DNA from: Gemmatimonadota bacterium
Lineage (GTDB): Bacteria > Desulfobacterota > Deferrimicrobia > Deferrimicrobiales > Deferrimicrobiaceae
Length of the DNA: 58,225 nucleotides
Assembly (NCBI GenBank): GCA_050257455.1
Contig: JBLMWX010000164.1
Coordinates: 1 to 58,225 of the forward strand
Direction of reading: 5' to 3'
The notes beneath the pieces were generated by a model that saw only the letters and a program-made list of their open reading frames with translations, was not told where the DNA came from and searched no databases. The position numbers and the translations under genes were made by a program. This document shows positions 1 to 58,225 of this stretch, in pieces. The number at the start of each line of letters is the position of its first letter. Within the stretch, counting starts at the first letter, position 1.

Positions 1-2
1 GG

Positions 3-1181
3 ATGGTTCTCCACGTGATGGAGCTCCAGGGGATCTATTCCGACTACTTCTTCTTCGGGGAGAACTGTTCCTATAACCTCCTCTTTCTCCTGGAGGCCGG
101 GGCGCCGTCCGCGCGGCTGACCGATCGCTTCCGGGGCTGGACCGTCCCGGCGGACACGGTCCGGGCCGCCCTGTCCGAGGGGCTCCTGTCGCCCCCCGTC
201 TACCGGCCCTCCCAGGCGCGGCGGATCCGGCACATCGCGGCGAGTCTCGACGCCGACGCGCTCGCCCGCGCGGTCGCGGTCATCGACGGGACCGGGACCG
301 CGGCCGATGCGGCCGCGGCGGACATTCCGGAGGGCGAAAGGGCGCGCCTCCTCGACCTCGCCTCGGAGACGATCCAGCTGCGGTACATGAAGCGCCAGAT
401 CGACAAGGACGCGTTCCAGAAGCGGTTCCTCGAGGTGCTCTCGGCGAGGAGCCGGCTCTCGGACGCGGCCGGGGAGCTTCCGCCGATCGAGGCGCCGGTG
501 CGGCCGGACGAAGGGCACGGCTCGTCGCGCCTGACGCTCGGGGCCGGGGTCAGGAAGGAGACGTTCTTCGTCGAGGCGGGCGTCCGCCCGGCGTACCATG
601 ACCTCCTCGACGCCGACGGGGGGTACACGGCGGGTTCCCAGATCGACTTCCTCAACGCCGCGGTGCGGTACTACCCGGAAGACGACCGGTTCCGGCTCCA
701 CCGGCTGGATCTCGTCCACATCGTCTCGCTGGCCGAACGCGACGCGTTCTTCCGCCCGGTGTCCTGGAAGGTGTATGCCGGGATCCTGGACAAGCCGTTC
801 CCGGATACGCCCGGCGCGTCCGTCGCCGTCCTGTCGCCCGGGGGAGGTTTCGCCTGGGCGAGCCGCGCCCTCGGCCTCGCGTACGGCCTGGTCGAGACGG
901 AGCTCGATGTCTCGGACCGGTACCGGAAGGGGTACGCGGCCGGGATCGGCGCCTCCGCGGGGCTGATCCGGCAGGTCGGGGCGTCGTGGAAGGTCGCGCT
1001 CCAGGCGCGGCAGATCTTCGCGGTCGCGGGCGACACGCGCCGCGGGAACGGCTTCTCCGCGTGGGCGCACGGCGGGCTTGCCCTCGGCCGGAACGCGGCC
1101 CTCTTCCTGGATGCGGGATGGGAGGACTCCGGGGGCGTCCGGCTCGGCGAGGCGAAGCTCTCCCTCGCCCGTTATTTCTGA
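3..1181 (+). CDS. DUF4105-like periplasmic protein (Lnb N-terminal domain family), 5' end probably cut by the window edge
   Basis: The frame is open from the window start. The motif YFFFGENCSYNLLFLLE is typical of DUF4105. GC3-rich codon usage. Stop at 1179-1181. Confidence 0.6.
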   Translation: MVLHVMELQGIYSDYFFFGENCSYNLLFLLEAGAPSARLTDRFRGWTVPADTVRAALSEGLLSPPVYRPSQARRIRHIAASLDADALARAVAVIDGTGTAADAAAADIPEGERARLLDLASETIQLRYMKRQIDKDAFQKRFLEVLSARSRLSDAAGELPPIEAPVRPDEGHGSSRLTLGAGVRKETFFVEAGVRPAYHDLLDADGGYTAGSQIDFLNAAVRYYPEDDRFRLHRLDLVHIVSLAERDAFFRPVSWKVYAGILDKPFPDTPGASVAVLSPGGGFAWASRALGLAYGLVETELDVSDRYRKGYAAGIGASAGLIRQVGASWKVALQARQIFAVAGDTRRGNGFSAWAHGGLALGRNAALFLDAGWEDSGGVRLGEAKLSLARYF

Positions 1182-1345
1182 GCGGGGCCGCCGGGGCCCC
1201 GCCGCAGCACGGATGTGTCTCCAAACGGCCGCGGAATGAGGATAGAATGTGCGTACCCGGCCGGCGAAGGTCCGGCGGCTCCCGCCGGCCCGGCGGCGGG
1301 GGAGACCCGGTCCGGGCCGGGCATCGGAGGAGAGGTTCGAGGGCG

Positions 1346-2767
1346 ATGGCGGACGACACCCGGCGGGGCGGGGGGGAGCCGCACAAGGCGATCCTGCGGT
1401 TCGACGGGCGCCGGATGTGCCCCGTCGGGCACGAACCCGTGGAGGAACACCCGGTCGCCCTGACCGTCAACGGCAGGGAGCTCGTGACCCTCATCGCCTC
1501 CCCCCACGATCTCGAGTTCCTCGTGGCCGGCTTCCTGCGGATGCAGGGGCTCGTCGACCGCCTCGACGACATCCAGGCGTTGACCGTGTGCCCCGAGTTC
1601 GGAGCGGCCAGCGCCCGGATCCGGAAGGAGGTGCCGGCGCGCCTCGTTCCCACGATCACCTCGGGTTGCGGCGGCGGGATCGGTTTCGACATTCCCGGTC
1701 CGTCGGCCGGCGCCGCGGCCGCCGGCGGAGGCGCGGCCCCGGGACGACGCTATTCTTCCGACGACGTTTTCAGCACGATGGACCAGCTGGAGCGGCTCGC
1801 CACGCGGTACAGGGCCGCGGGGGGCATTCATTCGGCCGCCGCCGGGGACGGCCGGAGGATCCTCCTCCACGCGGAGGACATCGGCCGGCACAACACGATC
1901 GACCGGATCGCGGGCGAGGCGCTTCTCAAGGAGATCGACCTCTCGGGCGCGATCCTGGCGACGTCGGGCCGCGTCTCGTCGGAGATGGCGGCCAAGGGCG
2001 CCGCGCTCGGCGTCGGCCTCATCGCCTCGCGGACGTCGCCCACCGACATGGCGGCCGAGATCTGCGACGACGCCGGGATCGCCCTCCTCGGCTACGTCCG
2101 CGGCCGCCGGTTCAACGTGTACGCCCGCGCCGAGCGGCTGGCCGTCCCCGCGCCCTGCGAGCCGATCCAAGACGTGACGGGGGTCATCCTGGCGGGCGGA
2201 TCCTCGACCCGGATGGGGAGCAACAAGGCGCTCCTGCCCTACCAGGGGGCGACGTTCGTCGAGTCGATCCACCGGCGGATGGCGGCGCTGTTCCGGGACG
2301 TGATCCTCGTCACGAACGCGCCGGAGGTCTACCGGTTCATGCCCTGCCCCACGGTCGCCGACGTCGTGCCGGGCTTCGGCGCGCTCTCGGGCATCCACGC
2401 GGCCCTGCGCCACGCCGGGACCGGGCACGTCTTCGTGGTCGCGTGCGACATGCCGTCCGTCAGCGGGGATCTCGTCCGGTGCATGGTCGCGATGCGGGAA
2501 GGACACGACGCCGTGGTCCCGGAGAGCGGGACCGGGCTCGAGCCGCTGTGCGCCGTCTACGGAAAGGGGGCGCTCCCGGCGATCGAGGAGGCGCTGCGGT
2601 CGGGATGCGGCAAGGTGGTCTCGGTCCTCCCGAAGATCCGGGTGAGGACCGTCGCGCGCCACGAGGTCTCCCTCGTCGATCCCGGTTTTCGCTCGTTCCG
2701 CAACATCAACACGCCTGCCGACTACTACGCGCTCCGCGAGGGCGAGGCCGGGACGGTCGACCCGTGA
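1346..2767 (+). CDS. fdhD-mobA: FdhD (formate dehydrogenase sulfurtransferase) fused in frame to MobA (molybdenum cofactor guanylyltransferase)
   Basis: ATG at 1346 is preceded by GGAGGAGAGG. The N-terminal half has FdhD motifs (HPVALTVNGREL, GRHNTIDR, SRTSPT). From about 2174 there are MobA motifs (GVILAGGSSTRMG, VVACDMP). No stop codon lies between the halves. The 986-1345 part of the tracked ORF is Arg/Gly-rich and judged non-coding. Confidence 0.85.
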   Translation: MADDTRRGGGEPHKAILRFDGRRMCPVGHEPVEEHPVALTVNGRELVTLIASPHDLEFLVAGFLRMQGLVDRLDDIQALTVCPEFGAASARIRKEVPARLVPTITSGCGGGIGFDIPGPSAGAAAAGGGAAPGRRYSSDDVFSTMDQLERLATRYRAAGGIHSAAAGDGRRILLHAEDIGRHNTIDRIAGEALLKEIDLSGAILATSGRVSSEMAAKGAALGVGLIASRTSPTDMAAEICDDAGIALLGYVRGRRFNVYARAERLAVPAPCEPIQDVTGVILAGGSSTRMGSNKALLPYQGATFVESIHRRMAALFRDVILVTNAPEVYRFMPCPTVADVVPGFGALSGIHAALRHAGTGHVFVVACDMPSVSGDLVRCMVAMREGHDAVVPESGTGLEPLCAVYGKGALPAIEEALRSGCGKVVSVLPKIRVRTVARHEVSLVDPGFRSFRNINTPADYYALREGEAGTVDP

Positions 2768-3318
2768 CGCCTGCCGGCCGGGCGGCGCGCGGAAAGGCCG
2801 TCGCGTTCGTCGCGCCGTCCGGGACGGGGAAGACGACCCTCCTCGAGAAGCTGATCGCCGAGCTCAAGCGACGCGGGCGCCGGGTGGGGGCGATCAAGCA
2901 CGACGCCCACCGCTTCGAGATCGACCACCCTGGCAAGGACAGCCATCGGCTCGCCGCCGCGGGGGCCGACACGACGCTCGTCACGTCCCGGGAAAAGCTC
3001 GCCCTCGTCCGCAGGCACGCCGCCGCGCCGCCGGTCGAGGAGATCGTCGCGGCCTACTTCGGCGACGTGGACATCGTGCTCGTGGAAGGGTTCCGCGGGA
3101 GCTCCCTGCCCAGGATCGAGGTCCGCCGGGCGGGGCGCGGCGGGAGCCTCCCGCGCGACGCCGCGGGGCGGGATCCCCTCCTCGTGGCCGTGGCGAGCGA
3201 CGCGGCGCTCGACCTCGACGTGCCCGTCTTCCGGCTCGACGACGCCGCGGGGCTTGCCGACTTCCTGGAAGAGACGTTCATCCGGCGCCTTCCCCGAAAA
3301 GTTCAGGAACGTCCCTGA
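2764..3318 (+). CDS. mobB: Molybdopterin-guanine dinucleotide biosynthesis protein MobB
   Basis: GTG at 2764 overlaps the upstream stop (GTGA). P-loop APSGTGKTTL. MobB-like IKHDAHRFEIDHPGKDS and VLVEGF. Confidence 0.85.
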   Translation: MTPAGRAARGKAVAFVAPSGTGKTTLLEKLIAELKRRGRRVGAIKHDAHRFEIDHPGKDSHRLAAAGADTTLVTSREKLALVRRHAAAPPVEEIVAAYFGDVDIVLVEGFRGSSLPRIEVRRAGRGGSLPRDAAGRDPLLVAVASDAALDLDVPVFRLDDAAGLADFLEETFIRRLPRKVQERP

Positions 3319-3320
3319 AC
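3296..3320 (+). repeat. Copy A of a 25-nt palindromic junction motif GAAAAGTTCAGGAACGTCCCTGAAC
   Basis: It contains the 7-bp inverted repeat GTTCAGG/CCTGAAC. It lies at the convergent junction of mobB (stop 3316-3318, inside the motif) and the MFS gene (stop 3323-3325). A second copy with one mismatch is at 30387-30411 on the minus strand. Confidence 0.7.
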
Positions 3321-3322
3321 GA

Positions 3323-4687
3323 TCAGGGGTCGCGGATCGGGACGAAGAAGAGGAGCAGCATGGACGGGATGGAGGCGAAGAAGGCGAGGAGGAACATGTC
3401 GAGGTAGCCGATCGACTCCACGATCAGGCCGCCGAACCCGCCGAAGAAGGTCGAGAAGAGGGACATGACCGCCGTGCCGACGGCGAAGTGCGACGCCCGG
3501 TACTCGGGCAGGCACGTGCGGAGGATGTAGACGGTCAGCACGGCGCTCCCCAGGCCCGCGGCGGTCTGCTCGTAGAAGTGGACGGCGGCGATCATGAGCA
3601 GCCCCGTCGAGTCGGACGCGGCCGGCCTGGCCCACGCGAGCCAGACGTAGGCCCAGATGTTGAAGTTCATGAGGATCGTCAGCGGCCAGATGGTCCGCCG
3701 CAGGCCGCTCCGCCGGATCCAGACCCCGCCGATCGTCGTGCCCGCCACCGCGCCGAGCGCCCCCAGGATCCCGGAGAGCCAGGCGAACTGGCCCTTGGTC
3801 ACCCCGAGTTCCCGCATCAGGAACGGCGTGTTCATCGAGAACAGGATCTCGTCCCCGACCTTGTAGAACACGATGAACAGGACGACGAGCGGGAAACGGT
3901 CCTGCCTCGCGTAGGTGACGAACGCCTGCCCGTAATCGCGCAGGACCTCGCGCCACGTCCTTCGGCCGCGCCGCGCCTCCTCGAAGCGCGGCGCCTTCGC
4001 GACGTGGTAGAGCGTCGCGCACCCCATCGACAGCGCCGCGGCCCCGAAGGCGTAGCCCCAGGGGGCGAACGCTCCCGCCCCGGCGAGCCGCGCGGCGGCG
4101 AAGGCGGCGATCCCGATGAAGCCGCTGCGCGCCAGGATCAGGGCGACCCGGTAGGCGAAGACGCGGTATCCCGTCCAGGCCGCCTGTTCCCCCGGGTCCA
4201 CGATCCCGTCCTGGAAGTAGCCGTCGATGGCGACGTCGTTCGTCGCGGACAGAAAGGCGAGGACGACGAAGAGCGCGGCCACGGGCGCGAGGGCGGGCAT
4301 TCCGCCCGGCGGGGGCGCGGCGACGAGGCAGAACGCGGCGACCGCCGCCGTGACCAGCGACAGGAGGGCCTGGAGGACGATCATCCAGGTCCGCTTCGTC
4401 CCGAAGAGGTCGACGAGCGGCGCCCAGAGGAACTTCAGGTTCCAGGGGATGCCGAGGAAGTTGAGGTATCCGAGATACCGCTCCTTGAGCCCCACGTCCG
4501 TGAAGAAGGCCGAGGACATGAGCCGGATGATCCCGTAAGGCAGTCCCTCGGCGAAATAGGTCGAGAAGACCCAGGTCGCCGGCGATCCGGCCAGGGGGCG
4601 CTCCCCCCGCGCCGCCCCGGGGTTCCGTTTCGCCGCGTTGTTTGTCTCGCCGGAAAGGCGAGAGGATTTGGGAAGATGGAAGGGCAC
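3323..4687 (-). CDS. MFS permease, AmpG/PAT family
   Basis: Multi-TM hydrophobic profile. N-terminal FSTYFAEGLPYGI and LNFLGIPWNLKFLWAPLVD are typical of AmpG-like MFS transporters. Confidence 0.75.
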   Translation of the reverse strand: MPFHLPKSSRLSGETNNAAKRNPGAARGERPLAGSPATWVFSTYFAEGLPYGIIRLMSSAFFTDVGLKERYLGYLNFLGIPWNLKFLWAPLVDLFGTKRTWMIVLQALLSLVTAAVAAFCLVAAPPPGGMPALAPVAALFVVLAFLSATNDVAIDGYFQDGIVDPGEQAAWTGYRVFAYRVALILARSGFIGIAAFAAARLAGAGAFAPWGYAFGAAALSMGCATLYHVAKAPRFEEARRGRRTWREVLRDYGQAFVTYARQDRFPLVVLFIVFYKVGDEILFSMNTPFLMRELGVTKGQFAWLSGILGALGAVAGTTIGGVWIRRSGLRRTIWPLTILMNFNIWAYVWLAWARPAASDSTGLLMIAAVHFYEQTAAGLGSAVLTVYILRTCLPEYRASHFAVGTAVMSLFSTFFGGFGGLIVESIGYLDMFLLAFFASIPSMLLLFFVPIRDP

Positions 4688-4772
4688 GGGTCAGTAATGG
4701 GCGCGTCCGGGAAATATTTTCACCGCACAGTCTCTTCTCGGATACCTTAATGTCCAACGTTACGAAAATCTA

Positions 4773-4800
4773 TTGATTTTCCGTTTTCCCATGTTATGAT
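4773..4800 (+). promoter_or_regulatory. Candidate sigma-70 promoter (TTGATT-N16-TATGAT) upstream of the rpfF-like gene
   Basis: Lies in a conspicuously AT-rich 200-bp intergenic region (4688-4885) between divergent genes. Hexamers and spacing were counted by eye. Confidence 0.35.
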
Positions 4801-4885
4801 CCCTAGGCACCGCCTGTGATAACGTTGTTCTGTCGTGTAATATCAGCTTGATTTTGCTCCACGATATCTCGATGAGGCCGAGTGG

Positions 4886-5782
4886 ATGATCGAAGGGACG
4901 TCCGATCTCAGGAGCACGGGGAAAGATCTCAGGCAAATGTCGACGCGTTATGACGCCGACTACGGGGCCCTGTGGTGTTTCATGGATCCGAAGCCGCGCC
5001 CCTGTTTTAATCCGGAACTTCTCGCGGAGATCGGGACGTTCGTGTCCGCCGTCGCGTCCGTCAACCGCAGCGGGACAGGCGACGGCCCGGTCAGGTTCAC
5101 GGTGCTCGCCTCGCGGACTCCCCGCGTGTTCAGTCTCGGGGGCGACCTTGCGCTGTTCGTCCAGTGCGCCAGGGCGAAGGACCGCGAGGCGCTGCGCCGT
5201 TATTCGCGGGCGTGCGTCGGGATCGTCCATTCGGGGATCATCGGCTACGGCCTTCCCGTCACCACGATTTCCCTCGTGCAGGGGGACGCCATGGGGGGCG
5301 GCTTCGAGGCGGCCCTCTGCAACAACGTGGTCGTCGCGGAGAAGAGCGCGCGGTTCGGGCTGCCGGAGGTCCTGTTCAACCTGTTTCCGGGGATGGGAGC
5401 GTACAGCCTCCTCGCGCGCCGCGTCGGCGCCGTTCGGGCGGAGAAGATGATCCTGGGCGGGCAGATCTTCGATGCCGCCTGGCTTCACGAGATCGGCGTG
5501 GTGGATGTCCTCGCCGAGGACGGCGAGGGGGAGAAGGCGGTCTACGAGTACATGGCGCGGCACCTGCGGCGTCGCGCCGCGCACCAGTCCGTCCTCAAGG
5601 CCCGGCAGCGGGTCCACCCGGTGACCCTGGAGGAGTTGACGGACATCGCCGATCTCTGGGTCGATGCGGCGATGAGCCTCGAGGCCAAGGACATCCGGCT
5701 GATGGAGCGCCTGATCAGGGCCCAGGACAAGATCGCGGCCGGCGCGATGCCGCGCGACGTCTCGGTGGGAATTTTCGCCTGA
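4886..5782 (+). CDS. rpfF: DSF-family signal synthase, RpfF-type crotonase/enoyl-CoA hydratase
   Basis: Crotonase fold with RpfF/Bcam0581-like hallmarks recalled from memory: PRPCFN, GGDLALFV, GGGFEAAL and GLPEVLFNLFPGMGAYSLLARR (two catalytic Glu), C-terminal LWVDAA..KDIRLMERL. The start could instead be the internal ATG at MSTRYD. Confidence 0.8.
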   Translation: MIEGTSDLRSTGKDLRQMSTRYDADYGALWCFMDPKPRPCFNPELLAEIGTFVSAVASVNRSGTGDGPVRFTVLASRTPRVFSLGGDLALFVQCARAKDREALRRYSRACVGIVHSGIIGYGLPVTTISLVQGDAMGGGFEAALCNNVVVAEKSARFGLPEVLFNLFPGMGAYSLLARRVGAVRAEKMILGGQIFDAAWLHEIGVVDVLAEDGEGEKAVYEYMARHLRRRAAHQSVLKARQRVHPVTLEELTDIADLWVDAAMSLEAKDIRLMERLIRAQDKIAAGAMPRDVSVGIFA

Positions 5783-5803
5783 ATCGGGCGTCGCGGCGCG
5801 CCG

Positions 5804-8416
5804 TCACGAAACGGCAGAGCCGGAATTCCCGGCGGATTCGCGCAGCGCCGCCGCGACCCGTCCGAACTCGTCCTTGAGCCGCTCGAGGAGGACAGCCGCG
5901 TTCTCCTCGTGGTTCTCCGGCCCGGTCCGGGAGAATTCGTTGCAGATCTCCATCAGTGGGAACGCGCCGATCTGCCCCGCGCTTCCTTTGAGCGCGTGCG
6001 CGATGTCGCGGACGAGCCCGTAGCGCTTCTGGGCGGCGGCCTTCTCCATCTCCCGGATCTTGCCGGCTCCCGCTTCCAGGAAGATCCCGACGAGCTTCCC
6101 GAAGAAGTCGCCGCCTCCGCCGAGCTTCTTCAGCTCGTCGATCGTGGCCGGGTCGAGGGAAGGGCGGGTTTCCCGCCCCTGCGCGGGCGCCTCGGCCCGC
6201 CCGCCCGGGGCGTCTCTCGCCGGGAGACCGTCCGCCGGCCTCCTGGCCGCCGGGACGAGCGCTCCGATCGTCTCCAGCAGCTTCTTCGTCTCGACCGGCT
6301 TCGTCAGGCAGGCGTCCATGCCGGCGTCCGTGCACTCCCTGGCGGCCTCCGGCGTGGCGTCCGCCGTGAGGGCCACGATGGGGACGCGCGGCTCCCGCGG
6401 GTGCGCGAGGCGATGGATCTTGGCGGCTTCCAGGCCGCCCATGACCGGCATCTGCAGGTCCATCAGGACGACGTCGAACGGATGTTTCTCCAGGGCGTCG
6501 AGCGCCTTTTCGCCGTTCTCGACGATGTGCACCGCGTGGCCGGCCCGCTCGAGCATCCTGGCGACGACCTTCTGGTTGATCACGTTGTCCTCGGCGACCA
6601 GGACGCGCAGCCGCTTCGTCCCCTCGATCTTCTGCTGGTAGCGGCTCGCGAGGCTGGCGATCCCCCGGTCGGCGGGCTCGTCCGGCTGGACGAAATGGAG
6701 CGCGTTGAACAGCATCCTCTTGTCGATCGGCGCGCGGACGGCCGCCGCGTACCCGTGTTTCGTCAGGGTCTCGAGGTCGGTTTCCCGCTCGCCCTCGGCC
6801 ACCAGGACGAGCTGGACCGACTGGATCAGGTGGACCGACTTGAGGGCGGCGGCGAGCTCGACGAAATCCATGTCGAGCCCGCGCTCCACGACGATGGCCA
6901 CGTGGAACGGATCCTTGCCGTTCGCCGCGGAGACGAGCGGCGCGAACGCTCCCGCGCCGGTCTCGACGACGGCCGGGGCGATTCCCCAGGACGCGAGGCA
7001 TTCCCGGAGCGTTCCGGTCGACTCGGCGTCCGACGAGACGATCAGGACACGGCTGTCCCGGATCCCTCCCGCTCCCAATGCGGGGGCGTGCGCGCCCGGC
7101 TGCTTCGCCAGCTCGACGGCGAACCAGAAGGTGCTGCCCTTGCCGGGCTCGCTGTGCAGGCCGATCGTGCCCCCCATCAGCTCCACGAGTTCCTTCGCGA
7201 TCGTCGTGCCGAGGCCGGTGCCGCCGAACCGGCGGGTGATGGAGTCGTCGGCCTGGGTGAAGCGGTTGAAGATCCGCGCCTGGGCTTCGGGGGCGATCCC
7301 GATCCCGGTGTCGGTCACCTCGAACTTCAGGGTCACGCTGCCCGGCGACTCGGCCGTGGGGGCGACGCGGAGGCAGACCTCGCCGGCGTCCGTGAACTTG
7401 ACGGCGTTGCCCAGCAGGTTGAGGATGATTTGGCGGAGCAGCAGCGGGTCGCCCCGCAGCAGGAACGGGATGTCGGACCGCACCTGCGTCGTGAGCCGCA
7501 GACCCTTCGCCTGGACTTGCGGCGCGAGCATGGCGCCCGTGGTCTTCAGGAAGGCGTGCAGGTCGAAATCGCAGGTTTCGACCGTGACCTTCCCGGCCTC
7601 GATCTTCGAGAAATCGAGAACGTCCTCGACCAGGGAGAGGAGCGTCGCCGCGGACGCGCGGACCGTGCCGGTGAACTCCCTCTGCTCCGCGCCCAGGGGG
7701 GTGTCGTTGAGAAGGTCGACCATCCCGAGGATGCCGTTCAGGGGCGTCCGCATCTCGTGGCTCATGTTGGCGAGGAACCGATTCTTCGCCCGGTTCGCCT
7801 CCTCGGCCCGCCGGACCGCCTCTTCCATCTTCTTGAGCAGCGAGGAGACGTACGCCGGAAGCACGACGAGCCCGATCAGGAGGCCGTAGGCCATGTTCGG
7901 GTTGGATCGCCAATAGCGGTTCGTGTGGATGACGACGAAGAAGAACGCCGTGGAGAGGATCGTGGCGGCGGCCAGGTACTTTCGGCCGTACCGGAAGCCG
8001 TTGCCGAACGTCACCCAGAGAAGGGTGACGTACAGGGGGGCACACAGTTCTCCGCCGAAGTACATGCCGTACGAAGTGACGCCGAGGTCGGCGATCATCC
8101 CGACGATGCGGCGCGGCGGGGAGACGGAGCGACGGGCCAGCACCAGGGTCAACATGGCGACGGAAAACAGGGTATAGATGGCCCCGATCCAGAGGGCTTT
8201 TCTCTCGATGGCGTTAAAGACGCCGTCCTGGCGGGCCGCGAAGTAGACGTAAAAGGAAACGAAGATGATGAGGGTGAGACGAATGAAGGCCTGCTCGTGC
8301 TCGCTGTCGGGGCGGAGTCCGAACGAGCGGAAAAAACGGAGCAGTATTGCAGGGATTCCTCTCGTCCAGGAGGGCGTTGACCCCGTCCTGTTTCCCGCGG
8401 AAAAATTCAAGGACAA
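5804..8416 (-). CDS. RpfC-like tripartite hybrid sensor histidine kinase (multi-TM sensor, HisKA, HATPase, degenerate REC, REC, HPt)
   Basis: N-terminal DSEHEQAFIRL followed by about 5 TM helices. HisKA MSHEMRTPLNGILG. HATPase GTGLGTTIAKELVELMGG. Canonical receiver VVLMDLQMP. HPt HALKGSAGQIG. Convergent with rpfF, with a 21-bp gap. Confidence 0.85.
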   Translation of the reverse strand: MSLNFSAGNRTGSTPSWTRGIPAILLRFFRSFGLRPDSEHEQAFIRLTLIIFVSFYVYFAARQDGVFNAIERKALWIGAIYTLFSVAMLTLVLARRSVSPPRRIVGMIADLGVTSYGMYFGGELCAPLYVTLLWVTFGNGFRYGRKYLAAATILSTAFFFVVIHTNRYWRSNPNMAYGLLIGLVVLPAYVSSLLKKMEEAVRRAEEANRAKNRFLANMSHEMRTPLNGILGMVDLLNDTPLGAEQREFTGTVRASAATLLSLVEDVLDFSKIEAGKVTVETCDFDLHAFLKTTGAMLAPQVQAKGLRLTTQVRSDIPFLLRGDPLLLRQIILNLLGNAVKFTDAGEVCLRVAPTAESPGSVTLKFEVTDTGIGIAPEAQARIFNRFTQADDSITRRFGGTGLGTTIAKELVELMGGTIGLHSEPGKGSTFWFAVELAKQPGAHAPALGAGGIRDSRVLIVSSDAESTGTLRECLASWGIAPAVVETGAGAFAPLVSAANGKDPFHVAIVVERGLDMDFVELAAALKSVHLIQSVQLVLVAEGERETDLETLTKHGYAAAVRAPIDKRMLFNALHFVQPDEPADRGIASLASRYQQKIEGTKRLRVLVAEDNVINQKVVARMLERAGHAVHIVENGEKALDALEKHPFDVVLMDLQMPVMGGLEAAKIHRLAHPREPRVPIVALTADATPEAARECTDAGMDACLTKPVETKKLLETIGALVPAARRPADGLPARDAPGGRAEAPAQGRETRPSLDPATIDELKKLGGGGDFFGKLVGIFLEAGAGKIREMEKAAAQKRYGLVRDIAHALKGSAGQIGAFPLMEICNEFSRTGPENHEENAAVLLERLKDEFGRVAAALRESAGNSGSAVS

Positions 8417-8481
8417 TCTCCCCCGTGCAGGCCTCCATGATTATTCGCGGATAACCGGGGATGACTTTAGCGCATTTCCGT

Positions 8482-8510
8482 TTGACGACTGCACCTCTTA
8501 GTGTTATTTT
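8482..8510 (+). promoter_or_regulatory. Candidate sigma-70 promoter (TTGACG-N17-TATTTT) for the radical-SAM gene
   Basis: Located in the AT-rich divergent intergenic region 8417-8586. Counted by eye. Confidence 0.3.
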
Positions 8511-8586
8511 TCGGTCAATTTCGGGGATAAACATCGTTTTACGGCCAACTCGCGGCTCGGTGTCGAACGTGGCGGGGGAGCATGCC

Positions 8587-17123: not shown

Positions 17124-18167
17124 ATGACGGAACGGGCCGACAGGGGATTCACGCTCATCGAGGTGATGGTCACGCTGGTCATCCTGGTCATCGTGTTGAC
17201 CGCCGTGTCCGGCCTCTTCACGCTCGTGCTCAACCAGTACAAGCAGCAGACGAAGATTGCGGAGACGGGGATGGAGAGGACCGTCGGTCTGGAAATCCTC
17301 CGGCAGGACATCGCGGCCGCCGGGCACGGACTGCCGTGGAACGGGCTTTCGGCGGCGTCCTACACGGAAGCCGCGTCGGGCACATTCAACGATCTTCCCC
17401 CGGCGGCGCCCCGGGCGATCCTGAGCGGCAACAACACCGGAATCCGCGGATCGGACCGTCTGATCGTCAAGGCGGTGAGCGTCGGGACGGATCCGCTCTG
17501 CCGGAAATGGACGCTCCTGGATTCGACCGGCGGCACGCGGGCGTGGATGCCGGCTTCCGAGAACCTGGTCGCCGGGGACCGGGTCATCGTCCTGGATCCG
17601 GGGGCGACCGAGGATACCCGGCGGTCCCTCGTCACGGTCGGCGCCGGCTACAGCGTCGACTTCGCCTCGGTCGCGGGATTCGCCCCGATGAATCCCGGAG
17701 ACGTGCGCGTCGTCTACGGCGTCGACGGAGGCGGGGCGCTCCGGATGCCCTACAATCGCGCGGAGTATTACATCGACAACACGAGCGTCCCGGAGACGTG
17801 CGCCCCGGGCACGGGCGTCCTCGTCAAGTCCCTGGTGAGCCACGCCAGCGGAGACCTGATGGCCCCCCTGCCCCTCCTGGACTGCGTCGCGGACTTCCAG
17901 GTCGAGTACCTGCTGGACAGCAACAAGGACGGGTCCATCGACGGCACTTCCGACGACATCAGCGGGCCGCCGTTCGACGCCAAGGCGATCCGGGAGCAGG
18001 TGAAGGACGTGCGCGTGTCCATCCTGGCGCACGAGGGACAGCGGGACCGGTCGTACAGCCACCCGGCCGGCACGATCGCGGTGGCCGGGCACGCGAACGC
18101 GGTCGACCGGCAGTTCCGGTGGCGGGTCTACGAAATGGTCGTCAAGCCGTTCAACCTGGGGGAGTGA
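17124..18167 (+). CDS. pilW: PilW-like minor pilin
   Basis: The ATG follows the pilV stop directly. Prepilin motif RG/FTLIEVMVTLVIL. Confidence 0.75.
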   Translation: MTERADRGFTLIEVMVTLVILVIVLTAVSGLFTLVLNQYKQQTKIAETGMERTVGLEILRQDIAAAGHGLPWNGLSAASYTEAASGTFNDLPPAAPRAILSGNNTGIRGSDRLIVKAVSVGTDPLCRKWTLLDSTGGTRAWMPASENLVAGDRVIVLDPGATEDTRRSLVTVGAGYSVDFASVAGFAPMNPGDVRVVYGVDGGGALRMPYNRAEYYIDNTSVPETCAPGTGVLVKSLVSHASGDLMAPLPLLDCVADFQVEYLLDSNKDGSIDGTSDDISGPPFDAKAIREQVKDVRVSILAHEGQRDRSYSHPAGTIAVAGHANAVDRQFRWRVYEMVVKPFNLGE

Positions 18168-18168
18168 C

Positions 18169-18732
18169 GTGAGGCGGACCGGAGGCGACAGCGGCATCGC
18201 GCTCGTGGTCGTGATGCTCCTGGCCGCGGTGGCGCTCGCCATCTCGGGGGGGCTGATGTACATGCTCGCCCGGAGCGGGTACCTCTCGGGGATGCAGAAG
18301 CAGTACAAGACGGCCCTGGAAGCCGGCGTCGGCGGAACGGACGTGGCGTTCCAGGTCATCGCGTCGGGCGGGACCCTGTCGGCGTCCGCCATCGGCCTCA
18401 CCTACGATCCGGCCAACGTGGCGACGAAGCTGCAAAACCGCACGGCGGACTGGGGCGGGCTCGACAGCACGATGACAATCAATGCCCTGGACAACGCGAC
18501 GTACGACATGACCGTCGACCTCGGCAACTACAGGGTCTATTCGAAGATCGTCGACACGGTTCCCGGAAACTCGGCGGCCAACCTGGGGCTCCAGAACAAG
18601 GGCGTCGCGTCGGGAGGGGGCGGCGAGATCGTCGTCATGAGCACGCCGTATCTCTACACGATCGAGGTGCTCGCCCAGAGGCGGTCGAACCCGTCCGAGC
18701 GGGCGAAGCTGTCGGTTCTGTACGAGTATTGA
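18169..18732 (+). CDS. pilX: PilX-like minor pilin (PilX N-terminal domain)
   Basis: GTG lies 1 nt after the pilW stop. N-terminal SGIALVVVMLLAAVALAISGG lacks Glu5, as in PilX. Confidence 0.65.
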   Translation: MRRTGGDSGIALVVVMLLAAVALAISGGLMYMLARSGYLSGMQKQYKTALEAGVGGTDVAFQVIASGGTLSASAIGLTYDPANVATKLQNRTADWGGLDSTMTINALDNATYDMTVDLGNYRVYSKIVDTVPGNSAANLGLQNKGVASGGGGEIVVMSTPYLYTIEVLAQRRSNPSERAKLSVLYEY

Positions 18733-18828
18733 CGAGGGGAAGGAGGTGGAGACGTCTCGCCATCGAAATCCGGGCCGCAGATCGCGGTCCGGAAGCGGAG
18801 TGAATCGCCAAGGGAGGAGGGCCGGGCA

Positions 18829-19443
18829 ATGAACCGGAAGTTTCTTTACGCGCTCGTCGCTGCAATGGTCGGCGCTCTGGCCTTGACCGGGCTCGGATGC
18901 GAGATGTGCTGCAACTCGAGCCAGGGCGCAGGCTCGATGGTCATCGCGGATCCGGCGACGAACAGGAGCCACAGGGCGACCTTCAACTATCGCGTTTCGT
19001 GTACCGGGTCGTACGCCCCGGACGCGCCGCGGACGGTTTCCGGCAAGTTCCAGTATCAGGACCACGGCGCCTGGACGAACGCCGAAGGCATCCAGTACAA
19101 CGTCAGCGTCGAAGCGGCCATCGATAACGTGGTCAGCACCGAACAGGTATACTTCCTGGCCGCGAACGACGACTATTACGACTTCCTGTCGATCCCGAGC
19201 CCCGGGACGGCGGAAGCCGGGGTCTTCTGCTCCTCGGCTTACCCGAACATGGTGATCTTCAAGGGAACATACAAGCCCTGGCACCAGCCGGGCGATGCCG
19301 GGACGGTCTACGTCATGGTCATGGACAACGGGAAGGGCGGGCCGTCGTCGGGGGACAGGTTCGAGATCCTGTTGGACGGGGGCGAGTTCCGCGGGTACCG
19401 GAAGAGAGGGGTCATCGCCGGCGGCAATCTAAGGACGAACTGA
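18829..19443 (+). CDS. Secreted / probable lipoprotein, Cys-rich N-terminus, unknown function, last gene of the pilus operon
   Basis: Signal peptide MNRKFLYALVAAMVGALALTGLGC followed by EMCC. RBS GGGAGGAGGG. GC3-rich. It is followed by a strong terminator. Confidence 0.6.
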   Translation: MNRKFLYALVAAMVGALALTGLGCEMCCNSSQGAGSMVIADPATNRSHRATFNYRVSCTGSYAPDAPRTVSGKFQYQDHGAWTNAEGIQYNVSVEAAIDNVVSTEQVYFLAANDDYYDFLSIPSPGTAEAGVFCSSAYPNMVIFKGTYKPWHQPGDAGTVYVMVMDNGKGGPSSGDRFEILLDGGEFRGYRKRGVIAGGNLRTN

Positions 19444-19465
19444 ACGGACCTCCGATCAGGCACGC

Positions 19466-19500
19466 GGCGCGGCCGGGGAGAAACCCGGCCGCGCCTTTTT
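19466..19500 (+). terminator. Rho-independent terminator
   Basis: 12-bp perfect stem GGCGCGGCCGGG / CCCGGCCGCGCC, loop GAGAAA, then TTTTT. Confidence 0.85.
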
Positions 19501-19540
19501 CGTGCGGCGCGCTTGGGGCGCCTCCCGTTCCCGCCTTCCG

Positions 19541-19678
19541 TCAATCGTCGTCCATCATCCGGTGTTTCGGCCCCTCCACGTCGTCGTACTGGTCGCTCCG
19601 GACCGCCCACAGGAACAGGAGCCACGCGCCCGCGGCGAGCACGACGGAGATGAAGACGAGGAGGGCGACCGTCCACAT
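19541..19678 (-). CDS. ccoS: cbb3 oxidase maturation protein CcoS/FixS (45 aa, absent from the ORF track)
   Basis: Hand translation gives MWTVALLVFISVVLAAGAWLLFLWAVRSDQYDDVEGPKHRMMDDD. Single TM plus a Q-[YF]-DD motif typical of CcoS. The ATG lies 1 nt after the ccoI stop. Confidence 0.75.
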   Translation of the reverse strand: MWTVALLVFISVVLAAGAWLLFLWAVRSDQYDDVEGPKHRMMDDD

Positions 19679-19679
19679 G

Positions 19680-22169
19680 TCAATCCCCCGGCTCCGCGGG
19701 CGCCCGCTCCCGGAGGCGGAGCGCGTTTCCCGTCACGATGAGCGAGCTTGCCGCCATGAGTCCCGCCGACACGATGGGAGTGATGCGCCCGGCGGCGGCC
19801 AGCGGAATCGCGACGGCGTTGTAGGAAAACGCCCACCACAGGTTCTGCCGGACCACGCGCATCGTCCGGCGCGACACGAGAAGGAAACGCCGGACGAGGG
19901 CCAGGTCGTCGGTGGTCAGCACGATGCCCGCGCTCTCGATGGCGACGTCCGTCCCGCGGCCCATCGCCATCCCGACGTCCGCTTCCGCCATCGCGGGGGC
20001 GTCGTTCACGCCGTCGCCCACGAAGAGCACCCGGGCTCCCGACCCCTTCGCCTCGCGCACCGCGGCGGCCTTCTCCGCGGGAGCGGCCCCCGCGCGGAAC
20101 CGGTCGAGCCCCGCGTCCTTCGCGATCCGCGCCGCCACGCTCTCGCCGTCCCCCGTCACCATCATGACGCCGTAACCGTCCTCCCGCAACCGGGCGACGA
20201 GGCCGGGGGCGGCGGGCCTCACGGTGTCCACCGCGGCCAGAACGCCGGCGACCGTGCCTTCCAGCGCGAGCCAGGCGACCGTCTTCCCGGCCTCCGCCAT
20301 CGCCACGCCGACCTCGCGCTGCTCGGGGGGGATCGCCACGCTCCGGGCGGCGAGGAACTCCTCCCGTCCCAGAAGGCAGCGCCTTCCGCCGATCGTCCCT
20401 TCCACGCCCATCCCGGGCGTGGCGCGAAAGCCGGCGACTTCCGCCCGGGGGCCGCCCGGGGCGGCGCGCAGGACCGCGCCCGCGAAGGCGTGCTCCGAGG
20501 AGGCTTCGAGGGAGGCGGCGATCCCGAGGAGTTCGTCCCGCGCGACGCCGAACTCCACCGCGTCCGTGAGCCGGGGGCGTCCCTCGGTCAGCGTTCCCGT
20601 CTTGTCCAGGAAGACCGAGGTCACCCTGGCGCCCGCCTCCAGCACGTCCCCGCCTTTCACGAGAATTCCCGCCGACCGCGCCGCCCCGGCGCCGACGTGG
20701 ACCGCGAGCGGCACGGCCAGCCCGAGCGCGCAGGGGCAGGCGACGACGAGCACGGCGACTGAGGCGAGGAGCGCCGCCGCCGCCGGCCGGCCCGAGGCGA
20801 GCCAGGCGGCGAAGGTGAGCGCCGCCGCCGCGACGACCGCCGGGACGAACCGCCGGACCACGGCGTCCGCGATCCCCTGGATCGGGGCCTTCCGCGCCTG
20901 CGCCTCCGCGACCGCGCGCACGATCCGCGCCAGGACGGTTTCCCGCGCGGTGCCGGTCACGGCCACGACGAGCCGCCCCGGCCCGTTCAGGGTGCCGGCG
21001 TAGACGGGGCTCCCGGGGCCCTTCACGACCGGCCGGGACTCTCCCGTCAGCATCGACTCGTCCGCCTCGGACGACCCCGCGGTCACGCACCCGTCGGCGG
21101 GGATCCTCGATCCGGGGACGATCTCGATGGAGTCGCCGGGGGCGAGGGCGCCCACCGGCACGGTCTCCGCGGACGGCAGCGGCGGCCCGCCCGCCGCACG
21201 CAGCCGGCGGGCCTGCCCGGGCGCGAGGCGGACCAGGGCCGCGAGCGACGCCGACGCCCGGCCCCGGGCCGACGCCTCGAGGTACCGGCCGAGCAGGACC
21301 AGCGTGACGATCATCGCGGCGGTGTCCCAGTACCCGTCGCGGCCCATCGCGACCATGGCCGCGCTGTACGCATAGGCGGACAGGGTGCCGAGCCCCACCA
21401 GGACGTCCATCCCGGGAGCGAGGTTCCGGATGCCGGCGGCGGCCCCTTTCAGGAACGGGAAACCGGCGTAGAAGACGATCGGGGTCGTGAGGAAGAAAGC
21501 CAGCAGGTTGAAGTAGGTCCTGTACCGGCCCTCGATCCCCTGGAACATCCCGGCGTAGAGGCCGGCCGTGACCATCATGACCTGGGAGGACAGGAACGCC
21601 GCCGTGCCGAACCGCACGAGAAGGTCGTTCTTCTCCCGCCGCAGGGCGTCGTCCGCGCCGCCGGGGGCGACCGGGTGGGCCCCGTACCCCAGCTCCCCGA
21701 TCCATCCGGCGATCCGGGCCGCGTCCGCCGCGGCGGGATCCCAGCGCACGGTCGCCCTGTGGGTCGCGTAGTTGACCCGCGCCGACAGGATTCCCGCTTT
21801 CTTCCCGAGGTAACGCTCGATGAGCCAGACGCAGGACGCGCACCGGATTCCCGAGACCGCCATGTCCGCCTCGAGGGCGCCTCCCGACGGCCGGGTGCAG
21901 TCCGCGAATGCCTCCGGGTCCCCGGGCCCGGTGCCTCCCGCGGCCGTCCCGGGAGGGCCGGGAGTCCAGCCGGTCCTCCGGGCGTAGAAGCCGTCGAGGC
22001 CTTCCCGTGTCAGGAGCGCGTGGACGTTCCGGCAGCCGGTGCAGCAGAACAGGAGGTCACGCGCGTCCGCGTCTCCGCGGACCGCGGCGCCGGGCGCCAG
22101 CGGGAGGAGGCAGTGCGCGCATGCCCCCGTTTCGGCCGGGCGGCTAATGGAGGATTCCGCGCGCCGCAA
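19680..22169 (-). CDS. ccoI: Copper-translocating P-type ATPase CcoI/FixI
   Basis: N-terminal CxxC..CCTGC metal-binding domain, HMA-like domain (GIRCASCV), CPC motif (ACPCALG), DKTGTLT, GDGVNDAP. Confidence 0.9.
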   Translation of the reverse strand: MRRAESSISRPAETGACAHCLLPLAPGAAVRGDADARDLLFCCTGCRNVHALLTREGLDGFYARRTGWTPGPPGTAAGGTGPGDPEAFADCTRPSGGALEADMAVSGIRCASCVWLIERYLGKKAGILSARVNYATHRATVRWDPAAADAARIAGWIGELGYGAHPVAPGGADDALRREKNDLLVRFGTAAFLSSQVMMVTAGLYAGMFQGIEGRYRTYFNLLAFFLTTPIVFYAGFPFLKGAAAGIRNLAPGMDVLVGLGTLSAYAYSAAMVAMGRDGYWDTAAMIVTLVLLGRYLEASARGRASASLAALVRLAPGQARRLRAAGGPPLPSAETVPVGALAPGDSIEIVPGSRIPADGCVTAGSSEADESMLTGESRPVVKGPGSPVYAGTLNGPGRLVVAVTGTARETVLARIVRAVAEAQARKAPIQGIADAVVRRFVPAVVAAAALTFAAWLASGRPAAAALLASVAVLVVACPCALGLAVPLAVHVGAGAARSAGILVKGGDVLEAGARVTSVFLDKTGTLTEGRPRLTDAVEFGVARDELLGIAASLEASSEHAFAGAVLRAAPGGPRAEVAGFRATPGMGVEGTIGGRRCLLGREEFLAARSVAIPPEQREVGVAMAEAGKTVAWLALEGTVAGVLAAVDTVRPAAPGLVARLREDGYGVMMVTGDGESVAARIAKDAGLDRFRAGAAPAEKAAAVREAKGSGARVLFVGDGVNDAPAMAEADVGMAMGRGTDVAIESAGIVLTTDDLALVRRFLLVSRRTMRVVRQNLWWAFSYNAVAIPLAAAGRITPIVSAGLMAASSLIVTGNALRLRERAPAEPGD

Positions 22170-22836
22170 GCAGGACCCCGGCGAGCACGACGAAGGCGGC
22201 CGAGAGGCGGGCGAGGCGGGTTCTCGCGCGCGCGCTCAGGGCGCCGGCCGCCTTGCCGATCACGAGGAGCGCCGGAACCGTTCCCGCGCCGAAGACCGCC
22301 ATGACGAGGAACCCCCGGAGAAATCCGGCCCCGTGGTCTCCCGCCTCCATCCCTTCGCGGGCGGCCGCGAGAAGGGCGGCGTAGACGAGGCCGCACGGGA
22401 GGAACCCGAGCACGAGGCCCAGCGGGAAGTACGCGCCGGCCGTTCCGGCTCCGGCGAGAAGGCGGCACGCCTTCTCCAGGAGCCCGGGCGCGTCGCCCGG
22501 ACGCGCGCCGGGGCTTCCCCGGTGAAGCCACCCGCCCAGGACGAGCCCCGCGACAGCGATCAGCATGCCGGTCGCCGTCAGCACCGCGCGCTGGTACGGG
22601 GCGATAACCCCCGCGACGTCGAGGAACGATCCCGTGAAGCCGGCGATCCCCCCGACCATGCTGTAGGTCGTGATCCGCCCGAGGTGGTACAGGAGCTGGG
22701 GCCGGATCGCGCCGCCTTCGCCGCGGTGAACCGAGAGGGCGGCGACGAGGGGGCCGCACATCCCGGCGCAATGCCCGATCCCGCCGACGAGCCCCGAGGC
22801 GAAGAGGAGGGGATAGGTGGCCTCAGTCAGCCACAT
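22144..22836 (-). CDS. DsbD_2 / TauE-like membrane protein (HCxxMCGP family)
   Basis: Motif GIGHCAGMCGPLV and about 6 TM helices. It sits between the fixH-like gene and ccoI. Confidence 0.7.
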   Translation of the reverse strand: MWLTEATYPLLFASGLVGGIGHCAGMCGPLVAALSVHRGEGGAIRPQLLYHLGRITTYSMVGGIAGFTGSFLDVAGVIAPYQRAVLTATGMLIAVAGLVLGGWLHRGSPGARPGDAPGLLEKACRLLAGAGTAGAYFPLGLVLGFLPCGLVYAALLAAAREGMEAGDHGAGFLRGFLVMAVFGAGTVPALLVIGKAAGALSARARTRLARLSAAFVVLAGVLLAARGILH

Positions 22837-23641
22837 CGAAGGTGAAGACCGCCCGGGTCCCCGACGGGAGCGTGACCGTTGCCGACCACGTCCGGCGACC
22901 GCTCCCGCACCTGACGATCACGCCCTTGCCGCGCCAGATCCCGTCGGCCCCCCTCCGGAGGTCGACGCGGTTCGGCGGCATCCGCATCCCGGGCATCCCG
23001 AGGTCGATCCGGGGCGGGCCCGCCCGCCCGTCGTCGCCGGGGACCTCCACGGAGAAGGAGAGGTCCCGCATGGCGCGAACCGGTTTGGGGGAGATGTCGA
23101 GGATCACCGCCTGTTCCCCCGCGAACCCTTTCACCGGCCCGGAGTGGATGTCGCCGCCGACCCTCCGTCCCCCTCCGCCGGCGCCCCCGCCGTCCCCCTC
23201 CCGCGCCGCCGCCGTCGCCAGCCATCGCCGCTCCGCGCGCAGCGGCCCCCGGTCGACGGTCAGGCGCAGGAGCCACTCGCCGGCCGCCGGCAGGACGAGG
23301 TCGCCCGCGTACGTTCCGGGCGCCTCCTCGCGGAGAACGCTCGCCGCGTCCTCGCGCGGGCCCGAGAGACGCATCGCGCGAAGGACCGCGGCCGCTCCGC
23401 GCAGCGGTCCCGAGGAGGTCGCCACCACCGCGGCGAGCCGGTTCCGTCCCTCCTCGAGCCGCGCGGGAACCCGGACCGTGAGCCCCAGCTCTTCCTCCAT
23501 CTCCTTGGCCGCCAGGTAGTCCCGGGCACGCTCGTAGTAGGCGTCCTCGACGAGCCCCTCGTCCGAGACGGCGGCCACGTAGACGGTCGCGGCCAGCAGA
23601 ACGGCGAAGGCCGCGTTGATCCCCGCGACAAGCGCCTTCAC
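22823..23641 (-). CDS. FixH/CcoH-like membrane-anchored protein with a YtkA-like C-terminal domain
   Basis: GTG 23641 overlaps the ccoG stop (GTGA). RBS GGAGAAAGGAGGGG. N-terminal TM, then DAYYERARDY (FixH-like). C-terminal GMPGMRMPP..GIWRG resembles YtkA. Confidence 0.65.
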   Translation of the reverse strand: MKALVAGINAAFAVLLAATVYVAAVSDEGLVEDAYYERARDYLAAKEMEEELGLTVRVPARLEEGRNRLAAVVATSSGPLRGAAAVLRAMRLSGPREDAASVLREEAPGTYAGDLVLPAAGEWLLRLTVDRGPLRAERRWLATAAAREGDGGGAGGGGRRVGGDIHSGPVKGFAGEQAVILDISPKPVRAMRDLSFSVEVPGDDGRAGPPRIDLGMPGMRMPPNRVDLRRGADGIWRGKGVIVRCGSGRRTWSATVTLPSGTRAVFTFDVAD

Positions 23642-24414
23642 GGCCGCCCCTCCTTTCTCCGGCGCGCGATCCCGCCCCGGTAGGCGACGAACGGCGCGAT
23701 CCCGAAGGGCGCGGTCGCCAGGCGGCAGGCGTCGATGCACTCCGCGCAGGCGATGCACTCCCGCTGGTCGCCGGCCTTGATGTCGATGGCGACCGGGCAC
23801 GCCCGGACGCAGTCGTCGCAGCGCAGGCACTCGGCGGCCCGGTCCCGGTCGAAGGCGATCGTCAGCGTGCCGGGAGTGAAGAGCACGATCTGGAGCATCG
23901 AGTACGGGCAGACGCTGCGGCAGAACCGGGGCCCCGCGAGGGCGAGCATCCCGTAGAGGCACGCCGCCTGGACGAGGAAGACCCCGAGGACGGCGCGCGA
24001 GCGGGCCAGCCCGGCGGCGATGTCGGGCGGCGCGAGGAAGAAGGCGATGAGCGACAGGGAGACGACCCCCGAGACGGGGAGCAGGAGCGCCTTCTCTCCG
24101 GCCGCGCGGAAGCGCGGGGGAAGCGCGGACGCCGCCCACTTCGCCAGCTCCGGGATCACCGTCTGCCCGCAGAGCCAGCCGCACCAGACGCGCCCGAACA
24201 CGACGGTGGCCCCGATCGCGACGAGGATCAGGAGGAGGACCGCGATCACGACGAGGTGGAACTCCTCGATCCCGACCGACGCGCCCGCGACGTGGAGCGT
24301 GAGCCGCGGGATGTCGAAGCGGAACGCGCTGTCCCCCCCGACCGTGACGAACGGGAGGGAGAGCAGCGCCGCCGCCTGGGCGAGCGCCGCGGCGCGCCGC
24401 CGCGACCGCCACAT
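23638..24414 (-). CDS. ccoG: CcoG/FixG-like polyferredoxin, short form lacking the usual C-terminal domain
   Basis: GRVWCGWLCGQT, CRSVCPYS, CLRCDDCVRACP, CIACAECIDAC. 258 aa, against about 470 aa recalled for canonical CcoG. Confidence 0.75.
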   Translation of the reverse strand: MWRSRRRAAALAQAAALLSLPFVTVGGDSAFRFDIPRLTLHVAGASVGIEEFHLVVIAVLLLILVAIGATVVFGRVWCGWLCGQTVIPELAKWAASALPPRFRAAGEKALLLPVSGVVSLSLIAFFLAPPDIAAGLARSRAVLGVFLVQAACLYGMLALAGPRFCRSVCPYSMLQIVLFTPGTLTIAFDRDRAAECLRCDDCVRACPVAIDIKAGDQRECIACAECIDACRLATAPFGIAPFVAYRGGIARRRKEGRP

Positions 24415-24415
24415 G

Positions 24416-24883
24416 TCACGGCTTCTCCCGGATCGAGTCCACGTACGCGAGGACCCGCTGGATCCGTTGCCTGCCGAGCTGGCTCTCGAAGGCGGGCATC
24501 CCGCCGGGACGCCCGTTGGCGATCGAGTCGTACTTCGCGATGTCCGTCTCGCCGTATTTCAGGTGCCCGGTCAGGTCGGGGCCGACGTCGCCCTTGAGCG
24601 CGTCGCCGTGGCAGCCGGCGCAGTTCTCCGCGTAGATCCGTCCCCCCTCGGCGATCGCCTTGGGATCGCCCTCGTACGGGTTCTCGTGGGAGACCGCGGC
24701 CGGGGCGGCCGTCCTGGCGGCTTCCGACTCCTTCCGGAGGACGTCGTACTGGGACCACCCGCTGATCTGCGGGGTGTAGCGGACGATGTAGAAGATCCCC
24801 CAGGCGATCAGGGCGAAGAAGAAGACGAGGAAGAACGCGGGAACCTTGTTGTGGCGCTCCATGTCCCTGAAGTCGTCGCTCAT
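24416..24883 (-). CDS. Membrane-anchored monohaem cytochrome c (half-CcoP-like)
   Basis: N-terminal TM (VPAFFLVFFFALIAWGIFYIV), a single CAGCH haem motif, GGMPAF. Confidence 0.8.
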   Translation of the reverse strand: MSDDFRDMERHNKVPAFFLVFFFALIAWGIFYIVRYTPQISGWSQYDVLRKESEAARTAAPAAVSHENPYEGDPKAIAEGGRIYAENCAGCHGDALKGDVGPDLTGHLKYGETDIAKYDSIANGRPGGMPAFESQLGRQRIQRVLAYVDSIREKP

Positions 24884-25056
24884 CGTGCGTTCCTCCGGTC
24901 GCGTTCCGGGCCCCCGTCGTCGTCCCGGAGCATCCTGTACTTCGGGGCCTCCACCGCGTCGCGCCGCTTCGCGCTGTAGTAGTGCCGGACGATCCCCGCG
25001 AAGACGGCGACGAGGGCCGCCGTGAAGAGCAGGTAAGCGACGGTTCCGGCGGTCAC
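24880..25056 (-). CDS. ccoQ: CcoQ/FixQ-like small single-TM subunit (58 aa, absent from the ORF track as a separate gene)
   Basis: GTG 25056 overlaps the ccoO stop (GTGA). Product VTAGTVAYLLFTAALVAVFAGIVRHYYSAKRRDAVEAPKYRMLRDDD... Its stop overlaps the next ATG (ATGA). Confidence 0.55.
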   Translation of the reverse strand: MTAGTVAYLLFTAALVAVFAGIVRHYYSAKRRDAVEAPKYRMLRDDDGGPERDRRNAR

Positions 25057-26021
25057 GGCTTCGCGAGGCTCCTGATATAGGCGATGACCTTCCAGATCCG
25101 GGTCGGCCCCAGGGTTCCCATGAAGGACGGCATCCCCCCGGGTCTCCCGCCGCTGACGGTCGTGAACACCTCCGGGTCGCTTCCGCCGAATTTCCACTCC
25201 TTGTCGGTGAGGTTCGGCCCGAACCCTCCCGTCGCCCCCTCCCCGTGGCATGCCTTGCAGTTCGCCTCGAAGATCCGCCGCCCCTCCTCCACCGCCTCCC
25301 GGTCGCCCGCGAACGGGTTCCGTTGCGCCGGGGCGGATTCCGCCGGCGCGGCTTCCGCCTTCTGCACGGCCTTGAGGTCGCTCCCGACCTTCTGGAGATA
25401 CGCCACCAGCGCGTCGAGTTCCGTCAGCCCGCCCTGAAGCGTTGCGGGCGTGACCGCCGAGCGTGCCTTCGCGGACGGGTACCCCGGCGCCGTGACCGTC
25501 GTCCGGTACTCGTCGATCTGACGCGCCACGTCGGCCTCCGTGTATCCGAACCCGAGGACCGACACCTTTCTCGCGGCGGTCGACGTGTCGAGCGCCCGCC
25601 CGGCGAGCCAGCCGTAGCGCGGCATGTTCGACCTCCCGAACATCGCCCGCGGGTCCGCCATGTGCTGGTAGTGCCAGGAATCGGGGTATTTCGCCCCGAT
25701 CCGGGCGAGGTCCGGTCCGGTCCGGCGCGACCCCCACAGGAACGGCCTGTCGTAGGCGAACTCCTCGGGCTTGGAGTAGTCCCCGTACCGGGCGACCTCC
25801 GACCGCAACGGGCGCACGGTCTGGGTGTGGCAGTTGTTGCACCCCTCGCGGATGTAGATGTCGCGGCCCTCCGTCTCCACCGCCGTGTACGGCTTGATCA
25901 GCCGGCTCACCGGCTGCGTGGCCGGCATGAAGAGCGGAATGAACGTCGTCACGAGGGTGCCGACGGAGATCACCGCGACCGCCGCCGCCGCGAAGAGAAC
26001 CGGCCTGTCGTAGAGGCTCAT
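25053..26021 (-). CDS. ccoO: cbb3 oxidase subunit II (CcoO) fused to an extra C-terminal monohaem cytochrome c domain
   Basis: CcoO core GRDIYIREGCNNCHTQTVRP and RTGPDLARIG. A second haem site CKACH plus GGMPSF lies in the C-terminal ~90 aa. Confidence 0.85.
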   Translation of the reverse strand: MSLYDRPVLFAAAAVAVISVGTLVTTFIPLFMPATQPVSRLIKPYTAVETEGRDIYIREGCNNCHTQTVRPLRSEVARYGDYSKPEEFAYDRPFLWGSRRTGPDLARIGAKYPDSWHYQHMADPRAMFGRSNMPRYGWLAGRALDTSTAARKVSVLGFGYTEADVARQIDEYRTTVTAPGYPSAKARSAVTPATLQGGLTELDALVAYLQKVGSDLKAVQKAEAAPAESAPAQRNPFAGDREAVEEGRRIFEANCKACHGEGATGGFGPNLTDKEWKFGGSDPEVFTTVSGGRPGGMPSFMGTLGPTRIWKVIAYIRSLAKP

Positions 26022-26036
26022 CCGCGCATCCCCTTG

Positions 26037-27422
26037 TCAGGCGGCCGCCGGCTTGCGCGCGGCGGTCATCCACAGGTTGTAGGCGAACACCGCGATTCCG
26101 GCGAAGTAGAGCGCACCTCCGACGAAACGGATCGTCCAGTACGGGTAGAGGGCCGCCACGGAATCGAGGAAGGTGTACGCGAGGGAGCCGTCCGGGGACG
26201 TCGCCTTCCACATCGCTCCCTGCACGATCCCCCCGATCCAGAGGGTCACGGTGAAGATCAGCTGCCCGAACAGGATCAGCCAGAAGTGGACGTTCGCCAG
26301 CCGGACGCTGTAGAGTTCCCGGCCCGTTCCCTTCGTGGCGATGTAGTAGAGGGACGCCGAGATGGTCATCGTCACCCATCCCATCGTGCCCATGTGGACG
26401 TGCCCGACGACCCACTCCGTGTAATGCAGGAAGCCGGTGAGCGACCGCAGGGCCTGGGTCGGGCCCTGGACCGTCTGCAGGCCGTAGAAGGTGATCCCGA
26501 GGACGAAGAACTTCGCGAGGTAGTTGGAGCGCATCTGCTCCCAGTTCCCGTTCATGGTGTAGTACCCGTTGACGACCGAGGCCCACGACGGCGCGATCAG
26601 GAAGATGCTGAACGCGAGCGCGACCGTCTGGATCCACTCGGGGAGCGGCGTCAGCATCAGGTGATGGGCGCCGGTCCAGAGGTAGCCGAAGACGAGGGAC
26701 CAGAAGGCGATGATCGAGAGCCGGTGGCTGTAGATCGGGATCCCGGTCGACTTCGGGAGGAAGTAGTAGAACATCGCGAGGATCGGGAAGGTGAAGACCG
26801 ACGCTACGGCGTTGTGCCCGAACCACCACTGCACGTTGGCGTCGTTCACGCCGGCGTACGCCGAGTACGACTTGAACGGGGTCACCGGGAACTCGAGGTT
26901 GTTCAGGATGTAGACGACGGCGACGGTCACCACGCACGCGATGATGAACCACAGGGAGATGTACATCTGCTTCTCCCGCCGCCTGACGAGGGTCCCGAGG
27001 ACGTTGGCCGCGAACATGATCCAGAGGGCCGCGACCACGATGTCGAGCGGCCACTCGAGCTCCGCGTACTCCTTCGACGTGTTCATCCCGGCGAAGAGGG
27101 AGATCGCGGCCACGACGATCGCCGCGTTGAACAGGTAGAGATGCGCCTTCGCCAGGCGGGGAAACGCGAGCGGGACGCGGGCGAGTCGCTCGAGCATGAA
27201 ATAGGAGCAGGCGAAGATCCCGGCCAGGGCGAACCCGTAGACGAGCCCGTTCGTGTGGACGACGCGGAGCCGTCCGAAGGACAGCCACGGCGTCAGGTTC
27301 AGGGCGGGGGCGAACATCTCCGCCGCCAGCCAGAGCCCGACGACGAGCCCGACGATGAGCCAGACCATCGCGGAGAGGAGGAATCCCTTCACGATGAAGT
27401 CGTTCCTGTCGCCGTGATTCAT
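26037..27422 (-). CDS. ccoN: cbb3 oxidase catalytic subunit I CcoN
   Basis: Start MNHGDRNDFIVKGF (ATG 27422, codon 101 of the tracked ORF). WWFGHNAV, WTGAHHL, GHVHMGTMGWV. Confidence 0.9.
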   Translation of the reverse strand: MNHGDRNDFIVKGFLLSAMVWLIVGLVVGLWLAAEMFAPALNLTPWLSFGRLRVVHTNGLVYGFALAGIFACSYFMLERLARVPLAFPRLAKAHLYLFNAAIVVAAISLFAGMNTSKEYAELEWPLDIVVAALWIMFAANVLGTLVRRREKQMYISLWFIIACVVTVAVVYILNNLEFPVTPFKSYSAYAGVNDANVQWWFGHNAVASVFTFPILAMFYYFLPKSTGIPIYSHRLSIIAFWSLVFGYLWTGAHHLMLTPLPEWIQTVALAFSIFLIAPSWASVVNGYYTMNGNWEQMRSNYLAKFFVLGITFYGLQTVQGPTQALRSLTGFLHYTEWVVGHVHMGTMGWVTMTISASLYYIATKGTGRELYSVRLANVHFWLILFGQLIFTVTLWIGGIVQGAMWKATSPDGSLAYTFLDSVAALYPYWTIRFVGGALYFAGIAVFAYNLWMTAARKPAAA

Positions 27423-27669
27423 GATCCGTCTCCAGGTTCTCGCGGTTTCGCCCGAGACCGCGAAGCGGGGTCCGCGGCGTCGGGCGCGGGGGTTCCGGAA
27501 ACAATTATCGCTAATCTTCCCGGCGTTTTCAGCCGAAAAGAACGCACGGGACTCTGGCCGGCGTCGAAGCCGGTCGCGCGGGCCCGGAGGATCGTTGCCG
27601 CTCATCGCCAAAGCCGTCACCGCCTTGCTCCAGTTCGCGGCCGTGATCCTTTCCGTCAGGTTCGTGGTC

Positions 27670-30381
27670 ATGAAGCGTCTCGGGTACCACTGGCTTCTCG
27701 TGTCCGCGGCCCTCGCCTTCATGGGGTTCGTCGGGGTCGCGGAGATCCCCGTTGCCCCTGTCTTGCAGACGGCGGCGGACCACCGGTCTCCCTACGCGAT
27801 CCACGACGCGATCGAGCTCGCGATCTCGCTCCTGCTTGCGGCGGGATTCGTCCTCACGGAGCGCTGGTTCCTCCTCAAGGAGCGCCTCGAGGGGCGCTTC
27901 CGCCTGATCGCCGAGGTGGACCGGTCGCTCGTCGGCCTCCTCGACGAGGAGAAGATCCTGTCCGAGGTCTGCGACGGGATGACCCGGGGACGGGAATACC
28001 GTCTCGCGTGGATCGGCCGCGCGGCGCCCGGCGGCTCCGTCGAGGTCGTCCGGAGCGCCGGCGACGGGCAGGGGCTCCTGGCGAAGATCGACGTCCGCTG
28101 GGACGAATCGCCGGAAGGCCGGGGGCCCGCGGGGAGCTGCCTGAGGACGGGCGAGGCCTGCGTCGTCGACAGGATCGGCGAGGACCCCCGGATGGCGGAA
28201 GGGGAAGCCGCCGCCGCGGCGTTCGGGCTTCGGAGCTGCGCGTCCGTTCGGGTGGATGTCGGCGGCGGCCCGCCGACGGTCCTCACGCTGTACAGCGCGA
28301 AGCGCAACGCGTTCGATGCCGTGGAGATGGGAGCGATCTCGGCGCTGGCGGGGCGCCTGGGCGCGGCCGTCGTCGGAGCCCGGCGCCACGCTCTCTTCGT
28401 TTCCGCCAAGAACGCGTACGACGATCTGCTGAGGACCCAGCGGGACGGGATCATCTGCGTGCGAGGGGGAAAGATCGTCCGCGTCAACCCGGCGGCGGTC
28501 TCGATCCTCGGCTACAACGACGCGACGGGCCTGCTGGGGGGGGACCCGGCCGTGATCCTCGACGACCCCGACGGCGATCCGGATGTCCGGTCGCTGCTGC
28601 GACGCGGCGACCCCGGGGCCGGGCGGTTCGCCTGCGAGGCCGTCGTCCGCCGGGGGAACGGGGGGACGTTCGTCGCGGAGATCGCCGCCACCTGGCTGCC
28701 GCGGCCCGACGGGCTTCGGGCGGAGGGGCCGTCGGGCTGGACGCCCGAGATGCAGGGCCCCCTGGGGATGTTCGTCATCCGGGACATCACCCGGCGGAAG
28801 GAAGCCATGGAGGACCTCCGCGGGGAGCGCGATCTCCGGGGAAAGATCCTCGGCATCGTCGGGGCGCTCGTCGTGCAGCTCGGCCCCGAAGGGGAGATCC
28901 TGCTCGTCAACCGCCAGTGCGAGGAGGTCACGGGTTACCGCGCGGGCGAGCTGGCCGGGCGGCGGTGGGAGGACGTCCTTCTCCCGGCGTCGGCCCGCTC
29001 CCCGTTCCGGGTCGCGTTCGCGAACGCCCTGGCGGGGGGGATCCCCGCCAACGTCGAGTACCCCCTGCTCACGAAATCGGGCGAGACGCGGCTGGTCGCC
29101 TGGAGCCACGCCGCGGTTGCCGGGCCGGCCGGAAAGGCCCGCTCGGTCATTGCCGCGGGAATCGATTTCACGGACCGGCGGCGCCTGGAGGAACAGGTCG
29201 TCGGGATGCAGAAGATGGAGGCGGTCGGAACGCTCGCGGGCGGGATCGCGCACGACTTCAACAACATCCTCACGGGAATCCTGGGCAACCTCGACATCGC
29301 ACGGAAGGCGCTGCCGGACGGGGTGCCGGCCTCGGAGGCCGTGCACGAGGCGATCCGGGCGTCGGAGCGCGCCGCCGTGCTCATCCGCCAGCTCCTCGAA
29401 TTCTCGCGGCGCTCGCCCCTGGAGCGGCGGGCGGTGGACGTCGCGAAGGTCCTCCGGGAGGTCGTTCACCTGTTTTCCCAGACGATCGACCGGCGGATCG
29501 CGGTCGGCTGGACGGCGCCGGACGACCTGTGGCTCGCGGCGGCGGACGTCAACCAGACGCACCAGGTCCTGATGAACCTCTGCGTCAACGCGCGGGACGC
29601 CGTTCTCGAGCGGCTCGAGGCCGGCGGCGGGAACGACGCGCCTCCGGGCGGCTACGCGATCCGGCTCGCGGCGGAGAGCGCCGTGGTCGGCGACGCCTAT
29701 TGCCGGGCGCACAAGTACGCGCGCCCCGGGGAATACGTGCTCCTGACGGTGTCCGACAACGGGACCGGGATGGACGAGGCGACGCAGCGGCGGGTCTTCG
29801 AGCCCTTCTTCACGACGAAGAAGCTCGGGCGGGGGACGGGCCTCGGCCTCTCGACGGTCTACGGGATCGTCAAGCAGCACGACGGGTGGATCAACATGGA
29901 AAGCGCGCCCGGGAAGGGCACCGTGTTCTCGGTGTACCTTCCGAGGGCCGTCGCGGCGACCGCCGCCGACGCCTCTTCCGAGGACGCGCCGGCGGTCCGC
30001 GCCGGGCGGGAGCGGATCCTCTTCGTCGACGACGAGGAGATGATCCGGAATCTCGGCCGCAGGATCCTCGAACGGGACGGGTACACGGTGGTCACGGCGT
30101 CGGACGGCCGCGAGGCGCTCGACATCTTCGCGAGCGAGCGGGCCGCGCTGGACATCGTCATCCTCGACATGACGATGCCTCTGCTGTCGGGCCTCGAGGT
30201 CCTCGAGCGGATGCGGGCCCTGGACCCCGGCGTCCGGGTGATCCTCTCCAGCGGGTATCCCGTCGAGAGCGGGTACGCCGGCTCCATCGGGGCGCGGCCC
30301 GCCGCGTTCCTCCAGAAGCCTTATCGACCGGAGGCGCTGTCGCGGCTGGTGCGCGACGTCCTGGACGGCCGGTCCTCCTGA
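27670..30381 (+). CDS. Hybrid sensor histidine kinase (TM, GAF, PAS, PAS, HisKA, HATPase, REC)
   Basis: HisKA GGIAHDFNNILTGILG, HATPase GTGLGLSTVYGIVKQHDG, receiver ILFVDDEE..VILDMTMP. The start was taken at MKRLGYHW. An upstream TTG at 27595 after GGAGGA is an alternative. Confidence 0.8.
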   Translation: MKRLGYHWLLVSAALAFMGFVGVAEIPVAPVLQTAADHRSPYAIHDAIELAISLLLAAGFVLTERWFLLKERLEGRFRLIAEVDRSLVGLLDEEKILSEVCDGMTRGREYRLAWIGRAAPGGSVEVVRSAGDGQGLLAKIDVRWDESPEGRGPAGSCLRTGEACVVDRIGEDPRMAEGEAAAAAFGLRSCASVRVDVGGGPPTVLTLYSAKRNAFDAVEMGAISALAGRLGAAVVGARRHALFVSAKNAYDDLLRTQRDGIICVRGGKIVRVNPAAVSILGYNDATGLLGGDPAVILDDPDGDPDVRSLLRRGDPGAGRFACEAVVRRGNGGTFVAEIAATWLPRPDGLRAEGPSGWTPEMQGPLGMFVIRDITRRKEAMEDLRGERDLRGKILGIVGALVVQLGPEGEILLVNRQCEEVTGYRAGELAGRRWEDVLLPASARSPFRVAFANALAGGIPANVEYPLLTKSGETRLVAWSHAAVAGPAGKARSVIAAGIDFTDRRRLEEQVVGMQKMEAVGTLAGGIAHDFNNILTGILGNLDIARKALPDGVPASEAVHEAIRASERAAVLIRQLLEFSRRSPLERRAVDVAKVLREVVHLFSQTIDRRIAVGWTAPDDLWLAAADVNQTHQVLMNLCVNARDAVLERLEAGGGNDAPPGGYAIRLAAESAVVGDAYCRAHKYARPGEYVLLTVSDNGTGMDEATQRRVFEPFFTTKKLGRGTGLGLSTVYGIVKQHDGWINMESAPGKGTVFSVYLPRAVAATAADASSEDAPAVRAGRERILFVDDEEMIRNLGRRILERDGYTVVTASDGREALDIFASERAALDIVILDMTMPLLSGLEVLERMRALDPGVRVILSSGYPVESGYAGSIGARPAAFLQKPYRPEALSRLVRDVLDGRSS

Positions 30382-30386
30382 AACAG

Positions 30387-30411
30387 GTTCAGGGACGTTC
30401 CGGAACTTTTC
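30387..30411 (-). repeat. Copy B of the 25-nt junction motif (GAAAAGTTCCGGAACGTCCCTGAAC)
   Basis: One mismatch to copy A (3296-3320). It fills the 28-nt gap between the convergent kinase stop (30379-30381) and the LOG stop (30410-30412). Confidence 0.7.
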
Positions 30412-31387
30412 AGTCGGCCTCGCGGTTGAGGGCGTCGATCAGGAGCCGGAGCCGCCCGAAGCTCTTCCGGTCGAACCGGAAGACGAGGCGCGGGAGGCGG
30501 GCAAGGTCCGGTTCGTCCGTCTCGCCGGGAAGGCCTCCGCCGAGCCGGAAGGTTCCCGACGCGAGGATGTCGGCGAACTCCTGCCGGATCCGCGCGAGCG
30601 CCGCGTCCGAGATCGGCCTTGCGAGGCGGATCACCAGGTCCTTTCCCACGGACCGGGCGCTGTGGAAGACGCGGTAGAACCCGGTGATCTCCGCGGCGGC
30701 CGACCCGGCGTCGTCCGTCACGCGGAACAGGGCGAGGTCCTCCGGAGAGACGAGGCCCCGCCGGAGAATCTCCTCCTCGACGAACGCGAGCCACTTCCGC
30801 CAGTAGTTTCCGCCGGGCTCGTCCACGAGCACGATGGGGATCGGGCGGCTCTTCCCGGTCTGGACGAGCGTCAGGACCTCGAACGACTCGTCCAGGGTGC
30901 CGAAGCCGCCGGGGAACAGGGCCACGCCGTCCGCCTCCTTGACGAAGAGGAGCTTTCGCGTGAAGAAGTATTTGACGTGGACGAGGTTCGCGCCCCCCGC
31001 GACGACCCGGTTGGGGGGCTGCTCGAAGGGGAGCAGGATGTTGATTCCCATCGAGAGGTCCTCGCCTGCCCCGAGATGCGCCGCCTCCATGATGCCGCTG
31101 CCGCCGCCGGTGACGACCATCCATCCGCGCCGGGCCATTTCCCTGCCGAACGCGACCGCCTGGCGGTAGGACGGGGAGCCGGGGGCGCACCGGGCGGAGC
31201 CGAACACCGTGACCTTGCGATAGCTCCGCAGTCCCGCGAACACGCGGAACGAGTGCCTCATCTCCCGCATCGCGCGCGCGAGGAGCTTGATGTCGCCCCG
31301 GTCCGCCCCGTCCGCGGACAGCCGGTCCACGGTCCGGTGCATCTCCGCGATGAGCTCGTCCGCGCTCACTTTCCGGCCGCTTCCCAT
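30410..31387 (-). CDS. LOG-family (TIGR00730-like) nucleotide phosphoribohydrolase with a ~90-aa C-terminal extension
   Basis: VTVFGSAR, VVTGGGSGIMEAA, PGGFGTLDE. Confidence 0.8.
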   Translation of the reverse strand: MGSGRKVSADELIAEMHRTVDRLSADGADRGDIKLLARAMREMRHSFRVFAGLRSYRKVTVFGSARCAPGSPSYRQAVAFGREMARRGWMVVTGGGSGIMEAAHLGAGEDLSMGINILLPFEQPPNRVVAGGANLVHVKYFFTRKLLFVKEADGVALFPGGFGTLDESFEVLTLVQTGKSRPIPIVLVDEPGGNYWRKWLAFVEEEILRRGLVSPEDLALFRVTDDAGSAAAEITGFYRVFHSARSVGKDLVIRLARPISDAALARIRQEFADILASGTFRLGGGLPGETDEPDLARLPRLVFRFDRKSFGRLRLLIDALNREAD

Positions 31388-31444
31388 GACCTAGTCGATG
31401 CGGCAAGGGGCCGCCGCGTTGCCGCGCGCGGCCCGGCCGGCGTC

Positions 31445-32155
31445 TCAGGCGGGGCGGTCGGAGCGCGGGGGCGCTTCGCGTCCTTCGAGGGCGGAGGCGA
31501 TCGCGGCGCGGACGACGTACCCGGACAGGTGCATGATCGTGTCCCGAAGGTCCGGGTCGATTTCCATCGATGCGAGGCACGGATGGTGGTGGTGGCGCAG
31601 GGCGCCCGCGTCGGGCGCCTCTGCGACCCGGGTTCCGGGAAGGACCGACGCGACGAAGCGGGCCGCGCCGCACGGCGCATCGCGCAGCACCGCGGCGGAG
31701 GCGACGCGGTCCCCTTCGCGCCGGATCGCGAAACGGGGGCGGCCGAACGATCCGGCGAAGGCTTCGAGGAACGGGTGCGGCCCGCCGCCGAACCCGCACA
31801 GCGGCCGGGGGAAGGAGCAGGCGATTCCCAGCGCCGCCAGTCGCTTCCGGATCTGGTTCTCCAGCCCCGGGGGGCAGGCCACGCGGTCGTCCACCGCGGC
31901 CAGGACGGCGGCGGCGCCGCACGCTTCGGCGATGTCCGGGATCAGGTCGGCGGCTCCGGCGGTCTCGTGGAGCGACACGAGGAGGTCCGCGCCCGGGATC
32001 GTCGCCGGGAGGACGGCGGCGGGGTCGTCGATCACCGCGGGCAGCCGGCCGGGAAGGGCGAGGAGGGCCGTCTCCCACGCCGCGGGCCCGTTCGCGCGGA
32101 CGTTGGCGGCGATGCGTTCCCCGTATCGTCCCTGGACCGAGAAGAGGATCCTCAT
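31445..32155 (-). CDS. DUF166-family protein
   Basis: Start MRILFSVQGRYGERI (ATG 32155 overlaps the cooC stop, ATGA). Cys-containing motifs VACPPG, PLCGFGGG, APCGAA, HHPCLASM. The family was recalled from memory. Confidence 0.6.
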   Translation of the reverse strand: MRILFSVQGRYGERIAANVRANGPAAWETALLALPGRLPAVIDDPAAVLPATIPGADLLVSLHETAGAADLIPDIAEACGAAAVLAAVDDRVACPPGLENQIRKRLAALGIACSFPRPLCGFGGGPHPFLEAFAGSFGRPRFAIRREGDRVASAAVLRDAPCGAARFVASVLPGTRVAEAPDAGALRHHHHPCLASMEIDPDLRDTIMHLSGYVVRAAIASALEGREAPPRSDRPA

Positions 32156-32901
32156 CGCGACGGGCCCGACAGCAGGGCTTCCACCCCGCGCGCGACGGCG
32201 CCGGCGGCGGGAGAGGCGCCCGGAAGATCGAGAAAGGAGCGGCCGGCGGCCTCCCACCCGGCCAGGGACGGGTCGTGCGGCACCTCGGCCAGAAGCGGCG
32301 CCGGGAGTGCCTCGGCGGGGACGCGCTCCCCGCGGGCGTAGGGCCGGTTGACGAGAAGCCACGTCCGTCCCAGGGGAAGCGCCAGCGAGACGGCGAGATC
32401 GGCGATCGCCCGCGCGGTGGCCATGCCCCGGGGGGACGGGTCCGCGACGAGGACGAGGTGGTCGATGACCCTCAGGTTCCGGCGCGAGAGGTGTTCCATC
32501 CCGGCCTCGTTGTCGACGACGACCGCCCGGTAGCTGCCGGCGAGCCGCGACAGCGACCGGCGCAGGAGGTTGTTGACGTAGCAGTAGCAGCCGGGCCCCT
32601 CGCCGCGACCCATCGTGACGAGATCGACGTCCTCCCCCTCGGACACCCGCTGCTGGACCGCGGCCTCGAGAAGCTCCTCCTTCGGCGCGCCTCCCGCCGG
32701 GGCGGCGAGCAGGTCCTCCCGGAGCGACCCGAGCCCCGCGGGCCGCTCCAGGCCGAGAAGCAGGTGAAGGTTCGCGTTGGGATCCGCGTCGACCGCGAGA
32801 AGCGGGCGCACCCCGGCCGAGGCGAGCCCGCGCAGGATCAGGGCGGCGCATGTCGTCTTGCCGACGCCTCCCTTTCCCGCGACGGCGATCATCGTTGTCA
32901 T
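32152..32901 (-). CDS. cooC: CooC/AcsF-type Ni-insertion ATPase
   Basis: Deviant Walker A AGKGGVGKTT and the CooC signature CYCYV (CxC). The ATG overlaps the upstream stop (ATGA). Confidence 0.85.
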   Translation of the reverse strand: MTTMIAVAGKGGVGKTTCAALILRGLASAGVRPLLAVDADPNANLHLLLGLERPAGLGSLREDLLAAPAGGAPKEELLEAAVQQRVSEGEDVDLVTMGRGEGPGCYCYVNNLLRRSLSRLAGSYRAVVVDNEAGMEHLSRRNLRVIDHLVLVADPSPRGMATARAIADLAVSLALPLGRTWLLVNRPYARGERVPAEALPAPLLAEVPHDPSLAGWEAAGRSFLDLPGASPAAGAVARGVEALLSGPSR

Positions 32902-33941
32902 CCGGCCGCTCCCCGGTGCCTCGCGCCCAGGACCGACGACACCTCGGCCGTCAGCAGGGTCGCCCGCTCCGCCTCCTCCTCCGAGAGCGTCCCGAGCCCG
33001 CACGCGGGGGTGACGAAGGCCGCCCGCGCCAGCGCCCCGCGGCGAATTCCCCTGGCCTCGAAACGGTCGAAGATCGCTTCCATCCGGTCCGCGAGCGTCC
33101 CGGGAGTCTCGCGCGCGATTCCTTCCGCGGTGGTCGGCACGATGCCGAAGGCGATCCTTCCCCCGCGGCCGAGGAACTCCTTCACTTCCGCCGAATAGAG
33201 GACCAGGGCGTCGGCGTAGTCGTACGCGTCGAACGAGAGGTACCGGACGCCCGTGGAGAGCACGAGTCCCCAGTCCGTGTTCGCGCAGCAGTGGATGCCG
33301 CAGAGCACGCCGGGAAGCCCGTCGAAGATCTCGTTCAGCGCCGCGACGACCTCTTCGCGGGACAGCGAGAGGATCGCGGATCCGACCGAGGCGAGGTACG
33401 GCTCGTCCAGCACGAGAATCACGTTCGGGGACAGGCGGGAGAGCGCGCCGGCCTGCCACTGGGCGACCCGGAGGAGATGCTTGACCAGGACGTCGCGCCC
33501 GACGGGATCGTAGAACAGCGGCTTCTTCTCCCGGTCCGTGACCGTCAGGCCGAAGGAGATCGGCCCCGTCACCTGGCCCTTGACGGCGAGGCAAGGGGTG
33601 CGCCCGGCCGCGAGGAGGGCGTGGAGGCCGGCCGCTCGCTCCGCCGGGATGAAGAACGCGGCCGGGTCTCCGGACAGGAACCGCTCGTAGAACGATTCCG
33701 CCTCCACGATCATCCGGTCCCCGCCCTCGACGCAGAGCCGTTCCCCGTCGAGGGCCGCCGCCGGAAGTCCGGACGCGAACTGGACGTACATGCTCTCGAG
33801 AAACGTCCGGCGCGGGAGCTGCGGCCAGTACGGAACGTCCGGGAGCGCGGCGAGGACCGCCTTCACGGCCGCGGCCGGCTCGCGGTGCGGGAGGCTGCCG
33901 ACCCCGGTCGCGGGAAACATGACGGGAAGGGTGATCGTCAT
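32898..33941 (-). CDS. Core-MetE-like Zn methyltransferase (catalytic half of cobalamin-independent methionine synthase only)
   Basis: 347 aa. GIHCCAN gives an HxC Zn-ligand pattern, and FVTPACGLGT resembles MetE PDCGLK. There is no N-terminal MetE half. Confidence 0.6.
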   Translation of the reverse strand: MTITLPVMFPATGVGSLPHREPAAAVKAVLAALPDVPYWPQLPRRTFLESMYVQFASGLPAAALDGERLCVEGGDRMIVEAESFYERFLSGDPAAFFIPAERAAGLHALLAAGRTPCLAVKGQVTGPISFGLTVTDREKKPLFYDPVGRDVLVKHLLRVAQWQAGALSRLSPNVILVLDEPYLASVGSAILSLSREEVVAALNEIFDGLPGVLCGIHCCANTDWGLVLSTGVRYLSFDAYDYADALVLYSAEVKEFLGRGGRIAFGIVPTTAEGIARETPGTLADRMEAIFDRFEARGIRRGALARAAFVTPACGLGTLSEEEAERATLLTAEVSSVLGARHRGAAG

Positions 33942-33942
33942 C

Positions 33943-35607
33943 TCAAGTCTCCGCCGCGAGCGCCGCCCGGTAGCGTTCCGGATCCGTGTGGGGGATGAAC
34001 AGGGCGCGCTGGTACGCCTCCATGAAGCCGGCGTCCGACGACAGGTCGTGGTACGAGGTCGCCGCGGCGAGCCCCACCGCGTCCTGCCAGCGTTTCCGGC
34101 TCCGCACCGCCCCGATTGCGCCGGCGAGCGAGGCGTTGCCGAGGGGGATGAAGCGCGATACGGGGTACGGCGGGAAGAGGCCCAGGTCGAGGGCGGCGCG
34201 GAGGTCGATGAAGTTGCCGAACCCCCCGGCGACGTAGACCCGCCCGACGCTCTCCCGGGGGAGCCCGACCGCCGCGATCAGGGAATCCGCCGCCGCGCAG
34301 AGGGCCGCCTTCGTGCGCAGGACGCTTTTCAGGTCGGACGCGGTGAAGGCGAGGTCGGCGGGCGGGCCGCCCGGCGCGCCTTTCGCGACGAGGAACGCCG
34401 TCCCCCGCCCGGTCTCGACGAACGGGGCGCCGGGACGGACGACGAAACGGCCGGCCCGGTCGACGAGCCCCGCGCGGAACAGCTCGGCGCACAGGTCGAG
34501 GATTCCCGAACCGCAGATGCCCAGGGGCGGACCCCCGCCGATCACCGTCCACTCCGCGGCGAACGTCCGGCGGTCGATCCGCACCGACTCGATGGCCCCC
34601 GGAGACGCGCGCATCCCGCACGCCACCTCGCCGCCCTCGAAGGCCGGGCCCGCCGAGGAGGAACACGCGACGCGGAAGTCCCGGCTGCCGAGGACGACCT
34701 CGCCGTTGGTCCCGACGTCGAACAGCAGCGAGATTTCCTCGTCCCGGTGCATCCCGGACGCAAGGATCCCCGCGACCACGTCGCCCCCGACGAATCCCCC
34801 GATGGACGGGAAGATCCGCCACCGGGAGCCCGGCAGGTCCTTGACGCCCAACTCCGCCCCGTTCTTCACGGGGTATTCCCGGAGCACGGGCCGGTGCGGC
34901 GGGCGGCGGATGGGAGCCGGGGACAGGCCGAACAGGATGTGGGAGAGGACGGTGTTCCCGGCGGCCGTCACCTCGACTACGCGTCCGCCGGCGGGGGCCG
35001 ACTCGATGAGCCCGGACAGGACCGAATCGATCCCGCGGACGAGGAGTCGCCGCAGGATCTCGAAGCCGTCCCGTGTCTCCTCGCCGAACACGATCCGGGA
35101 GATGAGGTCTTCGCCGCACGCCATCTGGGGATTGTCGCCGGACGCGCGGGCGACGACGGCGCCGTCCGACAGGTCGACGAGAGCCGCCGCCAGCGTGCTC
35201 GTGCCGAGGTCGAGGGCGATCCCGAGAGGTCTTCCGGCCTGCGATGCCTCGTAGAGCGGCGCGAACGGACCGTCCGCCGCCATGTCCTTTCCTTCGATGT
35301 AAGCGGCGAGGCGCGCGGGCCGGCTCCCCGGGGGCACCGTGACGGTCACGCCGCCCGAGAGCGGGAGGCAGCGGCAGGCGAGGCGCGTTCCGTTCCGGCG
35401 CTCGTCCGCGGAGAGCACGCCCGGATCGTCCCCCCCCTGCGTCCGGCCCGCGACGACGACCCGGCATTTTCCGCAGCGGCCTTCGCCCCCGCACGGGGCG
35501 ACCAGCGGGACGCCGGCCTTCCTCGCGTGGGCGAGGACCGTCTCGCCGGGCGACAGGCGAGCCTCGGCCCCCTCGGGGAGGAAGCGGAGAGAGCCGGGGC
35601 TATTCAT
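33943..35607 (-). CDS. Reductive activator of corrinoid Fe-S protein (RACo/AcsV): 2Fe-2S ferredoxin plus ASKHA ATPase
   Basis: Start MNSPGSLRFLPEG (ATG 35607). CGGEGRCGKCRV plant-type ferredoxin motif. LDLGTST and FDVGTNGE ASKHA motifs. Confidence 0.85.
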   Translation of the reverse strand: MNSPGSLRFLPEGAEARLSPGETVLAHARKAGVPLVAPCGGEGRCGKCRVVVAGRTQGGDDPGVLSADERRNGTRLACRCLPLSGGVTVTVPPGSRPARLAAYIEGKDMAADGPFAPLYEASQAGRPLGIALDLGTSTLAAALVDLSDGAVVARASGDNPQMACGEDLISRIVFGEETRDGFEILRRLLVRGIDSVLSGLIESAPAGGRVVEVTAAGNTVLSHILFGLSPAPIRRPPHRPVLREYPVKNGAELGVKDLPGSRWRIFPSIGGFVGGDVVAGILASGMHRDEEISLLFDVGTNGEVVLGSRDFRVACSSSAGPAFEGGEVACGMRASPGAIESVRIDRRTFAAEWTVIGGGPPLGICGSGILDLCAELFRAGLVDRAGRFVVRPGAPFVETGRGTAFLVAKGAPGGPPADLAFTASDLKSVLRTKAALCAAADSLIAAVGLPRESVGRVYVAGGFGNFIDLRAALDLGLFPPYPVSRFIPLGNASLAGAIGAVRSRKRWQDAVGLAAATSYHDLSSDAGFMEAYQRALFIPHTDPERYRAALAAET

Positions 35608-36952
35608 GGACCGGCGCGAACGCGTCGGGGGGCAGCCGGCGCAGGTAGCCCGGCAGGGCGGACGACTCCTGCGGGCCGACGAGGACACGCCAGCGCGAGA
35701 GTTCCTCGACGCGCCCGGACAGGCGCGCCACCATTCCCGGGACGATGAGGGTCCGGTGCGCGACCGCGGAGGCGATGCCGCTCTCGGCGAGGATCCGGGC
35801 GATGCTCTCGCCGGTGAACTTTCCGGCGGCCCACGCCGTCAGCACCGACATCCCGTCGCACTCCGCGATCAGCAGGTGCGCCGGGACCTTGGATGCCTCC
35901 ACGTCGCTGCGGACCGTGAAGAAGGTGAGGGAGAAATTCGTCGTGACGATCACCGGCGAAGCGGCCGTCGGTGCCCCGACCGGGTAGATCCCCGGCTCCA
36001 CCTGGATGGGGCGCTGGGGATCCGTGAAGATGTTCTGGCGCAGCGTGAGCAGGGGGAAGACGTCGGCAGGGTCCGCGGTGTCGAGGACGAGGAGGGAGCC
36101 GTATTTCGGGATGAGGACGGCGGCGGCGGCGAAGGGGAAGGGGAAATCCCCGCCCAGGTCGAATGCCGTCGGGTACGCCATGTCCGCCGCGCGGTGCGCG
36201 ATCGCCAGTCGGCGGATCGCGACGGACGCCGCGACCGCCTCCGGAACCGTGGCGGCGGACGGGTCGGCGACGAGCTCGCGGGCCCCCGCCGCGCGGGCCG
36301 CGGCCAGGCCCGCGGCAAGGCCGGAGAGCCCCCGGGCCTTGACGATCAGCGGCAGGCCGCGCGACCCCGCGAGCCGCGCCCCCGCCTCCGTTTCCCCCGG
36401 CGGGGGAGCGAGGATCGGGCGCGACGGCCCCACCGCTTCGACCGCCGCCGCAAGCGCGTCGCACGGGGCCAGAAGAACGAGCGGCTTCCCCGCTCCCGCG
36501 AGGGCGGCGGCCGCGACGGCGGCGTAGCGGCGGGGGTCGCCCGACCGGTGCCGCACGGCGACGCAATCGACCGCGAGGCGCTGTCCCACCCGCTCGAACG
36601 CGAGGGTCCGGATCGCCGCCACGCGTTCCCGCAGCGCGTCCTCCCCGAGGTCGTCGGCGACGGAGACGGCGATCGCCGTGGGGTGGTAGAAGGTCTTCTC
36701 GTGCCGGAAGAGGACGATCTCGTCCCCGAGGACGACGGCGCCGTCCCCGGTCCCGACCGTCACGCGCGGCAGCGGCGGCGCGGCGGCCTTTCCGAGCGTC
36801 TCCTTCGCCTCCGGCGACGCGGGCGGGCACCGGTCGATCCCGGCCTTCCCCGCGGCCAGCTGCATCGCGAACGCGAGGCACGTGGGGAAGCCGCACTCCC
36901 GGCAGTTGGTCTTCGGGAGCAGCTTGTAGATGTCGATCGCGGTCAGCGCCAC
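35600..36952 (-). CDS. acsC: Corrinoid iron-sulfur protein large subunit AcsC (CdhE-like)
   Basis: GTG 36952. N-terminal 4Fe-4S motif LPKTNCRECGFPTCLAFAMQLA. C-terminal B12-binding region. Confidence 0.85.
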   Translation of the reverse strand: MALTAIDIYKLLPKTNCRECGFPTCLAFAMQLAAGKAGIDRCPPASPEAKETLGKAAAPPLPRVTVGTGDGAVVLGDEIVLFRHEKTFYHPTAIAVSVADDLGEDALRERVAAIRTLAFERVGQRLAVDCVAVRHRSGDPRRYAAVAAAALAGAGKPLVLLAPCDALAAAVEAVGPSRPILAPPPGETEAGARLAGSRGLPLIVKARGLSGLAAGLAAARAAGARELVADPSAATVPEAVAASVAIRRLAIAHRAADMAYPTAFDLGGDFPFPFAAAAVLIPKYGSLLVLDTADPADVFPLLTLRQNIFTDPQRPIQVEPGIYPVGAPTAASPVIVTTNFSLTFFTVRSDVEASKVPAHLLIAECDGMSVLTAWAAGKFTGESIARILAESGIASAVAHRTLIVPGMVARLSGRVEELSRWRVLVGPQESSALPGYLRRLPPDAFAPVHE

Positions 36953-37863
36953 GCGTGCCTCCCGAGCGCGGTCACGGTTTCGGGGTGCCGGCAGACGACG
37001 AGGTCCGCGCCCGCGGCCAGGCACGCCCACCCCGTTGCCTCCTCCCAGCGGCGGCCCCGGGCGTCGACGTCCCCCCATCCCGTCTCCGACGCGTCGATGG
37101 CCTCGCGGGCCTTCCACGCGTCGCCCAGGTGGCAGAGGATCGGGCGGTCGAGCATCGCGTCCCCGGACAGCCCGGCGAGCCGGATCCGCTCGACGATCGA
37201 GTACGTGTATTCCAGGCCGTACCCGAGCCCCCCGGTCAGCGGGTCGATCAGGACCCGCTCCGGGGGAAACCCCGTGTCCGACAGGAGGAGATTGACCTGC
37301 TTCGCCATGTTGATGTCGATGGGCGACCACGCGACAACCCCGTGTCCATAGGCCATCGCGGCGCCCGCCAGGAGGCGGTAGTTCTTCTCGTCCGCGTACG
37401 ACAGGAAAACCGGCCGCGGGGCGGCCTCCGCCACGGCCGGGAACAGCGTCGCGTCGACGGCGTCGTCGCCGGAGCCGCCGACGATCACCGGGTGCGGGAC
37501 GGCAGCGAGCACCCGGCGCGCCGTCTCCGCGCCCTCGGACACGGTCCGGCCGCCGCCGTCCGGGTGGCAGCCCGACAGGGAGAGAAACAGGAACCGGGCG
37601 CCGCACTCCAGCGCGAAGAAGCGTGCCAGCGCGACGGGGTCGTCCGCCCGGTCCCCGTACGCCCGCGCGAGCGACGGCGGCAGGTCGCCGACTTCGGTGC
37701 GGATCTCCAGCCCCACGGCGGCGGGGTTCGGAACGTCGCCCTCCGGGAGGAGGGGGAGGACGTTCTGCCCGCCCACGGTCAGGGGATGTCCTCCCGTGGC
37801 CGCGGGGAGAGTCACCGGCAGGACGCGGCCCGGAAAGCGCTGCTCGGGGAACGGGACGCTCAC
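36943..37863 (-). CDS. acsD: Corrinoid iron-sulfur protein small subunit AcsD (CdhD-like)
   Basis: GTG 37863 overlaps the acsB stop (GTGA). TIM-barrel-like sequence, GGLGYGLEYTYS motif. The rest of tracked ORF 36943-40353 lies out of frame over acsB and is an artefact. Confidence 0.8.
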   Translation of the reverse strand: MSVPFPEQRFPGRVLPVTLPAATGGHPLTVGGQNVLPLLPEGDVPNPAAVGLEIRTEVGDLPPSLARAYGDRADDPVALARFFALECGARFLFLSLSGCHPDGGGRTVSEGAETARRVLAAVPHPVIVGGSGDDAVDATLFPAVAEAAPRPVFLSYADEKNYRLLAGAAMAYGHGVVAWSPIDINMAKQVNLLLSDTGFPPERVLIDPLTGGLGYGLEYTYSIVERIRLAGLSGDAMLDRPILCHLGDAWKAREAIDASETGWGDVDARGRRWEEATGWACLAAGADLVVCRHPETVTALGRHAWR

Positions 37864-39980
37864 AGGAGCGGGCCCATCGAAAGCGCCGGATGGCCGACCT
37901 TCTTCAGGTATTCGACGAGCGACTCGGGCGAAAGCGCGACGGACTCGTCGGCGATCTTGTCGACGAGCCCGGGAACGCCGATCTCCTCGGCGCGCTTCCG
38001 AAGGGCCGGCCCGAGCTGCTCCTTCATCTCCCGGGTCATCCAGACGAGCCGCGGGAGGCCCCCCTCGGCCGCGAGGAACTTGCGGCTCAGGAGGTACTGC
38101 TTGCCCACCCCCATGAACCCGGGCGTCTGGACGCCTCCGCCCACCGATCCGGCGAGGGTCGAGAACCCCATCCCGCACGGCGTCTCGGACCCCGTGAACT
38201 CGCGGTTGACCGCCATGACCCCGTTGGCCTCGGGGATGACCGCCAGGACGCACTCGAAGCAGCCGCACGACGTCATCGGCGCGTCCATGATCGAGTAGAG
38301 GTTGAATCCGGGCACCGTGTTCCTCGACTGTTCCCGCACGAAGGCGTTGACCCGCTCCCACGCTCCCTTGACGGGATCGAGCACCGCGCCCTTCGCGACG
38401 GGCTGGTTCGGCCCCGTCGGGGTGATCTCGTGGCTCGCCTTTCCGTCGAGCCAGCTGATGGCGCCGCAGAGCCCCAGCCGCTCGGGCGTGACGATGCAGA
38501 CGTGGTTCGGGGCGAACGACTGGCACAGCGTGCACGAGTAGAATTCGGAGACGGCGTCGTCGGTGAGGGTCCGCGCCCGGGCGTCCCGGTCCGCGTAGAT
38601 CGCCCGCGCCCCGGCGAGGCCGGCCTGGACCTCCTCCCCGCGGGTGGTGATGGAGACCGACACCTTGTCGACGATGTTCTCGAAGTCCGCGAGCATCCGA
38701 GCCCTGACCATCGTGCCGAGATCGCGGAGGGTGAATCCCCTGGCGGCCGCCTCGTCGGAGATCCGGATCCACGTCGTGTCGCGCTGGGCGACGTGCATCG
38801 TCCCCTCCCCGTAGTTGACGATCCGGTGAATGCGGCGCTCGAGGACCGATTCGAAGTCCTTCTGCATCCTCGCCCCGGCGACGGTCACGACGAGCGCCAG
38901 CGGGAGGGCGCCCCCCCGCGGAGCGTCGGGAATGTCGGGGCCCGACACGGCGATCTCGCCGTCCCGCACGTCCGCAAGGGGGGCGGTGACGACGAGCTCG
39001 TAGGCGGCCGTCCGTCCCCCGCCGAACTCGACGCGCGTGTCCGACTTCCGGATCCGCTCCCCCTCGTACGCGGGCCCGAAGGCGATCGGGATCGGGATCT
39101 TGACGATCTTCGCCTTGATCCCGCGCGCCTCGATCCCGGCCCGCGCCATCGCCTCGCCGGCGGGCCGCGACAGGAGCAGGCCGGGGATCTCGGGAACCGG
39201 CTGGTCCGACAGGACGGTGAGCCCCGCCTTCATCGCGCCCGCCGCGATCGCCAGAGACACGTCGTCCGCGGGCCCGAGCGCGCACACGAACGCCCGGATG
39301 CGGTTCGCAAGGTACGAGAGCATCGCGTCGGCCTGCCCGCGGCCGAGGCCCCCGAAGGTCAGTCCTGCCCGGACCGCGAAATTGACGGCATGGATGACCG
39401 CCGGCAGGGGCCCGAGCGGGAACGTCCGGAAATCCTCCCCCTGCTTGACGCCCGCCGCCTCCATCTGGCCGGCCACGTCGCCCGCGAGGAACACGAGGAG
39501 CCCGATTTCCTGGAAATCCCGGATCATCGCGGCGGCCGCGGCAGGGTCCGATGCCTTCCCGACGACGACGGCGACGCCCGGGACGGAGCCGTCGACCATG
39601 AAGATCCCGAGCTTCCGCAACACCGGGTCCGGGATGAATCCGACGGCGGGCGGCGGGTACGGATTCCCCGCCTCGTGCGAGAGCGCTCCCAGAACCTCCG
39701 CGGCGAGGAGGGTCGCGGCGCCGGCATTGAGGGCGTTCTCCGCCGAGGGGGTGTCCGCGACGAGCCGCTCCGCGAGCTCGAGGACGGGGACGGCATCCGC
39801 CAGCGTGGCGACCCGGATGTCGGAGAGGCCGAAGACGACCGGCAGCTCGTACGCCGTCTCCGGGTAGCGGAGCGGCGCCCCGGGGCCGCGGGCCTCCGTC
39901 CGGGCGCGCAAGGTATCCCGGGCCAGGGAGAGAACCGTCCTGGCTCCCCGGATGCAGGAGGAAAACAGCCCTTCGGTCAT
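37860..39980 (-). CDS. acsB: Acetyl-CoA synthase catalytic subunit AcsB (bacterial long form with N-terminal domain)
   Basis: RBS AAGGAG 8 nt upstream. A-cluster region CTLCQSFAPNHVC ... MTSCGCFEC. 706 aa. Confidence 0.9.
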   Translation of the reverse strand: MTEGLFSSCIRGARTVLSLARDTLRARTEARGPGAPLRYPETAYELPVVFGLSDIRVATLADAVPVLELAERLVADTPSAENALNAGAATLLAAEVLGALSHEAGNPYPPPAVGFIPDPVLRKLGIFMVDGSVPGVAVVVGKASDPAAAAAMIRDFQEIGLLVFLAGDVAGQMEAAGVKQGEDFRTFPLGPLPAVIHAVNFAVRAGLTFGGLGRGQADAMLSYLANRIRAFVCALGPADDVSLAIAAGAMKAGLTVLSDQPVPEIPGLLLSRPAGEAMARAGIEARGIKAKIVKIPIPIAFGPAYEGERIRKSDTRVEFGGGRTAAYELVVTAPLADVRDGEIAVSGPDIPDAPRGGALPLALVVTVAGARMQKDFESVLERRIHRIVNYGEGTMHVAQRDTTWIRISDEAAARGFTLRDLGTMVRARMLADFENIVDKVSVSITTRGEEVQAGLAGARAIYADRDARARTLTDDAVSEFYSCTLCQSFAPNHVCIVTPERLGLCGAISWLDGKASHEITPTGPNQPVAKGAVLDPVKGAWERVNAFVREQSRNTVPGFNLYSIMDAPMTSCGCFECVLAVIPEANGVMAVNREFTGSETPCGMGFSTLAGSVGGGVQTPGFMGVGKQYLLSRKFLAAEGGLPRLVWMTREMKEQLGPALRKRAEEIGVPGLVDKIADESVALSPESLVEYLKKVGHPALSMGPLL

Positions 39981-40146
39981 CTCGTGCGCTCCTTGTTCGC
40001 GAGGCGGGAAGTGGGGGACATCGGAAAATTGTAACCCGGGGCGCGGCCCGCCTCGAAAAAAAACGCGCCGGGCCCGGGGGGCGTCGCGGGCGCCGCCGCC
40101 GGAGGGCGGCGCGGCCGGGCCCGGGGTCGTCCGTTGGTCTCATTTG

Positions 40147-40160
40147 CGACAAAGATGTCG
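40147..40160. promoter_or_regulatory. Palindrome CGACA-AAGA-TGTCG, candidate enhancer-binding-protein site
   Basis: Lies in an AT-richer patch about 75-90 bp upstream of the amtB sigma-54 element. Confidence 0.3.
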
Positions 40161-40233
40161 AAAATGGATCCTTCTTGTATCGCCGAAGTCCCGGCCTGCC
40201 GGAAATCTCCTTCCGCGCCGCCGCCCGCGCCTC

Positions 40234-40249
40234 CGGCACGCCCGTTGCT
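40234..40249 (+). promoter_or_regulatory. Sigma-54 promoter (CGGCACG-CCCG-TTGCT) for amtB
   Basis: 15 of 16 positions match TGGCACG-N4-TTGCW. It lies about 50 nt upstream of ATG 40298. Confidence 0.65.
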
Positions 40250-40297
40250 GCGACCCGGCGTGGAGTCGGCACCCCATCAACGAAGGAGGAGACGGAC

Positions 40298-41518
40298 ATG
40301 AACGCGGGCGACACGGCGTGGCTGCTGCTCTCGGCGGCTCTCGTCATGATCATGACCCCCGGCCTGGCGCTGTTCTACGGGGGGATGGTCCGCAGGAAGA
40401 ACATCCTCGGAACCATCATGCAGTCGTTCATCATCATCGGGGTCATCAGCGTGGAGTGGATCCTCGTCGGGTACAGCATGGCCTTCGGGCCCGACCGGGG
40501 CCACGTCATCGGCGACCTCTCCTGGTTCGGTCTCGCCGGCGTCGGGCTTGCCCCCTTCGCCGGGTACGCGGCGACGGTTCCCCACCAGGCATTCATGATC
40601 TACCAGATGATGTTCGCCGTCATCACGCCGGCGCTCATCACGGGGGCATTCGCCGAGCGGTTCAGGTTTTCGACGTTTCTCGTCTTCACCGCCCTGTGGG
40701 CGCTCCTGGTCTACAACCCGGTCGCGCACTGGGTCTGGGGAATCGGCGGCTGGATCCGGAACCTCGGGGCGCTCGATTTCGCCGGGGGGACCGTCGTCCA
40801 CATCACCTCGGGGGCGAGCGCCCTCGCGGCGGCCCTCGTCGTCGGGAAGCGGAAGGGATTCGGCGCCGAGAACATGGCGCCCCACAACCTGCCCATGACG
40901 GTGCTCGGCGCGGCCATCCTCTGGTTCGGGTGGTTCGGCTTCAACGCGGGGAGCGCGCTCGCGGCGGGCGCGCTTTCGACGAGCGCCTTCGTGGCGACCC
41001 ACGCGGCGGCGGCCGCGGCGACGCTGTCGTGGGTCGCCGCCGAGTGGGTCCACCGGGGAAAGCCCACGGTCCTCGGCGCGGCCTCCGGCTGCGTCGCCGG
41101 GCTGGTCGCGATCACGCCCGCCTCCGGCTTCGTCACGCCGCTCGGCGCGCTCCTGGTCGGCGTCCTGGCCGGGGCTGCGTGCTACAGCGCCGTCATGCTC
41201 AAGGGGCGGCTGGGATACGATGACTCCCTCGACGTGGTCGGCGTCCACTGCGTCGGCGGGACGCTGGGCGCCCTGGCCACCGGGCTGCTGGCGACGACGG
41301 CCGTCAACGCGTCGGGGGCCGACGGCCTCTTCTACGGGAATGCGAGGCTCCTCGCGGTGCAGGCGCTCGCCGCCGGCGTCTCCCTCGTCTACTCCTTCGG
41401 GGTGAGCTGGCTCCTCCTCGCGCTCCTCGACAAGACGCTGGGGCTGCGGGTCTCGACGGAAGACGAGGTGATGGGTCTCGACCTGACCCAGCACGGGGAG
41501 TCCGGCTACAACTGGTAG
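40298..41518 (+). CDS. amtB: Ammonium transporter AmtB
   Basis: RBS AAGGAGGA. DTAWLLLSAALVMIMTPGLALFYGG, FAGGTVVHITSG, VHCVGG. Confidence 0.9.
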   Translation: MNAGDTAWLLLSAALVMIMTPGLALFYGGMVRRKNILGTIMQSFIIIGVISVEWILVGYSMAFGPDRGHVIGDLSWFGLAGVGLAPFAGYAATVPHQAFMIYQMMFAVITPALITGAFAERFRFSTFLVFTALWALLVYNPVAHWVWGIGGWIRNLGALDFAGGTVVHITSGASALAAALVVGKRKGFGAENMAPHNLPMTVLGAAILWFGWFGFNAGSALAAGALSTSAFVATHAAAAAATLSWVAAEWVHRGKPTVLGAASGCVAGLVAITPASGFVTPLGALLVGVLAGAACYSAVMLKGRLGYDDSLDVVGVHCVGGTLGALATGLLATTAVNASGADGLFYGNARLLAVQALAAGVSLVYSFGVSWLLLALLDKTLGLRVSTEDEVMGLDLTQHGESGYNW

Positions 41519-41580
41519 CCGCGCGGCGGTTCGCGGGTCCTCCGGCAAGGTGATGGGGGCCGACCGCGCCTTCCGGAGGG

Positions 41581-41614
41581 GCGGGCGCCGGGAGACCGGC
41601 GCCCGCTTCGTTTC
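41581..41614 (+). terminator. Rho-independent terminator after amtB
   Basis: 11-bp stem GCGGGCGCCGG / CCGGCGCCCGC, loop GAGA, then TTCGTTTC. Confidence 0.7.
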
Positions 41615-41670
41615 AATCGGGCTGCCCCGCGACCGCCGGCGGGGGACACTCCTCGAGGACGGCCCCGCGA

Positions 41671-42546
41671 CTACTGCATGAGGGCCGCGTTGCGGTTGGA
41701 GAGCTCGACGAGGGCTTCCCCCCCCCGGACGGACAGGGGGATGTCCCAGATGATCTGGCGGTTCTTGTAGAGCATCCGGCCATACAGGAAATAGAGACCG
41801 TTCGTAAGCTTCATCCTGGCGGTCCCGTCCGGAGCGACGGAGACGTTCTCGATCCGGATTCCCTTCATGGAATCGTCGACCACGTTCGAGGCGTGCAGGT
41901 CCTGCTCCTTCGCGATGACCAGGTTCGTGACGAGATCGTAGTAGAGGCTCTTGTAGAGGAGCTCGTACTTGTCCACGGTTGCCGCCAGGGTCGCGATTTC
42001 CGTCTTCGGCATGCGCGCCACGATCCGCCACCCCTTCGGGGAGAACCGGTCGGTCGGAGACAGGGCGAGATAGGCGTGGATGTCCTCGGACCGTTTCCCG
42101 ATCCGGTCGACGGCCCCCTCGTGGGCCCGCTCGGCCGGGCTCTTTCCGTCGGGGAACTGGAACTCCTTCGGGTCCACGTTGAGCACGTAGAGGCGGGTCG
42201 ATCCCCCGACCACGAACCCCTCGGCCTCGAGGTAGAAGCCGATCTTGACGTTGACGGTCCCCTCCTTGGGAGGGAGCGGGCTGTCCGGCGCGGTCGTGAG
42301 GATCTCGAGGATATTGCTCCGGCGGCGCCAGTTGATCTTGGTGTGGGCGTAGTTCTCGAGGATCCACGCGGGGACGTAGACGTCGTCCTTCACGGCGATC
42401 GCCCTCGCATCGAGCGGAAGCCCGTCCACGATGATGGCGATCTTTCCCTCCTCGGCCGCCGACGGCGTGCCGATCGAGAGGAGCGCGGCGAGGACGAGCG
42501 GCAGACGAAGGTCCGGACGGCGTCCGGGCCGAACGGGGCGCGGCAT
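41671..42546 (-). CDS. Secreted hypothetical protein (N-terminal copper-amine-oxidase-N-like stalk motif)
   Basis: ATG 42546 follows GGGAGG. Signal peptide LVLAALLSIGTPSAA. IIVDGLPLDARAIAVKDDVYVPAWILE. Visibly lower GC than the flanks. Confidence 0.6.
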   Translation of the reverse strand: MPRPVRPGRRPDLRLPLVLAALLSIGTPSAAEEGKIAIIVDGLPLDARAIAVKDDVYVPAWILENYAHTKINWRRRSNILEILTTAPDSPLPPKEGTVNVKIGFYLEAEGFVVGGSTRLYVLNVDPKEFQFPDGKSPAERAHEGAVDRIGKRSEDIHAYLALSPTDRFSPKGWRIVARMPKTEIATLAATVDKYELLYKSLYYDLVTNLVIAKEQDLHASNVVDDSMKGIRIENVSVAPDGTARMKLTNGLYFLYGRMLYKNRQIIWDIPLSVRGGEALVELSNRNAALMQ

Positions 42547-42569
42547 GCTGACCTCCCGGGTTCGAGACG

Positions 42570-43727
42570 TTAGCGGTAAACCGTCATCGCGTAGCGCCGC
42601 CGGGACTTGTGGCGGGTCGCCAGCTCGAGAAAACGGTCCGTCCGGATCCGGTCCAATGATACGTCCATCCCGTGCTTCGCGAAACACTCTTTTAGGTGGT
42701 CGAAATTGTCGATGAGGTGGACGGCGGCCGAATTGTAGCCGTAATTGAGGATCTGGACCCGCTCGGCGAAATTCATGCTTCCGTACAGGAACAGGTTCGA
42801 CTCCATCGGGGCCGGCTCGAGAAGGACGATGTCGGTCTCCGGGTTCCGGCAACGGTGGAGTTCCATGGCGAGCTCGAGCTTGACCCTCGTGTTGATCCGG
42901 AACGTCTGCTCCGCGATGTTCGCGAAGCCGGTCTCCGTGATGGAACTGCAGTTTCCCGTCACCGTCGGGATGCAGACGACGGTGCGGTCGTTGTAGACGG
43001 GGACCGTCGGGTTGATCATGAGCACGAAGTCGGCCCCCGCGGCGATGGGGATGTCCATGTGCCCGGCCCGCTCCGCCGCTCCGTCCACGAAATATCGGTC
43101 GCGGATGCGCACCGGCTCGAAGAAGACGGGGATGGCGGACGACGCCTGGACGGCAAGCGAGACGGGGATGTCGGACAGGCCGTTTCCGCCGAAGACCCAT
43201 CGCTCGCCCGTGTCGATCTCGGTGGCCACGATGAAGAGTTCCCGGGACAGGAGGCGGAAATCGTTGGTCCGGCCGCCCTCCGAGAGGATGCGCCGCACGT
43301 ACCGCTCCAGGTTGGCGTTCGAGAAGAAGCCCGCCGGGAGGTACTGGAGGAACAGCGACACGGCGTTGAGGAACGTGACGGGCTGGCCCTCGCGGCGGAG
43401 GTAGCGGACGGCGGGCCGGATGCTGCGGAGGAAGTTCCACGCGGCGCGGACGAACGGTCCGAACCGCAGGTCGTAGATATCCCCGCGCTCGAGCACGAGG
43501 CGGTGGCCCCGCTCCCCGAGGATCGCCTTGCACATGTCGGCGACCGGGATCCCGTTGGCCAGGAACGCGGCGAGAAGGCTTCCGGCGCTGATTCCCACGA
43601 AGATGTCGAAGTCGCGGGTCCGCCGGCCTCGGACGATGAAATCCTCCAGGGCGGACAGCACGCCGAGCTCGTAAACGCCTCCCGTGATCCCGCCGCCGCC
43701 GAGGATGAGCGCCGCCTTCCCGTCCAC
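42570..43727 (-). CDS. Patatin-like phospholipase
   Basis: GGGGITGG oxyanion motif, GISAGS nucleophile, FVDGAA catalytic Asp. The GTG start was chosen without a clear RBS, so the start is uncertain. Confidence 0.75.
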   Translation of the reverse strand: MDGKAALILGGGGITGGVYELGVLSALEDFIVRGRRTRDFDIFVGISAGSLLAAFLANGIPVADMCKAILGERGHRLVLERGDIYDLRFGPFVRAAWNFLRSIRPAVRYLRREGQPVTFLNAVSLFLQYLPAGFFSNANLERYVRRILSEGGRTNDFRLLSRELFIVATEIDTGERWVFGGNGLSDIPVSLAVQASSAIPVFFEPVRIRDRYFVDGAAERAGHMDIPIAAGADFVLMINPTVPVYNDRTVVCIPTVTGNCSSITETGFANIAEQTFRINTRVKLELAMELHRCRNPETDIVLLEPAPMESNLFLYGSMNFAERVQILNYGYNSAAVHLIDNFDHLKECFAKHGMDVSLDRIRTDRFLELATRHKSRRRYAMTVYR

Positions 43728-43835
43728 GGCTAACAGGATAGGGATTCGGCGCCGCGGGTGCAAGGGAGGAAGCCTTTTGTGGTATTGTGGGCGTCTGTGG
43801 CGGGGCGGGGGCGGGACGGACGGACCATTTCGGAG

Positions 43836-44621
43836 ATGACGAAGCGGCTGCTGTTCCTTTTTGCGCACCCGGACGACGAGACGTTCGGCCCCGGGGGAAC
43901 GATCGCCCGGTACGCGAGCGAGGGAGCGGACGTCTTCCTGGTCTCGGCGACCCGGGGCGAGGCGGGGATGGTCGGGGATCCGCCGGTCGCCGACCGGGAA
44001 CGTCTCGGGGAGGTGCGGGCCGCCGAGCTCTCGAGGGCGGCGGCGATCCTCGGCGCCCGGGACGTCGCCTTCCTGGGATTTGAGGACGGGCGGCTCGCCG
44101 CCACGCCGCGCGAGAGGATCGTGGAGAAGGCGGTGGCGGCGATTCGCCGGGTCAGGCCCCAGGTCATGGTCGGTTTCGGACCCGGGGGGGTGTCGCGCCA
44201 CCCCGACCACGTCGTGATGTCGGCCGTCGCCTCCGAGGCGTTCGACGCCGCCGCGGACCCGTCCCGGTTCCCCGACCAGCTCGCCGGCGGGCTGCGCCCC
44301 TGGGCTCCCGCGAAGCTGTACCAGTTCGAGGTCGCCGCGGACATCTTCGAGAGGTGGGGCGTCCCGTTCGCCGGCGTCCCCCGGGACCGCCTCACCGCGT
44401 CGATCGACACCGCGGCGTACGTCGACCGGAAGATCGAGGCGTTCAAGGCCCACCGGACGCAGCAGAAGGACGTCGCGCGGATCCTGTCCCGCGACGGCTA
44501 CCGGGACGCCGCGGGAGAGGAGACGTACGTGCTGGCGAAGACGCGCCTGCCGCGGCCGACCCGGCGCGAGCGGGACCTGTTCGACGGAATTCCCGGGGAA
44601 GGCAACCGGGGGCGCCGGTGA
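43836..44621 (+). CDS. PIG-L/LmbE-family deacetylase
   Basis: MTKRLLFLFAHPDDE, HPDH, AHRTQ. Confidence 0.8.
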   Translation: MTKRLLFLFAHPDDETFGPGGTIARYASEGADVFLVSATRGEAGMVGDPPVADRERLGEVRAAELSRAAAILGARDVAFLGFEDGRLAATPRERIVEKAVAAIRRVRPQVMVGFGPGGVSRHPDHVVMSAVASEAFDAAADPSRFPDQLAGGLRPWAPAKLYQFEVAADIFERWGVPFAGVPRDRLTASIDTAAYVDRKIEAFKAHRTQQKDVARILSRDGYRDAAGEETYVLAKTRLPRPTRRERDLFDGIPGEGNRGRR

Positions 44622-45661
44622 GAGTCGGCATCTTCGGCAAGGCCGGATCCGGCAAGAGCACCCTCTTCCGCTCCCTCGCGGGCGGCGCAGACGCGGTCCC
44701 GGCGGCGGGGAAGGCGGCCGGCATGTGCACGATCAAGGTGCCGGACGACCGCGTGGACCGCCTCGCCGCGCTGTTCCGCCCCAGAAAGACCACCCACATC
44801 GCGATCACCTTCGTCGAGATCGACCCCGGGGGCACGGAGCTCCTGGCGACGGAGACGCTCACGAGCATCAAGTCGGTCGACGTTCTCGGCCTCGTCCTGC
44901 GCGGGTTCTCGGACGACTTCCACCCGGCCCCTCCGGAGGGACTCGACCCGGTGAAGGAGTTCCGGTCCGTCGAGTCGGAGCTCGTCCTGGCCGACTACGT
45001 CGTGGCCCAGAAGCGCATCGAGCGGATGACGAAGGAGGCCCGGCGGGGGCCCGAGTGGACTGCGCTCCACAAGGCGGTCGCGCTCCTGGAAACGGAAGCC
45101 CCCCTCCGGCGGCTTGCGCTCGCCGGGGACGACGCGCGCGCCCTCGCCGGCTTCCGGTTCGTCAGCCAGCTGCCGCTCCTGCTCGTGCTCAACGTGGGTG
45201 AGGGCGACCTGGCGGGAGAGCCGTACCCGGAGCTCACCGGGGTCGCGGCCGACCGCGGCGTCCCCCTCATCCGCCTGTCCGCCCGGATCGAGGAGGAGAT
45301 CGCCCAGCTCTCCCCCGCGGAGCAGGCCGATTTCCTGAAGGCGATGGGGATCGTCGAGGGGGCGAGAGACCGGCTCGTCCGGGGGGCCTTCGACGCGATG
45401 GACTACATCTGTTTCATGACCGTCGGCGAAGACGAGGTCCGCGCGTGGAACGTCCGCCGCGGCACGACCGCGGTGTCGGCCGCCGGCAAGATCCACTCCG
45501 ACCTCGAGAAGGGATTCATCCGCGCCGAGGTGATCGAGTGCGAGGAGCTCCTCAGGTGCGGCTCGCTGGCGAAGGCGAAGGCGGAAGGGACGCTGCGTCT
45601 CGAGGGAAAGGAGTACGTCGTCAGGGACGGGGACATCCTGCACGTCAGATTCAACGTGTAG
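44618..45661 (+). CDS. ychF: YchF-family ATPase/GTPase
   Basis: The GTG overlaps the PIG-L stop (GTGA). P-loop GKAGSGKST, NVGE (NxxE), C-terminal GKIHSDLEKGFIRAEV ... DGDILHVRFNV. Confidence 0.8.
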   Translation: MRVGIFGKAGSGKSTLFRSLAGGADAVPAAGKAAGMCTIKVPDDRVDRLAALFRPRKTTHIAITFVEIDPGGTELLATETLTSIKSVDVLGLVLRGFSDDFHPAPPEGLDPVKEFRSVESELVLADYVVAQKRIERMTKEARRGPEWTALHKAVALLETEAPLRRLALAGDDARALAGFRFVSQLPLLLVLNVGEGDLAGEPYPELTGVAADRGVPLIRLSARIEEEIAQLSPAEQADFLKAMGIVEGARDRLVRGAFDAMDYICFMTVGEDEVRAWNVRRGTTAVSAAGKIHSDLEKGFIRAEVIECEELLRCGSLAKAKAEGTLRLEGKEYVVRDGDILHVRFNV

Positions 45662-45741
45662 CCCCGCGACGGATTACTATCAGGAATCCCTCCCGTTTTA
45701 TTTCCCGTAAACCTTTGCTCGTTTTATCCGATGAGAAGGGA

Positions 45742-46866
45742 ATGGTCTCTCAATATTATTATTTCGGAGCGCCGTTGCCATCCGACACCGGTGCAAACGG
45801 GATCCGCGTCCTCGTGGTGGACGACGAGGCGTCGCTCCGGTCTGTGATAAGACAACGGCTTGAAATGGCTGGTTTTTCAGTAGACGAGGCGTCCGACGGG
45901 ACGTCCGCCCTCGAAAAGATCGGCGAGGGCAGCTACGCGGTCCTGCTGACGGACATCCGGATGCCGGGGATCGACGGCATCACCCTTCTCCGCGAGGCGA
46001 CCCGGAGGTCGCCGGACACCGCCGGCATCGTGATGACGGCGTTCGCCGAGCTCGACACGGCGGTCGCCGCCCTCAAGATCGGCGCCTTCGACTACATCAC
46101 GAAGCCGTTCAACTTCGACGTCCTCTTCGTCACGATCCGGAACGCCATCGGGAAGAAGGCCGTCGAGCGGGAGCTCCAGGACTACCGGGAGAACCTCGAG
46201 AACAAGGTCCGGGAGCAGACGGATCTCATCAACTCCATGTACGTCCGCTCCATCGACGCGCTCGTCAAGGCGCTCGAGGCCAAGGACTTCTACACGCGCG
46301 GTCACTCCCAGCGGGTGACGATGTACTCGGTCGCCATCGGGAAGGCGCTCGGGTTCACGCCGGGCAGGCTGGAGAACCTGCGGCGCGCGGCGGCGCTTCA
46401 CGACCTCGGGAAGATCGGCGTCCGGGAGTCGCTTCTCAACAAGCCCGGGCGGCTGACGGACGAGGAATTCGGGGAGTTCTTCCGGCATCCCGAGGCCGCC
46501 ATCCAGATCCTGGAGCCGATCCCGTTCTTTGCGCCCCTCCTGCCGGCGATCCGCCACCACCACGAGCGGTACGACGGGAAGGGATACCCGCAGGGGCTCT
46601 CGGGCGTGGAGATCCCGCTCGAATCCCGCATCATGGCGATCGCCGACGCGTTCGACGCGATGACCTCCACGCGCGCCTACCGGAAAGCGCTTCCCACCGA
46701 GGCGGCGAACGCCGAGATCGTCCGCTGCTCCGGGTCGCAGTTCGACCCGGATATCGTGACGCTCTTCCTGCGCCTCCAGGGGCAGATCGAGATCCCCGGC
46801 GACACGATCATTCCCGACGGCCTGGACACGCGCATCTTCATGGGGGCCGCGCCCAGGCCTTCCTGA
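45742..46866 (+). CDS. Response regulator with an HD-GYP phosphodiesterase domain (RpfG-like architecture)
   Basis: REC (VLVVDDE, LLTDIRMPG, KPF). HD-GYP (YTRGHSQRV, HDLGK, HHERYDGKGYP). Confidence 0.85.
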   Translation: MVSQYYYFGAPLPSDTGANGIRVLVVDDEASLRSVIRQRLEMAGFSVDEASDGTSALEKIGEGSYAVLLTDIRMPGIDGITLLREATRRSPDTAGIVMTAFAELDTAVAALKIGAFDYITKPFNFDVLFVTIRNAIGKKAVERELQDYRENLENKVREQTDLINSMYVRSIDALVKALEAKDFYTRGHSQRVTMYSVAIGKALGFTPGRLENLRRAAALHDLGKIGVRESLLNKPGRLTDEEFGEFFRHPEAAIQILEPIPFFAPLLPAIRHHHERYDGKGYPQGLSGVEIPLESRIMAIADAFDAMTSTRAYRKALPTEAANAEIVRCSGSQFDPDIVTLFLRLQGQIEIPGDTIIPDGLDTRIFMGAAPRPS

Positions 46867-46914
46867 ACCGTCGGGCGCCGCGTTTCCGCGGTTTCTCCCC
46901 GGCACCGCCGCCTG

Positions 46915-46920
46915 TATAAT
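46915..46920 (+). promoter_or_regulatory. Perfect TATAAT -10 box upstream of the AMMECR1 gene
   Basis: TGTATAAT lies 37 nt before ATG 46957. No clear -35 element. Confidence 0.3.
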
Positions 46921-46956
46921 CGGGACACGCGATTCCTGCGCTTCCGAGGAGATCCG

Positions 46957-47586
46957 ATGAGCCGGAACCTGGCCCCCGCAGAACGTTTCCTGACCGACGC
47001 GGAGCGGGACGAACTGCTCGGGATCGCCCGGCGTGCGGCCACGACCTGGCTGCGCGAGGGGCGGGTCCCGGCGGAGACCCCCGCATCCGACAGGCTCAAG
47101 GCGCCGGGGGCGGCCTTCGTGACGTTGACCGAGGAAGGACGGCTGCGGGGGTGCATCGGGTACACCGAGGCGCGGGCTCCCCTCTACCGCACGGTCCAGG
47201 AGTGCGCGGTGGCGTCGGCGACGGAGGACCCGCGCTTTCTCCCCGTGACGGCCGACGAGATGGAAGCGGTGCGGATCGAGATCTCCGTCCTGACGCCGCT
47301 GCTGCCGATACGCCCCGACGCCGTGACGGTCGGCGTCCACGGGCTGATGGTCGCGCGCGGCGGGCGCCGGGGGCTTCTGCTTCCCCAGGTGCCCGCGGAA
47401 CACGGATGGGACCGCGAGACGTTCCTTTCGCAGGTGTGTCTCAAGGCGGGGCTCCCGGGCAATGCGTGGCGGACGGGCGCGGAGCTCTATTCCTTCACGG
47501 CCGAGGTGTTCGGGGAGGGGGAGGAGCGGAACCGGCGGACGGGATCTCCGGGCGGGCAGGACCCCGCCCCAGGCGGCGCTCCTTGA
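46957..47586 (+). CDS. AMMECR1-domain protein (AmmeMemoRadiSam system protein A-like)
   Basis: GAAFVTL, LRGCIGY, DPRF, GLLLPQV. Confidence 0.8.
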   Translation: MSRNLAPAERFLTDAERDELLGIARRAATTWLREGRVPAETPASDRLKAPGAAFVTLTEEGRLRGCIGYTEARAPLYRTVQECAVASATEDPRFLPVTADEMEAVRIEISVLTPLLPIRPDAVTVGVHGLMVARGGRRGLLLPQVPAEHGWDRETFLSQVCLKAGLPGNAWRTGAELYSFTAEVFGEGEERNRRTGSPGGQDPAPGGAP

Positions 47587-49099
47587 GTTTCGCCTTGAGG
47601 ACCTTGCCCTGGCTGTTCCGGGGCAGGGAGGGAACGATCTCGATCGACCGGGGGACCTTGAAGGGCGCCATGTTTTCCCGGCAGTGGGCGAGAATCGACT
47701 CCGCGTCGGCCTTCCTCCCCGCCTTCAGCACCACGACGGCCGCGGGGATCTCTCCCCACGTGTCGTCGGGCCTCCCGACCACCGCGACGTCCCCGACGGC
47801 CGGGTGCTCCGCGATGACGTTCTCGATCTCCTTCGGGTAAACGGAGATTCCGCCGATCATCAGCGTATCGCGCTTCCTGTCGACGACGAAGACGTACCCT
47901 TCGTCGTCGATGGAGGCCAGGTCGCCCGTGTAGAGCCACCCGTCCCTGAGAACCTCCGCGGTGAACCCGGGATCGCCGAAATATCCCCGGAAGACGTTCG
48001 GCCCCCGCGCGATCACTTCGCCGACCTGGTTGGGACCGATGTCCCGGCCCCTGTCGTCGACGACCCGGACTTCCACGCCGACGGCTTCCCTCCCCACCGA
48101 GGCCAGTCTCCGGATGGACGGGACGCTTCCGTCGAACGCGTGATCCTCCGCGTGCAGGAACGTGAGGATGCCGGACGACTCGATCGGGCCGTACGTTCGG
48201 ACCAGGTCGCACCCGAAGAAGCCGGCAGCGCGCCGGAGCAGGTCGATGTTGACGAAGGCGCCGCGGTAGACGATCTTCCGCAGCGAGGAGAGATCGCGCC
48301 GCGGGGCGTTCGGGAGATCGACGATCTGGGCCATCATGGTCGCCGTGAAGAGGGCGTGCGTGACCCGGTTCCGCTCGATCGCCCGCAGCGCCTCGCCCGG
48401 CGCGAACTCCTTCATGAGGACGATCGTCGCCCCGACGAGGAGAAACCGCAGCAGCCGCCCCGTTCCCAGCAGGACCGGAAGGGGCGAGCAGGACAGGAAG
48501 ATGTCCTCGTGCGACAGCCCGAGCTCGATGGCCGCCGACGCGGCGGCGGCAAAAAGGTTCCTGTGGGAGAGCATCGCGCCCCGCGGCTGCCCCGACGTTC
48601 CGCCCGCGTAGATCTGGAGCGCGATGTCCGTCTCGCACGGGGGCTCCCCGGCAGGCGGCGCGGCGCCCGGCGCCGGGCCGCCTGCCAGGTGCGGGTAGCC
48701 CGGGAGCGGCCGGTCCAGGCAGAGACATCCGGATTCCGGCGCGAGGCTCGGACGGATCGCGTCCGCCGTCGCCGCGAATTCGGCCTCGAACAGGAGGAAC
48801 CGCGCTTCGGCGTCCAGGATGATGGTCCGGAGCTCCCGGGCGATGAGCAGGGGGTTCAGGGGCACGAGGACCCCTCCCTCCCGCGTCACGGCGAAGAGAA
48901 GCTCCACGTAAGCCGGGGTGCTCCGGGTCAGGACCGCGACCCGGTCCCCCTTCCGGATCCCTTGCGCCCGAAGGGCGGCCGCGTACGCGTCCGCGCCGCG
49001 CGCGAGGTCGCGGTAGGTGACAGCGGCCGCGTCCGCGACGAGTGCGGTGCGTCCGGGCCTGATGCGGGCGCCGTGCGCCAGGATGTCGCCGAGCAGCAA
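47495..49099 (-). CDS. AMP-dependent acyl-CoA synthetase/ligase
   Basis: TTG 49099 lies 5 nt after GGAGG and gives MLLGDILAHGA. YAGGTSGQPRGAMLSHRN AMP-binding motif, YTGDLA, PRNSQGKVLK. Confidence 0.8.
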   Translation of the reverse strand: MLLGDILAHGARIRPGRTALVADAAAVTYRDLARGADAYAAALRAQGIRKGDRVAVLTRSTPAYVELLFAVTREGGVLVPLNPLLIARELRTIILDAEARFLLFEAEFAATADAIRPSLAPESGCLCLDRPLPGYPHLAGGPAPGAAPPAGEPPCETDIALQIYAGGTSGQPRGAMLSHRNLFAAAASAAIELGLSHEDIFLSCSPLPVLLGTGRLLRFLLVGATIVLMKEFAPGEALRAIERNRVTHALFTATMMAQIVDLPNAPRRDLSSLRKIVYRGAFVNIDLLRRAAGFFGCDLVRTYGPIESSGILTFLHAEDHAFDGSVPSIRRLASVGREAVGVEVRVVDDRGRDIGPNQVGEVIARGPNVFRGYFGDPGFTAEVLRDGWLYTGDLASIDDEGYVFVVDRKRDTLMIGGISVYPKEIENVIAEHPAVGDVAVVGRPDDTWGEIPAAVVVLKAGRKADAESILAHCRENMAPFKVPRSIEIVPSLPRNSQGKVLKAKLKERRLGRGPARPEIPSAGSAPPPPRTPRP

Positions 49100-49207
49100 T
49101 CGTGCCTCCGCCGTCCCTTCCTCGCCACCGGGGACACACCGTATAATACTATCCGTTGCGCCCGCAAAGCGATAGGGGCGCGAGACGGACTTTCGGGGCG
49201 GCAGGGC

Positions 49208-49462
49208 ATGGATCCGGAGGAGATGGAAGTCTACCCCATCGAGCACCGCGGGAAGGTGTACAACATCATCACGGCCACCGACATGACGTTCCGCGAGGTC
49301 CGCGGGATGCTCGACGTGCTGGACGGCCGCGGCGCCTTCACCCCTGCCCCCGACGACGACTTCATGGGGCCCGGGCGGCTGTTCACGGTCGCGGTCGAGG
49401 GGGTCACGCTCGAGGTGGACGTCCAGGGGTACGAGGTCGTCGTCTACAGGAGGACTCCCTGA
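49208..49462 (+). CDS. Small hypothetical protein (84 aa)
   Basis: GC3-rich codons and a non-repetitive sequence. Its stop is 1 nt before the nth ATG. A TATAAT at 49142-49147 lies upstream. Confidence 0.45.
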   Translation: MDPEEMEVYPIEHRGKVYNIITATDMTFREVRGMLDVLDGRGAFTPAPDDDFMGPGRLFTVAVEGVTLEVDVQGYEVVVYRRTP

Positions 49463-49463
49463 C

Positions 49464-50120
49464 ATGGCGGGGATCAGGCGGCCCGCGCCGGGCCGGAAAC
49501 CCGCGCCGCTGCGCGCCGTTCTCGACTTCCTCGCGCGGGAGTACCCCGATGCCCGGATCCTCCTCGACCACGGAAGTCCCTTCGAGCTTCTCGTCGCCAC
49601 CGTGCTCGCCGCGCAGTGCACCGACGAGCGGGTCAACCGCGTCACCCCCGCGCTGTTCCGTCGTTATCCGGGACCGGAGGCGCTCGCAGCAGCCTCCCGG
49701 GCCGAACTGGAGGAGGCCGTGCGCCCGACCGGCTTCTTCAGGAACAAGGCGAAGGCCCTGCAGGGGCTGGCCGGGGCGCTCGTGGCCAGACACGGGGGAG
49801 CCGTCCCGGCCACGATGGACGGGCTCGTGGCGCTTCCCGGGGTGGGACGGAAGACGGCCTCGATCGTCCTCGGCGCCTGCTTCGGCGAGGACGCTCTTCC
49901 CGTGGACACCCACGTTGCGCGCGTGGCGCACAGGCTCGGGCTGACGGAATCGGGGGACCCCGACCGGATCGAGGCTGACCTGGCCCGCGCCGTTCCGGCG
50001 GGCGCGAGGTGGCGCTTCGCCGCGCGTCTCGGCTGGCACGGGCGGCGGGTCTGCGTCGCGCGGAAACCCCGCTGCTCCGCGTGCGGACTCTCCGCGGTGT
50101 GCCCGAAGGTCGGGGTCTAG
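49464..50120 (+). CDS. nth: Endonuclease III
   Basis: HhH-GPD LPGVGRKTA, VDTHV, C-terminal 4Fe-4S CxxxxxxCxxCxxxxxC. Confidence 0.9.
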   Translation: MAGIRRPAPGRKPAPLRAVLDFLAREYPDARILLDHGSPFELLVATVLAAQCTDERVNRVTPALFRRYPGPEALAAASRAELEEAVRPTGFFRNKAKALQGLAGALVARHGGAVPATMDGLVALPGVGRKTASIVLGACFGEDALPVDTHVARVAHRLGLTESGDPDRIEADLARAVPAGARWRFAARLGWHGRRVCVARKPRCSACGLSAVCPKVGV

Positions 50121-50140
50121 CCCGGCAGGGACTCCGGCCG

Positions 50141-50689
50141 TCAGGCCGCCGAGACGAGGACGACGCGCGCTTCGCCGTCCGAGGCGTTCCTCCAGCGGTA
50201 CGGCGTGTTCTCCCGGAAGTAGAGGCTGTCGCCCTCGCCGAGCCGGATGATGTCCCCGTTCGCCTCGACGTCCAGCATCCCCTGGATCACGAACAGGAAA
50301 TCGTCGCCGGGGCGATTGACGGGGTCGTCACCGCTCGTCGCTCCGGGGGCGATGACCCCGATCCTCGGCAGGAACCGCTGCCCGGGGACGCCCGTCGCCA
50401 GGCTCCGGAGGTCGATTCCCGGGACGGCCGTGGCGACCCGCTCCCGGTCGCCCGCCCGCGTGACGACGTACGCGAGTTCCGACTCGCCGAGAAGGGTCGA
50501 CAGCGACTCGCCGAGCGCCTTGCCGATGCTTGCCAGGGTGTTGACCGTGGGGGACGACACGTTCCGCTCGATGGCGCTGATGGCCGTCGCCGACATGCCG
50601 CTTCTTTCGGACAGGTCCTGAAGGGTCAACCCCTTCCTTTTCCGGATACCCTTGATCCGGGTTCCCACGTCGATCATACGGTTGCTCAC
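50141..50689 (-). CDS. XRE-family HTH regulator with a cupin domain
   Basis: HTH LTLQDLSERSGMSATAISAIERN. C-terminal cupin-like GDSLYF. Confidence 0.8.
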   Translation of the reverse strand: MSNRMIDVGTRIKGIRKRKGLTLQDLSERSGMSATAISAIERNVSSPTVNTLASIGKALGESLSTLLGESELAYVVTRAGDRERVATAVPGIDLRSLATGVPGQRFLPRIGVIAPGATSGDDPVNRPGDDFLFVIQGMLDVEANGDIIRLGEGDSLYFRENTPYRWRNASDGEARVVLVSAA

Positions 50690-50777
50690 CCCCCCCTGCT
50701 TCCCATGATAACGCCCGCCTTCCGGCGCTGTAAATATTTGTCCGGAACTTTGCAGGCCGGCGGGCCGGCAAATTCGC

Positions 50778-50806
50778 TTGAATTGGCCCGTGCCGGCGCT
50801 TAGAAT
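50778..50806 (+). promoter_or_regulatory. Sigma-70 promoter TTGAAT-N17-TAGAAT for the malic enzyme gene
   Basis: Near-consensus hexamers with a 17-nt spacer, about 48 nt upstream of ATG 50854. Confidence 0.5.
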
Positions 50807-50853
50807 CCCGAAAGACGAAATCGGACCGCATCCTGCGCAACCGGGAGGACCCC

Positions 50854-52299
50854 ATGGCCGTGTCGCTGTCGCCCAGCGAAAGCTACAGCATCACCATGCG
50901 CGTCGAGATCCAGAACAAGGTGGGAATGCTCGGGAAGGTGACCACGGCCATCGGCGAAGTCGGGGGCGACATCGGCGCCGTGGACCTGTCGGGGCACGGA
51001 AAGGGGACCGTCACGCGGGACATCACGGTCCGGGCGCGCGGCATCGACCATGCCCAGGAGATCATCAAGGCCGTCCGGGGCGTCCAGGGGATCAAGCTCA
51101 TCAACGTCTCCGACCGGACGTTCCTCAAGCACCTGGGGGGAAAGATCGGGGTCTACAACAAGATCCCGGTCAAGACGCGGAGCGATTTGTCGATGGCGTA
51201 CACGCCGGGCGTGGCGCGGGTGTGCATGGCGATCGCCAAGGACGTGAAGAAGTCGTACACCCTGACGATCCGGCGGAACACGGTGGCGGTGGTCTCGGAC
51301 GGGACGGCGGTGCTGGGGCTGGGGGACATCGGTCCCGAGGCGGCGATGCCGGTGATGGAAGGGAAGGCGATGCTTTTCAGGGAGTTCGCGGACATCGACG
51401 CGTGGCCGGTGTGCCTCGCGACGAAGGACACGGAGGAGATCGTCCGGATCGTGAAGGCGCTTTCGCCGACGTTCGGAGGGATCAACCTGGAGGACATCTC
51501 GGCGCCGCGGTGCTTCGAGATCGAGGAGCGCCTGAAGGCGGAGATGGACATCCCGGTGTTCCACGACGACCAGCACGGGACGGCGGTGGTGGTCCTGGCC
51601 GCGCTGCTCAACGCGCTGAAGATCGTGAGGAAGCGGATCGAGGACATGAAGATCGTGGTGGCGGGGGTGGGGGCCTCGGGGGTCGCGTGCAGCAAGATCA
51701 TCATGAACGCCGGGGCGCGCAACATCATCGGGGTGGACCGGGTGGGGGCGATCTACAACGGCCGCAAGCAGCACATGAACTTCATGAAGGAGTGGTACGC
51801 GACGCACACCAACCCGTTCAACGAGCGGGGGAAGATCTCGGACGTGATCGCGGGGGCGGACATGTTCCTGGGGCTGGCGGGCCCGGGGCTGATCACGGTG
51901 GAGGACCTGAAGAAGATGGCGAAGGACCCGATCGTCTTTGCGATGGCGAACCCGGACCCCGAGATCATGCCGGAGGAGGCGGCCCCGTACGTGCGGATCA
52001 TGGCGACGGGGCGGTCGGATTACCCGAACCAGATCAACAACGTCCTGTGCTTCCCGGGGATCTTCCGGGGGGCGCTCGATTCGCGGGCGGTGACGATCAA
52101 CGAGGAGATGAAGCTCGCGGCGGCGTACGCGATCGCCTCGTGCGTGTCCAAGGAGGAGCTCTCCGAGGACTACATCATCCCGTCGGTCTTCAACCGGAAG
52201 GTGGCGCCGGCCGTGGCCCGGGAGGTGTCGCGTGCCGCCCACCGGACGAAGGTGGCACGCCGCGCTTCGAGGGCGTACGCCGAGATCAACATCGAGTAG
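50854..52299 (+). CDS. NAD(P)-dependent malic enzyme with an N-terminal ACT domain
   Basis: ACT-like first ~75 aa, then SMAYTPGVA, VSDGTAVLGLGDIG, FHDDQHGTA, GAGASG-like VAGVGASG. Confidence 0.85.
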   Translation: MAVSLSPSESYSITMRVEIQNKVGMLGKVTTAIGEVGGDIGAVDLSGHGKGTVTRDITVRARGIDHAQEIIKAVRGVQGIKLINVSDRTFLKHLGGKIGVYNKIPVKTRSDLSMAYTPGVARVCMAIAKDVKKSYTLTIRRNTVAVVSDGTAVLGLGDIGPEAAMPVMEGKAMLFREFADIDAWPVCLATKDTEEIVRIVKALSPTFGGINLEDISAPRCFEIEERLKAEMDIPVFHDDQHGTAVVVLAALLNALKIVRKRIEDMKIVVAGVGASGVACSKIIMNAGARNIIGVDRVGAIYNGRKQHMNFMKEWYATHTNPFNERGKISDVIAGADMFLGLAGPGLITVEDLKKMAKDPIVFAMANPDPEIMPEEAAPYVRIMATGRSDYPNQINNVLCFPGIFRGALDSRAVTINEEMKLAAAYAIASCVSKEELSEDYIIPSVFNRKVAPAVAREVSRAAHRTKVARRASRAYAEINIE

Positions 52300-52307
52300 A
52301 CGGGCCG

Positions 52308-53666
52308 TTGCTCAACCCGCTGATCTTCCGGGAGTACGACATCCGCGGGACGGTCGGGACGGACCTGACTCCCGGCGTCGTCGAGACGATCGGGCGGGGT
52401 TTCGGCACCTACGCCCTGGCCCGGGGCGCCCGGACGGTGGCGCTCGGGCGGGACTGCCGGCTCTCCTCGCCGGCCTTCCGCGACGCGCTGGCCGCGGGGC
52501 TGGCCGCGACCGGCCTGGACGTGCTCGACGTGGGGGTCTGCCCCACGCCGCTCCTCTACTTCTCCATCGCCACGTTCGCCGCCGACGGCGGCGTGATGAT
52601 CACGGGCAGCCACAATCCGCCGGAATTCAACGGTTTCAAGCTGTGCATGGGGCCGTCGACGCTCTACGGTGCGCAGATCCAGGACGTGCGCAGGATCGTG
52701 GAGACCGGTGGATTCGCCTCGGGCCAGGGGACGGTCGCGAGCCGCGAGATCGTGGGACCGTACATGGCGTACGTGCGCTCGAACATCTCCATCCCCCGGA
52801 AGCTCAAGGTCGTCGTGGACGCGGGGAACGGAACGGCGTCGCGCGTCGCCCCCGACCTGTTCCGGTCCCTGGGCATGGAGGTGGTGGAGCTCTTCTGCGA
52901 GATGGATGGCCGCTTCCCCAACCACTTCCCGGACCCGACCGTGCCGGAGAACCTCCGCTTCCTCGTCCGCGCGGTGCGGGAGACCGGGGCGGACCTCGGG
53001 GTCGGGTACGACGGCGACGCGGACAGGATCGGCGCCGTCGACGAGAGCGGGGCCGTCCTCTACGGCGACTACCTCCTGGCGCTGTTCGCGCGCGAGATCC
53101 TCTCCCGCAAGCCGGGAGCGACGATCATCTCCGAGGTCAAGGCGTCCCAGAACCTTTACGACGACATCGCCCGCCGCGGAGGACGGGCGGTGATGTGGAA
53201 GGCCGGGCACTCGCTCATCAAGCAGAAGATGAAGGAGGAGGGGGCCGAGGCGGCCGGGGAGATGAGCGGGCACATCTTCTTCGCCGACCGGTACCTCGGG
53301 TTCGACGACGCGATCTACGCCTCCGCGCGTCTGTTCGAGATCGTCGCGGCGTCCGACCGCCCGCTCTCGGCGATGCTCTCCGACATGCCCCGGCTGGTCG
53401 CGACGCCCGAGATCCGGGTGGACTGCCCGGACGACAGGAAGTTCGCGGTGGCGGACAGGGTTGCAGCCCTCGTAGCCCCGCTGGCCCGCGAGGTGATCGG
53501 CGTGGACGGCGTCCGGGCCCTCTTCGACGGGGGGTGGGGGCTCGTGCGCGCGTCGAACACGCAGCCGGTGCTCGTCCTGCGCTTCGAGGGCCGGGACGAG
53601 GCGACCGTCGCGCGGATCCGGGCCGTGATGGAAGGGGCCGTCCGCAAGGCGCGCGAGGAGACGTGA
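52308..53666 (+). CDS. Phosphomannomutase/phosphoglucomutase
   Basis: TTG start gives MLNPLIFREYDIRG. Active site TGSHNPPEFNG, metal site GYDGDADR, EMSGH. The RBS is weak, so the start is uncertain. Confidence 0.8.
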   Translation: MLNPLIFREYDIRGTVGTDLTPGVVETIGRGFGTYALARGARTVALGRDCRLSSPAFRDALAAGLAATGLDVLDVGVCPTPLLYFSIATFAADGGVMITGSHNPPEFNGFKLCMGPSTLYGAQIQDVRRIVETGGFASGQGTVASREIVGPYMAYVRSNISIPRKLKVVVDAGNGTASRVAPDLFRSLGMEVVELFCEMDGRFPNHFPDPTVPENLRFLVRAVRETGADLGVGYDGDADRIGAVDESGAVLYGDYLLALFAREILSRKPGATIISEVKASQNLYDDIARRGGRAVMWKAGHSLIKQKMKEEGAEAAGEMSGHIFFADRYLGFDDAIYASARLFEIVAASDRPLSAMLSDMPRLVATPEIRVDCPDDRKFAVADRVAALVAPLAREVIGVDGVRALFDGGWGLVRASNTQPVLVLRFEGRDEATVARIRAVMEGAVRKAREET

Positions 53667-53679
53667 CGGAGGCCGCCGC

Positions 53680-54486
53680 GTGACACTTCTCTACGCGATC
53701 GTCCTCGGGATTCTCCAGGGGGCGACCGAGTTCCTTCCGGTCAGCAGCTCCGGGCACCTCTTCCTCGTCCAGCGGCTTCTCGGGCTCCGGGAACCGGAAC
53801 TCGCCTTCGACACGCTCCTCCACGTCGCGACCCTGCTGGCCGTCGTCGTCTTTCTCCGCCGGGAGATCGGCGAGATCCTGCGCTCCCTCTTCCGTCGGCG
53901 GCGCTTTCCCGCCGCCGACGACACCGCCGCCTGGGGGCGTCGCGACGTGCTCCTCGTGATCGTCTCCATGATCCCGACCGGGATCATCGGCCTCCTGTTC
54001 CACGACGCGGTCGAGACGGGGATCACGGTGCGGGGCGTCGGGATCCGGTACACGGTCCTCACCGGCTTCCTCCTCCTCAGCAGCCTCCGTCTCCGGCACA
54101 AGGCGGATCCCGAGCGGATCGAGGTATGGGAGGCGTTCGCCATCGGCGTGATCCAGGGAGCGGCGGTCTTCCCGGGCCTTTCCCGCTCCGGGTCCACGAT
54201 CTCCCTCGCGCTCGTTCTCGGGATCGGCGCCTCCCGGAGCGCGAGGTACTCGTTCATGATCTCGCTTCCCGCCATTCTCGGCGCCGCGCTGGTGAACCTT
54301 CACAAGGGAGTCTCGGTCCTTCCGCCGTTCGTGCCGTCCGCGGCCGGCTTCCTCTGCGCGACGATCGTGGGCTACCTTGCGCTCCTCGTCGTGGAGCGCC
54401 TCGTGACCCGCGGCCGGTTCACGCGGTTCGCGCCGTACACGCTGCTCCTGGCGGGGCTCTGTTTCTACCTGGGCTGGAAAGGCTGA
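53680..54486 (+). CDS. uppP: Undecaprenyl-diphosphate phosphatase
   Basis: GTG follows GGAGG. ILQGATEFLPVSSSGH and PGLSRSGSTI. Confidence 0.9.
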   Translation: MTLLYAIVLGILQGATEFLPVSSSGHLFLVQRLLGLREPELAFDTLLHVATLLAVVVFLRREIGEILRSLFRRRRFPAADDTAAWGRRDVLLVIVSMIPTGIIGLLFHDAVETGITVRGVGIRYTVLTGFLLLSSLRLRHKADPERIEVWEAFAIGVIQGAAVFPGLSRSGSTISLALVLGIGASRSARYSFMISLPAILGAALVNLHKGVSVLPPFVPSAAGFLCATIVGYLALLVVERLVTRGRFTRFAPYTLLLAGLCFYLGWKG

Positions 54487-54735
54487 CCGCCCCTCATCGA
54501 AACCGGGGAGCGGAAGGGATGGAAGGCGCCGCGACGGGACCTCCCTGCCCGATTCGCGCGCGCCGCATTCGGCGCCCCTTAAGGAGGCGCGCTTCTCCTT
54601 GAGCTGGAAGGGTTCCCGGGGGCGCGGGGCCGCGCGGCTGTCGGCGGGGTACGGGGTCGGCGGGATCGAGGCGTACGGCTTCTTTCCCCGGACCCCTCGC
54701 GCGGAGACGGTGGCCGTCCCGGCGCGGGTCTGACG

Positions 54736-55008
54736 CTAATAGAGGCGCAGCTTCCCGCTGGCGTAATACTCGGCGATCGAGTCCGCCATCCTCTCGACCG
54801 GCGTCCCGGCGGAGTCGCCGATCAGCCCGGGCACGGCCGCGGGCGTCGCCGGCCGGACGGTCGCCGGGGCAGGGGACGGCCTCGCGGAGGCGAGGCGGGG
54901 CGGGGCTTCCGCCGCCGGCCGGGGCGCGGTCCCCGACGCGAAAGTCGCCGCCGCGGGCGCCAGCATCGCCGCGATCGCCAGGAACACGGCCCAGCTCGTC
55001 CGGTTCAT
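54736..55008 (-). CDS. Small secreted hypothetical protein (Pro/Ala-rich)
   Basis: Signal peptide MNRTSWAVFLAIAAMLAPAAA. G-rich RBS. Low-complexity middle region, so coding status is uncertain. Confidence 0.4.
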   Translation of the reverse strand: MNRTSWAVFLAIAAMLAPAAATFASGTAPRPAAEAPPRLASARPSPAPATVRPATPAAVPGLIGDSAGTPVERMADSIAEYYASGKLRLY

Positions 55009-55271
55009 GGTCTACCCCCCCTTCGGTCGATCTGCCGGTCGCGGGACGGACGTCCTTCCCGCTCCCGTTGATCTTTCGGCGGGACAAGGGAAAGACTTTA
55101 GCCCTCGCTTCCCCGGGGCCGGAGGCGCGGATCGCCGGCGGGGACGGGATCGGCCGATCCGGGGGGTGCGGCGCCACGCCCGCGCAACCGCAACGGACCT
55201 TTTTCCAGAACGGACGCGGCGCCGACGGCATCTAAGACACAGTGGACGAGACCGGCTGACGGAGGCGATTC

Positions 55272-56285
55272 GTGAGCGCGATTTCACGGACGGAGGTTCC
55301 CGCACCGGGCGCGTCCGCACTGGGCGCGACCCGGGCGGAGGCGTGCGAGTGGTTCGGAAAGATGAGCCTGATCCGGCGGTTCGAGGAACGCGCGGAGGAG
55401 GCGTATGGGCGGGGCAGGATCGGCGGATTCCTCCATCTCTACATCGGGGAGGAGGCGATCGCGGTCGGCGCGATGGCGGCGCTGCGGCCGGACGACGACG
55501 TGGTCACGCATTACCGCGACCACGGGTACGTCCTGGCGCGCGGCATCGACCCGAAGCTCGTCATGGCGGAGCTGTACGGGAAGACGACCGGCCTTTCGAA
55601 GGGCAAGGGCGGCTCCATGCACCTGGCGGACGTCCGCCGCCATCTCTGGGGCGGCTACGCCATCGTCGGCGGGCACATCCCGATCGCGACCGGCCTGGCG
55701 CTGGCCAACCAGTACCTGGAGCGGTCCCGCGTCGTGGCCTGCTTCTTCGGCGAGGGCGCGACCAACAGCGGCGCGTTCTTCGCGGGCCTCAACATGGCCG
55801 GGGCGTGGAAATTGCCGCTGGTCGCGATCGTCGAGAACAACCGGTACGGAATGGGCACCGCGATCGAGCGCGTCTCGTCGGCCAAGGAGGTGTACCGGAA
55901 GGCGGCGGCGTTCGACATCCCGGCGGTCCAGATCGACGGGAACGACGTTCTCGCCGTGAGGGACGCCGTGCGCGAGATGGCCGAAAGGGCGCGTGCCGGC
56001 GGCGGTCCCTGCATGGTCGAGGCGAAGACGTACCGCTTCCGCGGGCACTCGATGGGCGATCCGCAGCGCTACCGCGCCAGGGAAGAAGTCGAATCGGCGA
56101 AGGCGCGGGATCCGATCGTTCTCTGGCGGCAATCCATCCTGGAATACGACCTGGCGACGCAGGCGGACCTGGAACGGATCGCGAACGAGGTCGCGTCGCA
56201 GGTCGATGCCGCCGTGCAGTTCGCGGAATCGAGCCCCGCCCCCGAGCCGGGCGAGCTCTCGAGCGATGTCCTGGCCGCGGAGTAG
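55272..56285 (+). CDS. pdhA: Pyruvate dehydrogenase E1 alpha subunit
   Basis: GTG follows GGAGG. YRDHG, GKGGSMH, TPP motif GEGATNSG..NN. Confidence 0.9.
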   Translation: MSAISRTEVPAPGASALGATRAEACEWFGKMSLIRRFEERAEEAYGRGRIGGFLHLYIGEEAIAVGAMAALRPDDDVVTHYRDHGYVLARGIDPKLVMAELYGKTTGLSKGKGGSMHLADVRRHLWGGYAIVGGHIPIATGLALANQYLERSRVVACFFGEGATNSGAFFAGLNMAGAWKLPLVAIVENNRYGMGTAIERVSSAKEVYRKAAAFDIPAVQIDGNDVLAVRDAVREMAERARAGGGPCMVEAKTYRFRGHSMGDPQRYRAREEVESAKARDPIVLWRQSILEYDLATQADLERIANEVASQVDAAVQFAESSPAPEPGELSSDVLAAE

Positions 56286-56292
56286 GTGAGCC

Positions 56293-57264
56293 ATGTCCCT
56301 GAAGACGTATCGCGACGCGATCCGCGAGGCGCTGCGCGAGGAGATGACGCGCGACGCGCGCGTGATGATCATGGGCGAAGAGGTCGGCGTGTGGGGCGGC
56401 ACCTACGCGGTCACGCGCAGCCTGTACGGGGAGTTCGGCGACAAGCGCGTCATCGACACGCCGATCGCCGAGGAGGCGATCGTCGGCGCCGCGGTGGGCG
56501 CGGCGATGGGCGGATTGCGGCCGGTCGCCGAGCTGATGACGATCAATTTCAGCCTGGTCGCCATGGACCAGATCGTCAACAACATGGCGAAGATCCACTA
56601 CATGTTCGGGGGGCAGGTCGCCGTGCCGATGGTCGTCCGCACGCCGGCCGGATGGGGGCAGCTCGCGGCGACGCATTCGCAGAGCCTGGAGGCGTGGTTT
56701 GCGCACATCCCCGGGCTGATCGTGGTCATGCCGGGGACGCCGTACGACGCCAAGGGACTTCTCAAGACGGCGATCCGGTCGGAGAACCCGGTCATGTTCA
56801 TCGAGCATGCGCGGCTATACGGAATCAAGGGGGAGGTGCCGGACGAGGAGTACCTCCTGCCGCTCGGCGCGTCGGACGTCAAGCGCGAAGGCGACGACGT
56901 CACGATCGTCACGTATTCCCGGATGCTCCACGTCGCGCTGGGCGCGGCGGAAGAGCTGTCCCGGGAGGGAACGGAATGCGAAGTGGTCGACCTGCGGACC
57001 CTGCGCCCGCTCGACATGGCGCCGGTGTACCGGTCGGTGCGAAAGACCCATCGTGCGCTCGTCGTCGGGGAGGATTGGACGACGTGCGGGATGGGCGCGG
57101 AGATCGCGGCGCGCATCGGCCACGACGCGTTCGACGACCTGGATGCGCCGGTCGAGCGCCTGGCCCAGGTCGAGGTGCCGATGCCGTACGCGAAGAACCT
57201 GGAAGCGCTGATGTTTCCCGACGAAAAGCGCGTGGCCGTCAAGATCCGGGAAATGCTGGGGTGA
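56293..57264 (+). CDS. pdhB: Pyruvate dehydrogenase E1 beta subunit
   Basis: VIDTPIAEEAIVGAAVGAAMGGLRPV, typical transketolase-like beta subunit. Confidence 0.9.
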   Translation: MSLKTYRDAIREALREEMTRDARVMIMGEEVGVWGGTYAVTRSLYGEFGDKRVIDTPIAEEAIVGAAVGAAMGGLRPVAELMTINFSLVAMDQIVNNMAKIHYMFGGQVAVPMVVRTPAGWGQLAATHSQSLEAWFAHIPGLIVVMPGTPYDAKGLLKTAIRSENPVMFIEHARLYGIKGEVPDEEYLLPLGASDVKREGDDVTIVTYSRMLHVALGAAEELSREGTECEVVDLRTLRPLDMAPVYRSVRKTHRALVVGEDWTTCGMGAEIAARIGHDAFDDLDAPVERLAQVEVPMPYAKNLEALMFPDEKRVAVKIREMLG

Positions 57265-57351
57265 ATGCGTCCGGGCGCCCCGTCGCCGGGGCGCGGGACG
57301 CGCAGGGATCCGTTCGCGGCGATCGCGAATGGAGCCGCGGAGGGAGGCGAC

Positions 57352-58225
57352 GATGGCCACGAACGTCATCATGCCCACGCTGGGGTTCGACATGACCGAG
57401 GGGACGCTGGCGCGCTGGCTGGTGGAGGAAGGCGACCGGATCGAGAAAGGGCAGGCGATCGCCGAGATCGAAACCGAGAAGGCGACCGTCGAGATCGAAG
57501 CGACCGCTTCGGGGGTCCTCGCGAAGGTGATCGTGTTGCCCGGCCGGACCGTGCCCGTCGGCACGGTGATCGGCGTGATCGCCGAGCCGGGCGAGGGCGT
57601 CGGGGAAGCGCCGGCGCCGGTCCCGCCTCCGGCGCCGCGCGCGGCGGGCGAAGAGGAAACGGGGGAGCCGGAGGCTCCGGCCGACGCCCGGCGCAAGGCG
57701 TCTCCGGTGGCGCGCAGGATGGCCGCGGAAGCCGGGATCGACCTGGCGCGGATCCGGGGCACCGGACCCGGCGGCCGCGTGATGGAGCGCGATGTCCGGG
57801 CGGCGATCGAGGCGCGGCCTCCGGCACCGCGCCCGGCGGGCGAAGAAGAGGAAAAGGGGGAGGCGGCCGCCCCGGCCCGCGGGAACCAGGTCCCCCTGAC
57901 GCGGATGCGCCAGGCGATCGCGCGCCGGATGACCGAGAGCAAGACGACCGCCCCGCACTTCTACGTCACCGTGGAGATCAACATGGACGAGGCGATGCGG
58001 GTGCGCGAGCAGCTGAACCGGCCGGCGTCGGACGCGGAGAAGGTCTCGATCAACGACCTGATCGTCGCGGCGGCGTCCCGGGCGCTGGCGCGGTTCCCGG
58101 AGCTGAACGCGTCCTACCGCGACGGCAGCCTCGAGTTGCACCCGGACGTCAACATCGGCATCGTGGTCGCGCTGGAGGCCGGGCTCCTCTCGCCGGTTCT
58201 CCGGAATGCGGACAGGAAATCGTTG
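57352..58225 (+). CDS. Dihydrolipoamide acetyltransferase E2 (3' end beyond the window)
   Basis: RBS GGAGGGAGG. Lipoyl domain EIETEKATVEIEA. PSBD ASPVARRMAAEAGIDL. The catalytic domain starts at PLTRMRQAIARRM. The frame is open to the window end. Confidence 0.85.

What the first reader, a model, noticed from the sequence alone, without database searches (positions are those of the whole stretch)
30410..39980. ACS/CFeSP operon with no CODH and no AcsE, but a core-MetE-like methyltransferase, CooC, DUF166 and LOG
Seen in sequence: eight minus-strand genes run acsB, acsD, acsC, RACo, a 347-aa MetE-catalytic-half-like protein, cooC, DUF166 and LOG. The first seven are joined by overlaps of 4-10 nt or a 1-nt gap (GTGA/ATGA junctions). 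Only LOG is separated, by 57 nt. The operon is bounded upstream by a 317-bp promoter region shared with divergent amtB, and downstream by a convergent kinase gene. Its full content is therefore visible, and it contains no cooS/acsA and no pterin-binding AcsE. The 347-aa protein carries MetE-type Zn-ligand patterns (GIHCC as HxC, and PACGLG resembling PDCGLK). Established knowledge, from memory: canonical bacterial acs clusters pair AcsB with CODH and with the methyl-H4folate:CFeSP methyltransferase AcsE. Dehalococcoides mccartyi is the described exception. It has an incomplete Wood-Ljungdahl pathway run in the acetyl-CoA-cleaving direction, and a short core-MetE that uses methylcobalamin. Inference: this operon may encode a self-contained route from acetyl-CoA via methyl-CFeSP to homocysteine (methionine) or another acceptor. 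Here the core-MetE is physically linked to the CFeSP and RACo genes. The co-transcribed DUF166 and LOG-like genes have no assigned role in such a pathway.
Basis: partly seen in the sequence, partly recalled or inferred. Interest (0 to 1): 0.78.

Follow-up and report, generated by a model that had tools for sequence, protein, structure and literature searches.

The report
CODH-less acetyl-CoA-to-methionine operon
A seven-gene operon joins an acetyl-CoA synthase that has no CO dehydrogenase, its corrinoid protein and helpers to a MesB-type "core" methionine synthase; this fits the acetate-to-methionine methyl route proposed for Dehalococcoides, here in one transcription unit in a different bacterial lineage.

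Summary
Eight minus-strand genes lie at 30410-39980 with exactly the junctions described. No cooS, acsE or fhs homologue lies anywhere on the 58-kb contig.

The 347-aa protein is a MesB-family core methionine synthase. It is 42% identical (292 bits) to the biochemically characterised Dehalococcoides mccartyi enzyme. It keeps all four Zn ligands and the homocysteine-binding Ser and Asp. Its high-confidence model matches MetE structures better than MtaA or URO-D.

The cassette acsB-acsD-acsC-RACo-mesB-cooC-DUF166 is the same wherever the flanks are present in 16 related loci (Deferrimicrobiaceae/MBNT15-type MAGs). None has a CODH within 10 kb. Chloroflexota control loci do show cooS beside acsB.

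LOG follows the cassette only in the closest relatives, so it is a clade-specific neighbour and not a core part. DUF166 does have a lead: in Methanococcus maripaludis a cooC2-DUF166 pair is genetically required for CODH/ACS-dependent autotrophy.

The pathway idea (acetyl-CoA to methyl-CoFeSP to MesB to methionine, with CO released) is already published for Dehalococcoides and for MesB in general. This is therefore a new member of a known kind with an unusually complete operon. Whether the whole genome lacks CODH, AcsE, MetF and MetH could not be tested.

The parts
37860..39980 (-). acsB: acetyl-CoA synthase/decarbonylase, the Ni-Ni-[4Fe4S] A-cluster subunit, with the N-terminal domain that contacts CODH in bifunctional enzymes
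   Evidence: NCBIfam NF040764 scores 914.5 bits against a cut-off of 800. Pfam finds CODH_A_N, CdhC and ACS_CODH_B_C. The A-cluster ligands C483, C486, C495, C505 and C572-G-C574 are all present. Their spacing equals that of the Moorella enzyme as I recall its numbering.
36943..37863 (-). [quoted passage not shown]
   Evidence: NCBIfam NF003376 scores 283.4 bits against a cut-off of 280, and Pfam finds CdhD. The GTG start overlaps the acsB stop by 4 nt.
35600..36952 (-). acsC: large CoFeSP subunit, with an N-terminal Fe-S cluster motif and a corrinoid-binding domain
   Evidence: NCBIfam NF003195 scores 500.8 bits against a cut-off of 306. Pfam finds FeS plus CdhD. The N-terminal sequence is CRECGFPTC...C.
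33943..35607 (-). RACo: ATP-dependent reductive activator of the corrinoid protein
   Evidence: Pfam finds Fer2, Raco_middle and RACo_C_ter, all above their cut-offs. The AcsV model scores 418 bits, below its 800-bit cut-off.
32898..33941 (-). mesB: MesB-family core methionine synthase, predicted to act as a methyl-corrinoid:homocysteine methyltransferase
   Evidence: It is 42% identical over 319 aa to D. mccartyi core-MetE, at 275 bits by blastp and 292 bits by phmmer. Residues S16, D179, H217, C219, D238 and C314 are conserved in 113 of 113 close homologues, apart from one alignment gap at S16. The AF2 model has pLDDT 96.1. The best Foldseek matches are MetE structures.
32152..32901 (-). cooC-type P-loop Ni-insertion ATPase, most likely serving the ACS A-cluster because no CODH is encoded nearby
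   Evidence: The best PDB match is C. hydrogenoformans CooC1 (3kje) at E 1.5e-15, with the CxC motif aligned. It has a GKGGVGKT P-loop and C105-x-C107.
31445..32155 (-). DUF166 protein, a candidate accessory or maturation factor of ACS/CoFeSP with a conserved Cys/His site
   Evidence: Pfam PF02593 scores 144.9 bits. Conserved residues are QGxYGxR, C120, P-C162-G, H189-H190-x-P-C193 and M208-H209. It always follows cooC in the cassette. Genetic evidence comes from M. maripaludis.
30410..31387 (-). LOG/TIGR00730 (type II LOG-like) protein, a clade-specific downstream neighbour that is not part of the conserved cassette
   Evidence: TIGR00730 scores 105.5 bits against a cut-off of 96.35. The best PDB match is TT1465 at 1e-39. 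It is present after DUF166 only in L085 and L086. It is absent within 10 kb in the 65-74% identity relatives.
39981..40297 (.). 317-bp divergent intergenic region between acsB and amtB
   Evidence: A T-run, GGGTTACAAT and an AAGGAG ribosome-binding site within about 90 nt of the acsB ATG are conserved with L085. No Rfam family matches here.

Best explanation
The seven overlapping genes acsB-acsD-acsC-RACo-mesB-cooC-DUF166 form one transcription unit. [quoted passage not shown]

Proposed steps:
1. AcsB works as an acetyl-CoA decarbonylase without a CODH partner. It splits acetyl-CoA into CoA, CO and a methyl group.
2. [quoted passage not shown]
3. MesB, a Zn-dependent enzyme equivalent to the catalytic half of MetE, transfers the methyl from methyl-CoFeSP to homocysteine and makes methionine.
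4. RACo re-reduces inactive Co(II) at the cost of ATP.
5. The CooC-type ATPase, probably together with DUF166, loads or maintains the metals of the ACS active site.
6. CO is a by-product.

Shown here: the identity of every protein, intact catalytic residues, the translationally coupled gene arrangement and its conservation, and the absence of CODH, AcsE and Fhs from the locus.

Inferred: the direction of the ACS reaction, CoFeSP as the direct methyl donor of MesB, the role of DUF166, and the absence of CODH and AcsE from the rest of the genome.

LOG is a neighbouring gene found only in the closest relatives and is not part of the mechanism.
For: Family assignments above curated cut-offs for acsB, acsD, acsC, RACo, DUF166 and LOG. 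cooC-like reaches only the general Pfam family CbiA; its assignment rests on the 3kje (CooC1) match and the aligned CxC motif.

MesB membership:
- It scores 292 bits and is 42% identical to the characterised D. mccartyi core-MetE. That sequence was recovered through the published primer, and its residue numbering matches the paper.
- This is above the 130- and 173-bit thresholds of PMC7857596.
- The Zn ligands and the homocysteine-binding Ser and Asp are invariant in the clade.
- The fold matches MetE better than MesD, MtaA or URO-D.

ACS is likely active: all A-cluster ligands are present.

The cassette is identical wherever the flanks are present in 16 related loci at 65-80% identity: L001, L002, L005-L014, L043, L085 and L086.

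No CooS or FTHFS homologue occurs in the window or in those loci. The same queries detect cooS beside acsB in Chloroflexota loci L081 and L046.

The literature reports that MBNT15/Deferrimicrobium genomes lack Fhs and a complete CODH/ACS (PMC9386147).

The acetate-to-methionine route and the MesB-CoFeSP link were proposed in PMC7005905 and PMC7857596.

A cooC2-DUF166 pair is required for CODH/ACS-dependent autotrophy in M. maripaludis.
Against: - Only one 58-kb contig of the genome is visible. A cooS, acsE, metF, metH or metE elsewhere cannot be excluded.
- Most MesB-bearing organisms surveyed in PMC7857596 have a complete Wood-Ljungdahl pathway.
- No direct methyl transfer from CoFeSP to any MesB has been shown, even in Dehalococcoides.
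- No SAM, methionine or B12 riboswitch precedes the operon, so there is no regulatory evidence for a methionine role.
- The lineage carries a cbb3 oxidase next to this oxygen-sensitive machinery. This implies the module can work only under anoxic or micro-oxic conditions.
- The fate of the CO is unexplained.
Confidence: 0.62

Rival explanations
1. The operon is the carbonyl-branch and CoFeSP part of an ordinary, complete Wood-Ljungdahl pathway. Its CODH (cooS/acsA), AcsE and methyl-branch genes lie elsewhere in the genome. MesB only draws some methyl groups off CoFeSP for methionine, as proposed for most MesB-bearing anaerobes.
For: Only 58 kb of the genome is visible. [quoted passage not shown] AcsB keeps the N-terminal CODH_A_N domain that contacts CODH in bifunctional enzymes.
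Against: No cooS, fhs or pterin-binding gene lies on the contig or within 10 kb of the cassette in 16 relatives. In the control loci cooS sits directly beside acsB. PMC9386147 reports that MBNT15 genomes lack Fhs and a complete CODH/ACS. By the published accounts D. mccartyi also runs an AcsB without CODH; from memory, its AcsB keeps the N-terminal domain too.
Confidence: 0.2
2. The MesB-like enzyme does not make methionine. It either methylates a different thiol, or runs backwards as a demethylase that loads CoFeSP from a methylated sulfur compound so that ACS can build acetyl-CoA from external CO.
For: Price et al. note that some MesB paralogues and distant homologues may have other functions or corrinoid partners. 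His122, which was proposed to ligate cobalamin in the Dehalococcoides enzyme, is Gln here.
Against: The homocysteine-binding Ser16 and Asp179 and all four Zn ligands are conserved. The characterised relative is specific for homocysteine and inactive on cysteine, glutathione and DTT. Gln at position 123 is the majority state of the whole family (113 of 145 representatives), so it is not a sign of divergence. There is no CO source, and no methyl-donor-specific methyltransferase in the operon. Demethylating a thioether onto Co(I) is energetically unfavourable, by general chemical reasoning.
Confidence: 0.08
3. The cassette is a decaying or silent remnant of a lost Wood-Ljungdahl pathway and has no present function.
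For: The surrounding pathway appears incomplete, and earlier genome papers simply scored the pathway as absent.
Against: All seven genes are intact and translationally coupled. They are conserved in order at 65-80% identity across many MAGs, and every catalytic residue that was checked is preserved.
Confidence: 0.03

Closest known systems
Dehalococcoides mccartyi incomplete Wood-Ljungdahl pathway with core-MetE/MesB (Zhuang 2014 as described in PMC7005905; PMC7857596)
   Same: Both have AcsB with AcsCD and no CODH or AcsE in the locus. Both have a 343-347-aa MesB with His-Cys-Asp-Cys Zn ligands, and the two enzymes are 42% identical. The proposed flow is the same: acetyl-CoA to methyl-CoFeSP to homocysteine, with CO as waste.
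   Different: In D. mccartyi, mesB sits with the SAM synthetase and SAH hydrolase genes, not with acs. Here mesB lies inside the acs operon between RACo and cooC. The host here is a Deferrimicrobiaceae/MBNT15-type respirer with a cbb3 oxidase and a pyruvate dehydrogenase on the same contig, not an obligate organohalide respirer. His122 of the D. mccartyi enzyme is Gln here.
mesB-acsC-acsD operons of some methanogens (PMC7857596, Fig 3B text)
   Same: mesB is physically clustered with the CoFeSP genes, which suggests direct methyl hand-over.
   Different: Those organisms have full CODH/ACS (ACDS) complexes. As described there, the cluster holds acsC and acsD. Here acsB, RACo, cooC and DUF166 are also in the same unit.
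Canonical bacterial acs cluster (cooS/acsA-acsB-acsC-acsD-acsE-cooC, as in acetogens and sulfate reducers; seen here in Chloroflexota loci L081 and L046)
   Same: The AcsB, AcsC, AcsD, RACo and CooC families are the same. DUF166 also occurs in such clusters (L046).
   Different: This cassette has no cooS and no acsE, and carries a methionine synthase instead. In L081 and L046 cooS lies directly beside acsB, and mesB is a separate gene on the other strand.
cooC2-DUF166 pair of Methanococcus maripaludis (bioRxiv 10.1101/2024.03.05.583561)
   Same: A CooC paralogue with the CxC motif lies next to a DUF166 gene beside the ACS genes. Both genes are needed for ACS-dependent growth there.
   Different: In M. 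maripaludis a CODH and a second CooC are present, so the target of the pair is ambiguous. Here no CODH is linked, which points to ACS or CoFeSP as the client. This is an inference.

Membership tests
MesB core methionine synthase (PMC7857596) | Sequence similarity to the characterised D. mccartyi enzyme (at least 130 bits in the proteome survey, at least 173 bits in the phylogenetic profiling) | tested here: met
   phmmer gives 292 bits and blastp 275 bits, with 42% identity over 319 aa, to the 343-aa D. mccartyi protein from L004. That protein was found with the published primer A481_fw. It ends in KHGTV like the reverse primer and has H122, H215, C217, D236 and C312 as published.
MesB core methionine synthase (PMC7857596) | A single MetE catalytic-half domain with no N-terminal folate-binding half | tested here: met
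   The protein is 347 aa with no Meth_synt_1 hit and only a weak C-terminal Meth_synt_2 hit. The AF2 model is a single domain with pLDDT 96. The top 19 Foldseek matches in PDB are MetE structures at E about 6e-9; I did not check which half of those two-domain chains the model aligns to. MtaA scores 5e-7 and URO-D 2e-5.
MesB core methionine synthase (PMC7857596) | Zn ligands His-x-Cys, Asp/Glu and Cys, plus the homocysteine-binding Ser and Asp | tested here: met
   H217, C219, D238, C314, S16 and D179 are conserved in 113 of 113 close homologues (one alignment gap at S16) and in at least 94% of 145 distant representatives.
MesB core methionine synthase (PMC7857596) | The genome encodes the CoFeSP subunits AcsC and AcsD | tested here: met
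   acsD and acsC are in the same operon.
MesB core methionine synthase (PMC7857596) | Methyl-corrinoid:homocysteine methyltransferase activity, with no use of methyl-THF | not testable with these tools
   This needs an enzyme assay.
Dehalococcoides-type CODH-less ACS (acetyl-CoA cleavage for C1 supply) | AcsB and AcsCD present and apparently functional | tested here: met
   Curated models are passed and all A-cluster Cys ligands are present.
Dehalococcoides-type CODH-less ACS (acetyl-CoA cleavage for C1 supply) | No Ni-CODH (cooS/acsA) in the genome | tested here: inconclusive
   None was found on the 58-kb contig or within 10 kb of the cassette in 16 relatives. The positive controls worked. 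PMC9386147 reports an incomplete CODH/ACS in the lineage.
Dehalococcoides-type CODH-less ACS (acetyl-CoA cleavage for C1 supply) | No AcsE, MetF, MetH or full-length MetE in the genome | tested here: inconclusive
   None of these domains is on the contig or in the Pfam lists of L001, L002, L085 and L086. This could not be tested genome-wide.
Dehalococcoides-type CODH-less ACS (acetyl-CoA cleavage for C1 supply) | The methionine methyl group derives from acetate C2, and CO is released | not testable with these tools
   This needs isotope labelling and CO measurement.
Canonical bacterial CODH/ACS (acs) gene cluster | cooS/acsA and the pterin-binding acsE are clustered with acsB, acsC and acsD | tested here: not met
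   The operon is bounded by divergent amtB and a convergent kinase, and it holds neither gene.
CooC/AcsF-type Ni-insertion ATPase | Deviant Walker A P-loop, a CxC metal motif, and similarity to CooC1 | tested here: met
   It has GKGGVGKT and C105-x-C107. The best PDB match is CooC1 (3kje) at E 1.5e-15 with CxC aligned. No curated CooC- or AcsF-specific model matched in NCBIfam.
DUF166 (PF02593) | Pfam model match above the gathering score | tested here: met
   The score is 144.9 bits against a cut-off of 24.4. The selenoprotein DfsP model scores only 54 bits against 200, so this protein is not that subfamily.
LOG / TIGR00730 | Model match above the cut-off and the PGGxGTxxE motif | tested here: met
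   TIGR00730 scores 105.5 bits against 96.35. The motifs are PGGFGTLDE and TGGGSGIM. The best solved relatives are type-II LOG proteins.

The most novel reading that the evidence does not exclude
The cassette may be a self-sufficient, portable module that moves methyl groups from acetyl-CoA to methionine. It would let a respiratory, oxidase-bearing lineage with no folate methyl branch and no CODH make methionine, releasing CO. Because no CODH is present, the conserved cooC-DUF166 pair would be a dedicated metal-delivery system for the ACS A-cluster (or CoFeSP). That would give DUF166, with its conserved Cys/His site and HHHHPC motif, its first biochemical role.
Probability: 0.3. Interest if true: 0.62.

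Novelty: new member of a known kind. Interest (0 to 1): 0.45.

Why it matters
Nobody has yet shown which protein gives MesB its methyl group. This operon is strong genomic evidence, in a bacterium, that it is the Wood-Ljungdahl corrinoid protein, because mesB is translationally coupled to acsB, acsCD and RACo.

It extends the "incomplete Wood-Ljungdahl pathway for methionine" from Dehalococcoidia to Deferrimicrobiaceae/MBNT15. In that lineage earlier genome papers simply scored the pathway as absent.

It offers a compact seven-gene set for reconstituting the route in vitro or in a heterologous host.

It narrows the possible client of the genetically essential but uncharacterised DUF166/CooC2 pair to ACS or CoFeSP rather than CODH.

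It also implies that these widespread sediment and groundwater bacteria are small biological sources of CO.

Tried and rejected
1. Sequence searches of the 347-aa protein against PDB found nothing useful, either alone or as a 32-sequence profile. Fold comparison was needed instead.
2. Exact look-ups of the window's MesB and DUF166 proteins in the contig index failed, so I made the window's gene calls myself with a codon-usage model.
3. I looked for a riboswitch or other RNA element upstream of acsB. Rfam gave nothing at gathering thresholds over the whole window, and only a chance miRNA hit (E 0.4) in the intergenic region.
4. A GC-rich hairpin followed by a T8 run 60-140 nt upstream of acsB looked like a terminator or attenuator. 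It folds no better than shuffled sequence (z 0.70) and its stem is not conserved in L085. Only the T-run and the TACAAT box are conserved, so I rejected it as a structured element.
5. The consensus promoter and terminator scan of 30200-40400 found nothing above chance.
6. The DUF166 model (pLDDT 87) has no significant solved homologue. The best Foldseek E-value is 1.9e-3 with TM 0.34, to generic Rossmann folds, so the fold gives no functional assignment.
7. The supplementary tables of the MBNT15 genome paper do not list acs, cooS or methionine synthase genes.
8. Zhuang et al. 2014 is not in the held library.
9. I considered LOG as an operon member and rejected it because it is absent from the 65-74% identity relatives.

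Full report
**Observation**

The window is a high-GC contig (about 70% GC), so raw ORF lists are crowded with spurious frames. I fixed the real frames by locating the protein N-termini and their start codons. Eight minus-strand genes occupy 30410-39980:
- acsB 37860-39980
- acsD 36943-37863
- acsC 35600-36952
- RACo 33943-35607
- a 347-aa gene 32898-33941
- a cooC-like gene 32152-32901
- DUF166 31445-32155
- LOG 30410-31387

Divergent amtB starts 317 bp upstream of acsB. A convergent PAS/GAF hybrid histidine kinase ends 28 nt beyond LOG.

Pfam and NCBIfam place six products in the expected families above curated cut-offs:
- AcsB: NF040764, 914 bits
- AcsC: NF003195, 501 bits
- AcsD: NF003376, 283 bits
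- RACo: three Pfam domains
- DUF166: 145 bits
- LOG: TIGR00730, 105 bits

The cooC-like product reaches only the general Pfam family CbiA. Its CooC assignment rests on the PDB match described below.

**The rest of the contig**

I called 51 genes with a codon-usage model trained on the confident genes. I scanned 40 of the other 43 against Pfam; three ORFs of 45-64 aa were not scanned. No Prismane/CODH, pterin-binding AcsE, MTHFR, Fhs, MetH or full-length MetE is present.

The contig does carry:
- a cbb3-type oxidase cluster (ccoN, O, P, G, FixH and a P-type ATPase, 19680-27422)
- a pyruvate dehydrogenase complex (55272-58225)
- a malic enzyme
- molybdenum-cofactor genes
- a type IV pilus cluster

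This is the genome of a respiring bacterium, not of an acetogen.

**The 347-aa protein**

By sequence alone it is elusive. It has no Pfam or NCBIfam hit at E 0.01 or better, only Meth_synt_2 at E 0.014 over its C-terminus, and nothing in PDB by sequence or profile. Three independent lines identify it.

1. *Similarity to the characterised enzyme.* I recovered the D. mccartyi core-MetE by scanning metagenome contigs for the published cloning primer. The resulting 343-aa protein ends in KHGTV like the reverse primer. It has H122, H215, C217, D236 and C312 exactly as published (PMC7005905). The window protein is 42% identical to it over 319 residues, at 275 bits by blastp and 292 bits by phmmer. 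That is well above the 130- and 173-bit limits used to define MesB (PMC7857596).
2. *Conserved residues.* The Zn ligands H217, C219, D238 and C314 and the homocysteine-binding S16 and D179 are invariant in 113 close homologues apart from one alignment gap at S16, and nearly so in 145 distant representatives.
3. *Fold.* An AlphaFold2 model (pLDDT 96.1, pTM 0.94) matches MetE structures best. The top 19 hits have E about 6e-9. MesD (3rpd) scores 1e-7, MtaA (4ay7) 5e-7 and URO-D (2eja) 2e-5.

One difference from the Dehalococcoides enzyme is His122, which was proposed to ligate cobalamin. It is Gln here. Gln is also the majority state in the family.

**Conservation of the cassette**

The MesB family is large. 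It has 2034 representatives at 50% clustering with E at most 1e-3.

I examined 16 related loci at 65-80% MesB identity, from MAGs labelled Deferrimicrobiaceae, Ca. Deferrimicrobium or "Deltaproteobacteria". These are L001, L002, L005-L014, L043, L085 and L086. Wherever the contig extends far enough, the order acsB-acsD-acsC-RACo-mesB-cooC-DUF166 is identical. None has a CODH, AcsE, MTHFR or Fhs gene within 10 kb.

In 66 further genomes, mostly Chloroflexota at 40-49% identity, mesB stands apart from acs genes. In two of the exceptions (L081, L046) a 670-aa Prismane/CODH gene lies directly beside acsB. I used those two CooS proteins and an FTHFS as tblastn queries. They recovered each other and a third locus, but nothing in the window or in any Deferrimicrobiaceae locus. 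The absence is therefore not a detection failure.

LOG and the divergent amtB accompany the cassette only in the two closest relatives, L085 and L086. LOG is a type-II LOG/TIGR00730 protein. It is best treated as a clade-specific neighbour.

**Accessory genes**

AcsB keeps every A-cluster ligand: C483, C486, C495, C505 and C572-G-C574.

The P-loop protein's best solved relative is CooC1 of C. hydrogenoformans, at E 1.5e-15 with the CxC metal motif aligned.

DUF166 is not a blank. In M. maripaludis a cooC2-DUF166 pair divergent from the CODH/ACS operon is cofit with the cdh genes (r 0.94-0.99). A clean duf166 deletion abolishes autotrophy and can be complemented. In my alignment DUF166 has an invariant or near-invariant Cys/His constellation: C120, P-C162-G, H189-H190-x-P-C193 and H209. 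In this clade the motif reads HHHHPC. Its model has no significant solved homologue. Because this cassette has no CODH, the simplest inference is that the CooC-DUF166 pair serves ACS or CoFeSP. This is an inference and has not been shown.

**Mechanism and status**

The best explanation is the one proposed for Dehalococcoides, described in PMC7005905 and generalised to the MesB family in PMC7857596:
- AcsB cleaves acetyl-CoA.
- The methyl group goes to CoFeSP.
- MesB passes it to homocysteine.
- CO leaves.
- RACo and the CooC/DUF166 pair keep the cofactors active.

The same reading has already been applied to CODH-less ACS genes in Ca. Auribacterota MAGs (PMC9324843). For MBNT15/Deferrimicrobium, published genome analyses only noted an incomplete pathway and concluded that it was absent (PMC9386147; PMC8443593). 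I found no paper describing this cassette.

The finding is therefore a new member of a known kind. It adds a new lineage and a new, unusually complete operon arrangement. It does not add a new mechanism.

**Limits**

- Genome-wide absence of CODH, AcsE, MetF and MetH could not be tested, because the tools give access only to this contig and to 10-kb flanks in relatives.
- No regulatory RNA links the operon to methionine or B12.
- The direction of the ACS reaction, the direct CoFeSP-MesB hand-over and the fate of CO all remain inferences.

Noticed in passing
window 19680-30381: A cbb3-type cytochrome oxidase cluster lies next to the oxygen-sensitive ACS operon. It comprises ccoN 26037-27422, ccoO 25053-26021, ccoP-like 24416-24883, ccoG-like 23638-24414, FixH 22823-23641, a DsbD_2 protein, and a P-type ATPase 19680-22169. 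Only a PAS/GAF hybrid histidine kinase (27595-30381) separates the two. The order cassette, kinase, cbb3 recurs in L002. The kinase might couple expression of the cassette to oxygen or redox state.
   Followed up: partly
window (whole contig); P0325: The DUF166 search returned a 100% identical protein on an NCBI contig of exactly 58225 bp, labelled "MAG: ... [Gemmatimonadota bacterium]". Every close relative of the cassette comes from Deferrimicrobiaceae, Ca. Deferrimicrobium or "Deltaproteobacteria" MAGs. Either the taxonomic label or the binning of this contig looks doubtful.
   Followed up: partly
window 41671-42546 (-); L001 3097-3951; L002 2711-3562; L085 1253-2128: A roughly 290-aa protein with what looks, by eye, like an N-terminal signal peptide and no Pfam hit lies in the window upstream of the acs cassette, beyond amtB. 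At the matching position in L001, L002 and L085 a gene of similar size with no Pfam hit is called; I did not compare the sequences. In L001 it ends 10 nt before acsB on the same strand. In the window and in L085, amtB sits between it and acsB on the opposite strand. Its function is unknown.
   Followed up: no
window 40000-40070 (minus strand, upstream of acsB): A T8 run, GGGTTACAAT (a TACAAT -10-like box) and an AAGGAG ribosome-binding site are conserved between the window and L085, although the rest of the spacer has diverged. This is probably the operon promoter. The GC hairpin just upstream is neither conserved nor unusually stable.
   Followed up: yes
window 31445-32155 (DUF166), residues 187-193: In the Deferrimicrobiaceae clade the conserved HHxPC motif of DUF166 is expanded to HHHHPC. 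This histidine run is reminiscent of nickel-binding chaperones. More distant DUF166 proteins have HHYPC, HHFPC or HLHPC.
   Followed up: partly
window 1346-3318: A fused FdhD/NarQ-MobA protein (473 aa) is followed by MobB, which are molybdopterin guanine dinucleotide cofactor genes. This suggests that Mo/W-bisPGD enzymes such as formate dehydrogenase or nitrate reductase are encoded elsewhere in the genome.
   Followed up: no
window 30410-31387 (LOG): The LOG-family domain covers only residues 58-234. The protein has a roughly 57-aa N-terminal extension and a roughly 90-aa C-terminal extension, and neither matches any family.
   Followed up: no
L046 (Ca. Aquidulcis MAG) 31-9876: In this Chloroflexota locus DUF166 (7052-7759) sits inside a canonical cluster that also holds fhs, a 243-aa ORF with no Pfam hit, cooS, a GNAT gene and acsB. 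DUF166 therefore also travels with complete CODH/ACS clusters in bacteria.
   Followed up: partly
window 8560-10167 and L001 17346-18743: A B12-binding radical SAM protein with a DUF4070 domain lies about 20 kb from the cassette in the window. A B12-binding radical SAM gene also lies within 7 kb of the cassette in L001. This may be only synteny, but it is another corrinoid-dependent enzyme nearby.
   Followed up: no
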